From Carpediemonas membranifera BICM (Eukaryota > Protista > Fornicata), in contig JAHDYR010000020.1 in assembly GCA_019828565.1 (NCBI GenBank), positions 167,769 to 231,768 of the forward strand: 64,000 nt of DNA, written 5' to 3'. The position numbers and the translations under genes were made by a program. Positions within the stretch are counted from its first letter, which is position 1, and every line of letters begins with the position of its first letter. The notes below the pieces were generated by a model, which worked only from the letters and a program-made list of their open reading frames with translations, searched no databases and was not told the origin of the DNA. Below are positions 1-64,000 of this stretch, piece after piece.

Positions 1-516
1 TCTGGGGCGGTGGTTGTTCTCGTCCGAGATGAACTGTGCTTCCGAACCGCGACAGATGATACCGGCGAGCGCCTTGAACTTTGTGGCGAGGAAGTCGTAG
101 TTGTGCAGCAGCTTATTCATCTCAGTGGTAATGTAGGCGAGGGCCATGCGACGGATGTTGCCGCGGCCCTGGAAGTCGTAGATCTGGAAGTGGTAGTAGA
201 AGACGTAGTGGCCGCTGGGAAGGGACTGCACCATCATATAGTCCGGGTCCAGGGCGTCCTTGTACGTCTTGCCCTTGTATGGGAACTCCCGCGGCGCACC
301 ACAGTCTACGTTGATGTTGGACATGCCAAGGCACATAGCTTGGATGTTGATCGACAGTTCGATCTCGCTGGAGGGGATCTGGAAGCTGGAGACTGAAAGC
401 GGGCCTTGTCTCTCATCAAACGTCGTAAGCACGATGATGTCCTCGTTATCGCGGATAGGACGATCACAGAAGTCGTCTGAGCTGTTTTTGACGGCAGGGC
501 TTCCATCCACTGCCAT
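1..516 (-). CDS. Folliculin/SMCR8-family longin (uDENN) domain protein, 5' part (runs off window start)
   Basis: Own translation from ATG 516: MAVDGSPAVK...IIVLTTFDERQGP...YVFYYHFQIYDFQGRGNIRRMALAYITTEMNKLL. Matches the FLCN/SMCR8 F-x-E-x-x-GP and D-x-x-x-RG-x-x-R motifs. Absent from the ORF track because the stop lies outside the window. Confidence 0.75.
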   Translation of the reverse strand, partial: MAVDGSPAVKNSSDDFCDRPIRDNEDIIVLTTFDERQGPLSVSSFQIPSSEIELSINIQAMCLGMSNINVDCGAPREFPYKGKTYKDALDPDYMMVQSLPSGHYVFYYHFQIYDFQGRGNIRRMALAYITTEMNKLLHNYDFLATKFKALAGIICRGSEAQFISDENNHRPR

Positions 517-547
517 CGGGTGTTCGTCTTTAGTCGACTTCGAGCTC

Positions 548-557
548 TAAACTGCAC
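548..557 (+). promoter_or_regulatory. TAAACTGCAC candidate core-promoter motif (representative copy)
   Basis: About 32 nt upstream of ATG 516. The same motif recurs near many ATGs (see findings). Confidence 0.55.
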
Positions 558-761
558 CAATCAGGGAGAATGCAAGGTGCACCCGGGCGCCTACGGAGAC
601 TGTTGGTGCCACTCTAACATCCTTTTAGTCATCGCCCAACCGAAGTTTGGCCCAATCCCGTGGGTGACAGGTTTATTACACACTGGACCCCAGAGTCTGC
701 GGCGTCCGACCAGCCTCAGTCTGAATAGTTCTACTCGTACATCTACCCAACTCGATCCTAA

Positions 762-1877
762 TCAATCAAATCTGATCGGAGCCACCATCCCGCTGCCGAG
801 GAGGCCGTGTGATGACAGATAACTGTCGAACGCCCGGGCCAGCAGGCTACAGAACTCAGCAGTGCCGCTACCCTGCCGAACGTCGCCAAAGATAGCGAGC
901 ACAAGGCTCTCACTCATCGGCGGCTGGACGAAACCGGGCTGCCGCAGAATGTCGGCGAGGGACTGCAGGGCGGCGCTCGAAAGGAGGCCCGTCGAGTGCA
1001 GCGCGACGTTGGCACAGAATGAGATGAATTCGCTCATGTAGTTGGGGATCCGTCCGAGGGCCCCGCACATGGCCCCCTCGACGGCGGCCCGGATGATGAT
1101 CGCAGTCGCGGCGTCAGGGAGTGTGCCAGTCTGGTACGACCGGAGGATGAGGAACACATCCCCGTAAATTGCCACTAAATCCTCAATTTCCCCGCTGGCG
1201 AGGCTGTCTCCAAGAGACAGGATGGCGTCAGACACTGCCCCGGCGACCACGTTGATCAGCGTCGCTCTCTCGGGACCCTCCTCGGCGGACGGGATGACCG
1301 ACAGGATTGCCCGGAGGAGGCCGATGTGGGGCTCGCCGACAGTGCGGACGGTCGCGACGGAGACGAGGATGTCCTTGGATGACACGGCAGTCACCAGCAA
1401 AGGGAGGAACGTGCCGCGGTGCTTGAGCTGGTTGCGTAAGACGAGCGTGAGATTCGACAACAGGATTTCGATTTGTTGGTGATATAGAGTAGAGTCGGGT
1501 GGGAGCAACAGGGCCAGGCGGGAAAGAAGGCCTGCACTGTATGCTGTGATGAATGTGTCCCGGCGACTGAGGAGGCTAGTGGCGTCGTTGACCATCCGCT
1601 CGATGTCAAACGCCTGGAGTGAAGAAAGATACGGAAGGTCGCAGCATCCCGCGATGAAGAGGGCGCGGACAAGAAGAGATTGGGAAGAAATGCGACCAGA
1701 GTTGAATGCTGTGGCAACATAATCAGCGATACGGCTAACATCAGTGATCTTTTCCTCTTCGAGTCTGTTTTGCATGAAACGGATTGTTTTCAGGCAGCGT
1801 ACAGAGCTAGGCTCCCTCTCAATACCTGCAAGGAACGATGATATGTCCTTATATAGCCTTTGCTGCTCCTCTGCCAT
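762..1877 (-). CDS. Hypothetical 371-aa helical (HEAT/ARM-like) protein
   Basis: Long Leu/Ala-rich ORF with ATG start; GTGCAGTTTA motif at 1906-1915. Confidence 0.65.
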   Translation of the reverse strand: MAEEQQRLYKDISSFLAGIEREPSSVRCLKTIRFMQNRLEEEKITDVSRIADYVATAFNSGRISSQSLLVRALFIAGCCDLPYLSSLQAFDIERMVNDATSLLSRRDTFITAYSAGLLSRLALLLPPDSTLYHQQIEILLSNLTLVLRNQLKHRGTFLPLLVTAVSSKDILVSVATVRTVGEPHIGLLRAILSVIPSAEEGPERATLINVVAGAVSDAILSLGDSLASGEIEDLVAIYGDVFLILRSYQTGTLPDAATAIIIRAAVEGAMCGALGRIPNYMSEFISFCANVALHSTGLLSSAALQSLADILRQPGFVQPPMSESLVLAIFGDVRQGSGTAEFCSLLARAFDSYLSSHGLLGSGMVAPIRFD

Positions 1878-1984
1878 GATTTAGTCAGGCCGAAATTTCT
1901 TCAAAGTGCAGTTTAAGGACAGGTGGGTGTGGTATTTAGAGGTTTATGTGGAGGATTCATGTAAAGGTGACTTAAGCTGCTTTA

Positions 1985-2014
1985 GACTCAACAATTCTAA
2001 TCCTGCGCAGCACA
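1985..2014 (+). repeat. 30-bp direct repeat DR1 (left copy) bracketing the Fanzor N-terminal fragment
   Basis: gactcaacaattctaatcctgcgcagcaca, identical at 3810-3839. Confidence 0.95.
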
Positions 2015-2389
2015 CTACCTCCACTCACCCACTTCAGCCCTCGTCTGTACAATCGGGCTTTCGTGCTTTCAGTCGTCGGTCTGCACGAAAAGATGCGTCG
2101 TCCATCGTCTGTGTCGAATGCTGCTGTCTTCTTTCGCGTCTGTGCTCGTCTGTTACGCGCTCATCTGTCGTCCATTGCCGGCGTCTGAAGCTCATGACGT
2201 CGTCGTCTTCGTCGTCTTCGTCTGTTGTGAGAGACACTAGTGGTGGAAAGCGGTTGTAGCTAGTAGTAAAGACGCTTTGTGCTGTATGATGCTGGTTTCT
2301 TGTGTTTTGAGGGATGCTGCTAGCTGATGAACCCTGAAAAGAAATGATCGATGCAGGCAGCTCAATAGACTCCAATACCTTCCAAGATA

Positions 2390-3809
2390 TACACGGTGAA
2401 GGCTTCCGTTAACAAGGCCATTGGCGAGATTAACGGCGGAGGCGATAACAACGCGCCGCGGCGAGGAAATCTTGAACCCGGCATGCGTTCTTTCACGCAG
2501 GCTAAGTACACATTCACTTGCCTGCTTGCGTGCGTCTCTGCATCTGCGCACGCGTTGACCCACCGAGGACGGTCAACCTGTTCGACCAGGAGGTCCTCAA
2601 GCAGATCGTCAGCATTGCTCAGCAAAAGGTGTCGAAGGCAAAGGCAGCGGATCGGTGCAGGTGGATTGGCGACCTGGAGATGTGGAGGGACCCTGACATA
2701 ACCCCACTCGTCCGGGACTTCAGGGAAGTCTACGTTGGAATTGCAGCGCCATTTCAGAGCTGGTTGGGCGAGTACTCCACAGCCACCCGGGTCTGGCTCT
2801 CGCGCGCGTCACCCGGGTACCTGACCCGTCTTCGTGCTGGATTAGAACGGGTGCGTCCGCTCCTCCATGATCGGCCGGGTGTTCGACAGGATTTTCTCGA
2901 CACCCAAGGCGAGCTCGACACTGAGGTTGCCGCCATAGCCGCCGATCATGGCATGCATCATCGTCAAATGCATGCATCGCCCGAGGGGCAACGGGTGGGT
3001 CGCACTGGTACCGTGGCCGAGGCCCTTGTCGGCGTGCTGTCGTGCGTCACGCGCATGAGTGCTGCAGTGACCAAGCTGGTCACACTCACTCGTGCCGTGA
3101 ACCTCGAGCTCAGTCAGGCCCTGCCAGAGCCGAAGCTCGTTCCGTTCGTGCCGATGGCGCCGGTCAGGCCTGGGTTCATGACCATCGAGCGCGGAGTAAC
3201 AGCGCTCACCCCAGCGATGAAGAGGCGCCTCCGTGTCTATCGGGATTGGTCAGCGAAGAGTAACTTGACCGACGAGCAGGTTGATAGATACGAGCGTGAT
3301 CACGGCGACATCACCAAGCTCCGCAGAGTGCTCTCTGTGAAGACTGACGGGGTCTCTGCTGCTGTGACGGTTTGGGTGGGTCGCGAGAAATACCGTGGCG
3401 GTCGGGTGGCTGACCGGCCCACGTACAAAGGTAGCAGCAACAAGCGGGCTCGGCTCGGTCAGGATGACGCCGAGGCTACTCCTGCCCCGGACATTCAAGC
3501 TCTCATGGGCTTCGACCCTGGTGCTCGGTCGCTGGGCGGCTACACGATCCGCCGCCCAGACGGGCAGAGTGTATCTGGCGTACTCGCTAAGTGTGGCTAC
3601 ACTGCCACCCCCTCTTTCCGCGTGAATATGAGCGCAGCATCGTTCAAAACGACAAGTCTAGAGGCTCTCAAACAGTCGATTAGGTTTGTCCATGAGAACA
3701 TCGTTCAGATCATCAACGAGGGGACGAGAAAAGTGTTTCCGCCGTGCGACTTTTGCCAATCACCGTCTGCGCCTGAAGCACTTCGCCCGGGCTGGACGTC
3801 ATTGTTTTG
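2390..3809 (+). pseudogene. Fanzor (TnpB-like RNA-guided nuclease) N-terminal part, frameshifted and 3'-truncated
   Basis: YTVKASVNKAI N-terminal strand; frameshift near 2530; KTDGVS motif (3343-3348); RuvC-I MGFDPG (Asp 3514-3516); frameshift near 3737 into a bridge-helix-like FRRATFANHRLRLKHFAR; stops at DR1. Confidence 0.72.
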
Positions 3810-3839
3810 GACTCAACAATTCTAATCCTGCGCAGCACA
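3810..3839 (+). repeat. 30-bp direct repeat DR1 (right copy)
   Basis: Identical to 1985-2014; its last 3 nt overlap the Gypsy TSD. Confidence 0.95.
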
Positions 3840-3841
3840 GT

Positions 3842-3892
3842 TGTCGCCACAATGGACTGATGTGAACAGGGTGCAGTTTATCTCACACTACA
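3842..3892 (-). repeat. 3' LTR (51 bp)
   Basis: tgtcgccacaatggactgatgtgaacagggtgcagtttatctcacactaca, identical to 8472-8522. Confidence 0.95.
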
Positions 3893-3908
3893 TTCCCCTC
3901 CAGAGGAA

Positions 3909-6900
3909 CTAGTCCAGTCTGTTGGCACGTCTGTGACCGGACTGAGGCTTGGCCTCGAAAGCCTTGATCGCACGGTCAAGGTCAGGGTGAGATGAACGAT
4001 AGTGGGTGAGAGCGGAGAGCGTCTTGATCTCAGTGTAACGCCGCTCGCTGTCTTCATCTGATTCATGCCCAAGCCAGTGAACAGTCAGAACTGGCTCGAG
4101 AGTGTCGGCTTCAAGACGCCAACCAACGATAGAGTCTACGACACCCCAGACAGTGTCGGACATGAACGCAACCTTGGCCTCTCCAACAGAGGGCTTACGA
4201 GGGAGCTTTGCGAGTCTGTTCGCATGACGCTTGATGATGACCTTGGTCACAGGATTCATCAGGCTGTAGGTATCAGGACCGTCAGCGGCTCCTGTCACCA
4301 GATAAGGTCCGCGCAAGTGGAACTCAAGACGAGGTACAGGCTGGTCACGCTTAACCAGGACCCAATCGCCGATATTGAGCTGCTTCGAACCGAATCGAGG
4401 GAAATGCTCATCCTTCCACCTCCTCCGGTGAAGCTGAGCTGCCTGTAGCTTGGCAATAACGCTCTTAGCGCGCTCCTGCGTCTCGGCAGTGATATGCGAT
4501 CTGTCAGGAGTGATAGGTTCGCCGTTCTTAACAGCGTGATGGACAAGTGCAGCCGAAAGAGCAACCTCTCTAGGCGTAGCGCCTCCCAGTGACACACTGG
4601 GGGTAGCATTGATGTTAATCTCCGCTTGGGACATAGCATTGCGCCATTGGTGGCGCGGACAATCAGATAACGTTCCAATAGCGACCCTAAGGTGCTTGTT
4701 GGCCTCCCGGTTAAATCTCTCAACGAGGCCATTTGCCTCGTGCCTTTCAGGCGTAGTTACGCGATGGTAAATGCCGAAGGTAGCGCAGAAGGTCTTAAAG
4801 TCATGGTTGCAAAACTGAGTACCACTGTCAGTTACAATCTGGTCGGGGCACGCCCAACGCGCGATGATGATCGACCGGATTGCCATAATAGTCTCGCGAG
4901 CCTCAGTGCTCTTAAGAGGGATAAGGTGGGTGAGGTGGGAACCTCCGTCAACGCATGTCATGATATACCGGTAGCCCGAGTCCTCAGGAGTTATAGGTCC
5001 GATAGTATCCACGTGGAGCGTGGCCAACGGCCTGTCAGCTGGCAGCTGGCGCTCGATGTACATGACATTTGGTTGAGCACGGTGTGAGCGCTGACATGTC
5101 ACACACCGTTCTACATAAGACTCCACGTCCTTTCGAGCCCCAGTCCAACTGAGTCCGGCAACCTCCAAGAGGTGTAGGGTGGTGTCTACTCCGGCATGAT
5201 GCCTGCTGTGCACAGACTGGAAGCGAGATTGCTTGATGTCGTCAGTCAGAACAGCGTTCTCCCCAATATACATGATGGGAAGCCTTGACAGGCTGTCAGC
5301 AGCCGTGTTGTCGCGCCCAGGGATATGCACGACTTCATAGATGGGGAAGCGGGCCATCTCTAAGGCCCAACGAGTGACCTTGGGCGTCGAGGATGCAACC
5401 ATCGACACAAGGCATGAGTTGTCAGTGTGGAGTGATATGGGCGTACCAATAAGCATAGGACGGAAGCGCTCCAGAGCAGCGAACACAGCCCACTGCTCTT
5501 TCTCGACAGTCTTCCAGACACACTGCTGTTTGTCAAAGCGGCGTGAAAAGAATGCCAAAGGGTGGCCATCCTGCACCAGGACGGCACCAACGCCCACGTT
5601 GCTCGCGTCAGTATAGAGATCGAGTGGCTTGTTGGGATTGAAATGATAGAGTGTGACCGCCTCACTTGCAGCCTCTCTCAAACACTCAAGGGAGTGGCGT
5701 CTCTGCTCAACTGAAATCGTCTCCCCGGCCTTAAACCTCTCGAGAGGGTCTGCCTTTCCGATGTAGTCCGGTATAAATCTTCTGATAAAGCCAAAAACCC
5801 CGAGCACATGTTGTGCTTCGGACTTGTTCAGAGGGACACGGATATTAGTCAATGAGTCGAGTCTGGATGGGTGGATCGAGACCCCCGTTCCAGACACAAC
5901 CGAACCCAGATAATCAATTTGGGTTAAGCCAATGTGAGACTTGGGCCCCGACAGCCGGATTCGATGATCACAGCAGACGTCAAACAGCTCCTCAACCACA
6001 GAAAGGAGGTCTGCAGCCGAGCCTGCGTAGCAGAGTACGTCATCAACAAAGATCAGGCACTTAAGCTTGTACTTGCGACGCAGACCATCAAGTCTGGACT
6101 GAAAGATCATAGGCCCATTCATGAGGCCAAAGGGCAGACGACGGAAGACATATCTCTCGCCACGATGTTCAAAGCCTGTCGCCATAGAGGCCTGCTCGGT
6201 CAGATTGAGCTGATGGAAACCCGAGCGGAGGTCGAAGCAGGCAAACACCTCGGAGCCTCGACATGCCTCGTAAAGCTCTTCCACAGTTGGCATAGGATGT
6301 TCCTCGACCTCAGTAGCCGCGTTAACATGGCGGTAGTCGAGAATGGGTCTGAACGGTGGGTTCGCGGAGGGCTTACCAACCATAAACACGGGGGAGAGCC
6401 ATTTCAGGTCAGCAGTTGTGCTCTCGATGGTCCCGTTATCAAGCATAGACTCAATAAAGGTATCCATGGCCTCGAGGTGGGCCTTGTTCCGGATAGGTCT
6501 CATGATCTGGGAGGGGACGATGCCATCCTTCCAGATAATGTCAAACTCTGCCAAATCAGCTCCCGATGGGTGCAACGGACCAAAGAGCTCACTATGCTTC
6601 TCGCACAGTGCATGGAACTTAGGTGCAAGATCACCGAGGTTCGAATCATGGATAGTAGGAAGAGTGTAGCCGCCGACATATAGGTTAGCTAACTCAACAA
6701 AGTCGTTGACCGGATCTGTCGAAGGAGTCTTATCCTCCTCCGGCTCTGGCTTATTAACGCCAAAGGACAGTCCTACTGCACGCATGGCAGTCTTACCCAG
6801 GATGAGTGCCGTGGGTAGGTCAGGGATAATAACAGCATCAAGCTGTCGGCCACGCACCGGGAAACAACCGGGCATGGAGACAATAGGGCTCAGCGTCGTA

Positions 6901-8447
6901 GTACCAACATAGCAGCCACACTGGCCATTCCAGCTGTTGACGTGGCCCTCGGCCGGTGTAACTGTTAGACCCAGGCGTTCAGCCGCCTCAGGCCTCATCA
7001 TAACGGCAAACTGCTTGGCACAAGAGTCGGCCTCTGCAACAACCACAGGACCGCCGTGACGTGTGCTAACCTCGACGAGGAAGTCATCGTAGGTTTCAGG
7101 CAGCTCAGTCATCATGGGTTCAACATAGATACCCGAGTGCTCAGCCTTCGGGATAAAACCATTGTAAGAGTTCTTGTTGCGTGTCGAGCGCCCTTCAGTC
7201 TTGACTCGGTCAGCGATGGACTCCAGAGTCACATTGTGCGCCTTCATAGCAGCTAAAGCAGTCTTACAAGGCTGCTTGTCGAGATCCTGAGCTCTCCGGA
7301 CATGGTTCATGAGCTTGGGGATGGTAAGGACCTTAGTAATGTCGGCTTGCTGCTTTGCATTCGCAGCCTGTAGGACGTGGCAGTCACTGCTACCGTGGTC
7401 GTCGACGAGGTGGAAGCAACAGAATTTCCCACCGGAGTTCTTCGGGCCTGCGGTCATCGCCCTCGGAGCGATGTCTCCCTTAACAGTACGGGAGAAGGGC
7501 TTGGACTGAGTGGAGATGGGGGTCACAGCCTCCATGACTCCATCAACTCTACGTAGAAAGTCGCGAAGCTCAGTGGACTTCTTGAGAGCCTCGCTAATCA
7601 AGGTGTCAACAGTCACAGTATGATCGAGTATGCGCCGAGAGTACCCCGTGCCAAAGAGGTAGTTGAGGGTGACGTCATTCGGGGCACGCACTCCTTCGAT
7701 GAGGAGCCTCTTAATCTCACTTCTTAGACCATGGTCATCGGAGCACTGAAGCGAATCCAGGGTCTGGCGGAAGGCCAATAGGAATGTGATGGTGGACTCG
7801 AGCGATTCGAGCCTTGTTCCGTGATTGACCTGCGACACAGCCGCCAAGATAGCTAGAGCATCAGAATCCGTCATCTTAAGTTCCTGACGCAAGTAGTCAA
7901 GGTAATTGTCGGCCTGCTTACCGAGGGCTTCGGTCTTGGATAGGGCCGTCTCCTTAGGGAGAGCGAGCGAGTGCTCTATGGTCTCCTCCATCGTCGTCAA
8001 ATAGTTAGCTCTTGCCTTCGAGAGCTTGTCTTCACGCTTAGCCTTAGCATCAGGCGTCTCCTCATCGGGAACAATCTGAAGAGTAGTAATATACTCCTTA
8101 AGCATGGTTACTGTTCGAGAGAGCTTCGTGAAACGGTCAGATGAACCGTTATACATCTTCGATGAGAGGTATGGCTCTATCTCTTGGGCCAAATACGACA
8201 CGAGTTCAGTAGCAGAGGTGAACTTTCGTGTTGATGAAGAGTAGGAATTGGGCAGAACCTTCAGCTCCGCCGTGGGGTCATGAATGGTGGCTAAGAAAGC
8301 CAATGCGGGTGCGTTCGATAGAACCTTCCCAAGTGTCAGCACGTTCTTGTTATCACTGAGATTGTGATTTTTCAGTAGGAGGATCCAGTGATTCCATGCA
8401 GCATAATCCCGTTTGTTAGGGGGATCCTTCAAAGCTGATATGTCCAT
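3909..8447 (-). CDS. Gag-Pol polyprotein (Gag, protease, RT, RNase H, integrase, chromodomain)
   Basis: Cys/His knuckle CCFHLVDDHGSSDC; protease EADSCA; RT DLRSGFHQ, LPFGL, FVDD; RNase H TDAS; integrase HHCC, D-D-E and GPY; C-terminal chromodomain-like WGVVDSIVGWR...VHWLGH. First ATG at 8447; the ORF track's GTG start lies inside the LTR. Confidence 0.95.
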   Translation of the reverse strand: MDISALKDPPNKRDYAAWNHWILLLKNHNLSDNKNVLTLGKVLSNAPALAFLATIHDPTAELKVLPNSYSSSTRKFTSATELVSYLAQEIEPYLSSKMYNGSSDRFTKLSRTVTMLKEYITTLQIVPDEETPDAKAKREDKLSKARANYLTTMEETIEHSLALPKETALSKTEALGKQADNYLDYLRQELKMTDSDALAILAAVSQVNHGTRLESLESTITFLLAFRQTLDSLQCSDDHGLRSEIKRLLIEGVRAPNDVTLNYLFGTGYSRRILDHTVTVDTLISEALKKSTELRDFLRRVDGVMEAVTPISTQSKPFSRTVKGDIAPRAMTAGPKNSGGKFCCFHLVDDHGSSDCHVLQAANAKQQADITKVLTIPKLMNHVRRAQDLDKQPCKTALAAMKAHNVTLESIADRVKTEGRSTRNKNSYNGFIPKAEHSGIYVEPMMTELPETYDDFLVEVSTRHGGPVVVAEADSCAKQFAVMMRPEAAERLGLTVTPAEGHVNSWNGQCGCYVGTTTLSPIVSMPGCFPVRGRQLDAVIIPDLPTALILGKTAMRAVGLSFGVNKPEPEEDKTPSTDPVNDFVELANLYVGGYTLPTIHDSNLGDLAPKFHALCEKHSELFGPLHPSGADLAEFDIIWKDGIVPSQIMRPIRNKAHLEAMDTFIESMLDNGTIESTTADLKWLSPVFMVGKPSANPPFRPILDYRHVNAATEVEEHPMPTVEELYEACRGSEVFACFDLRSGFHQLNLTEQASMATGFEHRGERYVFRRLPFGLMNGPMIFQSRLDGLRRKYKLKCLIFVDDVLCYAGSAADLLSVVEELFDVCCDHRIRLSGPKSHIGLTQIDYLGSVVSGTGVSIHPSRLDSLTNIRVPLNKSEAQHVLGVFGFIRRFIPDYIGKADPLERFKAGETISVEQRRHSLECLREAASEAVTLYHFNPNKPLDLYTDASNVGVGAVLVQDGHPLAFFSRRFDKQQCVWKTVEKEQWAVFAALERFRPMLIGTPISLHTDNSCLVSMVASSTPKVTRWALEMARFPIYEVVHIPGRDNTAADSLSRLPIMYIGENAVLTDDIKQSRFQSVHSRHHAGVDTTLHLLEVAGLSWTGARKDVESYVERCVTCQRSHRAQPNVMYIERQLPADRPLATLHVDTIGPITPEDSGYRYIMTCVDGGSHLTHLIPLKSTEARETIMAIRSIIIARWACPDQIVTDSGTQFCNHDFKTFCATFGIYHRVTTPERHEANGLVERFNREANKHLRVAIGTLSDCPRHQWRNAMSQAEININATPSVSLGGATPREVALSAALVHHAVKNGEPITPDRSHITAETQERAKSVIAKLQAAQLHRRRWKDEHFPRFGSKQLNIGDWVLVKRDQPVPRLEFHLRGPYLVTGAADGPDTYSLMNPVTKVIIKRHANRLAKLPRKPSVGEAKVAFMSDTVWGVVDSIVGWRLEADTLEPVLTVHWLGHESDEDSERRYTEIKTLSALTHYRSSHPDLDRAIKAFEAKPQSGHRRANRLD

Positions 8448-8471
8448 GTTCTTAATAGCAGTAGAAGCTTC

Positions 8472-8522
8472 TGTCGCCACAATGGACTGATGTGAACAGG
8501 GTGCAGTTTATCTCACACTACA
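8472..8522 (-). repeat. 5' LTR (51 bp)
   Basis: Identical to 3842-3892; contains TAAACTGCAC in element sense. Confidence 0.95.
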
Positions 8523-8525
8523 ACA

Positions 8526-8606
8526 GTGGGGACTGCTTCGGCGGCCATCTAACCAGGCAACAAGTCACCTCATGCCGCGCGGGGTGCGGTTTTGCTACTG
8601 TTTACG
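8526..8606 (+). repeat. 81-bp dispersed copy of 50110-50190
   Basis: Direct match with about 4 mismatches to the sequence spanning ATG 50132 of the RGS ORF. Confidence 0.9.
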
Positions 8607-8743
8607 AGGGGTTGTATGTAAAAAGTTGAAGGAGCCACATGCTGAACGAGCTGACTGTGCCTAGCGGCATAGCAACTCTACCGCACAGTCATAACATATA
8701 ATTTACCGTTGCGGAAATGCCATGACCTCGCCGCTCACCCCGT

Positions 8744-9523
8744 TCATCCCTGGAGGTGGCTGATGGCAGCATTCGGGGCATCAGCGAGACACCTCTCGAT
8801 CGACCCCGGCTCACTGCACCCGACACAAATCAGGCCCCGCCTCTGCATCTCCACCACACACTTGTAATGGTATAGCTTCCCGCAGTCACAGGTGGCGAAG
8901 ATGGATACCGGCTTGTCGCAGAAAGTGCACACTGGGTCATGGGGAGTTGCCAGCTCTGCCAGGGCTCTCGGGCCGAGGATCAGGCGGAAGCTGTTGGGAT
9001 CCTGCCCCAGGTAGTGGTGCTGCTTGAGAGTCTTGATGACGGTGTCCATCACGGCCCTGGAGATCTTCGCAGATGTCCGCAGGTTGTTCAGCTGGGTCTC
9101 GGCGAGGGGGCCGTCCTTCTTGAGCCGAGCAATGAGAGAGGAGATGAAGACCCCGCGTTCTTTCTGGCCGATGCCGAGGACGTTGCTGAATATAATGGGA
9201 TCAACAGTGTTTGTGGAGGTCAGGACGACGTATGCGGCTTCGTCGAATGGATCATCGCTGCCTTGTAGCCAGTAGTAGTCTGGGAGTTCCTGCAGGACCA
9301 GTCGGTAGACGTTGGGCATTAGCTTGTTGACTTTGTCGATCATTTCGCGCACTAACTCTGTCTGACGCTCAACACCATCGACACCGGCTGAGTAATGGAG
9401 AAAAAGAAAGAACAAACGCGAGCATGTCTTTGAGAACATGTCCAGACGCATCACTGGATGCGCAAAGAACAACTTGAGCATTTGTGCCGGCGTCGGAACG
9501 GGTTCAGTTGGATCACGCGCCAT
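8744..9523 (-). CDS. NSE1: Smc5/6 complex subunit Nse1 (RING-type E3 ligase)
   Basis: LGPRALAEL winged-helix motif followed by a C-terminal RING CxxC...CxC..xHxxC...CxxC. Confidence 0.8.
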   Translation of the reverse strand: MARDPTEPVPTPAQMLKLFFAHPVMRLDMFSKTCSRLFFLFLHYSAGVDGVERQTELVREMIDKVNKLMPNVYRLVLQELPDYYWLQGSDDPFDEAAYVVLTSTNTVDPIIFSNVLGIGQKERGVFISSLIARLKKDGPLAETQLNNLRTSAKISRAVMDTVIKTLKQHHYLGQDPNSFRLILGPRALAELATPHDPVCTFCDKPVSIFATCDCGKLYHYKCVVEMQRRGLICVGCSEPGSIERCLADAPNAAISHLQG

Positions 9524-9542
9524 CCTCACTTATCGCCCGCTT

Positions 9543-9570
9543 TGTTGCGCAGTATAAACACATTGTTCGA
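9543..9570 (+). repeat. 28-bp direct repeat DR2 (copy at the Fanzor 3' end)
   Basis: tgttgcgcagtataaacacattgttcga, identical at 10341-10368; similarity extends about 8 more nt with 2 mismatches. Confidence 0.95.
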
Positions 9571-9680
9571 ACCTCCAAGACAGGGCCTGAAAGGAACGAT
9601 CAAAGTGCCAAACTGTACAATATCATCCGTCCGTAGACGAATGTTGGCGGTTAGCCAATTGATGATACTGGAATGAAGTT
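9571..9680 (-). ncRNA. Candidate Fanzor omegaRNA scaffold
   Basis: Downstream of RuvC-III on the Fanzor-sense strand: an outer stem TATCAT/ATGATA around TTGGC-taacc-GCCAA and (CAT)TCGTC-TACG-GACG(GATG), a cUNCGg tetraloop hairpin. Ends at DR2, where a guide would begin. Confidence 0.5.
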
Positions 9681-9689
9681 TGAAGACGT

Positions 9690-10200
9690 GGGATGTGCGA
9701 CTGAACGGAGAGCCACTGAGCTCATCTTCCGTGGCAAGAGAACGCCACAGGATGTTCTCTGCAGCACTCTTGTCCCGATGATCAACATTCAGAGCATCAG
9801 GAACTGTTGCGCGCCACTGAGCACCACGGCACTGTCGATTTTCGCAGAGCATCACACGATGTGGGTGAACGTGCTGGTCATCACGCGGACGAACTCGCTT
9901 GCAGGGGCGTGGCAGTGAGGGCAGACGACGGTGGTGCGATCCTCGTTAACCATGTTAAGATCGACGACAATGTTATACCCCTTGAGAAGGGGAACTATCT
10001 CTCTCGCGAACTTTCGATATGGCGCGCAAGGAATGAACATACCAGCAGGCGTGGTGAATCCCGAGCTCCCGTAGAAGACTTTCAGGCGAATGGGGGTGGC
10101 GATGGGATGGTGGCGACCGAACTCCCGAGCCAACTGTTGGCCGCAGTGGGCGAAGTGCTTCTGGCGAACTATACAAGTGTAGAGGTGAATTTAATGTGGA
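9690..10200 (-). pseudogene. Fanzor C-terminal fragment (bridge helix, RuvC-II, Zn finger, RuvC-III), frameshifted
   Basis: IVRQKHFAHCG...VFYGSSGF...VNEDRTTVVCPHC (Glu 9942-9944); frameshift near 9855; HRVMLCENRQC...HRDKSAAENI (Asp 9772-9774). Confidence 0.82.
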
Positions 10201-10340
10201 ATAGAAGACAATGAGACGACGTGTGAGCGATTGTGATGTTGCAGCTGTGCTGACGTCCACGAAGAAGACGCTTTGTGGAAGCCCTGGAGAAGACGATCTC
10301 CCTACCGACTTTAGACGTGAGTAGGAGGGAGACAGGGCAG

Positions 10341-10368
10341 TGTTGCGCAGTATAAACACATTGTTCGA
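10341..10368 (+). repeat. 28-bp direct repeat DR2 (copy at the Fanzor 5' side)
   Basis: Identical to 9543-9570. Confidence 0.95.
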
Positions 10369-10479
10369 CCCTTCAATAGCACCCGCTTCCATCCATAAAA
10401 CTGCACTAAGTCAGCGAGCGTCCAAGTCATCGTCAAACTGTCATCACTCGAAAAATCTTTACTATATACTATACTACAC

Positions 10480-12623
10480 TCACAGCTCCCGCTTCCGGCT
10501 CATGATGCGGCGCTTGGCCACCATTTGCAGAGTATTACGCGTCACGGTCTTCCTGGCCTCATCAAAGGGGTTCCCCTCCTCGGGGACCACGGGGCCGTCG
10601 TCCTCGAGCTCTTCCCCGGTGTTTGGGAAGGATGAGGCGTACCACTCCTCGAACGATGCCAGCAGCTGGGCCTTGGCCCTGTTGCCGAGCGTCTGGATTG
10701 CCTTGACCTCCGCGGTGACCTCACGCAGCCGGTCGTACGCCGCCCTGTACACGTTCTTCGCGGCATTGAGCTCGTCTGTCATCTGAGAGGCCTCCGCGTC
10801 AACGATGCCCTTTGCCTCGTCCTCCTCGGCGGGGTGGGTCCTCGAGCACTCAGCCAGACGCTCCGTGAGAGTGTCGATGCGGCTCTTGGCATCGTTCACC
10901 TCGTTGGCCAGCGAACGGCGGTCCGCCTTCTTGCGGGCGAGCTCGGCCTTGTTCTCTGAGACAGAAGCGGACATCACCGCGCCCTCGCCGGCACAGAAGC
11001 GTTCAAACCCTTCCTCCTTCGACGGGGCGGGCTCAGCGTCCTTATTCTGCTCCTGGACAACGCGGGGGACGATCTTCGGTTTCATCTTCACGGGCGAGGC
11101 CGACGATGCGATGGCAGAGAGCCCCACGCTGAACCCGGACGTGGCGGTGACGTTGCCGACACCAGAGGTCGAGGGGCGGCTGGCGGCGGCAGTTGGCTTG
11201 CCTGCGCCGCTCGTCATTTCCTGGGCGTGGTCCTGGTCGTCGATCGTGCCAGAAGGATCAGTGACAGTTCCGGCAAGAGACTTGAATTGCCGGAAAACTT
11301 CCTTGATCTGACCGACAGATACGATTTCAATATCGTTAGATTCGCCGGCCATGTACATGCGGACCTGCTGCCGGATGTCGAAGATCTGATCGTCGGACAG
11401 CGTGCCGTAGTTGACGCCGGCACGGTTGGCAATGGCGTCATGCATCGCAAGCTCCTGCTTAAGCTCGCGGACCTCCCTCTCGAGCTTCTTAACCATCATC
11501 ACGGGGTCCATCGACTCGTTGACGACGGCGTGGTTGTTGACGCACATAACGCGCTCAGCGAAACGCAGTGTGGACACCGTTTCATCCAGATGCGCTGTCT
11601 CCCCATGGATGTTGGCGATCATGGACGTCTTGCTGTTACCCCCCAGGGAGTCCCGCAGCACGTTCGTCAGCTTGCTCTGGCGGTATGGGATGTGGTCCCG
11701 GTTCTTGGTCGAGAGCGCCACGACCACCTGCTCGAGGAAAGTGAGTGATTTGTTGATGTAGTTGGCTTCCTGGAGGATCTTGCCGTCAGACTTGGTCTTG
11801 GTCACGCGCTCAGAGCCGGCGAGATCAACCAGATGAAGCTTGCTCATCACCACCTTCTCAGCGACAGACGTGTTGTGGCGCTGCTCGACGTGGATGGTGA
11901 ATATGCAGTGAGACCGGGAGCTAGCGTTGTTCATCTGGTGCTCGGCAATGACACGGGTCGTGTCGCCCTGAAAGAGATAGTGCATGCACTCCTCCTCGGT
12001 GGCGCATACAGGCATCGTGAGACCGCGGACAACGGTGTTGCCGCTTGAATCGTCCTGTATCTGAAGATGGCCAGTCATTTCGTTTGGAGACAGAAGATCG
12101 TAAAGCTGCTCGTTATAAATCTCAAGATACGAAACGCGCACGGTAGCGATTGTGCCTGGGCGTTCGTTGAGGAGTCGGAATAAGTCAATGATGGCCCGGG
12201 GGACGACGCCTCGCTGCAGATAAGACATGGAAGTGTCGCCCGTCATCGTGTAGGTCTTTCCTGGGTAAGATGCGTCTGGGAACGGTGTCACGGGTCCCTT
12301 TTAGCCTAAAGCGGCACAACGGTGGGGTACATACCTGCGCCAGTCTGGCCGTAGCAGAAGACAGTGCCGTTGAATCCAGAGACGACGCTCTCAACAGTAG
12401 GACGGGCACAGCTCTCGTACACGTCCTGCTGCGGTGCGTCCTTCATCACTCTGTCAAAGTTGAATGTGTATACCTTCTGCTGGTTGTCGAGGAACGAGCT
12501 GCTGTCGCTCTTCGAATGCCCCAAGTTCACGGTAACTCCGGCGTCGGTAACGGAGAGAGCTTCAGAAAAGGCTGCTGTGGGGCGCAGACGAACAGCTACT
12601 TGAATATTGCCGCGTTTTGGCAT
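10480..12623 (-). CDS. KIF9: Kinesin-9 family motor (KIF9/KLP1-like), one intron 12261-12334
   Basis: Splicing restores the P-loop GQTGAG|KT; [21 protein letters not shown]. Confidence 0.85.
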
Positions 12624-12828
12624 AGTTTCCTTGATAAGAACTCGAAGAAGGCTGATGCTGTTGTTGGGCTAAACTGCGATAATTTTTCGGACGACGGCTT
12701 AGAAGCCAGTACATGCCCCCCTAGAGGCAGAATCACAGAACAGACGCATCAATAAGGAAGCACAAGAAACTTTTCAGAGAGATCCCGAGTGGACCCTTCC
12801 AAGTCCAACCACGGCCAGCCCTCATGCG

Positions 12829-13605
12829 TCACTCAGGCGCCCTCTTATCGCCCTTCTCGAACGCCACAGGCCCCTTCCGCTTGACGGCCCCACTCACCCC
12901 CTCGGCCCCCTCGAACGCCTTGCTGGCCTCGTGTCTCGCCCCCTCGGCCCAGCTCCGGTCGCTAACACTGTACAGCTTGTCCACGGCATGGCTCTTGAAC
13001 ATTGGGCGGCTGTACATCCCGGGACCGTGGCCCGAGTCCTTGTCCTTTGTGAAGAGACGAGGGTCAAACTTGGATGTCGAGGCGGCTGGACGCTGGCCCA
13101 GTGCCACCTTCTCGCTGATGTCGCGGTGCCGGTCACGGTTGGCATCACGCATGCGGGCTGCGCTGCTTTCACCGAGGTTCAAAGCAAGCTTGGCGGCGGC
13201 GGCGCGGAGGCGCTCTTCCTTCTCCCGCTGGGCAGCAGATTCGGCGGCTTCCTTGAGATCTGCACGTTGCTTCATCTCTGCAGCAACATTAGCCTCTGCA
13301 GCACGGATTGCGTCGGCGTTGTCCACGTGTTTCTCTGACCAGGCGCCGTCCTCTCGCTGGAGAGCATCGGTTGCCACTCGTTGAGCTAGTGGCATGATGT
13401 AGCCTCGTTGGTTCTTCCAGGCGGAGACGAGGCTGGGCACTTTCCATTCTGCTGCCTCTTCTTTGCTCAGTTTCTTTGGTTCACGGTGAAGGACGACGAC
13501 AGGGTCATCATCAATCACCATCTCCTTGTGTCTACGTGCCTTTGATGGCTGAAGGGGGTCCTTTTTGGCCTGGCGTACTTGGATCAACTGTCCCTTCGGT
13601 GGCAT
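12829..13605 (-). CDS. SNW1: SNW1/SKIP/Prp45 splicing factor (reduced)
   Basis: DPLQPSK, WKVPSLVSAWKNQRGY, RDISEKVALG, FDPRLF, GPVAFEK. Confidence 0.9.
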   Translation of the reverse strand: MPPKGQLIQVRQAKKDPLQPSKARRHKEMVIDDDPVVVLHREPKKLSKEEAAEWKVPSLVSAWKNQRGYIMPLAQRVATDALQREDGAWSEKHVDNADAIRAAEANVAAEMKQRADLKEAAESAAQREKEERLRAAAAKLALNLGESSAARMRDANRDRHRDISEKVALGQRPAASTSKFDPRLFTKDKDSGHGPGMYSRPMFKSHAVDKLYSVSDRSWAEGARHEASKAFEGAEGVSGAVKRKGPVAFEKGDKRAPE

Positions 13606-13898
13606 TGTTCTCAGGCCCGATACATTGCCAATGTAACACCGTAAATGGTCAGCTCGGGCCCTTCAAACACCATCGCTCTGCGGGGAGCGTCGGGGGACAG
13701 CACGCGGGTGAGCATGCGTAGTGCTTGGTGTGTGACAGAATTCGAGTGTCGGTAGACCTTGCCTCGCCGAGCCGATGACAAGGTCCCTCGGCCTTGCTAC
13801 GACCCTGATGCCCAAGACCCACTATCCTAGATACACAGCTGCTAGTAACGCTATTTATGACTGGGCCTGCCTTCAAGGCTCGACCCTCCCCACCCCAC

Positions 13899-14681
13899 CT
13901 ACTGCCACAGCCGACGCCCAACCCTCCCGACTCGGCCAAACCAGCCGCGGGCCCCAGTGGCCTCGGGCGACACGTACCCGTCGATGGTGAGCTGCCTCCC
14001 CTTGCTAGGGGTCACGACGGGGCTCTTGAGCGCCGGGGCCTCAACCACCGTCGCCCGGTAGCCCATGGAGCGGACTCGGTCGATGTAGCTGGCGTCAGGG
14101 TTGGACCCGCTGATGATGAGGATGTGGTCGTCGTCAGGGTGCTGCGTGACCGAGAGGACGCCTGGCTGGACGGCGACGCCGCGGACAATGGCCTCGATCT
14201 CGTCATAGCGAACGGAGTGGTCGAGTGAGATGCGGCTGGTCTTGAGGATCCCGCCGAGGCCCTTGCCAACTGGCATAGTCATGTTCATCCTGGAGGCGAC
14301 AGAGCGGCGGGCGGCACGGGGCGTAGGGAAGTCAGGAACGGTGGAGAGGATGTCTAGAGACGTGTTGATGGACGTGCATGCGTCTCTGAGGCGGGTGCCC
14401 TGTGGGGAAGCGGGGTCCGTGCTCGTGAAGACCATAATCAGTGCCTTTTCGATGAGGCCCTTTGTTGGCGACGCAAGGAGATGTTTGCTGCTTTCACCTG
14501 TCTGTGCGAGTAAGTCAAGAGCATCAGCAGCGGTACACTGCAGTTCTCTATTCGTGGTGGTCTCAAGGAAAGATACAAGCCCCGAGACGACACCGGGCAT
14601 CTGCGCAACAGCAGGCCTGTTAGATTCTACTTCAGCTAGAGCGAGAAATTGCCGTGCAAGCGAAAGAGGATCGGCAGACAT
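13899..14681 (-). CDS. ARMC1-like armadillo plus HMA-like domain protein
   Basis: N-terminus DPLSLARQFLALA..NR....GLVSFL, HMA-like middle segment, C-terminal GWFGRVG...W, resembling ARMC1. Confidence 0.6.
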   Translation of the reverse strand: MSADPLSLARQFLALAEVESNRPAVAQMPGVVSGLVSFLETTTNRELQCTAADALDLLAQTGESSKHLLASPTKGLIEKALIMVFTSTDPASPQGTRLRDACTSINTSLDILSTVPDFPTPRAARRSVASRMNMTMPVGKGLGGILKTSRISLDHSVRYDEIEAIVRGVAVQPGVLSVTQHPDDDHILIISGSNPDASYIDRVRSMGYRATVVEAPALKSPVVTPSKGRQLTIDGYVSPEATGARGWFGRVGRVGRRLWQ

Positions 14682-15041
14682 CGAGAATTTCACGGATTTC
14701 TGCTTTTTCGCTAGGCTGCGGAGCGTTCATCGATGGTCAAACATCGGCTTCAACGCCAACTACAGCCATGTTTGTACTAGCAGTGTGTCTGTAGACAGCA
14801 ACAGCACGGTCACCATCCATCACCACTCGAACAAACACAGTTGAGGTCGACCCGCCAGCAGTCGTGTGACGAGACCAAGCCCCGCCGCCGCGAGCAGGCG
14901 AAGAGACTACCCATGCCCGTGGTCAGGATGGCCAGAAGTCACCATCGCCATTGCCATTCCCCTCCCACGGTCATTAGAGCGGGCGTTTATTAAGCAACGA
15001 CGAAAATAAACAGCACAACACAACCAACAACACACGGCCCC

Positions 15042-16492
15042 TCACGGCTTGCAGTACACCTGCTCCCCGCCCTCCGTCGCCCACAACACGGGACGACCGA
15101 ACTGGACCACGAGCTGCCCCAAGGACCCGCCCCCCATCACCGGCCCCACCAGCGGGGCAAGCTCGGACACTGTCCAGTGCGGCTTCTGGGCAAGGTTCAG
15201 CAGCACCGTGAGCCGGGCCACAGAGTCGAGGGGGAGCTGGTCGCCGTCATCCAGGGGCGGTAGGGAGAGATTGCCCGTAGCCTCCCGGGCCCGGCGGTAC
15301 GCGGTGAGCAGGTCGGACATGAGGTACACCAGGCCATCGTGCTCCACCACATGGGCCCCGCAGGCCCGGAATGACTCAGTGCGAGTCATCATGAGGTCGG
15401 CGTGAGGGTCTGAGTCAGCCCCGTACGAGTTGGACGCCAGCGACTCGTTCACTGCCGCGTCACGAAGATCCGCAGCCTCTGCGCAGCTGGCGTCCCGGGT
15501 GGTGGCGTCCTCACTGGTCCGTAGCTTGCTGGCGGCGATGAGGCCGTGCAGCACCGGTTTGTTGACTCGGGCACTGAACCCCTCGGCCCCGACCACGGTC
15601 TGGAGGGCGTCAGTCTGCCCGTCCATGGCCGCGAGCACGTACTGCACCCTCTGGTCGTGGGTCAGGTCGAGACACGTCAGGAGGGCACGGTCGGCCTCGC
15701 CCACAGAGAGCTCGGCGTTCATCGCGATGGCGTCTCTTAGCTCAAGTGTCGTCTCTCCGTTGAGCACTATTGCCTGGTCAATGTCAAACTGCCCTGCCAG
15801 CTTCCTGACGAGGGCAACGACTGCGGGAACGTCACCCTCAGAGTCGGCGTCGAGGTGCCATTCAGAGGGGTAGAGCACGCGGTCATAGGGATGCCCCGGC
15901 TTGAAGTACACGTTTGCATCGGCGATGAGGCAGGCCAGCGTGTGCCGGCTGACGGGCAGCTCGGCCAAGACAGAGCTCACAGTGCACACACCCTGGCCGG
16001 ACTGGTCGTCCACAAGGCGCTCTACGTCTGTGTGAGTGGGCGGGCGGGTACGAACACTCGGCGGGGACCTCAGTCGCTTTCAGCTCGATGGTATCGGAGA
16101 AACGGCCGACAATAGTGACAGCGTCGGGGTTGGGGGGCGGCACTGAGGATGTGATGGCGCCCCCACCTATCTCGGCCATGCTCCCCGAGTCTGTCTGGGT
16201 CAGGTGACACAGGTTGGTCGTCAGCAGCTTGGCGGCCTTGAAACTGTGTTAGGATCGCAAGTATGACGAACATGTGCTCTGTAGGGGGGGCCTGGGCTGA
16301 ATCTTGGACTGGTTCAGCGAAGCGGAGGGCTACACCGCCATTCCAGTGGCTGAATATCTCAGCAACAGGCTTCTCTGCGTCGTTGTGATCAAAGATGTGT
16401 GCAATAGCCTCGCTGGGGCACTCAATCACTAGGAACTCGTCATCTGGATCATATGTCTTACTGTACTGGAATGGTATGGCTTTCCCGCTCAT
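15042..16492 (-). CDS. DCC1: Dcc1 (Ctf18-RFC subunit), two 28-nt introns
   Basis: Spliced ORF via introns gttcgt...ctaacacag and gttcgt...ctcacacag; C-terminal RLTVLLNLAQKPHWTVSELAPLV winged-helix motif. Confidence 0.65.
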
Positions 16493-16775
16493 AATCTTCC
16501 CGCAGCGCACTGCGCCAAGACTAAAACTGCGTCTCCAGTATCGGCTGAGGCGGGTGGCAGACATGGGAGTCAGGTGTAAAGACACGTCATTATGCCGGAC
16601 TTGACCTTAGCTAGAGGATCATGTTCAGTGATGCCGATGTTATCATTTAAAACAGCATAAATTTCTCATAAACTTGTCAGCAATCGGACCTGGGTTCACA
16701 CAATCACTCGAACATGACCAATCCCCGGGACCAACTATTTATAGATCTAGCACAATATGACAACCCCCATCGCCT

Positions 16776-17276
16776 TCATCCGGCCATGAGTTCAGCCAGA
16801 CGGACAAGATATGGCGCCATGGCGTCGTCCGCAGCCTTGACCATCTCGTCCGTCATCTGCGACCCATCCTTGAAGCCGGACGACCGGAAGTACAGGTAAT
16901 GGGTGAACGGGCGGATGACGTAGACGGTAACCAGGCTGTCGTCGCTCAGACGGATGTGGAAGCGCGGCATTCGGGACTTCTTTTCCGTTATTTCATTGCG
17001 GCGGTGGCTTCTGGCGGCACGGGCACCAGCCGAGAGCGTCTCACAAAGCTCTTTTGCTACTCCGCGGCAATTTTGTATTCTCGCATCATCTATTTGGCTA
17101 GCTTCGCCTACAACTAGAATTCTTCGGCTGTCTGCGCCCTTTGCTTTGACTATTGTACATTCCTGCGCCCCCTCGAAGAAGGTGCCGACTTGCTGCAAAA
17201 TTCCTTGCGCAACTTTCCTTGATTCCCCTCTGAGCTCCTTTTCTGGCCTCATACAACATACAAATGGAGAACGCAT
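16776..17276 (-). CDS. Hypothetical protein
   Basis: About 166-aa ORF; two promoter-like motifs at 17295-17304 and 17316-17325. Confidence 0.5.
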   Translation of the reverse strand: MRSPFVCCMRPEKELRGESRKVAQGILQQVGTFFEGAQECTIVKAKGADSRRILVVGEASQIDDARIQNCRGVAKELCETLSAGARAARSHRRNEITEKKSRMPRFHIRLSDDSLVTVYVIRPFTHYLYFRSSGFKDGSQMTDEMVKAADDAMAPYLVRLAELMAG

Positions 17277-17509
17277 GTTGATGTTCACGCTATTGTGCAG
17301 TTTTGGACAAATCCTTAAACTGCGCTCTATTCAAACCCCTCTCTTCGCCGTCAACAAGTCGTTTTTCCCAGAGACATTCCAATCTCGTCTTCCTCGTAGA
17401 TGTTAGAAAACTATTGACTCTTCCAAATCTGCGTAATACCGTGGTTGGCATGGATTCTCACTCAGTCCCCCACTCAGAAATCGCAGTTTAACCATAGCAT
17501 GCCGATTAC

Positions 17510-18979
17510 TCAGTTGCGGACGAGCCGCTTCTCCATGTCCTCGCGCTTCCTGTCAGCAAACTCCAGGGTGCCGTACACTGCGGGGGCAAACGGCTTCCTG
17601 GGCATGTACTGGCCGAACCCGGGGACGGCGGCCTCAGTCAGCTTGCAGTCGTCCACCATGACAGTGCCGCGGACCATGACGGTCTCGGGGCAGCCGTGGA
17701 TCACCTTGCCCTCGAACACGGAGTAGTCGATCTTCGACCCGTGCGTCTGGGCACTGAGAGTGTAGTCGCGGGCCGGGTTCCAGATGGAGATGTCGGCGTC
17801 CGCACCCACAGCAATCACACCCTTCTTGCCGTAGAGGTTGTACAGGCGGCAGGGGTTGGCCGACACGAGGTTGACGAAGCCCGTGCGGGTCAGACGGCCG
17901 GCCATGACACCCTCCTCCCACATGATCAGCGTCCGCTCCTGGATGCCCGCACATCCATTGGGGATAAGAGTGAAGTCGTCACGGCCTCTCTGCCGCTGGG
18001 CCGTCGACCAGGAGCAGTGATCTGAGCCAACGAGGTCGACGTTGTTGTTGACAATGTGACCCCACAATGCGTCCACGTGCTCCCTCGCTCTGAGCGGCGG
18101 GGAGAGGACGTGATGGGCGACGTCGAGCCAGGTTCTGTCGGGGTCGAAGTAGCGGCTTTCGTCGAGGGCAAGGTGGATGCCGCAGACCTCGGTGAACACA
18201 CGGTTGCCGCGCTTGCGGGAGCGCTCGATAGCGTCGATTGAGAACTTATTGGTGTTGTGGGCGACAACGAGGGGCACGCCGGCAGCGGCGGCGATGGTGC
18301 ACGCCCTCTCGCAGGCCTCAGACTCGACGTGGGCGGGGCGGGTGGGGTGGGAGGCAGGGCCGGTCAGCCCACGGGCGAGGAAGTCCTTCTGCATGGCAAC
18401 GATGATATCGCCGTTCTCAGCGTGAACTTGGGGAAGGGCGCCGAGGCGCTTGCAGTGCTGGAAAGAGGCGATGATATCCTCGTCGCTGAGCTGGAGGCGG
18501 CCCTTGTACGCGAGGAAGTGCTTGAAAGAGCACACACCAAGCTCGTTGACGAGCGTCTCCATGTCCTTTGCGGTCTGCTCATCAAACCACGGCACTGAGC
18601 AGTGGAGTCCGTAGTCGGTGACTGTCTGGGCGTCGGCACGGGCACGCCAGTCGTTGTAGGCATCGACAAAGGTGCCGATCTCTCTGTCAGGGTTGATGAA
18701 GTCGATGTACGAGGTCGTCCCGCCGAGGAGGGCGGCCCGGGAGCCGGAGGTGTAGTCATCAATAGTGGAGAACACCCCAATGTTCATGTCAAGGTGAACG
18801 TGCGTGTCAATGCCGCCAGGCATCACGAACTTGCCCGTGGCATCAATCACGGTAGCTCCCTCGGGAACGGCGATCGTTTCAGCAACCTGAGCGATCTTCC
18901 CGTCCTCAATGAGCACATCTGCCTTAAATTCATTATCGCTGTTGACGACAGTTCCGTTCTTGATGATAGTGAAGCCCAT
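17510..18979 (-). CDS. DPYS: Dihydropyrimidinase (amidohydrolase)
   Basis: PGGIDTHVH, SFKHFLAYK, VHAENG, SPPLR, GSDHC, IPNG. Confidence 0.92.
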   Translation of the reverse strand: MGFTIIKNGTVVNSDNEFKADVLIEDGKIAQVAETIAVPEGATVIDATGKFVMPGGIDTHVHLDMNIGVFSTIDDYTSGSRAALLGGTTSYIDFINPDREIGTFVDAYNDWRARADAQTVTDYGLHCSVPWFDEQTAKDMETLVNELGVCSFKHFLAYKGRLQLSDEDIIASFQHCKRLGALPQVHAENGDIIVAMQKDFLARGLTGPASHPTRPAHVESEACERACTIAAAAGVPLVVAHNTNKFSIDAIERSRKRGNRVFTEVCGIHLALDESRYFDPDRTWLDVAHHVLSPPLRAREHVDALWGHIVNNNVDLVGSDHCSWSTAQRQRGRDDFTLIPNGCAGIQERTLIMWEEGVMAGRLTRTGFVNLVSANPCRLYNLYGKKGVIAVGADADISIWNPARDYTLSAQTHGSKIDYSVFEGKVIHGCPETVMVRGTVMVDDCKLTEAAVPGFGQYMPRKPFAPAVYGTLEFADRKREDMEKRLVRN

Positions 18980-19048
18980 CCTTCGTCGTTCAGCACCGCG
19001 ACTTTGCTTGACTCGAAACCGACCCACCCTCGTTAATCCGCTGTTTAC

Positions 19049-21049
19049 CTACATGTACTCGTCGTCGATCTTCTCCATCTCCTGCTCCATGATCTCCATG
19101 TACTCGTCATCGTCCTCGACGTTCCATTGGACCTTGGTGCTCTCTCTCGTTGTCTTAACCTGCTCGAAGGTCTTGAAGAACTCCTCGACGTCATCCAGCC
19201 CTGCCGCCTTGCGCTTGACGGGAACGCCGACGTGACTAATGCCGGGTGCGTCCACACCGACGCGGGCCTTGGCCTTCTTGTCAGCAAACCGGTTCAGGTA
19301 CTGGATGAACGCGAAGTCCACAGAGGGCGTGCCCTTGAACCCGATCTTGCCCTTCCTTGCAAGCTCGTCCGTGATTGCTCTGACGGAAGGGTGGTAGTGC
19401 CGTGTGAGAGCGTGCGCCTCCCACAGCGCCACCCGGTTCGACCCGGACAGCCGGGGGTTTGGGCACACTGGGTCGTACGCCGTGACCGCGCTGGGGTCCG
19501 CTCGCTTGGCCTTGGCCTCGTCGTCGTCGGAGTCGGCGGTCTCAGCGGACTCGGGCTCGGGCTGGTGGGCCGCGACGTTAAGGATAAGACCGTCCTCCTC
19601 GTCGACTTCGAGCTCGACTGTGCGTGCCGTGGCCATCAGCATGGCGCCGATCTCCTTCCTCTGCCGGAGAATCGGGGGCAGGCGGATGACGGCCTCGCAC
19701 AACAGCGCGCTCGGCTCGATCATCGTGACCTGGAGCATCCGCTTGACAAGGGCAGCCGACCGCTCGAGCTCCTTGTCCGCGAGCACGATCTTGGCCACGA
19801 GTCCCACTAGCTCGGTGCCGTGGGCGGTGTGGTGCAGCTCCGGGGACAGCAGCAGGCGGTACGTCAGCAGGACAATGTGCTGGAACATGGGCGTGCCGGG
19901 GTCCGCGATCTCCATGAGGAAGGAGAGGCAGGCAATGCTCGTGGCGAGCGGAGAGGTCCGGGCAAGCTCGAAGAGGGCGTTGGCGTGGGTCTCGAAGCGG
20001 GCAAGGGCCTTCTTCTTGTCTGCGATGAAGGGCCCAGCACGGGCGAGGCCTTTGAGGACCAGGGCGACGATGGCGGGGTCGTACGACAAGTCGTCGGCAC
20101 CGCGGGTCTCGTCAGCAGCGGCAGCGGGCTTCTTCTTGCCCTTGCGGGGCTTCTTCGTCTTCTTAGCGAGCTCTCTGCCCTTCTTGGCGTCAGCGAGTTT
20201 GATGCTTTCCTGGATGGCCGAAGCAGAGTAGTGCCCGAGCTCACGGAGTTTCAGCTGGGTCATAAAGACCGTGAAATACGTCCCAACGAGCTGGTCGGCG
20301 ATGGGCATCTTCTTGGTGAGGCTCATCTGGGACATGAACGTGAGACAGTGCTTCAGCGACGTCATCTTGAGGCCCGACTGCATAAACTTGTCGACGGCAA
20401 TGGCGACGTCGACAGCCTTGTCGTGGTGGATGCCGAGGGTGCGCGCCAAGAGATGGACTGCCTCAGAGGAGACCTTCTTCTCAGGATCGCCGATCTTTGA
20501 GACGATGATGGCGAGGATGACAGAACTCTGCTCAGGCTTGTCCGTCAGAAGCTTGAAAAGCGTGCGCATCGCATCCAGACGGCGCTTGACGATTGTATCG
20601 TACGACATCTTCTCCACGTTGCGGAGGTAGCGGAGGTAGAGGGGTTTGAGCTTATCCTCGTACAAGGCCATGACGAGCGCGCCGTCAGTGATCTTGCCCT
20701 CAAACTTACGCTCATCGAAACGGATGAGCTCGCGGTCCTTGGGGAGGACCTCGAGGAAGACGTCGAGGAGGTGCTTCATGAGGTCGTGGAGGTGGTGCCG
20801 AGTGCCGTCGTCCATGAGATGGACAAGCTCCTCGAGGTATGCAATGTTGGTGTGCGGCTCGTTCAGGAATCCATAGGATAGCGCGTTGATGCGATCCATG
20901 AACGTACCGCTGCGGGCCATCTTGTCCATCATGGGATCTGCCTTCTTGTGCTCAACGAGGACCTTCAGCGCCTTCTGAGCGCGCTCCTTGAGCTCTGTAG
21001 TATTCTGAACGGCGGCCTTAGCAACCTTGTCAGCACGCTTCTTCCCCAT
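19049..21049 (-). CDS. MAK21: CEBPZ/Mak21/Noc1 ribosome biogenesis protein (CBF domain)
   Basis: SGTFMDRINAL, KPEQ...KIGDP, LWEAHALTRHYHPSV, YLNRF. Confidence 0.85.
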   Translation of the reverse strand: MGKKRADKVAKAAVQNTTELKERAQKALKVLVEHKKADPMMDKMARSGTFMDRINALSYGFLNEPHTNIAYLEELVHLMDDGTRHHLHDLMKHLLDVFLEVLPKDRELIRFDERKFEGKITDGALVMALYEDKLKPLYLRYLRNVEKMSYDTIVKRRLDAMRTLFKLLTDKPEQSSVILAIIVSKIGDPEKKVSSEAVHLLARTLGIHHDKAVDVAIAVDKFMQSGLKMTSLKHCLTFMSQMSLTKKMPIADQLVGTYFTVFMTQLKLRELGHYSASAIQESIKLADAKKGRELAKKTKKPRKGKKKPAAAADETRGADDLSYDPAIVALVLKGLARAGPFIADKKKALARFETHANALFELARTSPLATSIACLSFLMEIADPGTPMFQHIVLLTYRLLLSPELHHTAHGTELVGLVAKIVLADKELERSAALVKRMLQVTMIEPSALLCEAVIRLPPILRQRKEIGAMLMATARTVELEVDEEDGLILNVAAHQPEPESAETADSDDDEAKAKRADPSAVTAYDPVCPNPRLSGSNRVALWEAHALTRHYHPSVRAITDELARKGKIGFKGTPSVDFAFIQYLNRFADKKAKARVGVDAPGISHVGVPVKRKAAGLDDVEEFFKTFEQVKTTRESTKVQWNVEDDDEYMEIMEQEMEKIDDEYM

Positions 21050-21198
21050 TCAATACAACACACAGCAGAAGAGAGCAATGAGTGCAGTTTATGTCAGTCG
21101 CAGTTTAGTCGCGACTTGGGCGTTCCCATGCAGTATACTCGCCTCAAACTCACTCAGTATGAGATAGATAGCGGTTTAGTAAAAGTGAGTATTGCGCG

Positions 21199-22368
21199 TT
21201 AAACCATGTCTCCATCGGGTGAGTGGTGAGTGTCGATGGCCACGGTGCGGAGGGGCGGGGAGCCGTTCAGCTCGTGCGAGGCATGATGGCGCGGGGTGAG
21301 CTCGCTGACGGATGACACGGCGGACAGGATGGCCTTGCTGGCGGCGCTGATTCCCTTATGAAGCTGCGGGAGCTGCGGCATGCTAGTGCCCTTCGACAGC
21401 ATCTGCCCGCCGCCGAGGACATCAGCTTCCATGATTGCCTTGATGCGGGCGTCCTTGGTGTAGTGGAACTCGGCCAGGACGACCGTGAGCACAGCGAAGA
21501 AGGAGCCAATGATGAAGCCGCCGATGACGTCCGTGGAATGGTGGTGATGGTCTACCGTCCGGCTGACGCCAACAAACGACCCGAAGAACATGGGGAGGGT
21601 GCTCAGGGCAAACCAGCCGGCCGGACTGACCAATGCTCGGAGCTGCATGAGCTTGGGATACTTCCAGACCTCGCCACGAACAATAAAAGTCAGAACGCAC
21701 ACGATAGACACGTACAGCGACAGGAACATGGAGAACGAGGCATGGCCAGAGGGGAAGGAGAGGCGGCCATCGAAGACGATAGAGGCGGGGCCAGTGCACT
21801 TCTCGGCAGCAGCATCCCACTGGCACCTGTCGATGAAGTCAGGGCGGAGTCGGGCTGCGACGACCTTGATGAAACTAACAATGAGAAACATCATGCTGGC
21901 ACAAAGGGCGCCGATGAACAGATAGAGCACAGCTAGACGCCGTGACTGAGTCACTGCGATCAGCAGGGGGACGGCTAACATGCCGAGGACCAGGAAGAGA
22001 ATAACAACGAGGGAAGGAACAATGCTTGCCTCCATAGTGTAGCCAATGGACTCGTCGGTCAAGCTGAACTCTCGGTGGTTGATGAAATGCTCCATGATTA
22101 ATCGCAAGCTGAGAATCCCGCCGAGAGAGAGGAAGACGACAGATATGATGAAGTCCGCGCAGATGTTGAGAAGAAGGAGGCGGTTTGTGTGCGCCCAGTC
22201 GCATGATTTTGCTAAATATGGATTCATTGCACCAGTATTCGTTCTTAGCGCGGCCTGTGGCCTGATTTTGCTAATCAGGTTGTCTCGCACCCGAAGACAA
22301 GAGAGCATCATTTCCTCGGACTCAGAGGGTAAGTTTAGTGATGGTGCGGTAGAGACATGGACGGTCAC
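21199..22368 (-). CDS. PAP2-family lipid phosphate phosphatase (start uncertain)
   Basis: KVVAARLRPDF, SFPSGH and SRTVDHHHHSTDV motifs; several TM helices. Confidence 0.9.
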   Translation of the reverse strand: MTVHVSTAPSLNLPSESEEMMLSCLRVRDNLISKIRPQAALRTNTGAMNPYLAKSCDWAHTNRLLLLNICADFIISVVFLSLGGILSLRLIMEHFINHREFSLTDESIGYTMEASIVPSLVVILFLVLGMLAVPLLIAVTQSRRLAVLYLFIGALCASMMFLIVSFIKVVAARLRPDFIDRCQWDAAAEKCTGPASIVFDGRLSFPSGHASFSMFLSLYVSIVCVLTFIVRGEVWKYPKLMQLRALVSPAGWFALSTLPMFFGSFVGVSRTVDHHHHSTDVIGGFIIGSFFAVLTVVLAEFHYTKDARIKAIMEADVLGGGQMLSKGTSMPQLPQLHKGISAASKAILSAVSSVSELTPRHHASHELNGSPPLRTVAIDTHHSPDGDMV

Positions 22369-22627
22369 TCCACGCGTGACCCGTCCCGACAGCCCCCTCT
22401 TAAAAGTGCACTCGTTCCCGTGCTGTTCAGCAGAGTGAACGACTTCTCTTCACTCCCGAGCCGATTGCGACCAAATCTTCTCCGAAGATTGGGGTCGAAC
22501 ATTCAGATTCGAGACGAGTGTCGCAGCAGCCGAGTCACTGGGAGAGCTGCCGGGTCAAGCATTGGTGACGCAGCAGAGACCACTGAAGGTGCCCGCCCCG
22601 GCACGTAAGTGCAAGAAATTGTGCAAT

Positions 22628-23115
22628 TTAGTGGTCACAGTGCTGGAGGTACTCCTGGTAGTCGGCCTGGGTCATGAGGCCGTCGAGCTCCTCGAGGTCA
22701 GAGATCTGGACCTCAGCGATCCAGCCGAGGAAGGGGTCCTCGTTGATCATGGCGGGGCGGGACTCGAGCTCGCTGTTGACGCCGGTGACGATGCCAGCAA
22801 CGGGCATGACGACGTCAGAAGCGGCCTTGACGGACTCGACGGCGCAGAGGACTTCCTCCTTTGTAACCTCGGCGTCAATCTCGGGGAGCTCGGCGTACAC
22901 GATCTCACCAAGGTGCGTGGCGGCATACCTGCGTTATAATAACCTGTTGAACGTACTGAGTGATGCCAACCTTCCCGATCTTGTCCTCTACGTCGATGAA
23001 CTCGTGAGTCTGTGTCAGACGGGGCATGGGAGGTGCAAACCTTCGTGAAGTACTTAACAGAAGCAAAGCGAGCAAAAGCACCGGAAGTAAAGGAAGAAGA
23101 AACGCGAGAGAGCAT
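22628..23115 (-). CDS. GCSH: Glycine cleavage system H protein with N-terminal organellar targeting peptide; two introns (31 and 28 nt)
   Basis: MLSRVSSSFTSGAFARFASVKYFTK|THEFI...GITQ|YAATHLGEIVY; lipoyl motif VESVKAAS. Confidence 0.92.
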
Positions 23116-24008
23116 TGTAATGGGGAGAGAAGACCGAATCTGACCACGTGTCGTCGCTTGTCCAGATCGTATCAGATTGGAAAAATGGAGGATCCGGGTT
23201 ATCTGGTCTGATACAAGATCGGTATGGCGCCATGGCGGGATAGGAGAACGAGCTGGGGGCGTCAGTGAGCTGAGTCCTATTTGAAATTTCCAGTGATGGA
23301 ATAACTCAACGGATTTTGTAAGTGCAAACAGGCATACACAGCCTCCTGGTTGTAACACCGTGATCTGATGTTGGGCTCTGAAGAAACCTTAACACACTGG
23401 GGAGTATCAACAGATACCGTCATCAACGAACGAAAGAGCGATACAATTCTTGCCATTTTCATTTAAGCCGGAAGCGAGTTGATTGGTATTGATGTTGTTA
23501 CTTAAAGATAGTTGTGCATGGCGTCATGATCCTGTGTAATGATGTGTTGTGTGTGAAAGTCAGGAAGAAGACAGATTCTCGTCACTGAACAATACGACGG
23601 GGCAAGTTTTTCATCATTCACACATTGAAACGAACGACTGGCAAGGACGGACTGGTTCATTCATGAGTTTGCTCATGTTTCTGCAGAGTGTTTGCAGGAA
23701 ACCCGATGTCCGGCAAAATTGGTCAAAAATGTCAGAGTGCAGAATTGATTAATTACTTTGGTGGAGAGGTCCGACTGTCATACGGGAAGGGAGCACAGAC
23801 AGCCTGCGGGCCAAATGCGCGCCAACTACTGCAGAAATTGTCGACCACATCATTTGGAAGAGTTCCTGGGGCTTGATACTCTCCGCAACCGGCCAAATAA
23901 AATCCATTCGAGTAGAAAATGCACCTCTTTAGGACAGCACGCATGTGTTGGCCTCGAGTCCGCCATGTTGCATGAAGTTCAGGGGCACACCGGTCTGCAG
24001 GGTTCAGC

Positions 24009-24809
24009 ATGAGAAACGGAACCTGTAATTTACTTAGAGGTTCTTGATGTGGCCCTTGAGGGCAGCGAGGGCGGCGGTGTCCTCGCCCCAGTTGGTGAGG
24101 CAGGCGGAGGAGCAAGCGACGACCTTGCAGGCCTCGCCCTCCTCGTTGAAGCGGCAGAGGCCGGCCCACTCGCCGAGGGTCTTCTTGGACTCAACCTGCA
24201 TGAGGGGAACCTCGCGGTCCTTGCAGAGGGCGGTAACCTGTGTGATGCGGCGGGCGGAGAGAACAAACGAGCTTGGTGTACTGCTGGTTGTCGCAGTCGG
24301 CGGCGAGGAGGCAGATGACGGCGCGCTTGCTGTCAACGGCCTTGGCAACCTCGCGGAGGCCGCGGAGGAGGCCGTCGGTGAAGCGGGCGGACTTCATGAC
24401 CTCGCGGAGAGCCTCCATGGGCTCGTAGGTGACGGGGGAAACCTCGGTGGTCTCGACAGTCTGAACTTTGTTAGCACGCGTCGTGATCTTCACGAACCAG
24501 GGGTCTCAGCGTCCATAGTTGAATGCTTCCTCGATCGCCCTTTTTTCGCCAAAAAAAGTTGCACGAAAAAAGCTGGCGCTGGGCGATAGCGCGCGGCAGA
24601 GCGGACTCGGATGGCGCTGTGACAGGCGATCCCGCAGTACGCCGCCGACTCAGCGCCACAGTGCAGGGATCTGACGTGCGAGCTCGTCTTCGTGTTCGAA
24701 GCAGTCCGCCTGGCAATAAACGTTCCCTGGCGTGATTTATGCCGTACAGCAAAGAATGGAAACACACCCGCGCCTAAGCTTAGCCTTGGTGGAAATTCTG
24801 AGGTCAAAC
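24009..24809 (+). repeat. About 800-bp duplication (RPS12 plus upstream region), copy 1
   Basis: Near-identical to 29956-30757. Confidence 0.95.
24034..24516 (-). CDS. RPS12: 40S ribosomal protein S12 (eS12), copy 1; introns of 32 and 31 nt
   Basis: DGLLRGLREVAKA...YTKL|VTALC...LGEWAGLC...KVVACS after splicing. Confidence 0.93.
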
Positions 24810-24861
24810 ACGACCCCCACAGCGAGCGCTAATCTCTTGGCCGCCGCAGCGCACACACCGC

Positions 24862-25182
24862 CTAGTGCTTGGCGACATTCTGACCCTTCGTATACATGCT
24901 GTTGATGAGCGATTGCCGCTCAAGATCCTCGGCACTGGTCTCTTGCTGGAGAAGTGCGGCCTTGACGTCCTCCTCGTTCTTCATGGCACGGATCTGGTCA
25001 AAGTCATCCTTCACGTGGCTCACAAAGTACTGCTGGAAGTTCTAGAGTAAGTATGGATGCGTACTAGGGACGAACGTAGTCCTTGAAAGATTCAGCGGCC
25101 TTGAGAGAGCGCTTGAAGCTGTGTTAGGCTAGATGTCTTGGTGTACAAACAGTGATTCAATAGATGAACTGAGAGCGGACAT
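24862..25182 (-). CDS. ISD11: Isd11/LYRM4 (Fe-S cluster ISC cysteine desulfurase partner), 84 aa; introns 25119-25150 and 25042-25075
   Basis: Spliced: MSALSSSIESLFKRSLKAAESFKDYNFQQYFVSHVKDDF...LERQSLINSMY; LYR-like LFK, F-x-x-YNF and RQ-x-x-I-x-x-x-Y motifs. Confidence 0.82.
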
Positions 25183-25630
25183 TCCTGATGTTCCTGTCTT
25201 GGCAATGGGGTGCATGGACGGAATTCATGTCCACATGTATAACATAAATGTATGGAGACTGATCATGTCAAGACTCCTCTGCCCTTTGGATGGCATAGGC
25301 CTCGTCAATGACCCCCTGCAGAGCTCAGACAGCGGCTCCCAGCGCATGCAACACCCCCAGAAGACAGCTCTGCCATGCGCCCGCCGACCCTCGGATACAG
25401 CTCGGGCTGCCCCTGCCCGTGGACAGCACTAGTACTTCTCACGGCAGAGACCGTCACACGTGCACATCAACGTGTTCGCATGTTCACCACCCAGCCGCTC
25501 GTCCTGCCAGCCCTCCGGGCCAGGGCTGGGTGCTGGGTGTGGAGCGGTGTACTCGGGCTGACAGTCGAGGCTCTGGGGACGTTGTTCGTGCCGGTTTACT
25601 AAACTGCACACTTTCGTCCAACAGCCTCCC

Positions 25631-27262
25631 ATGCCTCGCCAGATGAGCAATGCGAGGCGTAACTATGAACAACACGTTGAACGCGTCCGAGAAGCTGACT
25701 ATCAGGTCAAAGTTCTTGTTTGTTCTCCTCCGTTAGCTCAGAAATTCTTACCGTAGGAAGGTTTCGTCAACCAGTCCCGCCAGATGAGCCAATATGGCAA
25801 GGCTGATGCTAAAGTAGGTAATATGAGACGTGCCCGCCTTCTCGCCGAGATTGAGCGTGAACGGCAGCTTGAGGAGGAGCTCGAGGCCCGCGTCCAGGCC
25901 GAGGAGTGCCGTGCTGCTGAGCAGGCGCGCCAGGAACGCCTCTGCGCCGAAGTTGCCGCCAGACGTGATGAGAAGATCCGGGACGAGAAGGTCCGCCAAC
26001 AGATCCGGCAGGAGTCGCACGAGCTCAGGGAGCTGGAGGCCAAGCTCAAGGCAGCCCTCCACGGCCACGACATGGCCCTGCAGATAGAGCAGAACAAGCT
26101 CTTGGCCGCCCAGCGTCACCGCGAGGACCTTGAGGCCGAGCTGCGCGACATTGAGATCCTCGAGGCCCAGAAGCAGAACGACGAGGCCGAGGCCGAGAGG
26201 AAGCTGATGGCCAACCTGCAGACCAAGAGCATCCTCGAGCACCAGATGGACGAGAAGTACCAGGTCCGCATGGCCGAGCTCGAGGCCAAGCGGCGCGAGG
26301 AGGCTGAGGTCGATCGCATCGTCGAGGAGCTGTATGCCGAGGAGGAGGCCGCCGAGCAGGCCCGGGCGGCGAAGAAGCAGGCGCTGATCGCAGACATGAA
26401 CGACTATCTGGCGAAGCGGGCGGAGTACATTGCCTGGGAGCGGCAGATGCTGGCCGAGGAGGAAGAGCTCATCGCCCAGCACCAGCGGGAGAACGAGGAC
26501 CGCGAGAACCGCGCGACGATGGCCAAGCAGCGGGTCGATGTCGAGAAGGAGAAGATTTACGAGAGAATCGCCGAGGAGATCGAGGAGAAGCGCCGCCGCC
26601 GCCAAGAGCTCGAGGACCTCCGCGTCGACCTCGCATTCGCCGAAAAAGAGATGCAGGCGGCGCTGGACGAGATGGAGCAGGCCGAGCGGCGCCGGGTGAA
26701 GCAGGCTGAGCTCATGGCCGCCCAGGAGGCCGCCGTCGCCCAGCGCATGGAGGACCAGAGGCAGGCTGAGCTCAGGGAGGCCGAGCTGGCGTCCGTCATG
26801 CAGCGGCAACAGGCAGAGGAGGCCCAGCGCGTGGCACGCGAGGAGGAGGCGAAGGAGGCCCGTCGGAAGGCCCACGCCGAGCTCCTGCGGCAGCAGCTCC
26901 GGGAACAGGAGGAGCAGCAGCAGCGCGCCATAGAACGTCAGAAGGCTGAGCTCGCCAAGCAGGAGGCAGACGCGGCTGCCCGGCAACGTATTCTCGAGGA
27001 GGAGAAGGCCAAGCTCCTCGCCCAGTTCGCCCCCGTGCTCGCCCAGCACAACCGACTGGGCCCGACCCTGCTCAAGGAAGAGGACGTCGCCCTCCTCGAC
27101 GAGGGCACCAAGCGGCTCATCGGCAGGGCGCCCGCGACCCAGGCCCCGCCCGCCGACCGTCTCGAGGAGGAGCTTCGCGCGGTGGAGGAGGAGCAGGCGG
27201 CCGTGGAGAAAGATAAGAAGCACAGCATGGAGCAGTTCTACAGCTCACGGCGGCTGTGGTAG
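25631..27262 (+). CDS. MNS1: MNS1 (TPH-domain axonemal coiled-coil protein); probable intron 25706-25756
   Basis: QIRQESHELRELEAKLKAA, RQELEDLR, EKAKLLAQFA motifs; TAAACTGCAC at 25600-25609. Confidence 0.8.
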
Positions 27263-27685
27263 TGTAAAGTAAGTTCCTCCATTTTTATTATGATTATTGA
27301 TCGATCACACGATCTTCATTGCTGAGGCGGACGGTTTCCTGCACCCAGCCCTCACGGACGAGGGCGTACTCACTGAGATCCACCCCGTCGCCGATGGGAC
27401 CGACGGGCGTGTGCAGCGAGATGCTGAACGTCGACGCTTACTTCATCATTACCCGACGCATGATGACGGTCATGTACGGAGAGATGTGTATCGTCACGCC
27501 GTACTCCTTCGAGACCGACGGGGCCAGCGAGGGGGCTGCAGAAGTTGACCCTGCGCCGTCCCCTTCCGGGCACTGCACCCGCCACCGCTGGTCGAGTCGT
27601 CTGTCGAGTCCGCCGCCTTCCCCTCAGAAGACGAGGGCAGCAGGAGCGCCATGCAGTGGCGCCAGCCCTCTACCCGCCCTGCCAA

Positions 27686-28108
27686 TCACGGCCTGACCAG
27701 TCGGGCCCGCTCCGTCGTCTGCTGGATACGGGAGGCCTTGTCAGCGACCTTGGTCATGTTCCGCGAGCTTAAAAGCTTGTTGCTCGACACTGTGGCTGCG
27801 TACTCGGCTTCAATGCGGTCGATCTCTGCCTCATACTTCCTGTGGACATCGCGAGCTTGGCTGTGGATGAATGCTTTCATTTCCTTGTCAATATGAGCTT
27901 TCTCCTCCACTAAATTAGCTCGTTCCTTGGCCAAGCCTTCAATTTCTTGCTCCTGTAGGGATACCATGTCCTTGAGCTGTGTTATGACCTTCTCCATCAG
28001 TGCAATGGACTCCTGCTTGGACTCGACGTAGTATTCCATCTCTGCAGACAAAATCTGCATACAATCTTCCTCATCCATCGGTGCTTGTGGCGTCGTCATC
28101 ATTGTCAT
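27686..28108 (-). CDS. Small coiled-coil hypothetical protein (start may be ATG 28078)
   Basis: 140-aa ORF; promoter-like motif at 28110-28119. Confidence 0.55.
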   Translation of the reverse strand: MTMMTTPQAPMDEEDCMQILSAEMEYYVESKQESIALMEKVITQLKDMVSLQEQEIEGLAKERANLVEEKAHIDKEMKAFIHSQARDVHRKYEAEIDRIEAEYAATVSSNKLLSSRNMTKVADKASRIQQTTERARLVRP

Positions 28109-28284
28109 AGTGCAGTTTTAGAATTGCGCTCTGTCTGCAGTGCGGCTGTTAGAGCTCGACTCCACACCGCGCAAGGTCTGCGGTCGTTAACCTGGCATAT
28201 GTTCAGGATGGATCAAGCGTCGACCACAGCTTGGCTGGAATCAACAATAAACTACGCTCTTTAATTCCGATCAGACAAGAGGGC

Positions 28285-29751
28285 TCACTCAGCCTTCGCG
28301 GCCTTCTTCGCAGCCTTGGCCTCCTTCTTCGCCTTCTTGGCGGCCTTCCGTGCCTTGCGCTCCTCCTTGGTCTCGCCCTCGTGCTTGCTCTTCTTCTCCT
28401 TCTTCTCCACAACGGGCTCCTCAGCCTCGACGACCTCCTCTACGCGGGCCTTCTTCTCGGCCTCGGGACCAGGGGCGGCCTTGCGCTTGCCAGTGACGAC
28501 GTCCTTGGAGGCGTCGTAGTACGTGGCCTGCTGCCTGCTCCCCTCCTTCGACTGGCGCTGGTACGACTTGATCGGCTGGGCCACGCCGCTGGCACCGCGA
28601 CCACGGCCCTCGACAATGGCGATGCGCTCCTCGACCTTGCGGAGGGACTCCATGCCGAGCTCAGCGGTGGGGGTGTCCTCAGCGAGGGCGTCTACGCGGG
28701 CGCAGAGGGACGCCTTGGCGGAAAGAACACGGGAGATCTTGCCCTTGTTCTTGGCACTGGCCTGGCCGACGAGGGAGGCGTTGAAGATGAGGCCGTACTT
28801 AGGCGTGTCATGGCGGGTCTTAAGGGCGCGGAAGAGGGCCTTCTCGGCGCCGAGGATCTGGAGGGTAGACGCGGGGAACTTGGCGAGCGAAAGAACAGAC
28901 CCGGCGTGGGAGATGAGCTTGGCGCCAACCAGCTCGCCGACGAGGACAGAGAGGTTGGGGGCAACCGCGCGCATGCGGGAGACGAGGTAGCCGGAGAGCT
29001 TTCTGTGGTACGCCGAGAGGTCGATGACCTGATCTGCGAGGGCGGTGATCGAGGCCATATCCTCGTTAGTGATGCCGGTACCCATGGAGAGCTTGGCGGC
29101 CTCGCGGATGCGGGCAGCGACGGAGTCCTCGTGGAAGTGGAGGTCAGCCTTGGGGGCGGTGGTCTTGAGCTGCAGGGCCTTGACGGTCTGGGCATAGAGC
29201 ACGTGGTCGGGGATGATGGGGGCGAGCTCGGGGAAGTGCCAGCCGTACCACTCGCGGAGGCGCATGCAGTAGTTGTTGAGCTCCTTCTCGATGTCGTCGA
29301 GGAGTGAGACGGCCTGAACAATCATGGTATCAACCTTCTCGGCGCTGAACTTGAGAGTGTAACGGGAAAGAGAGTGGGAGAGGCCCAGGGCAGCCGCGTT
29401 CATGTCATCGGGCTTCAGTTGGGGGATGAGCTCGTACATGTGGGTACGGATCTCACGCATCATGCCGTTGATCTCCTCGTTGTAAACGCATTGGATCGGG
29501 AGAGCGTTCTTGATTGTTGGCACAAGCTTGGAGTCGGCAACAGCAAGCTTGTCCTTGATACCCTTGTCGACAATGTTATCCTTAAGGAACTGCTCAAGAG
29601 ATTCGCTCATCTTGCCCTCAATAAGAGCGGCATTGGCCTCAAGAGACTCCTGGATAGACGAAAACTGCATGAAGCTGCTAATCTTGGGAAGGCCTTTCTT
29701 GCCAGACTTCATCAGCGCATAACCGGAAGCAGTTTCAAACAGAACCAACAT
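28285..29751 (-). CDS. NOP58: Box C/D snoRNP protein Nop58
   Basis: MLVLFETASGYAL, KVDTMIVQAVSLLDD, REWYGWHFPEL, TPKYGLIF; KKE-rich tail. Confidence 0.95.
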   Translation of the reverse strand: MLVLFETASGYALMKSGKKGLPKISSFMQFSSIQESLEANAALIEGKMSESLEQFLKDNIVDKGIKDKLAVADSKLVPTIKNALPIQCVYNEEINGMMREIRTHMYELIPQLKPDDMNAAALGLSHSLSRYTLKFSAEKVDTMIVQAVSLLDDIEKELNNYCMRLREWYGWHFPELAPIIPDHVLYAQTVKALQLKTTAPKADLHFHEDSVAARIREAAKLSMGTGITNEDMASITALADQVIDLSAYHRKLSGYLVSRMRAVAPNLSVLVGELVGAKLISHAGSVLSLAKFPASTLQILGAEKALFRALKTRHDTPKYGLIFNASLVGQASAKNKGKISRVLSAKASLCARVDALAEDTPTAELGMESLRKVEERIAIVEGRGRGASGVAQPIKSYQRQSKEGSRQQATYYDASKDVVTGKRKAAPGPEAEKKARVEEVVEAEEPVVEKKEKKSKHEGETKEERKARKAAKKAKKEAKAAKKAAKAE

Positions 29752-29955
29752 CTCTCTCGTCTATACGGCAGCTCAGCGACACGACTCGAAACGACTCGAG
29801 AAAATGAAAGGGTCAACTGAGAATACGAATTGAGAGCCATAGAGGGAGACTAGCGTATTGGGAAGTGAACGCGTCAAACTTAGACCAGCCAGGCGCAATT
29901 ATAGTTGGAAAATTTGGTACAAGATTGGTTCCAATATGAGGAAGCTGAGCCGAAA

Positions 29956-30757
29956 ATGAGGAAGCGGAACCTGTAATTTACTTAGAGGTTCTTGATGTGG
30001 CCCTTGAGGGCAGCGAGGGCGGCGGTGTCCTCGCCCCAGTTGGTGAGGCAGGCGGAGGAGCAAGCGACGACCTTGCAGGCCTCGCCCTCCTCGTTGAAGC
30101 GGCAGAGGCCGGCCCACTCGCCGAGGGTCTTCTTGGACTCAACCTGCATGAGGGGAACCTCGCGGTCCTTGCAGAGGGCGGTAACCTGTGTGATGCGGCG
30201 GGCGGAGAGAACAAACGAGCTTGGTGTACTGCTGGTTGTCGCAGTCGGCGGCGAGGAGGCAGATGACGGCGCGCTTGCTGTCAACGGCCTTGGCAACCTC
30301 GCGGAGGCCGCGGAGGAGGCCGTCGGTGAAGCGGGCGGACTTCATGACCTCGCGGAGAGCCTCCATGGGCTCGTAGGTGACGGGGGAAACCTCGGTGGTC
30401 TCGACAGTCTGAACTTTGTTAGCACGCGTCGTGATCTTCACGAACCAGGCGTCTCAGCGTCCATAGTTGAATGCTTCCTCGATCGCCCTTTTTTCGCCAA
30501 AAAAAGTTGCACGAAAAAAGCTGGCGCTGGGCGATAGCGCGCGGCAGAGCGGACTCGGATGGCGCTGTGACAGGCGATCCCGCAGTACGCCGCCGACTCA
30601 GCGCCACAGTGCAGGGATCTGACGTGCGAGCTCGTCTTCGTGTTCGAAGCAGTCCGCCTGGCAATAAACGTTCTCTGGCGTGATTTATGCCGTACAGCAA
30701 AGAATGGAAACACACCCGCGCCTAAGCTTAGCCTTGGTGGAAATTCTGAGGTCAAAC
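29956..30757 (+). repeat. About 800-bp duplication, copy 2
   Basis: Near-identical to 24009-24809 (offset 5948). Confidence 0.95.
29982..30464 (-). CDS. RPS12: 40S ribosomal protein S12, copy 2
   Basis: Same exon/intron structure and protein as copy 1. Confidence 0.93.
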
Positions 30758-31076
30758 GACCCCACCGCCGCCTGGCGAGCGACAGTCCGTTGCAAGCTTT
30801 GGAGCCGGGTACGCGCGCCCACACGTCCATCATGGTGCGGCCGTCGATGTCAGTAACACAGTCACCGAGTCCGCCCGGTCCAGCAGGCCGACACTCACGC
30901 GCCTATTCGACCTAGTGGGGAGATGCTGAAGGTCGCCGCCCCTGCCGAGCATCCTGATGTGAGCCTCGTCGGTCCACACGAGCACGGGGTCCGACCCGGT
31001 CGAGTGGACAGACATCTCCGCCCCCTTGGACGGCGTCGTGAGCCAGGTCCACGAGGGCCGTTGTGCTGCAACAGCC

Positions 31077-32267
31077 TCACACGACACGCATGAAGTTCGA
31101 GTAGAACGCCACGCCCACATGGTCGTCCCTGCAAACTAGCCCCTTCTTCTCAGCCAGCAGCAGCGCCTCCTTGGCCAGGATGGGAGTCACACCCGCCTCC
31201 TCGGCCAACGCCGCAGCAGTAACGGGCGTAAGCGTCGACAAGTCTTCCATGCTGCCAGCGAATCTCGCGAGATACCCTTCTACCGCCTCCAACAACGCAG
31301 TGGTGCCGACTGCACTGTCCTGAACGACGCTGACCCCGCTGCTGAGTCGGACAGTCTCAATGGGTATCCCCAGCTCGGGGAACAGCCTCAGAACGGCCAT
31401 GAAGTCGTCCGAGGACACCAACGCGGTGCCCCTGGCGCGGTTGTACATGGCGTACGCGTCCACGACCTGCAGCATGCCCTTCGCCTCCTTGAGCGGCCCG
31501 GCGAGGAACCCTGCCAGCTGTCGGGCAAGGTCTGTGTAGTAGGAGTCCCGCGAGACGTCCTTGGTGACGGGCGACACCAGACCGGCCGTGGCCATCATGG
31601 AGGCGAGCTCCTCCTTGTCCCGGTCATTGCCGTCGGACTGCTGGGCCGCAGCCTGCTGGGTTTGAAGCGTCTTGGCCATATCAGCCAATCTCTGGGCTTC
31701 TTTCATGAGCGTAGTCAGGTCGTCGAAGGCCCCCAGGAGGGCGTCGCCGCTCTTGGCCTGTTGCTGCTGTCTGTTCTTGATTCCTCCGATGCCATACACC
31801 CGGTCATATGCCGCCCGCTGTTCCTTACGGGTCCTCTCGGCCAGCGTCCATGCCTTTTCCTCAAGGGCCTTCGAGATCTTGTCGGCGAGCTTGGCCTCAT
31901 CCTGGTCGTGGAAAGTAATCATCATCTGATCCTTGCGGGTATCTGGAAACGCAGGTTGGTGGCCGGTGCGTCCTTTCATTGTGAGATTGACGCGGCCGTG
32001 CTTCCTGAAGAGAGCGCGGCCCTTGCTGGTGACGCTCGTCACGATCGAAAGTGGAACCTCATAGTAAACGACCTTTCCTGGATCCTCGTTAGCGAGAACT
32101 AGACGGTGTGTGGTTGCAATCGCGGCAAGATTCCGGTGCTCAGTACGGTTGTCTTCCCCGTCGTAGAGATTCACGTGAAAACTCTTGTGAATAATCGTCT
32201 CATTGTCGTTTTTGTCCAACACTAGGCCTCCATATCCGTCAATTCCTGCAACCGCAAAGTTGTTCAT
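31077..32267 (-). CDS. VPS36: ESCRT-II subunit Vps36
   Basis: GLUE-like TTHRLV, GIGGI, AFDDLTTLMKEA, YNRARGTALVS, LVCRDD. Confidence 0.9.
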   Translation of the reverse strand: MNNFAVAGIDGYGGLVLDKNDNETIIHKSFHVNLYDGEDNRTEHRNLAAIATTHRLVLANEDPGKVVYYEVPLSIVTSVTSKGRALFRKHGRVNLTMKGRTGHQPAFPDTRKDQMMITFHDQDEAKLADKISKALEEKAWTLAERTRKEQRAAYDRVYGIGGIKNRQQQQAKSGDALLGAFDDLTTLMKEAQRLADMAKTLQTQQAAAQQSDGNDRDKEELASMMATAGLVSPVTKDVSRDSYYTDLARQLAGFLAGPLKEAKGMLQVVDAYAMYNRARGTALVSSDDFMAVLRLFPELGIPIETVRLSSGVSVVQDSAVGTTALLEAVEGYLARFAGSMEDLSTLTPVTAAALAEEAGVTPILAKEALLLAEKKGLVCRDDHVGVAFYSNFMRVV

Positions 32268-32532
32268 CAAGTTTAACGCTCAACTCTGTTGACTATAAAC
32301 TGCGCATCGCCCTTGGCAGTGAAGTCAAAGAAGGCTAACAACCCCGGAGGAGCGTCCGTTTGCGTTGGGCGCTGATGGATTCGGCTCTGGCAGTCACTCG
32401 ACTTCCTCAAGGAGATCGCAACGGCCCGCGAATCGCTGGGAAATCCACCGGCTCAAGTTTTGACATTGCCGTTGTCTTTGCTGATGGCAACTGCCGGTCA
32501 ACAATGCCTCTGCCGGGGTGGGTGACCGCACC

Positions 32533-32724
32533 TTTTATGTATACAAGCACTGATGCATATCAGATGCGGCTGGCCGGGGCCAACCATTCCTCCGGGAGGA
32601 TGTCACCAAGGGAAGACCGATCGGCGTCCCCATTCGCGACCCCCTCCTGGGAGGCAGGTAAAATAGTTAAAGGTGCGGTCCTGAGTAGGCGTCTGTGGTT
32701 CGCTGTTCGGGCCTGGTAGAGGCT
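32533..32724 (-). repeat. Diverged coding-derived repeat (3' end of an unknown element), copy 1
   Basis: Homologous to 59620-59812; both encode ANHRRLLRT...ILPEEWL, with the stop at the same place and a shared 3' tail. Confidence 0.7.
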
Positions 32725-32918
32725 TTCCTGTCCTGTGACACCGGTCATCGTGTCAGACGCTGGCTATGCTACCTGTGTCAGTGCCTTCAGCTTGCTATGC
32801 TGGTCGGGTGGTTAAACAGGGTGATGGTATGATCCAGTGCATGGCCCTTGTTCGCCAAGGATTAATGGCCGACACTGTCGGAGGGACCCTTGCTGTTGTT
32901 ACATTTACGAATTATTCG

Positions 32919-33377
32919 TTATTGTTTCTTAGCCTCCTGACGCAGCTCGTAGTTGAGACGACGCTGCTCCTCACGCTCCTCGAGCTCTTGGGACGAGGGT
33001 GGTGCCTTTCCCATCTCCCGAAGCCTAGCCTCGTATCTCTCGTGGTCGAAACGGCGGGCCTCGCGGGCAGCGGCACTGAAGATGTCCGCAGGGTTGGAAC
33101 CGCTCTCGTACTTTTCGGCGGGGATCTCGTGGTAGCGGGTCTCGTATCGGTCCTCGTAGACGACCTTCGTGGGCTGCTCCTTGGGGGCCTTCTTCTGGGT
33201 GACGGTAACCTTCTTCTCTACGGTTTTGACGACCTTCTTAACGACCTTCTTGCCGTGCTGCTGACGGAAGGACTCCCAATCCTCCTCCGTACCGTTCTCG
33301 CCAACCTTGGAGAAGAATTGCTGCGCCTTTCCGGTAGCAGCGGCGATCATGGCATCAAGTTCTGCGTCTGTGGGCAT
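32919..33377 (-). CDS. Hypothetical charged protein (152 aa)
   Basis: ATG ORF with host-like GC3 codon usage; CGTAAA after the stop. Confidence 0.65.
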   Translation of the reverse strand: MPTDAELDAMIAAATGKAQQFFSKVGENGTEEDWESFRQQHGKKVVKKVVKTVEKKVTVTQKKAPKEQPTKVVYEDRYETRYHEIPAEKYESGSNPADIFSAAAREARRFDHERYEARLREMGKAPPSSQELEEREEQRRLNYELRQEAKKQ

Positions 33378-33472
33378 ATTGTTGTTATTCTATCTTACCT
33401 GCGTGTTGCGGTGGTGTTTGCCTGCCCACTTATGTGATACATAAGACACATAAATGCGAACATGAGTGATCA

Positions 33473-33534
33473 ATGATGACGAGATCCATATCAGACAGCC
33501 TAGGAGGGGCGGCTCGATGGCAGTAACCGGCTGA
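33473..33534 (+). ncRNA. Possible box C/D snoRNA
   Basis: ATGATGA (33473-33479) ... CTGA (33531-33534) in an intergenic gap, with a short gagt/actc flanking stem. No target verified. Confidence 0.2.
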
Positions 33535-33654
33535 CCGACTCACAATGGTTCCTCTCATCATTCACCAGGTTGTTGCTGACGAGTTATGCGTGCTGGCCAA
33601 GTATAAAACAGCAGCGCCTTTGCCTTTATTATCCGTGGAATGACCCATATAAAG

Positions 33655-34508
33655 TCACCCCGGATTCCTCGGGATGACGCTCAGTTCAGTCCCACAACCG
33701 GCGCACTTGTGGACGAAACGCTCGTGTACTGCCATGCAAGCGGAGCAGACAAATCCAAACGCCACAGTCTTGCCTGTGTCGACTGCAATGGCGTTGTGGG
33801 CCCCAGCGGCCGCCCGGCCCGGCACGACTGGCATGACACGCCGCACACTCACGGGGACGGATAGCTCGACGAGGGCGGCGGTCGGGAAGGCTGCGTTGTC
33901 GTATGCTGGGTCAAGCAGGTCCCAGGAGAGAAGATGGCCGCCTGTGAGATCGGCCGCCTGCTGGAAGGGGACGGGGGTCGAGTCGGACCCGAGGTAGCAG
34001 CAGTCGACTGGCCAGCCCTCCCGCTGCGCCATGAAAAAGGAGTTAACGAACTCGCTGACGCCACTGGCCACAGGTCGGGCGGACAGGAGGAGGAACCGGG
34101 AGGGCATGGGGGTCACAGTCAGCCGGGATAGTTTGTTCGCCATGCAAAGCGCAGACATGAATGCGGAGACAATGCATGACGTCTCTCTGCCGGTTGGAAG
34201 TCTGTCGAGGGCATCTCGGATGAGGTCCGATATGCTGGCACTGTGCTCGACAGGTGCCAGGGAGATGCCGTTGGGGCGGTGGAATGTGGAGAAGATAACG
34301 TTACTGCATGAGAATAGTCGAATGGTACAAACGGAGCGCTCTGGCTGGACGCGAGTATGGCGAACTGGCTCTCACTGTTCGAAACTAGGTGGAGATTGAC
34401 CAGCGCGAGCACAGACTCCACTATTTCTTGGAAGAACGGCCCTTTTGGAACATCAAGGATGACAAAAAGACATTCAGGAACAGCTGTATGCGCCACTGGT
34501 GCGCTCAT
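33655..34508 (-). CDS. TFB4: TFIIH subunit p34/Tfb4, with one 29-nt intron
   Basis: vWA-like LFVILD; ALCMANK; NSFFMAQR...VDCC; QQAADLTGG; C-terminal GFVCSAC...C..C. Confidence 0.85.
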
Positions 34509-34688
34509 CCTTCTGTGTCAAATCTGACAATACGCATCGCCGGGCAAAGACCAGGCGTTGTAGGAATGGCATCGTTACCGCATCTGTTTCAGGCACAGGA
34601 AATGGCTCGTGAAAGTGTTTGCGCCACTTGTCCGGAGTCGTCTCGACTCGGTGAGCTGAGATGATAACAGGTGAGTATTTACAAAGCC

Positions 34689-36299
34689 TTACCCCCTAGG
34701 AGCGGGGCCGCCGGCCTGCTTGCTCATGATGAGATGGTCTACGCTGAGCACCGTCACAGCAGCCTGGGCGGCGCCCTGGAGCATGTGGTACTTCGTTCCT
34801 CTGTGGTCGAGGACGCCTGCCGCCTTCATGTCCAGCAGGGGGTCGCGCATGTCGCTGATGTTGACGCCCATCGTCGTCTTGCCCTCCTCCTGCGCGACCA
34901 TGAGGTTCGCGATGACGGTCGTCGCGTCCATGCCGCCGGTCTCAGCGAGAACGCGAGGGATCTGCTGCAATGCGACGGCGTACGCGCGGATAGCGTACTG
35001 CGAGAGGTCCGCGGTGTTGTCCGCGAGCCGCAGCAGGCTGTGCGCGAGGAACATCTCGATGGCGCCGCCGCCCGCGACGAGGACGGGGTCCTTGGTCATG
35101 TGGTACGTCGTGTTCACGCCGTTGGCCACCGCGCGGTCGACGTCCTCGATGAGGTTCTTCGTGGCGGCGCGGAGCACGACGGTGGCGATGCCGGACGACG
35201 TCGAGCTCAGGTTGTTGCGGGCGATGGTGACGGTGACATCGCCGAACTCCTTCGTGTAGATCTCGTCGGAGTGGCCCATCTGCTTGGTCGACGGCGGCAG
35301 CAGGTTCACGAGCACAGAGGCGCCGACGCTGCTGGCGATGCGGCGGAGCTCGAACTTGCTGTGGATGCGAATGACCATGAGGCCCTTCATCTCGCAGTAG
35401 TGCAGCGCCAGGTCGCCGATCGAGCCGTTGACGACGATGGTGTTGACCCCCGCGTCGACGATGTCCTGGATGAGCTTCTCCATGTGGCTCTCCTCCTTGT
35501 TCGAGTAGTTCTTGAGGTCCTCGGCCGTCTCCAGGACGACCGTGCCCTTCGTCTCCATCTCCTCGTAGTCGAGCGGGCAGGCGTACACAGCGATGTTGGC
35601 GTCCTTCAGCTCGGTCACGGTGGTGCGGCTCACCTGCTGCATTACGACGCCGCGGACGACCGCAGACATGCTGAGGTTCCCACCCATGAGCTTCGCGACC
35701 TGGATGCTGTTGGGCGTGAACTTGCCGTTGCGGGCGACGGTCTCGACGGCCTCGCCGATGAGGGGAGAGACGACCATAGACAGGTCGCCGAGCTTGGACG
35801 ACACGACGGGATCGACGAGACGCGCGACGTTCTCCTTGGTGATGTCCGTGAAGTTGTCGGCGATGGCCACGTCGCTCTCAAGCTCCTTCAGGATGTGCGT
35901 CGTGGCGAGCTCGAAGCCGCGGCGGATGTCCTGCACTGTGAGGCCCTGGTTGAGGAGGTCGCCGGCCTGATTGAGCAGCTCACCGGCGAAGACGATCGAG
36001 CTGGTGGCGCCGTCGCCCATCTCCACCGCCTGGTCTTGTGCGGCCATGACTATGAGCTTGGCGGCGGGATGCTCGAGCTCGAGCTCCTGGATGATCGTAG
36101 CGGAGTCCTTCGTGAGGAAACTCTTGCCCAAATGGTTCACAACGAGCTTGTTCATGCCCTTGGGGCCAAGGGAGCTGCGTACGAGCTTGGACAGCTCGTG
36201 GCAGGCACCAATGTTGCCCATGACACCCTCTTCACCGGCCATTTGCCGGGTTCCTTCCTTTGCAAGCTGTGCAAGTCCTACTTTAGGCAATGCTGGCAT
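34689..36299 (-). CDS. CCT8: Chaperonin CCT theta subunit
   Basis: GPKGMNKLVVNHL, HPAAKL, ETKGTV, SKFELRR, IMSKQAGGP. Confidence 0.95.
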   Translation of the reverse strand: MPALPKVGLAQLAKEGTRQMAGEEGVMGNIGACHELSKLVRSSLGPKGMNKLVVNHLGKSFLTKDSATIIQELELEHPAAKLIVMAAQDQAVEMGDGATSSIVFAGELLNQAGDLLNQGLTVQDIRRGFELATTHILKELESDVAIADNFTDITKENVARLVDPVVSSKLGDLSMVVSPLIGEAVETVARNGKFTPNSIQVAKLMGGNLSMSAVVRGVVMQQVSRTTVTELKDANIAVYACPLDYEEMETKGTVVLETAEDLKNYSNKEESHMEKLIQDIVDAGVNTIVVNGSIGDLALHYCEMKGLMVIRIHSKFELRRIASSVGASVLVNLLPPSTKQMGHSDEIYTKEFGDVTVTIARNNLSSTSSGIATVVLRAATKNLIEDVDRAVANGVNTTYHMTKDPVLVAGGGAIEMFLAHSLLRLADNTADLSQYAIRAYAVALQQIPRVLAETGGMDATTVIANLMVAQEEGKTTMGVNISDMRDPLLDMKAAGVLDHRGTKYHMLQGAAQAAVTVLSVDHLIMSKQAGGPAPRG

Positions 36300-36598
36300 C
36301 TCTCAACTTCTTGAGAATTTTCCAAAAACTGACGAATCAATCTGGGCGATGACAGAGCTGAGCTGCCCCATGCTAGTGCAGCCCGTTCTTGCTGTCGACC
36401 CATCTCGTTTTCGCTGGACGGCCGTTAGGTGCCCCTGTTGCAACCACAGCGGAAAAACTGACACCGGTGGCCAGAAATATGTTGGCTCCACACCCAGTCA
36501 CTAGTGGTAATGCAGCAGGAAGGTAGAGCCCAACGTGGAAGTTTACTACGACTAGACAGACATAAATCCTCTCATTCCTCTAATCCCTCGCCTATTGG

Positions 36599-37501
36599 TC
36601 ACGGTACGCTGGTCTCGAGCTCGAGCTGGTGTAGCCTCCGCTCGGCCATCCCGACCTGCCACTCCACTGCCCGCCGACGGACTTCAGCTGCGGCGGCTGA
36701 CCTCGCCGCTGCCGCTACTTGCTCGCGGACGACACGAAGGTCGCGGAGCCCATTTTCGTACAGCTTGTCGACCCTCTGCGCGGCACCGTCGTACATATTC
36801 GCCTCCATGGTCACGACAGACTGGGCCAGACGCCGCAGCTCCCTCTCGGCCGCCTCAACCGCCGGCCCCTCAATCTCTGCCTGGCCGTCGAGTAGCTTGA
36901 TGGTCTGCTCAGTGGCCTTGAGCTTCTCTGCAGCCTCCTGCGCCTCGGACTTCGCGACACCATAAGCCTCCTCAAGAAGCGCAATCGATCTCTCGAGGTT
37001 CGCGACGGCTGCCGGGTCCTGCTTGAGCGCTGCTATGCGGAGCTCCCGATCTAACTCCAGGTTGCGGGACTCCACCTCGTTGAGATCCTCAGTCGCCCTG
37101 GTGAGCTCGCCCAGAAGCGCCTCGTGCTGGCTTGTGAGTTGTTGCTCGGAGTCTGTGTAGTCCTGCTGCATCGCTACGAGCTCCCTCTTATACTCGTCGA
37201 GCTGTTTGCCGACCGCGGCGGCCTGCTTCACCCGATTGTCTTCGTCACGTTCCATTTCACCACATAGTTGCTCAATATCACGCTTCTCGGATGCGAGGTC
37301 GGATATTAGCTCTTCTTGGCTTGCTAGGATCCGGTCCATGTGTGTCGCCATCTCCATCTGCGTGCGAATGGAGGCAACCAGTGGTGGCATGTCTCCGCCG
37401 GTGTCTCCAAGAGAGACGTCGAGATCCTTCACACCTAAACGATCCAATTCTGTATTCAAGCGGAGCACTAGCTCCTGCAACTGCGTTGTCTCGGAATTCA
37501 T
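36599..37501 (-). CDS. Coiled-coil hypothetical protein
   Basis: 300-aa heptad-rich ORF. Confidence 0.7.
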   Translation of the reverse strand: MNSETTQLQELVLRLNTELDRLGVKDLDVSLGDTGGDMPPLVASIRTQMEMATHMDRILASQEELISDLASEKRDIEQLCGEMERDEDNRVKQAAAVGKQLDEYKRELVAMQQDYTDSEQQLTSQHEALLGELTRATEDLNEVESRNLELDRELRIAALKQDPAAVANLERSIALLEEAYGVAKSEAQEAAEKLKATEQTIKLLDGQAEIEGPAVEAAERELRRLAQSVVTMEANMYDGAAQRVDKLYENGLRDLRVVREQVAAAARSAAAAEVRRRAVEWQVGMAERRLHQLELETSVP

Positions 37502-37568
37502 GCTCGGGCCCGAAATTTGTAAGTCTTAAAGTGCAAGCTCCAACTGGCAAGACTGACCGCGTTTATCC

Positions 37569-38597
37569 TCAGTTCCACCCTACCGCTGCAGCTGCCATCT
37601 TGAGGGCGCCCTCCAGGGTCTTGTTGCCTCCAATAAATCCCGCCGCGTGGACGAACACACACCCCTCGATACCACTAACCTCGTCAAGGGCCGCGTCCCT
37701 CACACCACGCCAGGGCTCGGGCAGAGGCTTCCGCTGGGAGAACTCCTGCTCGCCCGGGACGGCCTGGATGCGGTACGAGTCGGATGAGGGGAATACGACG
37801 TAAAGCACGGGGGCCTCGCCCTCCTCCTCGACTTCCTTAAGGTGTGCAGGCCAGGGGCAGAACGAGTCAAGGACAACGACCTGACCAGACGCGTGGTGCT
37901 GCTTTCTGGAGGCATAGGCGTCGCTAACCACCTTGCGGGCCGGGAGAGAGTGGCGCACCCAGCGCACGATGGAGTCTGTGAGCTCCTCCCCAACCATCTT
38001 CACTGCCTGGTGGAACATAGCGAGCGCTTCCTCGTCGGTCTGGCTCTGGTTCCAGGCCGGGTTGAGTCTGGCGACGCGAGAGGGGAGGTCGGTGGTGATG
38101 CGGTAGGCGGGGTCCTCAGCGATGGCTCTGCCAGTGTCGTTAGCGTCAATGGCATGCATGAAGCTGTCGTAGACGTGGTAGAAAAGGGTCTCGGCGAAAG
38201 CTGCGGGGCACGAGAGCGAGTGCTTGGCGAGGATGGAATCGATCACCTGGCGACCGTATGTGCGGTAGATCAGGCCAGCAGAGGAGAGCTTAGTGCCGGC
38301 GAACTTCTCGTCGAGCTCCGCCATCGTCTCGGCAAAACCGCGCTGGTGATGATCGAAGCGGAGCTTCTCGGCATCGTAGACACCGCCTGTGTGAGGAATG
38401 GAGCGGAATACATGCCAACATCAGCCACAATCGTGCACTTATCTAGCACATCGTTGTCGCGGGTACGAATGACCTCGGCGTTCTCGTAGTCGGGGAGCTG
38501 CTTGAGCATGAAGACTGCGCACGCCTGAGTAAGTGTAAAGAGAGGCACGTGCTTCATCGGCGTGGAATTTTCCACTGTGGGTTCCTATAGAGACCAT
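37569..38597 (-). CDS. MYG1: MYG1 family exonuclease, two short introns
   Basis: IGTHSGKFHADE, IRTRD, FDHHQRGF, KLSSAGLIY, FVHAAGFIGGN. Confidence 0.92.
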
Positions 38598-39107
38598 TTG
38601 GCGGCGGATGAGCCAAAGCTGCACAACCGTGACGTCGCCACAAGACAAGCAAGGTCAGTGAAGTCAATCAGAGGTGAAGTGAATGTCCATTCGTTCAGCC
38701 TGTCCCGCCAAGCATGAAGAGCAGTCACCCATTGATGCTGACCCTACCAGGGTCACACGGGCCTTGGGCTGTGTGACCCTGGCTTTGGCAAAACATATGA
38801 TATGGCAACATCACTCGTATAACAATAGGTTGAAGGGCTCCCCTTTCCTGTACAGGCAGACGGGTCTTCCCCACAGTCCTGCCCAGGCCAGCTGCTCGGA
38901 ACACCCAACCCGCACTGCAGTTGTAGCTCATGTGCACAGGTATATTGATTCACCTCACAGTTGCCGAGAGCAACGCCGGGGCCAAACGCGCCACTGGCGC
39001 TCTTTGATGCTGTTTCCACCCGACCTCAAGGGTTCAACTGCTAAGAGGTCGGCATATTGACTACCGCGCATTTACACATGCTGGATTGATAGAAACTCTG
39101 TCCCAAC

Positions 39108-39410
39108 TCACACCTCGACGTCCTGGACGGCGTCATCGCCCTTATGGTGGGTCGTTTCCTCGCTGATCTCCATGAGGGTCTCGAACTGGTCTTCAATGGG
39201 CTTGTTCTCAATCTTGTTGGCCATTTTCCGTCTGTGCTCCTGCTTGCGCAGCTGCTTCTTGGTGATCGGCTTCTGGACAAGAGGTTGCTTCACAGAGCCG
39301 TTCTTCACAGCCATCTTACGCTTCTCCTGGCGCTTCTTCTTCACAGCGCGAAGCTTGGTGACTGCGATGATACTAGAAGGCTTCTGAAGGCCCGGACAAC
39401 GACGACCCAT
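39108..39410 (-). CDS. Small basic (probably nucleolar) hypothetical protein
   Basis: 100-aa Lys/Arg-rich ORF with an acidic tail. Confidence 0.55.
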   Translation of the reverse strand: MGRRCPGLQKPSSIIAVTKLRAVKKKRQEKRKMAVKNGSVKQPLVQKPITKKQLRKQEHRRKMANKIENKPIEDQFETLMEISEETTHHKGDDAVQDVEV

Positions 39411-39577
39411 TGAAAATGATGCTTCTTCGTTTCCGCCTCCTCCAGTTACATATTACGTTAGGCCATGTATACCTGACCTGAAACAACACATTTGATGATT
39501 TACGTTGATTTACGTTATACCTGGACACTGTCCGAGGGTAACCCTAATCTTTATGAGCGGTAATATGGCTATGTACA

Positions 39578-40561
39578 TCACACGTGCTTCCACCCCTTGT
39601 CGTCGCTCGGCTCGTCGAGCTTGACCCCTTGAGAGGAGTGAGAGGAGTGCAGGTGGTCCTTGGTCAGCAGGTAGGTCCCGCCGATCACACCGACAATGCC
39701 CAGCAGGAAGACAATGTCCTGCAGCACCGTGGCCGACCCGAACTCCTGGAAGAAGAAGATGCCCGAGAAGACGGAGTACACGACGAGCGTGACGAAGTAG
39801 ATGGGAACCACGATGACGTTGTCGAACTTCGCGATCGCCATCTGCAGGAAGTGGTTCTGGACGACGAGGGTCAGCACGGTCCCGCCAACGAAGACATAGC
39901 TGAACGGATGGCCGAGCTGCGACTCGCCGCTCAGCGTCAGCCGCACAAGCTCAGCGCTGCTCTTACCGCCCAGGTTGCCGAACGCCCCGATGGCCCCGGG
40001 CAGGACGGACGCGATGATGGCGTTCGAGTGGCCCGACCGCATCGCCTCGACCAGCCCGACCACCGTGAGGACACAGAAGGCGAGGTACCAGAAGGCGGGG
40101 TCGTGCATGGAGGAGAACTTGTGCCACAGCTGGGCCGCGGTGAACAGCAGGTCATCCTTGGCCGAGAAGACGACAGTCGTCCAGCTGCCGACCATGATGA
40201 GCACGGTGCCGACCTTGTCCAGCTTGGTGAACGCCTCGCCCAGCTTGACGTGGGAGAAATACCCACTGGCAACGAGACCGATGCCGCCTAGCGGGAGTGC
40301 GACGGACGCGGGAAGGAAACCAAGGGCCACGAAATCGAGGACCACACCCGAGAGAAAGAGGGCAAAAGCAGCCCACCAGTAAACGTCCTGGAAGTACTGA
40401 CGCTTCGGCTCCGTCCGTGCTAGGCGGAGATGGACGATTTTCTGGCAGCCCATGCCAATATTCTGGTTCAAGGTGGCAGTGACACAGAGAACAACACCAA
40501 GAAGAAACACTGGGCTTGTAAACGTGGCCAGTGCCACGTCAATTAGCTCGCTGACTGCCAT
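39578..40561 (-). CDS. NIPA-family Mg2+ transporter (DMT superfamily)
   Basis: About 9 TM helices; NIGMGCQK, WWAAF, FVALGFLPASVALPLG, VVPIYFV. Confidence 0.88.
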   Translation of the reverse strand: MAVSELIDVALATFTSPVFLLGVVLCVTATLNQNIGMGCQKIVHLRLARTEPKRQYFQDVYWWAAFALFLSGVVLDFVALGFLPASVALPLGGIGLVASGYFSHVKLGEAFTKLDKVGTVLIMVGSWTTVVFSAKDDLLFTAAQLWHKFSSMHDPAFWYLAFCVLTVVGLVEAMRSGHSNAIIASVLPGAIGAFGNLGGKSSAELVRLTLSGESQLGHPFSYVFVGGTVLTLVVQNHFLQMAIAKFDNVIVVPIYFVTLVVYSVFSGIFFFQEFGSATVLQDIVFLLGIVGVIGGTYLLTKDHLHSSHSSQGVKLDEPSDDKGWKHV

Positions 40562-40751
40562 CTCTCTGTCAGTCTCGGATCAGTTACATATGTTACATGT
40601 CACATCACAAATCATATATAACACATAAGTCCAGCCCCAATATGTCGGCCAGTTGCTTTAAAAAGGTCGAGGCTAAAAGGGTTAGGACTAATTCTTGACT
40701 CTCTGCAATTGGTAGACCACTGAGCAATACCACATCCAGCCGACGTCCCAG

Positions 40752-41657
40752 CTAGTCCCAGAATCCATCGTCGCTGTCCTCATCCATACCCCGGGGCGCA
40801 TACTTGCCCGTGTACACCCTGGCCTCCCTGCAGTACCTCCAATAGCCGCTGTCTTCCTTGACAGCGCCACTCTGCCCCGCCATCTTCTGCGCCTCCCCGG
40901 CCAGGCCATCCGCCCGCTCGTTACCAAGGATGCCGCTGTGGGCTTTGACATGGGCGATGACGAGGTCTCCCCCAGTGTGTCGGTCCAGGTAATAAACGAT
41001 CTTGTCCCACAGATCGGGGTTCCTATGCTTGGCAACGGGCTTGGCCAACCAAGCTCTGACCCAGCCCTGATTCACCGCATCCACTATGTACTTTGAATCA
41101 CTCAAAATGGCTACATTCTCGCCCTGTCTGATGCTTTTGAGTGCCTTCAGGACTCCCCGGAGCTCCATCCGGTTATTCGTTGAGAGTTGGTAGCCCTTGC
41201 TCCATTCTACGACAGGTTCCCCAGGACGCATGATAACCGTACCGTAGCCGCCGACGCCTGGGTTTGGAGAGGCGGCACCGTCGGTAAAAATGACCGAGTC
41301 AAACTTGAAGTCGCGAAAGAGGGCGTGCTCGGGCTCGAGTCCCCCTGAGGTAACAGCTGCTTGCACAGCATCAGCTCTTCTCAGCCTGACATGACGAGCG
41401 AGTGGCGTAGGCGGCGTGGCTGTGCGAGTCGCCTCTGAAGTCGAGGGACAGCTTGCTGTCAGGGGCACATTCGTCCCGAAACTACCGCTAGCGTCGGAAT
41501 TTTGTAGCGTTTCTGAACGCTTTTTAGCTTCTGCGCAGTGCTGCTTGTGTTGCTGGAGCAGCTGGACAGCAAGCACCTGATCCTCGCGAGAAAGCTGTGC
41601 AACAAGGTTATCAAGACCAATTGCTGACTTAACAGCCAAATAATCCCGTTCTGACAT
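40752..41657 (-). CDS. Bacterial-type ribonuclease HI with N-terminal extension
   Basis: FTDGAASPNPGVGGYG, TNNRMEL, SDSKY, NPDLW, HVKAHSG..GNERAD, EDSGY. Confidence 0.92.
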   Translation of the reverse strand: MSERDYLAVKSAIGLDNLVAQLSREDQVLAVQLLQQHKQHCAEAKKRSETLQNSDASGSFGTNVPLTASCPSTSEATRTATPPTPLARHVRLRRADAVQAAVTSGGLEPEHALFRDFKFDSVIFTDGAASPNPGVGGYGTVIMRPGEPVVEWSKGYQLSTNNRMELRGVLKALKSIRQGENVAILSDSKYIVDAVNQGWVRAWLAKPVAKHRNPDLWDKIVYYLDRHTGGDLVIAHVKAHSGILGNERADGLAGEAQKMAGQSGAVKEDSGYWRYCREARVYTGKYAPRGMDEDSDDGFWD

Positions 41658-41900
41658 GAAAAGCGAGCTTGGACTGTTTCTTTTTTCTCTTTATCCAAAG
41701 AGCAGTTCGGCACCTTTCGCAAACTGCACCTGACTGTGTGAATCTGAAACAGTCTGTCACTTATCATCGCGTTAGAGATGGTACATGCGTCTATTGCCCC
41801 ACTTTCAGCCACTGGCTTCGTGTCATCCGAATTCAGTGGTGCCAAACTCAGCTCCTCATGGTCGATGCGCACGGCTGGAGCTGTATCATAATCTGTTGGC

Positions 41901-42364
41901 GATAGAATGGCTCTCTATTCAGTGCTAGTCGCAGTGGTTGAGCCTACGGGTGTGAGCTGATGGTGGATTGAGTCAGCCGAGTCGTAATCTTAGACGACTT
42001 CGGAAATTAAGGTTGGGAATTTAAAAAATAAAGATGGGTCAGCCATCCTGTATGAGCTTCTATCTTGATGCAATCGTGCGAGTTTTAGCCCTCTCAGACC
42101 TCTATTCGTCATGTTCGATGTCTGTCGAAATCGAAGTTTGGGCCGACTCCAAACACATACTTCCAGTGTGCGCCCGCTGGTAATGGCCCGGATCCAGATG
42201 TTAGAGAGCTATACAAGCTTTATGGCAGAGCGACAGCGATTCGATGGTTGTAGTCGAGGTGAAAGTATCGCTCAGCTTCGGACCCGCAGACTCGAGAGGA
42301 TTTCGAAAGTCAGGTGAACATGTCGCCAACCAGATTGACGGAGGATACGACTCTGCATGGCCTA
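41901..42364 (+). repeat. About 465-bp dispersed non-coding repeat, copy 1
   Basis: Near-identical to 56758-57224. Confidence 0.93.
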
Positions 42365-42708
42365 CAAGGTAGTCAGACACGCACAGTTCTCTGTGAAGTT
42401 CCGGGTGGCCTGGAGTCTAACACAGTGTGGAGCTGTGGTCGACCCAGCGCAACGAGTTGAGACGGTATCTCCGGGAGATTGGCTTAATCGCGAGGGCTAC
42501 CAGAGTGCTAGCGATCTAGGGGATACACCGGCGGGGGCACCTCAGATAAGTGAAGAGATGAGCCCCACATTTCATTGATGTCGCCAGTGGCATTCCCTGC
42601 AACGTTCGTTCTCATCACATTCGACGCCTGCCCAGTCGTTCTCGATACCAAGCTCTACTGCCATTTTTTACAATGAGGTCTAATTGTCAAATCACACCGT
42701 GACACAGT

Positions 42709-43398
42709 CTACTCAGCCTTGACCTTGGCCATGCTGCGGGTCATGCTGTAGAGCTTGTACAGCGCCTTCGCCTGGGCTAGAGCGCCGTTGCCCGACTCCA
42801 TCTGGGGCGGCCGGAGGAATCTGAGTGCGAGGCCGACCGTGTGCTTGCAGAGGACGAAGAACGCGACGAGCCCAACCACCAGCCGGGTCTCGGGGGTGAT
42901 GGGGGTGTCGCACTTGTATGCGAAGACCCGCTTAACCACAGCGGGGACGGCTACATACGTGCTGGTGGCGGGGAAGACGAAGACGGCGCGGGAGTCGGGG
43001 TCGACCGAGAAGAGGAGGACGGCGAGCAGGAGAGCCTGCATGACGTTGCCGACAATGAAGGTGACGAGCATGGCGAGGGTGTTGGCCTTGCGGGTCTTCT
43101 TCTTCAGCTCGTCGAGCTGCTTGTCGAACTTGATGATCTGCCGCTCAATCTTGCTCTTCTGAACGAACGTATCGGAAGAGTTGATGATGTTGTCCTTTGC
43201 GGTGCGGAGGTTGTCTATGGTGCGCTTCATGTCCAGTACCTTTGCCTTCTTTTGGAAAACAAAGTATGTCATTGAGATCTGCATGAATTCAAGCCAGATG
43301 AGCGGGAAGAGAACAACAGCCCACAGAGGGGTTCCATTACTCATCAGAAACGCGATTAAAGCTGATCCCATCGATGAGAGGTTCAGACTCGTGAGCAT
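42709..43398 (-). CDS. GET1/WRB-like tail-anchored protein insertase
   Basis: TM - coiled coil (SDTFVQKSKIERQIIK) - TM - TM layout of the Oxa1-superfamily GET1. Confidence 0.6.
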   Translation of the reverse strand: MLTSLNLSSMGSALIAFLMSNGTPLWAVVLFPLIWLEFMQISMTYFVFQKKAKVLDMKRTIDNLRTAKDNIINSSDTFVQKSKIERQIIKFDKQLDELKKKTRKANTLAMLVTFIVGNVMQALLLAVLLFSVDPDSRAVFVFPATSTYVAVPAVVKRVFAYKCDTPITPETRLVVGLVAFFVLCKHTVGLALRFLRPPQMESGNGALAQAKALYKLYSMTRSMAKVKAE

Positions 43399-43476
43399 AA
43401 ACTCTTCGTAAACTCAATTTATGAATTTACTCGATTGTATGTAAACATGTACATACCATTATTCAGCCATTGCGGG

Positions 43477-43597
43477 CGCCGAAGCAGCCCCCACCTGGCC
43501 GGTAGACGTTGAAGATAGTGTAGTTGTCCCGGATGAGAGACGCCGCGATGTCTCCCAGCATGCGGTCTCGGGCCCACTTGCCGTTCACAGCCTCATT
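43477..43597 (-). repeat. 121-bp inverted copy of 50007-50127
   Basis: Reverse complement matches 50007-50127; the ORF track shows identical peptides for both. Confidence 0.92.
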
Positions 43598-43894
43598 ATA
43601 GCATAAACTGCACCTTGAGCAACTTGAGATTGGGAAGCCGCGGAGGCTTCTCTCGTCGAAGTCCCATGTCATCCAACACATCTCGTAAAAACCGCGTTCA
43701 CAGCGTCCCACTACTGCACTTTCCCATCTTTATATTATTCATTACTGTGCCGAGCCATGTATACACTCTCGTGGTCGCTGGTGTAAGACACAAGGATTGA
43801 CAGGTCGTCGGTGGGGTGACCAGCGGGGATAGCCTTCTTGACGTGGCCATAGGCGACACAGCTGAGGTGCTTCTGGTCAGAAATAGCGCGCAGA

Positions 43895-44728
43895 TTAATG
43901 TTCATCGTAGTCCTTGTCGAGTATGAACATCTCCAGCCGCTCCATCACGGCCTTATGCTCAGTTATCCGCTCGGCCAGCTTGCTCCGAGCAGCTCTCACC
44001 TCCATGATGGGGACGTCGCTCAGTGGGTAGCCCTCGGAGTCCGTCAGCTTATGCGGGTACACGTCACTGAGCTGGGTCAGCTGGCTGATCTCCTTGACGA
44101 GCGAGTCGCGCTTGGCCATGAGTGCTTTCATCTTCTCGACCCGAGGGGCACCCTGCCGCAACGCAGTGGAGCTCACCTTGTCACCGTTGTCTGAATGAAC
44201 CACTGGAATGACCACAGCATCGAGGGGGGCGAGGCCCCGCTCGAGCCTGACCTTGTTGCAGTGCTCGAGGCCGCCGAGTGTCTCTTCGGATACGATGAGA
44301 GCTTGGAGAGACGCTATGGTGCCTGCAGGACCTACTGGATCGTTGAGCTCGAAGATATCGAGCTTCGGGAGCCTCTTTCCGACATTGATGGCAAGGGTTT
44401 CGAGGAAGAGCCTGATGGCTTGGCACCGATCCTCATAGGACTGGATTAAATGCCCGTTCGCCTTGTTCTTTTGCAGTTCTGGAGTGGTAACACCTATCAT
44501 AATGGTCCCGTTGCTGTCCGTAACGAGCAGAGAGGCCGACAGCAAGGCGTAGTGGCCAATGTGGAGGCGGTCGAATGTTCCTGCCACAGCTACGAGGTCG
44601 TATTCGATAGTTCCTGCTGGTCTCTTCTCATACTGCCCGTCTCTGGGGGGCTGGGGGAATCGATACTCGGTCATTGGAAAGTAACGTTTTGGCGGTACTG
44701 GTTCAATAGCAGCAAACCCGCCACTCAT
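43895..44728 (-). CDS. Phosphopantetheine adenylyltransferase (Cab4/archaeal CoaD type) fused to a Nas2/PSMD9 N-terminal domain
   Basis: VAGTFDRLHIGH, DPVGPA, IVSEET, KVSST; then MKALMAKRDSL...LTDSEGYPLSD...VRAAR...HKAVM. Confidence 0.8.
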   Translation of the reverse strand: MSGGFAAIEPVPPKRYFPMTEYRFPQPPRDGQYEKRPAGTIEYDLVAVAGTFDRLHIGHYALLSASLLVTDSNGTIMIGVTTPELQKNKANGHLIQSYEDRCQAIRLFLETLAINVGKRLPKLDIFELNDPVGPAGTIASLQALIVSEETLGGLEHCNKVRLERGLAPLDAVVIPVVHSDNGDKVSSTALRQGAPRVEKMKALMAKRDSLVKEISQLTQLSDVYPHKLTDSEGYPLSDVPIMEVRAARSKLAERITEHKAVMERLEMFILDKDYDEH

Positions 44729-44855
44729 TGCTTCCACTCCTCGCTGTACTTCTTCTTCTTGGCCGGCCTGTACCCGATCCCCACCCCGTTCGTCGCCCGG
44801 ACCCTCGCTGCCTTCGCCTTGGGCCGGTCAGGGTGTCCGTCCAATGGACTCCAAT

Positions 44856-45467
44856 CTAACACCCGCACCCGCCACCTGTGGACACCTCGGGGGCGCTGTC
44901 GTCCTCGATCTTCAGCGTCCTCGTGCTCCTGCCGTTCTCCGTGCTGTTCCGCCCCCTATGCTGTTGCTGCAGGTTCTTGGCGATGTGCAGGAACATCGGG
45001 TTCAGTGTCTCGACGTCCTTGGCCGACGTCTCGAAGAACTGAGCGCCCACCTTCTCAGCATACTCACGACCTTCTTCAGAAGAGATAACGTGTTGTGACT
45101 TCGGCAAATCGGTCTTGTTAGCCGCAATTGCGAGGATGGGCTTGCCATCGACGTTCTTCACGAGCTCCTGGACCCAGTTCTGGACCCGGTCAAAGGAGTC
45201 CCGGTCGGTCACGTCGTAGACAAGAACGGCGGCGTTCGCGTCCCTGTAGTAGACTAGCGCCAGAGAATGGAACTTCTCTTGGCCAGCAGTATCCCACAGG
45301 TTCAGTGTGATGGTCTGATCCACAATATTAAGCACCTTTGAGCGGAAAGAGGCCTGAATCGTCATAATATGGTCACTTTCAAACTTCCGCTTGGTGTATT
45401 GAAGAAGAATGGATGTTTTCCCTACTGCTCCCTCACCTAAGAGTACAACCTTGTACTCGGAACCCAT
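44856..45467 (-). CDS. RAB21: Rab21-like small GTPase
   Basis: KVVLLGEGAVGKTS, TIQASF, WDTAGQE, NKTD, ETSAK, C-terminal CGC. Confidence 0.85.
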   Translation of the reverse strand: MGSEYKVVLLGEGAVGKTSILLQYTKRKFESDHIMTIQASFRSKVLNIVDQTITLNLWDTAGQEKFHSLALVYYRDANAAVLVYDVTDRDSFDRVQNWVQELVKNVDGKPILAIAANKTDLPKSQHVISSEEGREYAEKVGAQFFETSAKDVETLNPMFLHIAKNLQQQHRGRNSTENGRSTRTLKIEDDSAPEVSTGGGCGC

Positions 45468-46059
45468 ATTTCTCTCTCGCTCCTTTTCCTCCAGCATTTA
45501 CGGAAATCCGTTTATCATGATATATCCGATATATTGCCGATGACGACGAGGTCAGGTTCTCGCACTTATCCGTGTCAACTTAATTAATTGTTAATTATTG
45601 CATTCATAGAGCGTCGGCCTTGGCACAGGTCCTGACTTTTCTTGAGACAGGCTTTGCTTCCAATCTTCAAATCAGTGAGTATCCAGGAATGGGCCGAATG
45701 CATCATCCATCTCCGATACATCATTCAGCTCAACAAGCGGGCAGGTCGGATAGCCGGGGGAAAGCGGAGTTCATCCTGACCAAGCCCAGCCATTTTCGAT
45801 GAGACCACCGTTATTGCGCAACACCACGATGAACGCGCTGCTGTGGAACGCGATACGCTGACAGTGATCGTCACTCCAAGCCCAGGTCACGCTTGTGTCC
45901 AGCACCATGCGGGCATAGGAATCCGTCTCTCGTCCTCGTCCGTCGTATGTATACCATTAATAAGTTTACCGGGTGTATTGCCGGGAGTATTGCTGGTCCC
46001 GGTCAGCCAGAGGGCCCTCTCGACGCTCGAGTCACATCTCCGAGTCAGAGCCCCAGCGC

Positions 46060-46437
46060 TCATTCTGCTCCCAACTCAAGCAGGTGGTCAACATAGCCTG
46101 GATCATCTTCCTCCTCCAGCGCAGGTCTCAGTTCGACGACCGGCTCGGGCGTTCTGACCTCGAAGGAGGCTGAACGGACAACCTCTGGGGTGATGCCCAT
46201 CTCCATAAACACGGATTCCACCGTTATGACGTTGGTGGCAAGCCGCGAGATGAATAAAGGCAGTCCCGATGGATCTTCGAAGGAGAAAACCTGCTCTAGC
46301 ATCGTAAAGGCAAGATCTTCTTCTATCCGCCCTTCAGCGATTGCTGGGTGGAGAATCTCTGCCAATTGATCAGTTATCTGCACGGCAAACTGAGATAAAG
46401 CGTAATCCGCCAGTGGATGTGCGTCATCCACCTCCAT
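46060..46437 (-). CDS. Hypothetical acidic protein
   Basis: 125-aa ATG ORF, no recognisable motif. Confidence 0.4.
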   Translation of the reverse strand: MEVDDAHPLADYALSQFAVQITDQLAEILHPAIAEGRIEEDLAFTMLEQVFSFEDPSGLPLFISRLATNVITVESVFMEMGITPEVVRSASFEVRTPEPVVELRPALEEEDDPGYVDHLLELGAE

Positions 46438-46574
46438 GTGTCACTTCACCAAAATTCTGCCTTAGACTGCATGTTCGACCAGGCCGCAAGAGCGTGGGTT
46501 GGTTCTAGCCGACCCCACGATGACGAGTAGGTAGCTAGTCGAGGTGGAAGAAATAGCTTTACACAGCTCTCGCA

Positions 46575-46913
46575 TCAATGGTCCGGTTGCACCCGGCCCG
46601 TGACCTGCCCCCGGTCCACGGTGACCGTGGCGGACCGATGACAGTGGGGGCAAGGTGACGGTGCGCTGCAGTCGATACCCTCGGGCAGGTCGACTGTCTG
46701 GCGCGGCGCAATCTCGCAGTCGCCGTCGTGGTGGGCCATGTGCTCTTCCTGGATGGCCACGCGGAGCAGGCACTTGTGGCAGAAGTGCTGGCCGCACGGA
46801 CACGCCGATATCTTGCAGCTGTCTTGGTCGCCCTCGCGCGAGCTCATCTCAGGGACGACTCGCGACTCTTGGACTGCACGACTTGCCCACTCATAAGCTG
46901 CGCTATCATACAT
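46575..46913 (-). pseudogene. Cys/His-rich (IBR-like) ORF or gene remnant
   Basis: CPCGQHFCHKC...H...C and CPHC motifs; its ATG directly abuts the stop of the upstream ORF. Confidence 0.3.
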
Positions 46914-48569
46914 TTACTGGCCGTACTGCATCCGTACGGCCTGAGTCAGGCTCTTCATCCGCTCGACCTGCACGCTAAGCTCCTTCCGCTCCACGCTGAG
47001 CTCCCGGATCTGCTCCTTCATCTGGGCGATGGCGTCCCTGCGCTGTGTGCCAGTGCTGTCCCGCTGCGCCCTGAGACTCCTGATCTGCTCGTTCAACTCG
47101 GCCAGCTCCTCCTCCCTCGTCTTCACAAGGTCCAGTGTCGCCGTGTCCGCCACGGTCGCCAGACGCTGCTGCAGCGCCCGACGGTGCTCAACCCGCTGGG
47201 CGAGCTCAGATTCTGCAGTCTGAGCCAATATCTGACGGTCATGGTCGATCTGCGCCTTTCTTTCCTTCGTATCCGCCAAGGCCCGCTCGAGGTCCGCGAT
47301 CTGGCCCTTCGCGTGGTCAAGCTCGCTCTCCAACCTCCTACGCTCCTCGAGCACACGGCTGTGTTCCGCCTCGGCCTCCTCTAGGTCCAGAGACTGTGCG
47401 CCGGTCGCCCTGGTCGCTGCACTACGGCGGGCGTCGTCGGCAGCGTTCAAGTCGGCCTCCAGCTCGAGCAGCTTGCGTCTAAGCTCTCTGTTACGAGTTT
47501 CCTCAACTCTCTTCCTCTGTTCGAGGTCTGCGGCGAGTGACAGCAGCCGCGCGACCTCCTCCGACAGCTGCTGCACCTCGACGTTGCCCTCAGAGGCCGC
47601 CATGGCAGAGCTGCTGCGGGTGGTCTCGACGTCGGCTGTGACGCCGCGTATCGACATGCTAAGGGCCTCGACGGACGCGAGGAGGGCAGCGATACGGCCA
47701 GTGGCCCCGTCGGCGACAGTCTTGACGCTGCCAAGACTCACGGCCATGCGGTCGAGAGAGTCCCCGAACCGCCTGGCAAGCGTGTCAGCGCCTGCCTTTG
47801 CGACGGCAGCCTCCTGCCGCTTTTGCTCCACCGACGACGTCATTGTGCGAATGTTTCCCTCCGATGCATCCCGGAGGTCCCGTAGGCGGCGCTCCTCCTC
47901 TTCAACACGGCACTTGAGGGCTTCCCGCTCGTGGTTGACCGAGGCCTCCTCTCTGCGGAGACGCTCCGTCTCCTTGCGGACAGCATCCCGCTGCGTATTG
48001 AGGCGACGATGGGCGGCTGTATGGCGCTGGGTCTCCTTATCTAGTGCGTCCTCATGCTCTCGTTGGACATTCAGCTTTGAGGAGCGAAGGGCTTCCGTGT
48101 TGGCGCTGTAGCTGTTCTCGATGTTCGAGACACGGTCTCGGACACGACGGAGCTTGGACTTGAGGTCATCACGCTCCCACATGGCATGCTCAAGAGCGTC
48201 TTGCTTCTTTTGGAACTCGTTCTGGAGCTCCGCATGGAGGCGTTGGAAGCGACGGCGCTCGTCGTCAGCTTGTTGCGCTTGACAGCGAGAGGCAAAGACC
48301 ATTTGCTTCATACGCGTCAAGCGAGTGTTAGCTTCTTCCAAATACGTGAGAAGCTCCTGGCTTTGGTTCATAGGTCGATGTTGGCTTCGTGTATTCCGCA
48401 TAGCGACAATTGACCAGCCAGCACAGGCCGCCCTCACTGCGGTGACTCTCCTCAAGGGCCCTATGTGCGTCGAAATGGCCGATGACTGGATTGCGAGCTG
48501 CTCACCGTGCAAACTCGAGGCTGATGACTCGCCCCGGGACATCAGTAGCACGTGCTGCCGTTTATTCAA
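46914..48569 (-). CDS. Long coiled-coil protein (true start probably near 48372-48400)
   Basis: Continuous heptad-rich ORF. Confidence 0.7.
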   Translation of the reverse strand: MNKRQHVLLMSRGESSASSLHGEQLAIQSSAISTHIGPLRRVTAVRAACAGWSIVAMRNTRSQHRPMNQSQELLTYLEEANTRLTRMKQMVFASRCQAQQADDERRRFQRLHAELQNEFQKKQDALEHAMWERDDLKSKLRRVRDRVSNIENSYSANTEALRSSKLNVQREHEDALDKETQRHTAAHRRLNTQRDAVRKETERLRREEASVNHEREALKCRVEEEERRLRDLRDASEGNIRTMTSSVEQKRQEAAVAKAGADTLARRFGDSLDRMAVSLGSVKTVADGATGRIAALLASVEALSMSIRGVTADVETTRSSSAMAASEGNVEVQQLSEEVARLLSLAADLEQRKRVEETRNRELRRKLLELEADLNAADDARRSAATRATGAQSLDLEEAEAEHSRVLEERRRLESELDHAKGQIADLERALADTKERKAQIDHDRQILAQTAESELAQRVEHRRALQQRLATVADTATLDLVKTREEELAELNEQIRSLRAQRDSTGTQRRDAIAQMKEQIRELSVERKELSVQVERMKSLTQAVRMQYGQ

Positions 48570-48584
48570 TAATCTATCGTACTA

Positions 48585-50132
48585 TTACACCGCCGCTAGC
48601 AGGGACATGCCGCTCTCGCCACTCCCCACGCGGCCGTGGCTCCACCTAGAGAGCAGGGTCTCGTTCTTGAGCATGCCGCGGCGGTAGAGATCGTACTCCA
48701 TGAGCAGGTACGCCGAGGACGACTGGAACCGTTTGAATGAATCAAACGAGAGTGTCTGTGCGACCTCGATTTCCATGGGCCGGAACATGTCGGCGGACGC
48801 CCTGGTACCCTCGCTCAGCTTCTTCACACAGAGGGTAACCTGTCTCCGGGCATGGTCGAACACGTTCACCAGCCGGGGCGCGTTGTCCGCTACAAACTCG
48901 CTATATATCTGCCACGCCAGTGCGTTTGTGACCCGTGACCGGAAGCGGTGGACCTGCATGAAGAAGTCCAGATTCTCGTCACTCCGCTCGACCTGGAGGA
49001 AGCGCCTAAAGTATGCCAGAGAAACATCGTCCCGGATGATGTCTGGCAGTGACGGGGCGATGCCGCACGACTTGGTGAGGCTGACGGCGTATAGCACGCC
49101 GAGGCAGTACATGACACCGCAGACAGAATCTACAATGAGGTACGTCGTCGAGGGGGCGTGGTTCGAGAAAGCTATGAAGTACAGTACCATCCTAGAGGCG
49201 CTGTACATCCAGGCGGCGACGGACACGATGAGGGTGTCTGTGGAGACGAATAGCATGACGACTTTGGAGAACAGGATGACGAACATGCCGGCAGACGTCA
49301 GCATGAAGAACACGACGACATCAACCAGACGGTGGACGTCGTTGTCCGAGAACATGGCGAACTGTTGCATGATCAAGTAGGCCAGGACGATGGCGAACGA
49401 TGCTACCCACAGAAGGAGGTTCATCACAAGGAACACGACGTAGTTGAGGATGGTGGATATGCCGGCCGCCCGTGTGGTGTAATACACCTTGAATATGGCG
49501 TTCAGGAAGGACTGCATGACGATGCAGACGAGGAAGAAGTGCGTGGCGTTCGACAGGAGGAGCTCTAGAACGTAGAACGTCCGCTCCATGCCAGATCCAC
49601 TGTCGTCGAGGTCACTGGACTGTTCTTTGAAGATGGAGACGTACAGGAGCACCACATAGAGGATCGAGTAGACTGAGATGTAGCTCAGCAAAAGGCTCGA
49701 ATTGAACCATGGAATCTGCGCATCGGTGAGGCGGGACTGTCGTATGCTGCTCTTGTAGTATTGCCCGTGCTGTACTTGGTGGAGTGTGAGGCACAAGAGG
49801 AACAATGCAGCGAAGAAAAGGGAAAGGTGGCAAAACGCCGAGAGAACTAAATGGATGAGACTTAATTCGAAGCTTGTATCACCGTCTGGCATATTTGACT
49901 TTGCAATGATGAAGCTAAGAGGCGCGGTTCCGTTAGGTGGAAGAACGCCGATGACGTATGGTGCAGTTTTGCATTCGGACGCCTGCTCCAGATCCTCAAG
50001 CGTCAGAATGAGGCTGTGAACGGCAAGTGGGCCCGAGACCGCATGCTGGGAGACATCGCGGCGTCTCTCATCCGGGACAACTACACTATCTTCAACGTCT
50101 ACCGGCCAGGTGGGGGCTGCTTCGGCGGCCAT
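48585..50132 (-). CDS. 7TM-RGS protein (start may be ATG 49892)
   Basis: About 7 hydrophobic helices followed by RGS FRRFLQVERSDENLDFF...IYSEFVADNAPRLVN...DSFKRF. Confidence 0.85.
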   Translation of the reverse strand: MAAEAAPTWPVDVEDSVVVPDERRRDVSQHAVSGPLAVHSLILTLEDLEQASECKTAPYVIGVLPPNGTAPLSFIIAKSNMPDGDTSFELSLIHLVLSAFCHLSLFFAALFLLCLTLHQVQHGQYYKSSIRQSRLTDAQIPWFNSSLLLSYISVYSILYVVLLYVSIFKEQSSDLDDSGSGMERTFYVLELLLSNATHFFLVCIVMQSFLNAIFKVYYTTRAAGISTILNYVVFLVMNLLLWVASFAIVLAYLIMQQFAMFSDNDVHRLVDVVVFFMLTSAGMFVILFSKVVMLFVSTDTLIVSVAAWMYSASRMVLYFIAFSNHAPSTTYLIVDSVCGVMYCLGVLYAVSLTKSCGIAPSLPDIIRDDVSLAYFRRFLQVERSDENLDFFMQVHRFRSRVTNALAWQIYSEFVADNAPRLVNVFDHARRQVTLCVKKLSEGTRASADMFRPMEIEVAQTLSFDSFKRFQSSSAYLLMEYDLYRRGMLKNETLLSRWSHGRVGSGESGMSLLAAV

Positions 50133-50391
50133 CTAACCAGGCAACAAGTCACCTCATGCCGCGCGGGGCGCGGTTTTGCTGATGTTTACGTGAGCGTGAA
50201 TAAATTGAGTTTTGCATCGCTGATTGGTCAGGTGCACCTTGTAGTAGTAGTTTCTCAACCTCGGCTCCATTCCCACCGTCTCAGAGAACCACTCCCCCTC
50301 CTTAACCCACAAAGATAAGACCCGAGTCCCGACCACAGGCTGTCGCCTGACCGCGGCCCATCCAACAGACACACTCAAACCTACTCACAGT

Positions 50392-52666
50392 TTACTTCAT
50401 GACGTGGCTGCCGAAGGTGAGGGTCGTCAGGCTCTCCTCGTCGAGCTCACCGACCTCACCAGCAGCGACCATCCTCACCGCGTCGAGAGAGAGCTCGCCC
50501 GCCTCCTTCACCGACATGCGGCCGATGTTGGAGACGTTGTTCTTGATGGATACGTAGGTCTGAAGCATCCGCTGCTTGTACAGGTGCTTCAGCGCAGCTC
50601 TCTTGGGTTTCATCGAGGGTGTCAGCAGGTTGTTCTCGATAGTCCACTCATTAGGATCCAGAATCACAGCCTTGGGGAACTCGAACGGTCTCAGCCCGGC
50701 ATTCTTGCAGGCTGCGTAGAGCTCCTCATGGACCTTCATGACGATGTCGAGGTCCCTCATTCTTGCCTCGTACGCCACGGACTTGTCCTTGCCGAGCTCG
50801 GCCCACCATTGGTCGACCATGGTCTTGTTGGGGACGACCACAGCAACCAGGAAGCTCTCGTACCGGTTTCCGTAGATGAAGATCGACCCGACTGCGGGGC
50901 AGTTGGCCGTGCAGACGTCCTCGATGGCCGAGCCGCACACGAATTCACCCTGTGCCATCTTGAAGATGTTCCGCTTACGGTCGATGAGCTTGAGCCTGTT
51001 GCCGGGCAGCATCTCGCCGATGTCCCCTGTGTGGAACCAGCCGTCATCGTCAATCACCTCAGCCGTCTTGTCCTCGGCCTTGTAGTAGCCCTTGAAGATG
51101 TTCCCGCCCTTGAGCAGCACCTCGCCGCGGGGGTTGGGGCTGTCGCTGACGAGGTAATCGAGGTCGGGCACGTCGATCAGCTTGATCTGCAGGTTGCCCT
51201 CAGGCACGCCGACGTTGCCCATGTCCTGAACCCCCTCGAGCTGGGCGGCAGCGGTACTAGTGCTCTCCGTCATGCCGTATCCCTCGATGATGGGCGACCC
51301 GAACACGATCTGGACGAACTCGTTGATCTGGGCGGGAAGAGGGGCCGAGCCAGTGAATATGAGACGCACGTTGCCCCCGATGACTTGCTCCGTCTTCTTG
51401 AATACGCGTTTGACGAGGAAGTTGGGCTCCTGACGGGACTTTCCGCCGAACAGAGCCTTCCTCTTCTGGCCGTACGCCGTGGTGAAGACAAAGCGGGATA
51501 GCGCAGGCTTGGCGGCGATTTTGGAGCTGACGGCGTCGAACATGCGGCTGAGGATGCGGGGGACGGCGGGCAGGATCGTCGGCCTGAGCACGGCGACGTC
51601 GTCCATGATCTTGCGGGTGTCGCCCTGGTAGAACGCCACGCCCGCGACGTTGTAGTGGGCGAGGAAGGAGATGACCCGCATGAAGATGTGGGCGCAGGGA
51701 AGGTAGGAAATGAGCGTGTCATACTCGCCCGCCCGCACCATGGCGGGGGTACGGGCCGGCCAGTACGACATGAACGAGGTCACGGCCCACATGACGTTGC
51801 TGTGGGTGATTACGACGCCCTTTGGGTCGCCGGTGGTCCCGGAAGTGTAGACGAAGGAAAGTTCGTCCTCGGGGGTCACGGTCTCCGTCACCTCACTAGG
51901 GTGGGCCCTGCCCTCGGCCAGCACCTGTGAGAACGAGTGGGTAAGCATGGCGCACATGTGGTCGCGCTCGTCGGCGGCGACGGTGTCGAGGGACATCGTC
52001 ACGTGATCAGGGACGTCCAGGGCATGCTCGGCGAGGTCGGGGCGGACGGCACGGAGGAGGGCGGCGTCGTCGGGGCGGTAGTCGAAGAGGACCATGGTCT
52101 TGACAGCCTCGCAGCAGGGCTCGTCCCACAGCTGTCTGAGGAGGGGCAGGTGCTCGGCGGCCACGAGGATGGCCGTGATGTCCGAATTGGGGACGATATA
52201 GCGCACGTCCTCGATGCCCTGGCTGTCGTACAGGGGCACGGTGATAATGCCACGGGCAGCACATGCGAAGTCTGCGACGGCCCACTCGACGCGGTTCTTT
52301 GACATGATGCCGACCTTGTCGCCCTTTTTGAAGCCAAGACCCGCAAGACCAGCGCTAAACTCGGTAATGAGCTGCATAGCGTCCTTGTAGGAAAGCCTGT
52401 GTGAGGGTGTCGAGAGGGGATGGTGGAAATGGACCCGTGTGATGGTTAAATCCACAGCTCCATGGTGTGAAAACGTACCATTCGAAGTCACCACGAGATT
52501 TGGGCTCAAAGGTCCTGGTACCGAAGCACTTGGCGTCAGGATTGGACTTGGCCGTCATCTCGATGATAGAGGAGCAATTCTTCCAGTCTGAGGGAAGTTG
52601 GATGTCTGGGAAGGACTGTTTGAAAACAGCCTCGTGTATTTCAGTGGTATCAGCATTATCCGCCAT
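50392..52666 (-). CDS. Long-chain acyl-CoA synthetase, intron 52397-52478
   Basis: YTSGTTGDPKGV, EGYGMTE, WFHTGDIG, IDRKRNIFK; splicing gives FEW|LSYK. Confidence 0.93.
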
Positions 52667-53091
52667 GAGCAGCGTGCTCTTGCTGGAATGAATTTGAGCG
52701 AAGTGCGAAAGAGTCGAAAGATTCGATGATATGCCCTGGCATGGCCTTGTATTTGATTGAGTCGGGCTCGACTGCTCTCCGGATGTCTGGCAATGTGTTG
52801 CTCTGACCCAACACCGGTCTCCGGCAAATTTATGACTGATGGGTTCGACTCACGGCTGTCAAGTGCAGTAAACACTGCGCTTTAAGGTTATTAACAACAC
52901 TACTGGCCACCTCCGCGACCCTGGAGGTTGTTGGCTGGGCTATCGAGGTGTGCGGATGCCCCGAACACTGTACTGTTCATCCTTGGGTGCAGTGGTTGAC
53001 CATAGAACTCGGTCCAGAGTTCTTCAACCGCGCCATGTATACATAGGTCGCAGCGATGCACACTCAGTAAGAAAGAAGCTAACAGTGTTTA

Positions 53092-55611
53092 CTAGAAGTC
53101 GCCAAGGCACTCGCCCGAATAATCGGCCTCGTTGCCGCATGGAACCAGTTCAACGCACTCAACGGCGCCAGGTGCGATTGTCGTCCAGAAGGCGGGCTCA
53201 TCTGGGTTCAGATCCCGCGCCCGGTCGAAGTCCCGCGCAGCCCCGATGTACTCGGCCATCTCCTTATAGCAGAAGCCGCGGCGATACAGGGCGCGTGCAT
53301 TGGTGGGCTGGTGCGTGATGACCGTGGTGAAGTCGTCCACAGCTGCCTCGAGGCTGCCTTTCATCTGATACGCCTTGGCCCGCTCATGCACGATGGCGAC
53401 GCGCTGAGGTGGCCACTCCATGTACTGGATCGAGGCGAAACGGGACACGTGGACGCCCGCAGTTGCTTCAGAGGAGAGGGTGAAGGCCTCGATCGCCTCG
53501 TCCCACGCTTCACACTTCGCACATGCGATACCGAGGTAATAGGCTGCCTTCCCGACTAGCTCTGCAGGGGTAGTCTTCCTTGCCGCCAAAGCTTTCCTGA
53601 ACGCCACACAGGCCTCTCTTGCCCGGCCCAATTCGATGAGGATGCGGCCAAGGTCGTAGTACTGGACGGGTTGCGGGTCTGAGGCAGCCAGAGCCTCGCG
53701 GATCCGACCCTCTGCTGGGCCATACTGCTCAATCTCAAAAAGATTCACCGCCATGGCCGTGATAGTGTTGGACAAGAGCAGCTTCCGCTTCTGGTCTGGG
53801 TTGCGGAAGCCTTGCAGAATCTCGATGCCCTGTTGGAGATAATCGGAAGCCTCCTCGTGTCGGCTGGTCTTCTCACAGACCTCAGCCAACGATCTGTACA
53901 CGGCAAAGAGGTCGTCGTTGTCGGCTAGGACCGCTATCCTGCGTCTAAATGGGTCGGCGCAGCGGGAGTCCGAGTTCCAGAACGACAGCCACGTCTGGTC
54001 GACCGGCAGGGTCCTAGGGAAGACGCCGTAGACTGACAGGCTCTCGGGCTTCTCCACAGTGTAGTCTGGCCGCTTTCCGTGCCGTGCAGCATCAGCCCAT
54101 CGCGCGACATCCTCCAACGAAGACGTGTCATCACGATGCTTGACAATGAGAATGAGGGCCACGCGGAGGTCGAAGTACGCCTGCTGATACTTGCGGCCTC
54201 TGAGCCACACGAGACCTCTGTTGAAGAAGAGGTGCCACAGTGACGGGGGCACGCCGGGGATGTCGACGACATCAGCGTCAAAATCCGTGATGGGCCCGAC
54301 ATCATGGGCTGCCAGACGGCGCCAAGGGTGGAACGCGGGGCAGATCCGTGACATCGGGGGCAAGTTGGTCGAATCGTATCGGCATGAGATAATAAGATGT
54401 TTGACCGCTTCCGGTGTGTCATGTGCCATCTCCAAGCGCAGTGCCTCCGTGAAGTTGTCCACGGCCGGCCCATACTCCAGCAGCTGGTGGTATGCCCGGC
54501 CCAGCAGTTCCCGGACGCGGGGGCAGCCGGGCTCATCGTCCATGCACCGCTTCAGCGCGACCGTGGCGTCGTTGGCCCTGCCTGCGAACAGTGATCCGAG
54601 CCCGAGGAAGTACCATGCGTACGTGACGTCATTGTGGCTCGCAACCACGCCCCGCAGCTCGTCAAGGGCCTCCTGTGCCTCCCCTGCGGCTTGCAGTGCG
54701 AGTGCATGGCAGACCCTGTACTTAGGTGCCGCTTCCACGATCCTGAGGGCAAGACCGGCGTCCTTGACAGAGGTGTCGACCCGACCGAGGATCCGGTAGC
54801 AGTTCGCCCGGTGGAACAGCGTGTCAGCTCTCGCCACGTTCTCGCTAGCAGGCAGCTTGAGTGCATTCGAGAAGTCGTCCATGGCCTCGTCGAACTGGTC
54901 CAGCAGGTACCGTGCCAGACCGCGGTTGTTGTAGTAGCGGGCCTTCTTCTCGAGCTCGAGGGCCATGGAGAAGTACTTCACCGCCTCTGCGTACTGATCA
55001 GCGTCAATCAGCACCTCGCCGAGTTCATTCATGACATCCGGGTCTGAACGGCCTTGCATGGCCTCGCGCATGGCGTGGATGGCGCTGTGGACATCCTTGC
55101 TGCGGAGTACTCGGGCCAGGGCAAGATGCGAGTCGCTGTGGCCGGGATTGATTGCCAGTGATGCCCTGAAATCCCTTTCAGCATGGTCGTATTCACCGAG
55201 ATCGTAGTAAATGAGCCCCCGGTTGTAAAACTGGATATGGTGGCGTGTATCGAGCCGAATCGCCTCAGTGAAGTCAGCCATGGAGTCTTCCAGTTCCCCT
55301 AACGCGTACTGGCACTCTCCCCGACAGTTCCAGAAGGCCCACATGTCGCCCTCAAGGCCGATGGCCATCGAAGCGTCAAAAATGCCTCTGTCGAAAATTT
55401 TCATCTTCTGGTGACACCTAGCACGTGCAAAGAAGTACCGTGCTACTGCTGGGCTGCGGTTGATGGCCCCAGTAAAAATTTCGTACGCTTTCTCAATGTT
55501 TCCCAAGCCGTATTCCTTCTTTCCAACGAGATACATCTCCGCTGCCTCTTCTATTGCCTTCTGACGCTCAGCTTCCCGTTTCCTCTGCTGGTAGCCCCAA
55601 GCAAACGACAT
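53092..55611 (-). CDS. Tetratricopeptide-repeat protein (839 aa)
   Basis: Multiple TPR consensus units (NRG...A..DF..A). Confidence 0.88.
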   Translation of the reverse strand: MSFAWGYQQRKREAERQKAIEEAAEMYLVGKKEYGLGNIEKAYEIFTGAINRSPAVARYFFARARCHQKMKIFDRGIFDASMAIGLEGDMWAFWNCRGECQYALGELEDSMADFTEAIRLDTRHHIQFYNRGLIYYDLGEYDHAERDFRASLAINPGHSDSHLALARVLRSKDVHSAIHAMREAMQGRSDPDVMNELGEVLIDADQYAEAVKYFSMALELEKKARYYNNRGLARYLLDQFDEAMDDFSNALKLPASENVARADTLFHRANCYRILGRVDTSVKDAGLALRIVEAAPKYRVCHALALQAAGEAQEALDELRGVVASHNDVTYAWYFLGLGSLFAGRANDATVALKRCMDDEPGCPRVRELLGRAYHQLLEYGPAVDNFTEALRLEMAHDTPEAVKHLIISCRYDSTNLPPMSRICPAFHPWRRLAAHDVGPITDFDADVVDIPGVPPSLWHLFFNRGLVWLRGRKYQQAYFDLRVALILIVKHRDDTSSLEDVARWADAARHGKRPDYTVEKPESLSVYGVFPRTLPVDQTWLSFWNSDSRCADPFRRRIAVLADNDDLFAVYRSLAEVCEKTSRHEEASDYLQQGIEILQGFRNPDQKRKLLLSNTITAMAVNLFEIEQYGPAEGRIREALAASDPQPVQYYDLGRILIELGRAREACVAFRKALAARKTTPAELVGKAAYYLGIACAKCEAWDEAIEAFTLSSEATAGVHVSRFASIQYMEWPPQRVAIVHERAKAYQMKGSLEAAVDDFTTVITHQPTNARALYRRGFCYKEMAEYIGAARDFDRARDLNPDEPAFWTTIAPGAVECVELVPCGNEADYSGECLGDF

Positions 55612-56023
55612 CGTTTTTTGGTCTTACCCTGCGCGCCGATCAAGATTTACCACAATAAGTCGGGATTGTGCACATATATGGTTGAACCTTGTGTCTCCCA
55701 ATGCATATATGTCCAGCATATCTGCGGAGAAGCATTCGTACCCGGCCCCAAGGCCTTCCTCGGTGACGTCGAGGGTGAGGTATACTTCTCGACCCTCGGT
55801 GGGAAGTTCGTCGGGCAACAGTCTCGCCGCCAAAGATATGCGCCATGTCGCCGAGTTGGAGAAGAATTTGTGTGTGGGTGAGTTCTGTTGGCTCCCGTTG
55901 CACGCGTGGGTCGGCGAGGCTTGTGGAGGCGGTGCTGCCTACAGCATGTGAGTCCCATGGAATCTCAATACTCCCGAATCCCGCCTCTCGCCCAGGTACA
56001 ACGTGCGTCGGCTGCATGTTTAC

Positions 56024-56401
56024 TCAGAAGGACATGACCCACTCGTAGACGGCGTCGACGGTGCGCTGGCCGGTGTACTTGACGGGGTTCGACGACTGGC
56101 CCGTGAACGCAAGGATCGAGGGGACGCCGCGGATCTCGAAACGGCCGGACAGGTCGCGGTTCTCGGTCGCGTCGACGGTGAATGCGCAGACACCAGTGGT
56201 CTGGAGGCGAAGGGCGAGCTCCTCGAAGGGCTCGTGCCACTTCTTGCAGTGGCCGCACCAGGGTGCGTAGAAGGTGACGATGGCGACGTCGCACTTGGCG
56301 ATCTCCTCGTCGAAGTTGGCTTCGCTCAGTTGAACGACTTCGCAGAACGCTGAGGCGATCAAGACGAAGAGAAGGGTAATTGAGAGCAGCTTTCTGTTCA
56401 T
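56024..56401 (-). CDS. Single-domain protein disulfide isomerase/thioredoxin with signal peptide
   Basis: Hydrophobic N-terminus; FYAPWCGHCK; KYTGQRT. Confidence 0.9.
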   Translation of the reverse strand: MNRKLLSITLLFVLIASAFCEVVQLSEANFDEEIAKCDVAIVTFYAPWCGHCKKWHEPFEELALRLQTTGVCAFTVDATENRDLSGRFEIRGVPSILAFTGQSSNPVKYTGQRTVDAVYEWVMSF

Positions 56402-56757
56402 TTCGGGTTTCTGTGCAGAATTGCCGCGTCAGTGCATGTCAGCGGGTGTCAACAGCGCCGATGACATGCCACGGCGGTGAAAACGTGAACAAGAATCAAC
56501 GTGTGGTATTATACTACCGAATCCACCAAAGCGCATTGCAGACAGTTCTCACATGCTGGAGAGTGTTCGCATCGACCACTTTGCCCGGCCTTGGCTGACA
56601 AATACGTAGCTCATTTATGGTATACATAGGGCCGAGTCCACCCTGCTTAAGCGTACCAATTTTGTTGGCATACTTCCCACGGCGGGGAAGTCCCACAATC
56701 ACCAATTGATACGTAATGGATATACGAGATCGTCCGAACGAGTGAAATGCCGTTGGG

Positions 56758-57224
56758 GATAGAATGGCTCTCTATTCAGTGCTAGTCGCAGTGGTTGAGC
56801 CTACGGGTGTGAGTGCTGAGGGTGGATTGAGTCAGCCGAGTCGTAATCTTAGACGACTTCAGAAATTAAGGTTGGGAATTTAAAAAATAAAGATGGGTCA
56901 GCCATCCTGTATGAGCTTCTATCTTGATGCAATCGTGCGAGTTTTAGCCCTCTCAGACCTCTATTCGTCATGTTCGATGTCTGTCGAAATCGAAGTTTGG
57001 GCCGACTCCAAACACATACTTCCAGTGTGCGCCCGCTGGTAATGGCCCGGATCCAGATGTTAGAGAGCTATACAAGCTTTATGGCAGAGCGACAGCGATT
57101 CGATGGTTGTAGTCGAGGTGAAAGTATCGCTCAGCTTCGGACCCGCAGACTCGAGAGGATTTCGAAAGTCAGGTGAACATGTCGCCAACCAAATTGACGG
57201 AGGATATAGCTCTTGCATGGCCTA
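56758..57224 (+). repeat. About 465-bp dispersed repeat, copy 2
   Basis: Matches 41901-42364. Confidence 0.93.
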
Positions 57225-57401
57225 TGAAGCTATTAGATGGCAATTTGGGTGATCCAGCGGACCCCAGTCGGGCCCAGACGTTCGTACAGAATCACAAGAC
57301 AGCCTCGAGTCAGCCCACCCCATTCGCCAATGTGGTCTGTGGCCATGACATTTTATCACTGCCACATGCCAGGTGAGCCGGTCTGGCTTGGTTCTTGTCG
57401 T

Positions 57402-57495
57402 GACCCCCAAACCGCGATCTGGGTGTTCCAGGACAGCGCGCTCCTGGAATCAACATGGCGTATAACACCCTGCGTATTCCGGTAGCGCGCGATTC
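57402..57495. repeat. 94-bp hairpin-rich repeat, copy 1
   Basis: 2 mismatches to 62931-63024; TTCCAGGA...TCCTGGAA stem. Confidence 0.9.
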
Positions 57496-57611
57496 TGGCG
57501 CACTTTACCCACATCGTCCGCGACCCGACCTCGATGCACCGAGCGCTCTCCCGCAAGAGTGACCGCAGCCAGCCAGGCTAATGCGCGGCAGACTGTCTGT
57601 GCAGACTGTCT

Positions 57612-57930
57612 TACCACCAGCAGACCGGATCTCGTACTTGGCGTACTCTTGCCGCTGCAGGCCGCGGTTACCGCAGGATGGCCCAGCGGTGCAGCTCTTG
57701 TCGGTACACTCCACCATGCAGGCCTTGCGTACCTCGCAGTCATCGTCAGGGCCGTCCTCGGTGCCCATGATGGGCTTGGGACAGAGGGCCATGGCCTCTT
57801 TCGTCCACTTGTTCACACGGAGCCGCCGGAACGAGGCAGGCTTGGTGGGTTTGGCGGTCTTGTGCTGCTTTGCCTTCTCATGCTTGATCTCGATAACAAC
57901 ATTTTGGCCTGGTTTTCCTTCATTGCCAAG
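57612..57930 (-). pseudogene. AWS (pre-SET) domain fragment of a Set2/NSD-like methyltransferase
   Basis: CEVRKACMVECTDKSCTAGPSCGNRGLQRQEY...GGK; no SET domain follows. Confidence 0.6.
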
Positions 57931-58078
57931 AATTCACCAAATTCTCGTTGTCTTTTGATACGACTTGGCGACGAAGTCACAGGTCAGGCAACCCCAAACG
58001 ACTTCCCACGACCTCACTGTCACAACACGACGCCATCGTTTACTGCTATCAGCTAACCATAATCGATCATCGGTCCAA

Positions 58079-59578
58079 TCATAACGCGCTCTTCAAGAAC
58101 TGGGGCAAGTCCCGCTTGCCCCGCATGACCCACCTCAGATCCATGTCCGGCGTCCTCATATTGAACTTATCAATCCCCTTCGCATCCCCAATAGCAAACT
58201 CACGCAGGGTCGACCCCAAGTCAAGTCGAGTCACGACTTCGCCCTGGGGGACTTGGGTCCGGAGTCCAATGACATACACGCTGTGCGGTATCTCATCCCC
58301 CTCATCGACGAAGGCCTTGGGGTATATCCGGATGGTCTTCATGGCGTACCCGTGGTGGTAGGCCATCGAGTTGACCAGGAACCGCAACCGGGACTCCAGG
58401 AACCCTGTCCATTTCTTCAGGTTGTCCGGCGTGGCAGTGGTCGCGGTGAGGATCAGATAGCTGTTAAACCGGCCGAACAAGTCAAACGGCTCGAACAGCT
58501 CCTCCCAGCCGTCGGTGCCGACCTGGCCCGTCCGGATCTTATCACAGATGACCTTAGCCCGGGTGAACTCGTCCTCCATCACGGCCAGGGTCGCGTTGTT
58601 GACGTTGAACGTACTGTTCGCCGCAGGATACGAGGGCGTGAGGATCGGCATCCGGTCGGCCCGGGCGTGCGGGTCCGAGGTGTCCCAGACGTGCAGGCTG
58701 TACTGGTCCCCCGTGGGCCTGATTTCCTTGATCAGGATGGGGGTCGGCCACGCCCACACCGCGAGCAGACGGAAGAAGGAGATCGTCGCGTCCTCGGCGG
58801 AGAGAATCGACGAGGGACTGCGGGTGCGCTGTATGACGTATGTGACAAGGATGGCGAGGTTCACACCGCCAAGGTACCCGTACTTGTTGCCGTAAATGCC
58901 CCGCTGCCGGGCCCAGTGACGGACGGCCCTGAGGGCAATCCTGAACTGCTCCATGGCTGCCTCCCTGTCCTCACCGGTGTATGGCTCCTTGATGATGGCT
59001 TCAATGTCTCTGTTGACGCGAACACCGTTCAAACTACGGATGGAAAAGTCGTCCATGTTGAAGAGCACAGAGTCCTGCTGGATCATCGATGTCAGGCTCC
59101 TCTGTTCGACGGGGAGGCGGTCGACGTTGAGGATGGCTACGATGAGATCGAACTCGACACCTCTGAACTTGGTCTTGATGATGGGCACGTAGACGTTTTC
59201 GTTGATGCTCTCGCAAAATGCATCCTTGTCGGCACTGATGTCCTTGCGGAGAGCTTCGGCGAAGTCGGAGAAGACGTCCTCACGCACAACAAAGGAGGGA
59301 AAGACGATAAGTGAATCGATATCAGCGCCAGGGGCATTCACGCCAAGGAGCTGTGAGCCGTACGTCAGAATACGGGCAAAAGAAGCGGGGTCGTCGCTGC
59401 CATGCTGCTTGTTGTATCGTTCCATCGTCCAGGTCTGCACAAACTCTTCTAGGCGTGCAAGTACTTGAAAACGACGCTGGTCCTCTGAACGATCTTCTAC
59501 TAGCCCGAAACCGCGTGTGTATGAATCCAAGGGGCTCAGTTCGCCTCCTTCAGTCGCAATTGCCAGCCGGGGATCCAT
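58079..59578 (-). CDS. PAP1: Canonical poly(A) polymerase
   Basis: YGSQLLGV...ADIDSL, VPIIK, RSLNGVRV, GYLGGV, MPILTPSYP, GFLESRLR. Confidence 0.95.
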   Translation of the reverse strand: MDPRLAIATEGGELSPLDSYTRGFGLVEDRSEDQRRFQVLARLEEFVQTWTMERYNKQHGSDDPASFARILTYGSQLLGVNAPGADIDSLIVFPSFVVREDVFSDFAEALRKDISADKDAFCESINENVYVPIIKTKFRGVEFDLIVAILNVDRLPVEQRSLTSMIQQDSVLFNMDDFSIRSLNGVRVNRDIEAIIKEPYTGEDREAAMEQFRIALRAVRHWARQRGIYGNKYGYLGGVNLAILVTYVIQRTRSPSSILSAEDATISFFRLLAVWAWPTPILIKEIRPTGDQYSLHVWDTSDPHARADRMPILTPSYPAANSTFNVNNATLAVMEDEFTRAKVICDKIRTGQVGTDGWEELFEPFDLFGRFNSYLILTATTATPDNLKKWTGFLESRLRFLVNSMAYHHGYAMKTIRIYPKAFVDEGDEIPHSVYVIGLRTQVPQGEVVTRLDLGSTLREFAIGDAKGIDKFNMRTPDMDLRWVMRGKRDLPQFLKSAL

Positions 59579-59619
59579 GCAACACAAAACAAGCTACTTG
59601 GAAATACCACTGTGTGCAG

Positions 59620-59812
59620 TTTATGTAACAAGCATTGTAGCGTGTCACAAGCGGCCGGCCGAGACCAGCCATTCCTCCGGGAGGATTTCACTCAGGGAAA
59701 GCCGACCGGCGTCCCCATCTGCGCCCCCCACCGGGGAGGATTGGATAATAGTAGTAGTAGGTGATGTCCGGAGCAGGCGACGATGGTTCGCCACCCGGAC
59801 CTGGTGTAGGCT
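59620..59812 (-). repeat. Diverged coding-derived repeat, copy 2
   Basis: Homologous to 32533-32724. Confidence 0.7.
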
Positions 59813-59972
59813 GTCGCAGATCCACCTCATTAGCGACCGCGCCAGTGCGTCGTGGGCCTCTCTCAGAGAAAACGACTCAGTTCGACTCGTGAGCCAAGCA
59901 CTGCCCGACACGATGAATGCTCACGTTCTCGCCCAAATCACATTAAATGCTTAAATCTTTACTACTGATCGC

Positions 59973-60878
59973 CTAGGGCTTCGGGCTGACCGGGCTCATG
60001 CTCCCGATCATCGCAGGAGACGACGACGGGAACGTACCAGAGATGGCGAGGCTCGCGGCCTCCGACTCGATCACCTCCTTCTTGCTCAGGATCTCGCTCT
60101 CCGCGCCCTCGATCTCAATCTCGGCCTGCTCGTGGCGGAATCTCTTCTCCGCCATCTTTCGGAACTTGTCGAAAGAAGACGCCAGCCTGGTTGACACTGT
60201 GTTGACAGCCCGCATGGGGATCTTGCCCTTGAAGTCAAGGTACTCCACCTGGGTCGCCTGGCACATGGTGGTCTGCAGGGTGGGTGAGGGGGAGCCGTGG
60301 ACGTCGAGCGGCGTGATGGTCGCCCCGCTGCCGGGCATGATCGCAGCCCGGACCATGCCAGGGTTCGCGGGGCAGCCGGGGTGCTCTACAGAGTGGTACT
60401 CGATGACATACCGGCCGCTGTCCTCGCTGAACTGGAACCGCATCTGGATGACGACGTCGCGCGGTTTGAGGAGGGGGATGGGGGACTTGAAGACCATGTG
60501 CCACACGGCAGTGTCCTCGTCAATCTCCTCGAGTAGTGTCGAGTGATCGAACATGCTGTCCCACTTGCTTCTGAACGTGGAATCCAGAAAGTAAGTCAGG
60601 ACAAGAGGAGCAGGCACAGCGAAGTCGCATGTCGTTCTGACGCCGTCAAACGGATGCTTCTTGATCTTGTCGAGCCAAACAGTCGAATGCTTGCCCTCCT
60701 TCACGCGGTTCCAGCGCGGGGAGGTCGTGCTCGCGTTGTACTGGATGTGAGAAACGAGGTCGTTGTACTCTGACGATACTGGGAGTTGGTAAGCGTATTT
60801 CTCTTCTGGTTCTTCCATTAATGTCTTCTCATGGTTCGCATCAAACACATTCGCACAAATGTCCGCAGATGTTTCCAC
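59973..60878 (-). CDS. START-domain lipid-binding protein (start uncertain)
   Basis: RSKWD, PRDVV, SVEHPGCP..PGMVRA, DFKGKIP. Confidence 0.85.
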   Translation of the reverse strand: METSADICANVFDANHEKTLMEEPEEKYAYQLPVSSEYNDLVSHIQYNASTTSPRWNRVKEGKHSTVWLDKIKKHPFDGVRTTCDFAVPAPLVLTYFLDSTFRSKWDSMFDHSTLLEEIDEDTAVWHMVFKSPIPLLKPRDVVIQMRFQFSEDSGRYVIEYHSVEHPGCPANPGMVRAAIMPGSGATITPLDVHGSPSPTLQTTMCQATQVEYLDFKGKIPMRAVNTVSTRLASSFDKFRKMAEKRFRHEQAEIEIEGAESEILSKKEVIESEAASLAISGTFPSSSPAMIGSMSPVSPKP

Positions 60879-61034
60879 CGCAGTAATGGGCGGAAGACAG
60901 AGACGAGTCTTGGTTGACGTGATGGTGCATCAAAGCCAGACAATCACCCAGAATAGGCCTCTCTCGGCGTCATGAATGGCAAATTTTAAAAATTTATGAC
61001 TCGACACAAACCGCATGCCGCCCACAACAGCTGA

Positions 61035-62600
61035 TCATATCGCCGGAATATACGCGAACAGCAGCCCAAGGATGGTACCAATGAGCAGTGCAGTCATCTG
61101 ACTGAGCTGCATGAGGACACCGCTCAGGTCCCGCAGCTCGGGCGGGACCTTATCTCCGGCAAACATAAAAGATTCCGCACCGAGGATCCCGTTGCTCACG
61201 GCGAACGCTGCTGTCAGGAGCATCGGGAAGGGGTCAAAGGCAAAGCGGGCGCGGAGAATGTAGAGCGCCAAGAAGGCAGGCCCGCTGAGCACGGCGCGGA
61301 CAATGGACAGCGGGGCGACAAGGCGGCGTGGAACCCGGCCGTAGCGGTACTTCGTGACAAACCGCCCCGCCTGGTCGCCGATCATGAATATGGTCAGCTG
61401 AATCACGGGGAACCAGCCCGTGCGGTTCAGCACAGGGACGATAGAGGGGACAGCCGTCACCAGGCCCGGGAAGCAGGCGGTCGTCACGCAGAATACCGCG
61501 GCGACGGAGAAGTTGAACGGCCACTGTGCGCGGAGGATCATCCAGATCCGGGCCAGATAGATGCCCAGGGCCGCGGCCTTGGTCGGGGTCTGCGCCACCC
61601 CGTCCACTGCCACGCCGGGCTCAGTGGCGCCGAGGAGCCCGTCCTCGAGCTGATCGCCCAGTGTCTCGCTCTCAGACCCTGCCTTGCCCGAGGTTGGGTC
61701 GGGCGCAGTGAGGGCGACCATGTCCTCCTCGGGCTCAGAACTTGCATGAGCTGCAGCTGCCTTCTGCATGGCCTTCTCGGCGAGGTAGAGCGGGAAGGCA
61801 GAGGCGAAGAGGAGTCCGGCGACCGAGAAGAACAGCATGGCGGAGGCGAATGCCTCGTACTTCGCAGGGATGAGGCCCAGCTCGATGAAGACCTTGGTGA
61901 CGATGCGGAGACCGATGGCAGCGATGCCGGCGGTGCCCTGCCCGGTCATCACCGCCTGGATGTGAGCTGACCCTGCCGACGAGGCGATGGACATCACAGC
62001 CGAGCCCATGACACTGTACATGATGCCACAGAGGAAGATTAGGCCGAGAGCGACGTACTTGGAAAATCCGCCGAAGATGAAGGGGACCACGGGAAGCACG
62101 AGGAAGACGGCGATTATACCAGTCATCGACGTGGCCAGCCATGTAGTGGGGGAGAGCAGACGGAGGAGGAAGATCATGATGAGATAGACGAATGGGTTGC
62201 CGAGGGAGAAAATCATGCTCGCCGCAAACTCGAAGTTCGCCCCGGGGTACTCGGTCTCCCAATAGTCGGGGACGCCGATAATGGCGTTAAACGGCAGGAG
62301 CATGGAGCAGCCAAGGGATACGCTGACCATATAGGAGAACAGCCGCTGCCATTGCGGGGTGTGGTCAAGGGTGGTGGGCTCGTAGATGTCGGCGAGAAGG
62401 GACCCGGAGGCATCCGAACTTATCTGCTCGTCATCATTGAGCGGCTGAGATGCTTCGCTTGATGATTGATTGTCGCTTTCCTTGTCTTTGGGCTCTTCTT
62501 CGGGCAAATCGTCCTCTACGGCCTGGAAGATCAAGTTCTCAACGCTCGTATCATCAATTAAATCCGAAACTGGTCGTGAATTGCCGTCATTATCATCCAT
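61035..62600 (-). CDS. Equilibrative nucleoside transporter (ENT/SLC29)
   Basis: LGCSMLLPFNA, AVMTGQGTAG, FPG, GDQAGR, SNG; about 11 TM helices. Confidence 0.9.
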   Translation of the reverse strand: MDDNDGNSRPVSDLIDDTSVENLIFQAVEDDLPEEEPKDKESDNQSSSEASQPLNDDEQISSDASGSLLADIYEPTTLDHTPQWQRLFSYMVSVSLGCSMLLPFNAIIGVPDYWETEYPGANFEFAASMIFSLGNPFVYLIMIFLLRLLSPTTWLATSMTGIIAVFLVLPVVPFIFGGFSKYVALGLIFLCGIMYSVMGSAVMSIASSAGSAHIQAVMTGQGTAGIAAIGLRIVTKVFIELGLIPAKYEAFASAMLFFSVAGLLFASAFPLYLAEKAMQKAAAAHASSEPEEDMVALTAPDPTSGKAGSESETLGDQLEDGLLGATEPGVAVDGVAQTPTKAAALGIYLARIWMILRAQWPFNFSVAAVFCVTTACFPGLVTAVPSIVPVLNRTGWFPVIQLTIFMIGDQAGRFVTKYRYGRVPRRLVAPLSIVRAVLSGPAFLALYILRARFAFDPFPMLLTAAFAVSNGILGAESFMFAGDKVPPELRDLSGVLMQLSQMTALLIGTILGLLFAYIPAI

Positions 62601-62930
62601 TGTGACGTTTCAAGTGCTGTCAGCAATCGCCCGACCGGGCTGGACCGCGCAGAATAAAGCACTCCAGCTCGACCCCGCGATCTCGCCGGGACATTGGCTA
62701 ACTGTCTGCATTTACTGCGTCAGACTGTGCCGTGCTGGACGGACTTGACCAGCGGGGCGGCTGGTCTGGTGAGCATCAAAGCGCAGACCGCCTCGCTCTC
62801 ACGCAGCTGAAGCGACAGCATCCGCAGACTCGCAACGCACAGAGTATGCAATGCCCGTTGTACGCACTCGGGGCATGCTTGCTTGGGCCATGCTGCCCAT
62901 GATGTTGACGGGCGATCGAGAATTGGGGTC

Positions 62931-63024
62931 GACCCCCAAACCGCGATCTGGGTGTTCCAGGACTGCGCGCTCCTGGAATCAACAGGGCGTATAACACCCT
63001 GCGTATTCCGGTAGCGCGCGATTC
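62931..63024. repeat. 94-bp hairpin-rich repeat, copy 2
   Basis: Matches 57402-57495. Confidence 0.9.
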
Positions 63025-63089
63025 ATCGCACCACGACCGCGTTAATCGCCATCCGAGAGCTAATCCCGATTGGAAAATGATCCGCAAAT

Positions 63090-64000
63090 TTAATCCTCAT
63101 CCTCCTCGGGGATATCCCGAACGAGCACGCACACATAGAACCCGTCGGTCTGGTCTTGCTCGGTGTCTGTCCTAATGCTGCACCGGGCGACCTCGTCGTC
63201 TCCGTGACCACGACGCTCCCACGCCGAGAGCGGGTAGGCCGGCTTCCACCCGGGCACCGTCTGGAGAGCTCTACGGACGACCTCCTCGTTCTCCTCGTCG
63301 TGGACGCTGCACGTGCTGTATACGATGGCCTGCACCGTCTCGAGGCCCATGGCGTGGGTCAGGCACGAGTGTTGGAACTCGGCCAGCCCCGCCAGGTCCG
63401 TGGTCTCGCCGAACATGGCGCCGAACCGTTTGTCGGGGTTCCCGACGACCCCTGAGCTCGAGCAGGAGGGGTCGACGACGCATAGGGTGGGGGGCTCGCA
63501 GCCCTCGACGGGGGCGCATGTCAGATCTAGGCATGACCCGACGCGTGCGACGACGCGGACAGCGGCAGGAAGGGTCGCGGTGACGGGTGCCGTGAGCTTC
63601 TCAGCGAGTTCCGCCCGACGGGGGTCTATTTCTTGAGTGTCACCGAGTAGACCTTCCTGACGGACTTGTTGCCGCCCTTGGCCCGCAGACCCTTCCCGAG
63701 CACAGCCTGTGCCAGACGGACCGCAGCATGGGTGGTTTTGTTGCCTGGTGCAGCACAGAAATCGAGCACGGACCCGACATATCTCTCCTTGTCCCGATCG
63801 ACGACGTCGAACAGCGCAGAGACAGGCAGACAGCTGGCCCGGCTCTGGACTGTCACTGCGCCTGATGCGACGTTCTTGTCGTCCCTGATTGGTGTGTCCT
63901 TGGGTGCAAGGAGCACGTCGGGCAGGACTGGGTCGGGCTTGGCGTTGGCATACAGACCCAGCGCCTGGTTGCGGAGTCAGCACGGTCCGGAGTTGACCCT
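63090..64000 (-). CDS. NSUN5: NSUN5/Rcm1 rRNA m5C methyltransferase, 3' part, with an apparent frameshift near 63635
   Basis: LDFCAAPGNKTTH in one frame; VDPSCSSSG, VYSTCS, ENEEVV, DGFYV in another; probable 33-nt intron at 63965-63997. Confidence 0.75.
   Translation of the reverse strand, partial: GQLRTVLTPQPGAGSVCQRQARPSPARRAPCTQGHTNQGRQERRIRRSDSPEPGQLSACLCAVRRRRSGQGEICRVRARFLCCTRQQNHPCCGPSGTGCAREGSAGQGRQQVRQEGLLGDTQEIDPRRAELAEKLTAPVTATLPAAVRVVARVGSCLDLTCAPVEGCEPPTLCVVDPSCSSSGVVGNPDKRFGAMFGETTDLAGLAEFQHSCLTHAMGLETVQAIVYSTCSVHDEENEEVVRRALQTVPGWKPAYPLSAWERRGHGDDEVARCSIRTDTEQDQTDGFYVCVLVRDIPEEDED

Follow-up and report, generated by a model that had tools for sequence, protein, structure and literature searches.

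Fanzor1 genes on small elements with direct terminal repeats in Carpediemonas membranifera

INTRODUCTION

Fanzor1 genes have been found on Mariner, Helitron, Sola2, IS4, MuDR, Harbinger, and Crypton elements, all of which are DNA transposons (PMC3627910), and a 2026 review notes that no retrotransposon encoding a Fanzor is known. The elements described here, which form three subfamilies (A, B, and C) in the protist Carpediemonas membranifera, resemble those carriers in being multi-copy, mostly non-autonomous, and frequently deleted internally. Their terminal repeats, however, are direct and not inverted, unlike those on the carriers of SpuFz1, PpFz1, and GtFz1. A small retrotransposon-like carrier has not previously been reported for the Fanzor1 family, and our literature search returned no paper naming Fanzor together with Carpediemonas.

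Other described systems share parts of this architecture. TRIM and LARD elements, together with the Ty3/Gypsy elements of the same genome, likewise have TG...CA direct repeats, a 5-bp TSD, a one-sided purine tract, and solo repeats, and TRIM and LARD elements also have no enzymes of their own. Unlike these, the A, B, and C elements have repeats that are consistently unequal at one end, show no TGG tRNA primer site on reading, and have as cargo a selected, putatively RNA-guided nuclease with its predicted RNA, both antisense to the orientation given by the purine tract. KolobokP (PMC9587614) combines direct terminal repeats that have short inverted tips with solos and a homing-type nuclease as cargo, as do the A, B, and C elements. 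However, KolobokP has repeats of ~450 or 660 bp rather than 40-87 bp and supplies its own DDD/E transposase along with a nuclease of the His-Me finger type, whereas the elements described here have no transposase and a putatively RNA-guided nuclease; by all three features they fall outside KolobokP. Ginger2/TDD elements (PMC2836005) share TG ends, 4-5-bp TSDs, and Gypsy-like integrase chemistry, but Ginger2 has inverted repeats of 45-297 bp and its own transposase, and direct repeats are not described for it. With inverted tips of only 3-6 bp and no transposase of their own, the A, B, and C elements do not match this group in these features either.

RESULTS

Two dead Fanzor1 copies in one window

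The window is a 64,000-nucleotide stretch of C. membranifera DNA that contains two Fanzor pieces on opposite strands (Table 1). Piece A, on the plus strand, carries YTVKAS at ~2390, KTDG at 3340-3351, and MGFDPG with its Asp codon at 3514-3516, and FRRATFANHRLRLKHFAR can be read once a frameshift is passed. Piece B, on the minus strand, carries IVRQKHFAH, VFYGSSGF, HRVMLCENRQC, VNEDRTT (Glu codon 9942-9944), and HRDKSAAENI (Asp codon 9772-9774). Every motif listed in a first-pass annotation of this DNA was thus recovered at the position given there, on both strands.

Table 1. Positions of the elements, their parts, and neighboring signals in the window
Feature	Position	Strand	Remark
Host motif GTGCAGTTT, promoter-linked target cue	1906..1914	+	8 nt before element A TSD
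Left 5-bp TSD (GTGGG), element A	1923..1927	+
Left terminal repeat, element A, 87 bp, TG...CA	1928..2014	+	Last ~30 bp identical to right repeat
Purine-rich tract adjoining left repeat, element A, PPT-like	2015..2030	-	13/16 purines on minus strand
Fanzor1 subfamily A coding remnant: WED/REC, TDG, RuvC-I DPG	2375..3801	+	RuvC-II, zinc finger, RuvC-III, and most of predicted omegaRNA lost (575-nt deletion)
Right terminal repeat, element A, ends CA	3803..3839	+	First bases gone with deletion
Right TSD, element A	3840-3841 (GT), 8528-8530 (GGG)		Split by Gypsy insertion
Intact Ty3/Gypsy LTR retrotransposon	3842..8522	-	Sits at right tip of element A
Right 5-bp TSD (AAGCG), element B	9538..9542	-
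Right terminal repeat, element B, 40 bp, TG...CA	9543..9582	-	3' arm of predicted terminal RNA stem
Predicted omegaRNA scaffold, element B	9543..9672	-	Two short hairpins and long stem to tip
Fanzor1 subfamily B coding remnant: RuvC-II Glu, zinc finger, RuvC-III Asp	9626..10169	-	First two thirds missing (1375-nt deletion); frameshifted at two points
Purine-rich tract adjoining left repeat, element B, PPT-like	10324..10340	+	14/16 purines; strand opposite Fanzor
Left terminal repeat, element B, 43 bp	10341..10383	-	First base T>G in this copy
Left 5-bp TSD (AAGCG), element B	10384..10388	-
Host motif GTGCAGTTT	10398..10406	-	9 nt before element B TSD

Both pieces are damaged. Compared with uninterrupted copies, piece A has an additional A at 3729, a second frameshift caused by the loss of a C after 2558, and the 575-nt deletion after 3801; its start codon, as read from the sequence, has changed from ATG to ATA at 2375-2377. 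By the same comparison, piece B lacks 1375 nt after 10170 and is frameshifted at two points, after 9908 and after 9695. The single-base shifts, all of which are in homopolymers, could be Nanopore errors, and the assembly was made with MinION reads; the large deletions cannot be explained as such errors. The frameshifts are not introns, given that each differs from uninterrupted copies by a single base. The dN/dS ratio is 1.07 for piece A and 0.95 for piece B. The two pieces are dead copies, each internally deleted and each from a different subfamily.

The first-pass annotation had regarded the pieces as related but distinct copies that together cover a whole nuclease, and the distinctness is real. 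The implied reading, in which complementary pieces act together or derive from one split gene, draws on the fact that A and B jointly contain every one of the three RuvC motifs and both include KHFA, where 18 of 19 nt are identical. The sequence refutes this reading, and we give it next to no credence. The subfamilies to which the pieces belong are only 42% identical, each piece has the ends and TSD of a separate, complete element, and both are frameshifted and decaying neutrally. Since deletion breakpoints in other copies occur at many different places, the overlap at KHFA is a coincidence, and nothing supports a meaning for the complementarity.

Between the two pieces lies an intact 4.7-kb Gypsy element that the first-pass annotation does not mention. 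It has identical 51-bp LTRs at 3842-3892 and 8472-8522, an ACAGT TSD, and one ORF of 1523 codons (3909-8480) that encodes protease, RT, RNase H, and integrase.

A Fanzor1 family with intact members

Homologs of the pieces fall into 33 clusters, all from C. membranifera, with E-values down to 1e-233 that exclude chance. The family comprises at least 79 gene models, and ~1% of the predicted proteins of this organism belong to it, most of them labeled hypothetical. Intact copies do exist elsewhere, as had been supposed: P0040 (L008:10001-11929) is an uninterrupted gene for 642 aa, and a second copy (L011:17740-19764, minus strand) is free of stops. Uninterrupted ORFs are present in subfamilies A and B. 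The three subfamilies are ~42-44% identical to each other, and synonymous sites between them are near saturation (pS ~0.7, pN ~0.42). The D-E-D triad is nevertheless invariant across all three. Within subfamilies, dN/dS is often 0.6-1.1 and most copies are broken.

The proposed divergent Fanzor family proved to be Fanzor1, as profile and fold searches rank Fanzor1 structures first. Pieces A and B were searched separately, and profile and fold work was based on the uninterrupted copy P0040. In Pfam and the PDB, the window pieces gave no significant match when searched as single sequences, and intact family members searched singly gave only weak matches to Cas12f1-like_TNB (E 0.05-0.2). With a Carpediemonas-only profile, the outside matches of comparable length were all typical Fanzor1 proteins, accompanied by one partial match, and HHalign against Fanzor1 returned 99.4% (E 1e-21). 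A profile that takes in outside Fanzor1s (A4) matched SpuFz1 (E 2e-25), PpFz1 (1e-16), and GtFz1 (7e-14) in the PDB, and no Fanzor2 below E 1. In Foldseek searches, the top six hits were SpuFz or PpFz structures, whereas a first model had ranked Cas12f first; the AlphaFold models are poor overall (pLDDT 53-55, TM ~0.2). A profile search for further outside homologs returned almost exclusively Carpediemonas sequences, and no relatives were found in the metagenome and viral contigs searched. By profile and fold, the Carpediemonas family is Fanzor1, and is closer to it than to Fanzor2 or TnpB.

The catalytic residues are well preserved. In P0040, the RuvC triad consists of D392 (followed by P393 and G394), E547 just before the zinc finger, and D605, and these residues are invariant or nearly so when aligned with outside Fanzor1s. 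The four cysteines of the C-terminal zinc finger within RuvC (CxxC...CxxxxC; C554, C557, C573, and C578) are invariant. At ~640 aa, the proteins are of similar length to SpuFz1, PpFz1, and GtFz1 (PDB 8GKH, 9CF0, and 9CER), and their TDG, DPG, E-x-x-T-[ST]-x-x-CxxC, CxxxxC, and RD motifs align with those of SpuFz1. Even so, identity to the nearest outside proteins is only 16-25%. The segment from RuvC-I to S-F-K, which is a long helix in other Fanzor1s, has 44 residues here compared with 57 in SpuFz1 and P0109 and 66 in P0110, and is thus shorter by 13-22 residues.

Element ends and terminal repeats

The elements have TG...CA termini and 5-bp TSDs. Direct terminal repeats of 40-87 bp bound the elements of all three subfamilies, and 18 of the 19 two-ended copies have a 5-bp TSD (16 by script and two more after a 2-nt correction of the start). 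In one further copy, that of A at L006, a C element has removed the left flank. Exact TSDs also flank three solo left-type repeats. Direct repeats, TSDs, the target rule, and the omegaRNA-like right end are all absent from the earlier description. Repeats of 36-37 bp were considered as long TSDs and rejected because they are constant across loci and have the true 5-bp TSDs outside them. Recombinase sites of the dif/att kind were likewise set aside, given that the spacer length is unequal in A and B and that the TSDs point to integrase chemistry.

The last ~28-32 bp of the repeats form a core that is identical at both ends within a subfamily and different between subfamilies, a pattern that calls for repeated end-to-end copying. 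In the first 10-55 bp, the left repeat is consistently unlike the right in all copies of all subfamilies, and some right-end variants have been inherited and never overwritten. Standard reverse transcription makes both LTRs identical, and the mismatch between left and right repeats therefore counts against a retrotransposon route.

In all three subfamilies, the strand opposite Fanzor has a purine tract adjoining the left repeat (13-14 of 16 positions; background 0.5-1.8%); these tracts resemble those of Gypsy copies in C. membranifera, although each could alternatively be a pyrimidine-rich 5' UTR. By reading, no TGG tRNA primer site was found in the elements, nor in the window Gypsy. Predictions include a fold-back from LTR base 1 that resembles Tf1 self-priming, with z ~-4 in A and a weak signal in B. 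Internal deletions are numerous and blunt. None is an intron-like deletion that proves an RNA stage, the single flagged case being in a filler-rearranged region, and spliced introns were rejected as their source for lack of convincing splice signals on either strand. Deleted derivatives still move, as common deletions occur with different TSDs (B at L004/L005 and C at L003a/b).

As had been claimed, no transposase of the usual Fanzor hosts (Mariner, Helitron, or IS607 type) is present at the copies. In 321 kb of C. membranifera loci, none of the A, B, or C repeats was found on an autonomous element, and a Gypsy polyprotein query found no annotated Carpediemonas helper, in an annotation that has no Gypsy proteins. 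The window elements are best explained as members of a young, multi-copy, non-autonomous family of 2.2-2.6 kb elements, each with a Fanzor1 gene and a predicted omegaRNA.

Target sites and the predicted omegaRNA

A GTGCAGTTT-type motif, among the top 0.3% of background 9-mers, stands at a subfamily-specific offset from the TSD: 8 nt in A (7 in one copy), 9 nt in all eight B copies, and, reversed, 6 nt in all six C copies. The window Gypsy, a single case, has the motif 4 nt away with its purine-tract end facing the motif, as in all three subfamilies. For C and Gypsy, the offset was picked by eye from the same data. The motif is present within 150 nt upstream of 31 of 119 host genes, compared with 3.7% of coding windows. 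Ty3 and Tf1 likewise keep a set spacing from a promoter motif when they insert. In the TSDs and the positions just before them, no conserved TAM was found in A, B, or C, and the sole conserved signal near insertion sites is the motif 6-9 nt away. Because the 5-bp TSD is variable, there is no TSD-derived TAM like the CATA of SpuFz1.

A three-stem RNA is predicted that would reach the right tip of the element and end there; such folds have been reported for Fanzor1 reRNAs (PMC10711439). The prediction is strong for B (z = -4.8 for the window copy, -5.3 and -7.0 for other copies), moderate for A (-1.6 and -3.3, where the opposite strand folds equally well), and weak for C (-2.3 and +0.2). The copies compared are near-identical and show no compensatory double changes. 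In all three subfamilies, the terminal stem is predicted to take its 3' arm from the repeat core, which pairs with a mean probability of 0.47-0.74. Scans with Rfam and ARAGORN gave no match.

DISCUSSION

On balance, these elements probably are non-autonomous and of LTR type, are integrated in trans by a Gypsy-type integrase, and use the right repeat as the last omegaRNA stem. They likely descend from the mini-LTR Gypsy retrotransposons of C. membranifera itself, and the purine tract beside the left repeat suggests that the LTR-type element is likely oriented antisense to the Fanzor gene. Gypsy-type integrases, held at the motif by tethering, would likely integrate the elements in trans. Copying perhaps proceeds via RNA, by a non-standard route that homogenizes only the ~30 bp common to both repeats. 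The right repeat has probably been co-opted to supply the 3' arm of the final omegaRNA stem, in which case the guide would be host flank. Most likely, Fanzor would then cut the empty allele and drive allelic homing of new insertions. A stronger version, in which Fanzor1 recognizes the empty allele via the integration-directing promoter motif, 6-9 nt off, as a remote TAM, and in which these are the first OMEGA-encoding retrotransposons, mobilized by Gypsy and with an omegaRNA built from one LTR, seems quite improbable.

An integrase-like (Ginger/TDD-type) transposase, with its gene elsewhere, might instead cut and paste the ends as DNA. In such a composite-like transposon, each direct repeat would be a mini-transposon unit, mobile alone as a solo, and Fanzor would restore excised copies, as it does in other Fanzor1 elements. 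This account is possible, albeit doubtful. Repeat asymmetry inherited unchanged and many blunt internal deletions are consistent with it, TDD-4/5 make 5-bp TSDs and have TG ends (PMC2836005), KolobokP is a DNA transposon in which solos and a homing nuclease go together with direct terminal repeats (PMC9587614), and the known Fanzor carriers are all DNA transposons (PMC13565253). However, the inverted repeats measure only 3-6 bp compared with 45-297 bp in Ginger2, no Ginger/TDD-type transposase is encoded in the 321 kb of loci, and the target geometry is that of a bona fide Gypsy. Furthermore, the purine tract adjoins the left repeat in all three subfamilies, and repeat cores are alike within a family despite deep divergence of the subfamilies.

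Other alternatives concern what the nuclease does. If the scaffold ended before the repeat core and the core served as a fixed guide, the left repeat would be cut, yielding solos, scars, and recombination among copies. TTTA does precede the core only in the left copy in A and C, left ends are rearranged near the core (L009, L011, L001, L007, and L012, the last with a 13-nt deletion ~21 nt after TTTA), and left B copies vary near the core start. Yet B has no TTTA, perfect TTTA-plus-core targets survive in many copies and in C solos, and the core is predicted to be a paired 3' arm in A, B, and C that closes at the tip in B (z = -7), which makes self-targeting highly unlikely. Fanzor might also only bind, be weakened, or be a passenger that does not drive homing. 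The missing adjacent TAM, the RuvC-I to S-F-K segment shortened by 13-22 residues, and the many broken copies with dN/dS often 0.6-1.1 within subfamilies are all compatible with such a role, but D392, E547, D605, and all four zinc cysteines persist across subfamilies whose synonymous sites are near saturation, and A and B retain uninterrupted ORFs, so we regard it as unlikely.

If Fanzor1 has indeed long been under selection on LTR-type carriers, this would be a counter-example to a published model and a direct test of it. Also, the lack of an adjacent TAM and the shortened helix after RuvC-I suggest that these ~640-aa proteins may read their targets unlike characterized Fanzors, a possibility that is relevant to the mining of compact Fanzors as tools. 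C. membranifera has no NHEJ (PMC8516963), and a native, putatively RNA-guided break-maker in this host is of interest for that reason.

Fanzor1 identity of the encoded proteins

The 435-codon open reading frame at window positions 2518-3825 has homologues in 33 clusters, all from Carpediemonas membranifera (GCA_019828565.1). At least 79 gene models among approximately 8,300 predicted proteins belong to the family, as counted from the clusters of one search, with more added by a profile search, and nearly all are annotated as hypothetical. Single family sequences yielded no significant match in Pfam or the PDB, divergence being too great. A profile built from Carpediemonas sequences only, when run against 1.8 billion proteins, recovered six typical Fanzor1-like proteins from outside the species (E 2e-6 to 9e-4) and one further, partial match. 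The Carpediemonas and outside sets were aligned by HHalign over 319 columns (99.4%, E 1e-21). Used alone as a profile, the outside set matched SpuFz1, PpFz1 and GtFz1 at E 3e-25 to 2e-16, and mimivirus Fanzor2 far more weakly (E 3e-6). The alignment of the combined profile with SpuFz1 agrees motif for motif, and D392, E547 and D605 are conserved together with four zinc cysteines.

AlphaFold models of P0040, an uninterrupted 642-aa protein of subfamily A encoded on JAHDYR010000017.1, are poor overall (pLDDT 53-55) and better in the RuvC core. Their top Foldseek matches are exclusively Fanzor, Cas12f, Cas12 and TnpB chains, and SpuFz/PpFz ranked first for the second model. Thus, the protein is a Fanzor1. 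The first-pass annotation had proposed a Fanzor-type nuclease, which the profile, HHalign and Foldseek matches bear out, and every motif it listed was found where it had been placed. The stretch from RuvC-I to S-F-K comprises 44 residues, compared with 57 in SpuFz1 and the compared protein P0109 and 66 in P0110, so the helix located there is shortened. Some annotation errors stem from the family: P0004 (KAG9394045.1) is a Fanzor copy misannotated as 'cytosine deaminase', and in P0032 a Cdc73 gene model has been wrongly fused with a Fanzor N-terminus.

Two remnants of different subfamilies

Three subfamilies, A, B and C, share 42-44% protein identity, and their synonymous sites are near saturation, indicating long purifying selection on the nuclease. 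The two window pieces, one each from A and B, carry single-base shifts and have evolved neutrally (dN/dS 1.07 for A and 0.95 for B). The pieces were searched separately, with a natural intact copy standing in for joined frames. Uninterrupted reading frames were found for both subfamilies, as had been predicted from the sequence. The same annotation also took the pieces to be complementary and to cover a whole nuclease together, but a meaning of this coverage is not supported, given the distance between the subfamilies. Furthermore, deletions in other family copies fall at many different positions, so the meeting of A and B at the KHFA helix is due to chance, and an origin as two halves of one gene is ruled out.

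P0021 (J8273_6085) and P0056 (J8273_4672) are chimeric proteins in which subfamily C is joined to A, which suggests that the subfamilies have exchanged sequence through template switching or ectopic recombination. Within subfamily A, two very different versions of the segments at P0040 residues ~125-137, 281-286 and 297-305 are shuffled among copies; these segments lie in REC/WED regions and could contact target DNA.

Structure of the carrier element

A direct repeat flanks each piece, and the shared repeat motif occurs at only four places in the window, all at the ends of A and B, against 0.04 expected in the window. Comparison of the window pieces with 12 further loci established that the repeats are part of the element, which is 2.2-2.6 kb long, starts with TG and ends with CA. 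Both ends consist of a unit of 40-87 bp that likewise has the form TG...CA; the last 28-32 bp are common to the left and right repeats, and the first part consistently differs. A scripted comparison found exact 5-bp target site duplications (TSDs) in 16 of 19 two-ended copies; at loci L001 and L007, TSDs are also present after the start coordinate is shifted by 2 nt. Exact TSDs flank three solo left-type repeats, and one solo failed the comparison. In A, B and C alike, the left repeat adjoins a purine tract (13-14 of 16, against a background of 0.5-1.8%) that lies opposite the Fanzor strand and resembles the tracts seen in this genome's Gypsy copies.

Large deletions are common to copies with different TSDs (B at L004 and L005, and C twice at L003), which demonstrates that deleted derivatives have been mobilised in trans. 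A 5'-truncated A copy at L007, whose 17-bp duplication starts ~9 nt past the host motif, looks like a one-ended integration of an incomplete intermediate.

Target sites and a promoter-linked motif

Insertion sites lie at fixed distances from a host motif with the consensus GTGCAGTTT. The motif precedes the TSD with a spacing of 8 nt in A (7 nt for a single copy) and 9 nt in 8 of 8 B copies; in C it is reversed and the spacing is 6 nt in every one of the 6 copies, an offset picked by eye. Motifs at insertion sites score as high as the best 0.3% of background 9-mers; for C, the scoring matrix had been derived from A and B alone. Of 119 host start codons, 31 have the strict motif in the 150 nt preceding them, mostly between -25 and -60 and in both orientations, compared with 3.7% of coding windows; the motif is probably a core promoter element. 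Similar motifs precede many genes at loci L001-L012, with strong enrichment 25-60 nt ahead of the start codon.

Two arrangements, at L010 and L006, represent nested targeting. Element B lies between a KIF9-like kinesin gene and a RING-finger gene that reads as NSE1-like, ~15 nt before the start codon of the latter, and splits this gene from its promoter motif.

A predicted RNA at the 3' end

In A and B, the terminal 130-150 nt are predicted to form two short hairpins and a long stem. The right repeat supplies the 3' arm of this stem, which closes at the CA tip or within 2 nt of it. The fold agrees with that of Fanzor1 RNA, which has three stems and whose scaffold includes the end of the element (PMC10711439; PMC10432273). 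Fold z-scores are -4.8 to -7.0 for B and -1.6 and -3.3 for A, where the opposite strand folds equally well. The C repeat is likewise predicted to pair with sequence upstream of it, with weak support. No compensatory pairs were found in the predicted stems. An RNA role for the right repeat, if the models hold, would offer a reason for the divergence of left and right repeats. A minor rival, against which the predicted folds argue by placing the right repeat within a scaffold stem, is that the repeat serves as a fixed guide directed to the left end of the same element. A flank guide would call for a TAM beside the insertion site, where no base is conserved in A, B or C and no adjacent TAM was found.

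Possible routes of mobility

The elements probably derive from the mini-LTR Gypsy retrotransposons of this genome and are probably integrated by the integrases of those elements. The purine tract suggests an RNA stage, as does the repeat core, which is identical at both ends within a subfamily and differs between subfamilies. However, standard reverse transcription would render whole repeats identical, whereas here they are unequal, and there is no tRNA primer site. The carrier behaves like non-autonomous LTR elements, yet it lacks identical LTRs and hence is not classed as a TRIM. No helper with matching ends was found in the 321 kb examined. We consider the LTR-retrotransposon route somewhat better than an even proposition; a composite DNA transposon, mobilised by a transposase of integrase-like type, seems less likely. 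Ginger2 and KolobokP were rejected on comparison, the latter being the closest precedent for direct repeats with a homing nuclease. Fanzor carriers in earlier work were DNA transposons only, with Gypsy just a neighbor or secondary insertion, and no paper linking Fanzor to Carpediemonas was found in the literature searched.

The likeliest job of Fanzor is to cut the empty allele so that the insertion is copied across, which would require no excision. One possibility is that the promoter motif acts as a remote TAM, telling empty from filled sites.

Gypsy and other repeats

Between the pieces lies an intact Gypsy retrotransposon of 4.7 kb, whose two 51-bp LTRs are identical; it has a 5-bp TSD and no TGG tRNA primer site. 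Its insertion point is 4 nt from a motif-like sequence located in the right repeat of A. The purine-tract end of the Gypsy element faces this sequence, a polarity shared with A, B and C (one case). At L011, the tips of a Gypsy 3' LTR resemble those of the A and B repeats, with GCGCAACA at its end as in B, but their order with respect to the purine tract is swapped; this likeness may be fortuitous or may point to the helper.

Features of the window and of compared loci
Feature	Location	Strand	Size or identity	Remarks
Piece A	window 1928-3839	+	96% to full A element at L008	575 nt missing at 3' end
Piece B	window 10383-9543	-	97% to full B element at L011	1375 nt of 5' part missing
GTGCAGTTT-like motif	window 1906-1914, 10398-10406
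Intact Gypsy	window 3842-8522	-		LTRs unusually short; single 1523-codon ORF, start inside LTR
KIF9-like kinesin gene	window 8744-9529	-
RING-finger gene	window 10480-12623	-
Truncated A copy	L007 705-737 / 1775-1792			between 17-bp duplications, plus short filler
C solo and B element	L010 9367-9507			flanking a single motif copy, one on each side
A left end and C right end	L006 9203-9326			abutting
Further Gypsy ends	L001 521-570, 1480-1541; L011 from 3344		look 50-110 bp
Gypsy 3' LTR	L011 3344-3455
Short dispersed repeat	window 50007-50212, 43474-43597 (-), 8526-8617; L010 18751-18856
Repeat pair	window 41895-42364 / 56752-57224		473 bp, 98%	appears non-coding
Repeat pair	window 57402-57495 / 62931-63024		94 bp, 98%	appears non-coding
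Repeat pair	window 32534-32727 / 59620-59815		197 bp, 76%	appears non-coding
Repeat pair	window 24009-24817 / 29956-30763		810 bp, 99%	looks like duplicated small gene

The short dispersed repeat has no match in Pfam; translated, it reads like the C-terminal end of a non-LTR retrotransposon of the restriction-like-endonuclease type. Its truncated copies, too, begin shortly past the promoter motif. The start of the repeat is the insertion point of two A elements.

Follow-up and report, generated by a model that had tools for sequence, protein, structure and literature searches.

The genome of the free-living protist Carpediemonas membranifera contains a genuine, intact-looking Ty3/gypsy LTR retrotransposon with miniature, 51-bp LTRs. 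The best explanation of its features, to which we assign a probability of about 0.6, is an intact Ty3/gypsy element that combines 51-bp LTRs with a palindrome in the place of the tRNA site and a chromodomain that is degenerate, and that likely primes reverse transcription by RNA-RNA pairing via this palindrome. The novelty lies in the conjunction, within Ty3/gypsy, of an extreme LTR and a palindrome at the primer position that recurs in the lineage. If this explanation is correct, no functional LTR as short as this one was known before, R, the two att sites, a promoter and a 3'-end signal all being packed into 51 nt, and the start of reverse transcription without a tRNA site, an open question for Skipper and GalEa, becomes directly testable because natural variants already provide compensatory sequences.

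Structure, coding content and affinities of the element

The element spans 4681 bp on the minus strand of the window (the entire 64-kb stretch of DNA that was analysed), and 97% of this span is coding. The 5' LTR (8472..8522, minus strand) and the 3' LTR (3842..3892, minus strand) are identical at 51 of 51 nt in a direct comparison of the repeats, start with TG and end with CA, where the repeat stops. The pentanucleotide ACAGT is duplicated outside both LTRs as a 5-bp TSD, at 8523..8527 on the 5' side (ACAGT on the plus strand, also contained in a read contig described below) and at 3837..3841 on the 3' side, where 3 nt of it coincide with the end of the 37-bp repeat that belongs to a neighbouring element. 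The PPT GGAGGGGAA (3893..3901, minus strand) directly adjoins the 3' LTR. The structural hallmarks of Ty3/gypsy elements, namely, TG...CA direct repeats, a TSD of 4-6 bp and a PPT before the 3' LTR, are all present. The interior is occupied by a single gag-pol ORF of 1512 aa (3909..8447, minus strand, from the ORF list and its translation), with a leader of 24 nt between the 5' LTR and the ATG and a trailer of 16 nt between the stop and the 3' LTR. The sequence-only reading of this DNA had described identical 51-bp TG...CA LTRs, the ACAGT TSD, a PPT and an uninterrupted gag-pol of about 1510 aa filling nearly all of the interior, and all these features were found again at the same sites. Its description of the element as intact and of the autonomous type is borne out by the unbroken gag-pol with RT, RNase H and integrase motifs, albeit with an atypical protease triad. 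The identity of the two 51-mers, which had been taken to imply recent activity, dates the insertion weakly.

The Pfam matches follow the order PR-RT-RH-IN that is typical of Ty3/gypsy (aa 463-551, 698-849, 937-1034 and 1073-1235, respectively); the coordinates of all domains are on the minus strand. The gag region (about aa 1-460, 7068..8447), delineated by alignment with the host paralog P0219, has zero matches in Pfam and includes a knuckle-like motif, C-x2-H-x4-H-x4-C, at aa 343-356. A protein search with the gag-protease portion came back blank, which is uninformative because P0219, a known relative, also escaped it. The putative aspartic protease (aa 463-551, 6795..7061) matches Asp_protease_2 with an E-value of 0.0048 on a fragment, below the Pfam cut-off, and its active site reads DSC rather than DTG or DSG, with DTG at the equivalent position of P0219. 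The RT core (FVDD; 5901..6356; RVT_1, E 3.6e-20), the RNase H (5346..5639; RT_RNaseH, E 1.9e-23) and the integrase with its H2C2 and DDE core (4743..5231; Integrase_H2C2, E 1.4e-7; rve, E 6.5e-13; motifs) are followed by a GPY motif and a predicted SH3-like integrase C-terminal domain (4143..4400; model pLDDT 88), the model of which weakly matches the integrases of Ty3 and foamy virus.

The integrase C-terminus ends in a chromodomain (aa 1436-1490, 3978..4142) that, judging from profile comparison, alignment and the predicted fold, is real, though degenerate. Pfam (Chromo) and PDB sequence searches are blank for this region. A custom HMM built from ten relatives scores 37.8 bits on aa 1436-1490 and 43.5 bits when restricted to the C-terminal 130 aa, against at most 4.8 bits among the 368 of 500 shuffles that were listed. 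The model of the integrase C-terminus, based on 37 sequences (pLDDT 88), predicts that an SH3-like domain precedes a chromodomain fold, with the Chp1 chromodomain as the best structural match (a middling Z of 7.2; 1.6 A over 54 residues) and a Foldseek probability of 1.0 (E about 0.007-0.04) against chromodomains; a single-sequence fold of the integrase region had a pLDDT of 33 and was discarded. Compared with the relatives, the middle Trp of the aromatic cage is retained, the last Trp is gone and the first is shifted or lost, so that the three-residue cage of Group I chromodomains is lacking, and methyl-lysine reading is not expected because the cage is incomplete.

The host harbours at least four Gypsy families, the three besides that of the element being represented by KAG9395919, KAG9392073/KAG9389724 and KAG9390150, and the closest protein belongs to a second host family, with 46% identity across RT-RH; apart from that family, all of the best 150 representatives show at most 35% identity. 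Three RT-RH trees were built, from 94, 80 and 48 sequences (the last being the 80-sequence set minus 32 rows, for speed). The element and two other host families cluster with an SH-aLRT of 99.4, within a large clade that consists mostly of environmental elements and to which a fourth family of the host and an element of Aduncisulcus also belong (SH 0.97 in the 80-sequence set, SH-aLRT 97.6 in the 48-sequence set). The RT phylogeny thus puts the element in a protist and environmental clade, and in all three trees, which have weak support at their deep nodes and do not include Tf1, Maggy or Skipper, it is separate from the elements of Lolium and Closterium, whose own chromovirus label follows from their Pfam domains. 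The designation of the element as a chromovirus in the sequence-only reading is accordingly only loosely right, because the cage is incomplete and the RT lies apart from the two plant chromoviruses: the chromodomain is there by HMM and fold, but the trees do not show membership in the clade. Gypsy elements with chromodomains outside the chromovirus clade have been described (PMC12477816).

Signals in the LTR and the palindrome at the primer position

Among the 24 host ORFs, 19 have a TAAA within 60 nt after the stop (1000 shuffles: mean 4.0, maximum 10; opposite strand: 7), so that the host 3'-end signal looks like this tetramer. In the retrotransposon, the first TAAA past the stop sits in the 3' LTR, at a distance of 31 nt from the first base of the stop codon. 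This TAAA is embedded in AAACTGCAC, a motif that is enriched in the intergenic DNA of the host, with 13 occurrences in the window against 0.47 in shuffles, 12 of the 13 lying outside the listed ORFs. Of the 11 host copies, four precede the ATG of an ORF of at least 166 aa by 27-44 nt, and the copy in the 5' LTR is 62 nt ahead of the gag ATG. Within the 5' LTR, the host-like upstream motif TAAACTGCAC (LTR nt 13-22; 8501..8510, minus strand) is, by its enrichment, the likely core promoter. The LTR had been read as containing GATAAACTGCAC, which it does, and this string had been interpreted as an overlap of a poly(A)-like hexamer with the host promoter motif; the upstream motif and a host-type TAAA hold up, whereas the hexamer gives way to the apparent tetramer. 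The overlap itself may be incidental to the promoter motif because the whole ATAAACTGCAC also occurs at three host sites. Among the 37 junctions of the palindrome set introduced below, only 18 have a TAAA in the final 60 nt of the LTR, which counts against the favoured explanation. Folding of the LTR plus leader RNA is no better than that of shuffles (z from -0.7 to 1.5), and scanning the window for Rfam families and tRNAs yielded no matches.

Transcription would start at or just past TAAACTGCAC in the 5' LTR, and the TAAA in the 3' LTR would serve as the 3'-end signal. A start in or after the motif would put TAAA in U3, so that it is transcribed at the 3' end only, and would make U3 short and leave about 5-15 nt for R. 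In Sire, MMTV and RSV, R measures 10-21 nt (PMC3601003).

The TGG of a tRNA-complementary site, which is usual but not universal in Ty3/gypsy, is absent right after the 5' LTR, where the sequence is GAAGCTTC. The primer position is occupied instead by a perfect 10-nt palindrome, AGAAGCTTCT (8463..8472, minus strand), the first base of which is the last A of the LTR. The sequence-only reading mentions neither this arrangement nor the lack of a tRNA site. The recurrence of this arrangement was assessed in 87 loci retrieved with alignments of relatives, the best 80 of 136 metagenome matches having been kept; the sample is not neutral, the alignment used for retrieval representing one subgroup with about 30% identity to the query. 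Together with the window, an RT is present in 76 loci; the gag start could be used in 58 of them, and 50 are distinct. A palindrome of at least 10 bp at CA, no more than 200 nt ahead of gag, is found in 30 of the 50 distinct elements (window included), compared with 1.74 expected from shuffles. In five relatives, the end of the LTR is set by repeat divergence alone, and the palindrome is directly next to it, the end falling at ACA in L007, L012, L017 and L050 and 2 nt past ACA in L023. In 37 junctions set by hand, which were selected for showing a palindrome, the closing pair is the A of the LTR with a T in 34 cases, and because there are 21 different palindromes among these junctions, it is the symmetry rather than the sequence that is kept.

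The automatic rule finds no palindrome in 20 of the 50 elements, some of these misses being due to a wrong gag start or a position outside the clade: three (L037, L045 and L060) have a palindrome by hand, six are outside the clade, and L001, L015, L016, L021, L027, L036, L043, L049, L055, L062 and L068 are, by the automatic rule alone, negatives inside it. L042 and L086, in which TGG comes straight after CA plus 2 nt, are placed outside the palindrome clade, and the palindrome-bearing L078 is outside the clade in the 48-sequence tree.

With 10 nt, a palindrome is poorly suited to hairpin formation but gives a good duplex between molecules, with an energy of -13 kcal/mol in this element. We consider it slightly better than an even bet that such a duplex is the primer. 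Two element RNAs would pair head to tail across AGAAGCUUCU, one of them would be cut, likely by the RNase H of the element, just ahead of the closing U, so that a 3' end comes to lie next to the last base of the LTR, and the minus strand would be primed from that 3' end and the plus strand from the PPT. In Tf1, the RNase H reportedly makes the priming cut. The integrase would then open the target with a 5-bp staggered cut. Other types of self-priming leave no trace in the window: for a complement of the primer site in the LTR, as in Tf1 and Sushi, the longest helix is 5 bp, matched by 88% of shuffles, and for a second complementary 9-mer 12-41 nt downstream, as in GalEa, it is 6 bp, matched by 18% of shuffles. 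Across the 37 junctions, neither the Tf1-type LTR complement nor a downstream hairpin partner exceeds shuffles. The hallmark of the conserved GalEa hairpin, that the palindrome takes in the final A of the LTR, is present.

The palindrome would suit a packaging dimer signal equally well, and in the same short-LTR element it could mark dimerisation and packaging or the integrase end, the primer being, for example, a tRNA annealed to TGGCGACA at the LTR's 3' end, or a small RNA. This alternative, which we rate as unlikely, draws on the palindromic nature of retroviral dimer initiation sites (PMC5445492) and on TGGCGACAG, which runs across the LTR end and equals the start of the TGG site in L042 and in DGLT-A (PMC5006619). 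It also gains from several A/T-only palindromes, which are weak (-4 to -7 kcal/mol) and look thin as primers. However, the location of the palindrome exactly at the LTR boundary, with the closing A-T pair so regularly in place, would be needless for a packaging signal; the LTRs of the relatives end in CCACA-like att sites without TGG, and TGGCGACA itself sits within the duplicated, TSD-flanked LTR.

Length of the LTR, read support and genomic neighbourhood

Among 36 junctions of relatives, 17 yielded an LTR length via a purine-tract rule: 73, 82, 92, 111 and 126 bp, and twelve values of at least 225 bp, so that 14 of the 17 exceed 100 bp. Two of these lengths, for L013 (1272) and L017 (521), clash with the stop positions and are probably wrong picks, and those of L024 and L037 derive from circular contigs. 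The sole closed LTR pair with a TSD among the relatives is that of L050, with 73-bp LTRs and a 4-bp TSD. Thus, LTRs below 100 bp are found repeatedly in the lineage, in a range whose lower extreme, 51 bp, is the shortest length found here. A 26-nt pattern from the LTR has 0 matches in metagenome contigs. The earlier characterization of the LTR as unusually short agrees with the published record consulted, in which the shortest LTRs met are 85 bp, in a non-autonomous element, and 105-117 bp, in candidate autonomous ones (PMC3281118). The published surveys of LTR elements likewise apply a 100-bp minimum, as had been asserted, and would overlook elements of this kind.

We interpret the 51-bp LTR as the probable end point of a tendency that runs through the lineage, in a genome dense with genes, rather than as a one-off deletion. 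Under the latter scenario, a parent with longer LTRs lost most of U3 from its 3' LTR, and reverse transcription then placed the short LTR at both ends, producing a dead-end or read-through-dependent copy. Such an origin, which appears quite improbable, would fit the predominance of longer LTRs among the measured relatives and the apparent single copy: the window contains neither a third copy nor a solo LTR (the next-best ungapped match is 27/51), and no annotated protein of the same family was found in the protein collection searched. It would also fit the contig across the 5' LTR, which continues into the upstream flank, as expected of read-through out of the neighbouring minus-strand gene, or of DNA. 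Against this scenario, the LTR retains the host upstream motif 62 nt ahead of the ATG, both att ends, the PPT and the palindrome are correctly adjoined, three relatives have LTRs below 100 bp, and the neighbours have terminal repeats of 37-41 bp, one of which has TAAAC at nt 13-17.

The 51-mer and its TSD were also checked against read contigs. A short-read contig from run X1 (300 nt, depth 2.8) spans 8255-8553 and bridges the interior, the 5' LTR, the TSD and 26 nt of flank past the TSD (31 nt beyond the LTR); it has 0 substitutions relative to the window and one extra base inside the LTR, which may be an error. Further contigs are identical to the window over 3869-4726, in pieces, and none of the contigs listed bridges the 3' junction. 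Misassembly that shortened the LTR or created it or the TSD is extremely improbable: the published host assembly was built with nanopore reads, the X1 contig has its 1-nt insertion in the LTR and the 3' junction is unbridged, but the 1512 codons are free of stops, the TSD is exact and the contigs lack substitutions throughout the stretches they cover. Runs X1-X3 represent one sample in the form of assembled contigs, and their RNA nature is a guess. The contigs of all three runs lack 30 nt in the neighbouring gene, at a 30-nt intron-like stretch. An X2 contig ends at nt 24 of the LTR with four unmatched letters; contigs cannot reveal RNA ends.

The retrotransposon is flanked by two Fanzor-carrying elements, A and B, with 37-41-bp terminal direct repeats. 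Its insertion target is the 37-bp terminal repeat of element A (1978-3839), at 3803..3839, with the partner repeat at 1978-2014, and the insertion lies 3 nt inside this repeat. Element B (9543-10381), 1 kb from the retrotransposon, has 40/41-bp repeats and a 7-bp flanking duplication. Each of the two holds a broken or partial Fanzor1-like ORF of a host family with 37 clusters. The Fanzor1 motif, D-x(125-275)-[TS][TS]-xx-C4 finger-x-RD as defined in PMC3627910, is found in 13 of 36 host paralogs, and the Atlas matches of the family are to Cas12f1-like_TNB at 0.97. Pfam and PDB sequence searches with the Fanzor ORFs are blank, and no relatives were confirmed in viral contigs. The repeats of A are related to those of B (1 and 6 of 2000 shuffles), and both are preceded by a purine tract; the junction of B matches a pattern that is also found in 8 of the 87 loci, and that of A is similar. 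The TAAAC of one of these repeats occupies the same position as in the 51-bp LTR. Against reading the repeats as LTRs, both families show the same difference between the left and the right copy, the duplication that flanks B is 7 bp long and A has none. Shared ancestry of the 51-bp LTR with these repeats was considered and dropped, the likeness to the B repeat being modest (59 of 2000 shuffles are as good) and that to the A repeat nil.

A much broader proposition, which we offer as speculation and consider rather doubtful, is that a large protist lineage of chromodomain-containing Gypsy elements primes without tRNA via palindromes that pair the two packaged genomes, that the present LTR is the shortest known for an autonomous element, and that non-autonomous Fanzor carriers with LTRs of 37-41 bp are moved by the same machinery in this genome.

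Comparison with known systems

In the open literature covered, we found no description of a palindrome at the primer site of a Gypsy element, of an autonomous element with LTRs below 70 bp or of a Fanzor in Carpediemonas; the content of Repbase, GyDB, subscription journals and bioRxiv supplements may differ. Several canonical systems of replication and repair are missing from the host, and the main text and readable supplements of its genome paper do not mention LTR elements or the Fanzor family. Related literature includes PMC2774666, PMC4007536, PMC6875170, PMC6934838, PMC6317226, PMC11787283, 10.1101/137141 and 10.64898/2026.05.21.726589.

The element resembles the chromoviruses (Tf1/Sushi, Maggy, Tcn1 and the plant Tekay, Reina and CRM) in the Ty3/gypsy domain order, GPY, the C-terminal chromodomain and the 5-bp TSD and, in the case of Tf1, Sushi and Tcn1, also in the lack of a tRNA primer site. 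It differs in that Tf1 needs a complement between the LTR and the primer site, of which there is none here, in its far shorter LTR and in the separation of its RT from the Lolium and Closterium elements. An integrase chromodomain outside the chromovirus clade is also reported for Ectocarpus lineages and the oomycete Chronos (PMC12477816), with which the element is compared by description only. With respect to LTR length, the closest cases are SMART/FRetro129 and FRetro64-like elements, with LTRs of 85 bp in the non-autonomous case and of 105-117 bp in candidate autonomous partners on the Copia side (PMC3281118), whereas here a full-coding element has 51 bp.

The dictyostelid Skipper and DGLT-A are likewise chromodomain-bearing Gypsy elements of protists with compact genomes. 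Skipper shares the absence of TGG, self-priming by an undefined route has been proposed for it, and the chromodomain of Skipper-2 lacks the cage; unlike the present element, it has a polypyrimidine tract and no palindrome, and the dictyostelid LTRs tabulated are 208-390 bp long. The closest precedent for a palindrome at the primer site is the fungal GalEa Copia family, in which the primer site has given way to a palindrome that takes in the terminal A of the 5' LTR and acts by an unresolved mechanism (PMC5445492). GalEa, however, belongs to Copia and has two main palindrome sequences and a downstream partner, whereas the lineage described here belongs to Gypsy and, with no such partner found, displays 21 different sequences at the same position.

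Fanzor-carrying elements on either side of the retrotransposon

The Fanzor-carrying element in whose terminal repeat the Gypsy element is inserted (element A, 1978-3839) is bounded by 37-bp TG...CA terminal direct repeats that are identical at 34 of the 37 positions. Its interior holds a frameshifted Fanzor1-like ORF that ends at the right repeat and therefore lacks the final two RuvC motifs. The two ends of element A share no TSD, and in other contigs, its repeat occurs with many different flanks. The element on the other side (element B, 9543-10381) spans 839 bp, with terminal direct repeats of 40/41 bp, a 7-bp flanking duplication and a purine tract preceding the second repeat; nucleotides 13-17 of the repeat read TAAAC. 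The minus strand of element B encodes a C-terminal Fanzor1 remnant, 93% like the host protein P0139, and 19 nt separate the end of this element from the ATG of the next gene.

The Fanzor1/TnpB-like family of Carpediemonas membranifera (P0111-P0146) is large, with 37 clusters and at least three subfamilies, and several of its members retain all three RuvC motifs. Our literature search found no paper that names Fanzor and Carpediemonas together. Over the Fanzor elements (3376-3840 and 9543-9700), contig depths in sequencing run X3 add up to tens of thousands, compared with ∼70 for the adjacent gene. This depth could reflect either copy number or an abundant RNA, for example, a guide scaffold, and the contig data fit both.

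Neighboring genes and repeats

The minus-strand gene at 8744-9523, with a C-terminal RING-like finger that appears Nse1-like by eye, had no match in a Pfam search and contains a candidate in-frame intron of 30 nt (9417-9388). A prokaryote-type RNase H gene (40752-41657, minus strand; Pfam E-value 8e-28) fits the C. membranifera genome paper, which mentions an RNase H1 acquired by lateral transfer.

A short dispersed repeat starts exactly at the insertion site of the Gypsy element (8526-8606), with two more copies in the window (50007-50190 and 43477-43597), one of them inverted. Three other dispersed pairs (41895-42347/56752-57206, 57402-57495/62931-63024 and 32543-32654/59628-59739) are 90-450 bp long and at most 99% alike. 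A near-identical 797-bp duplication (24013-24809/29961-30757) carries what looks by eye like an S12e/L7Ae-like ribosomal protein gene.

Related Gypsy elements, some with short LTRs

Runs X1-X3, from one sample, contain a second Gypsy family closely related to the window element, with five differences over 59 nt (6490-6548) and divergence beyond. Seven loci of relatives (L037, L039, L040, L056, L057, L083 and L044) form one family with LTRs of ∼92 bp, and the core of its palindrome, GAAGCTTC, is common to the window element. A complete 4.5-kb relative (L050:5895-10434), with 73-bp LTRs, a 4-bp TSD and a 12-nt palindrome, is a second case below the usual 100-bp LTR cut-off.
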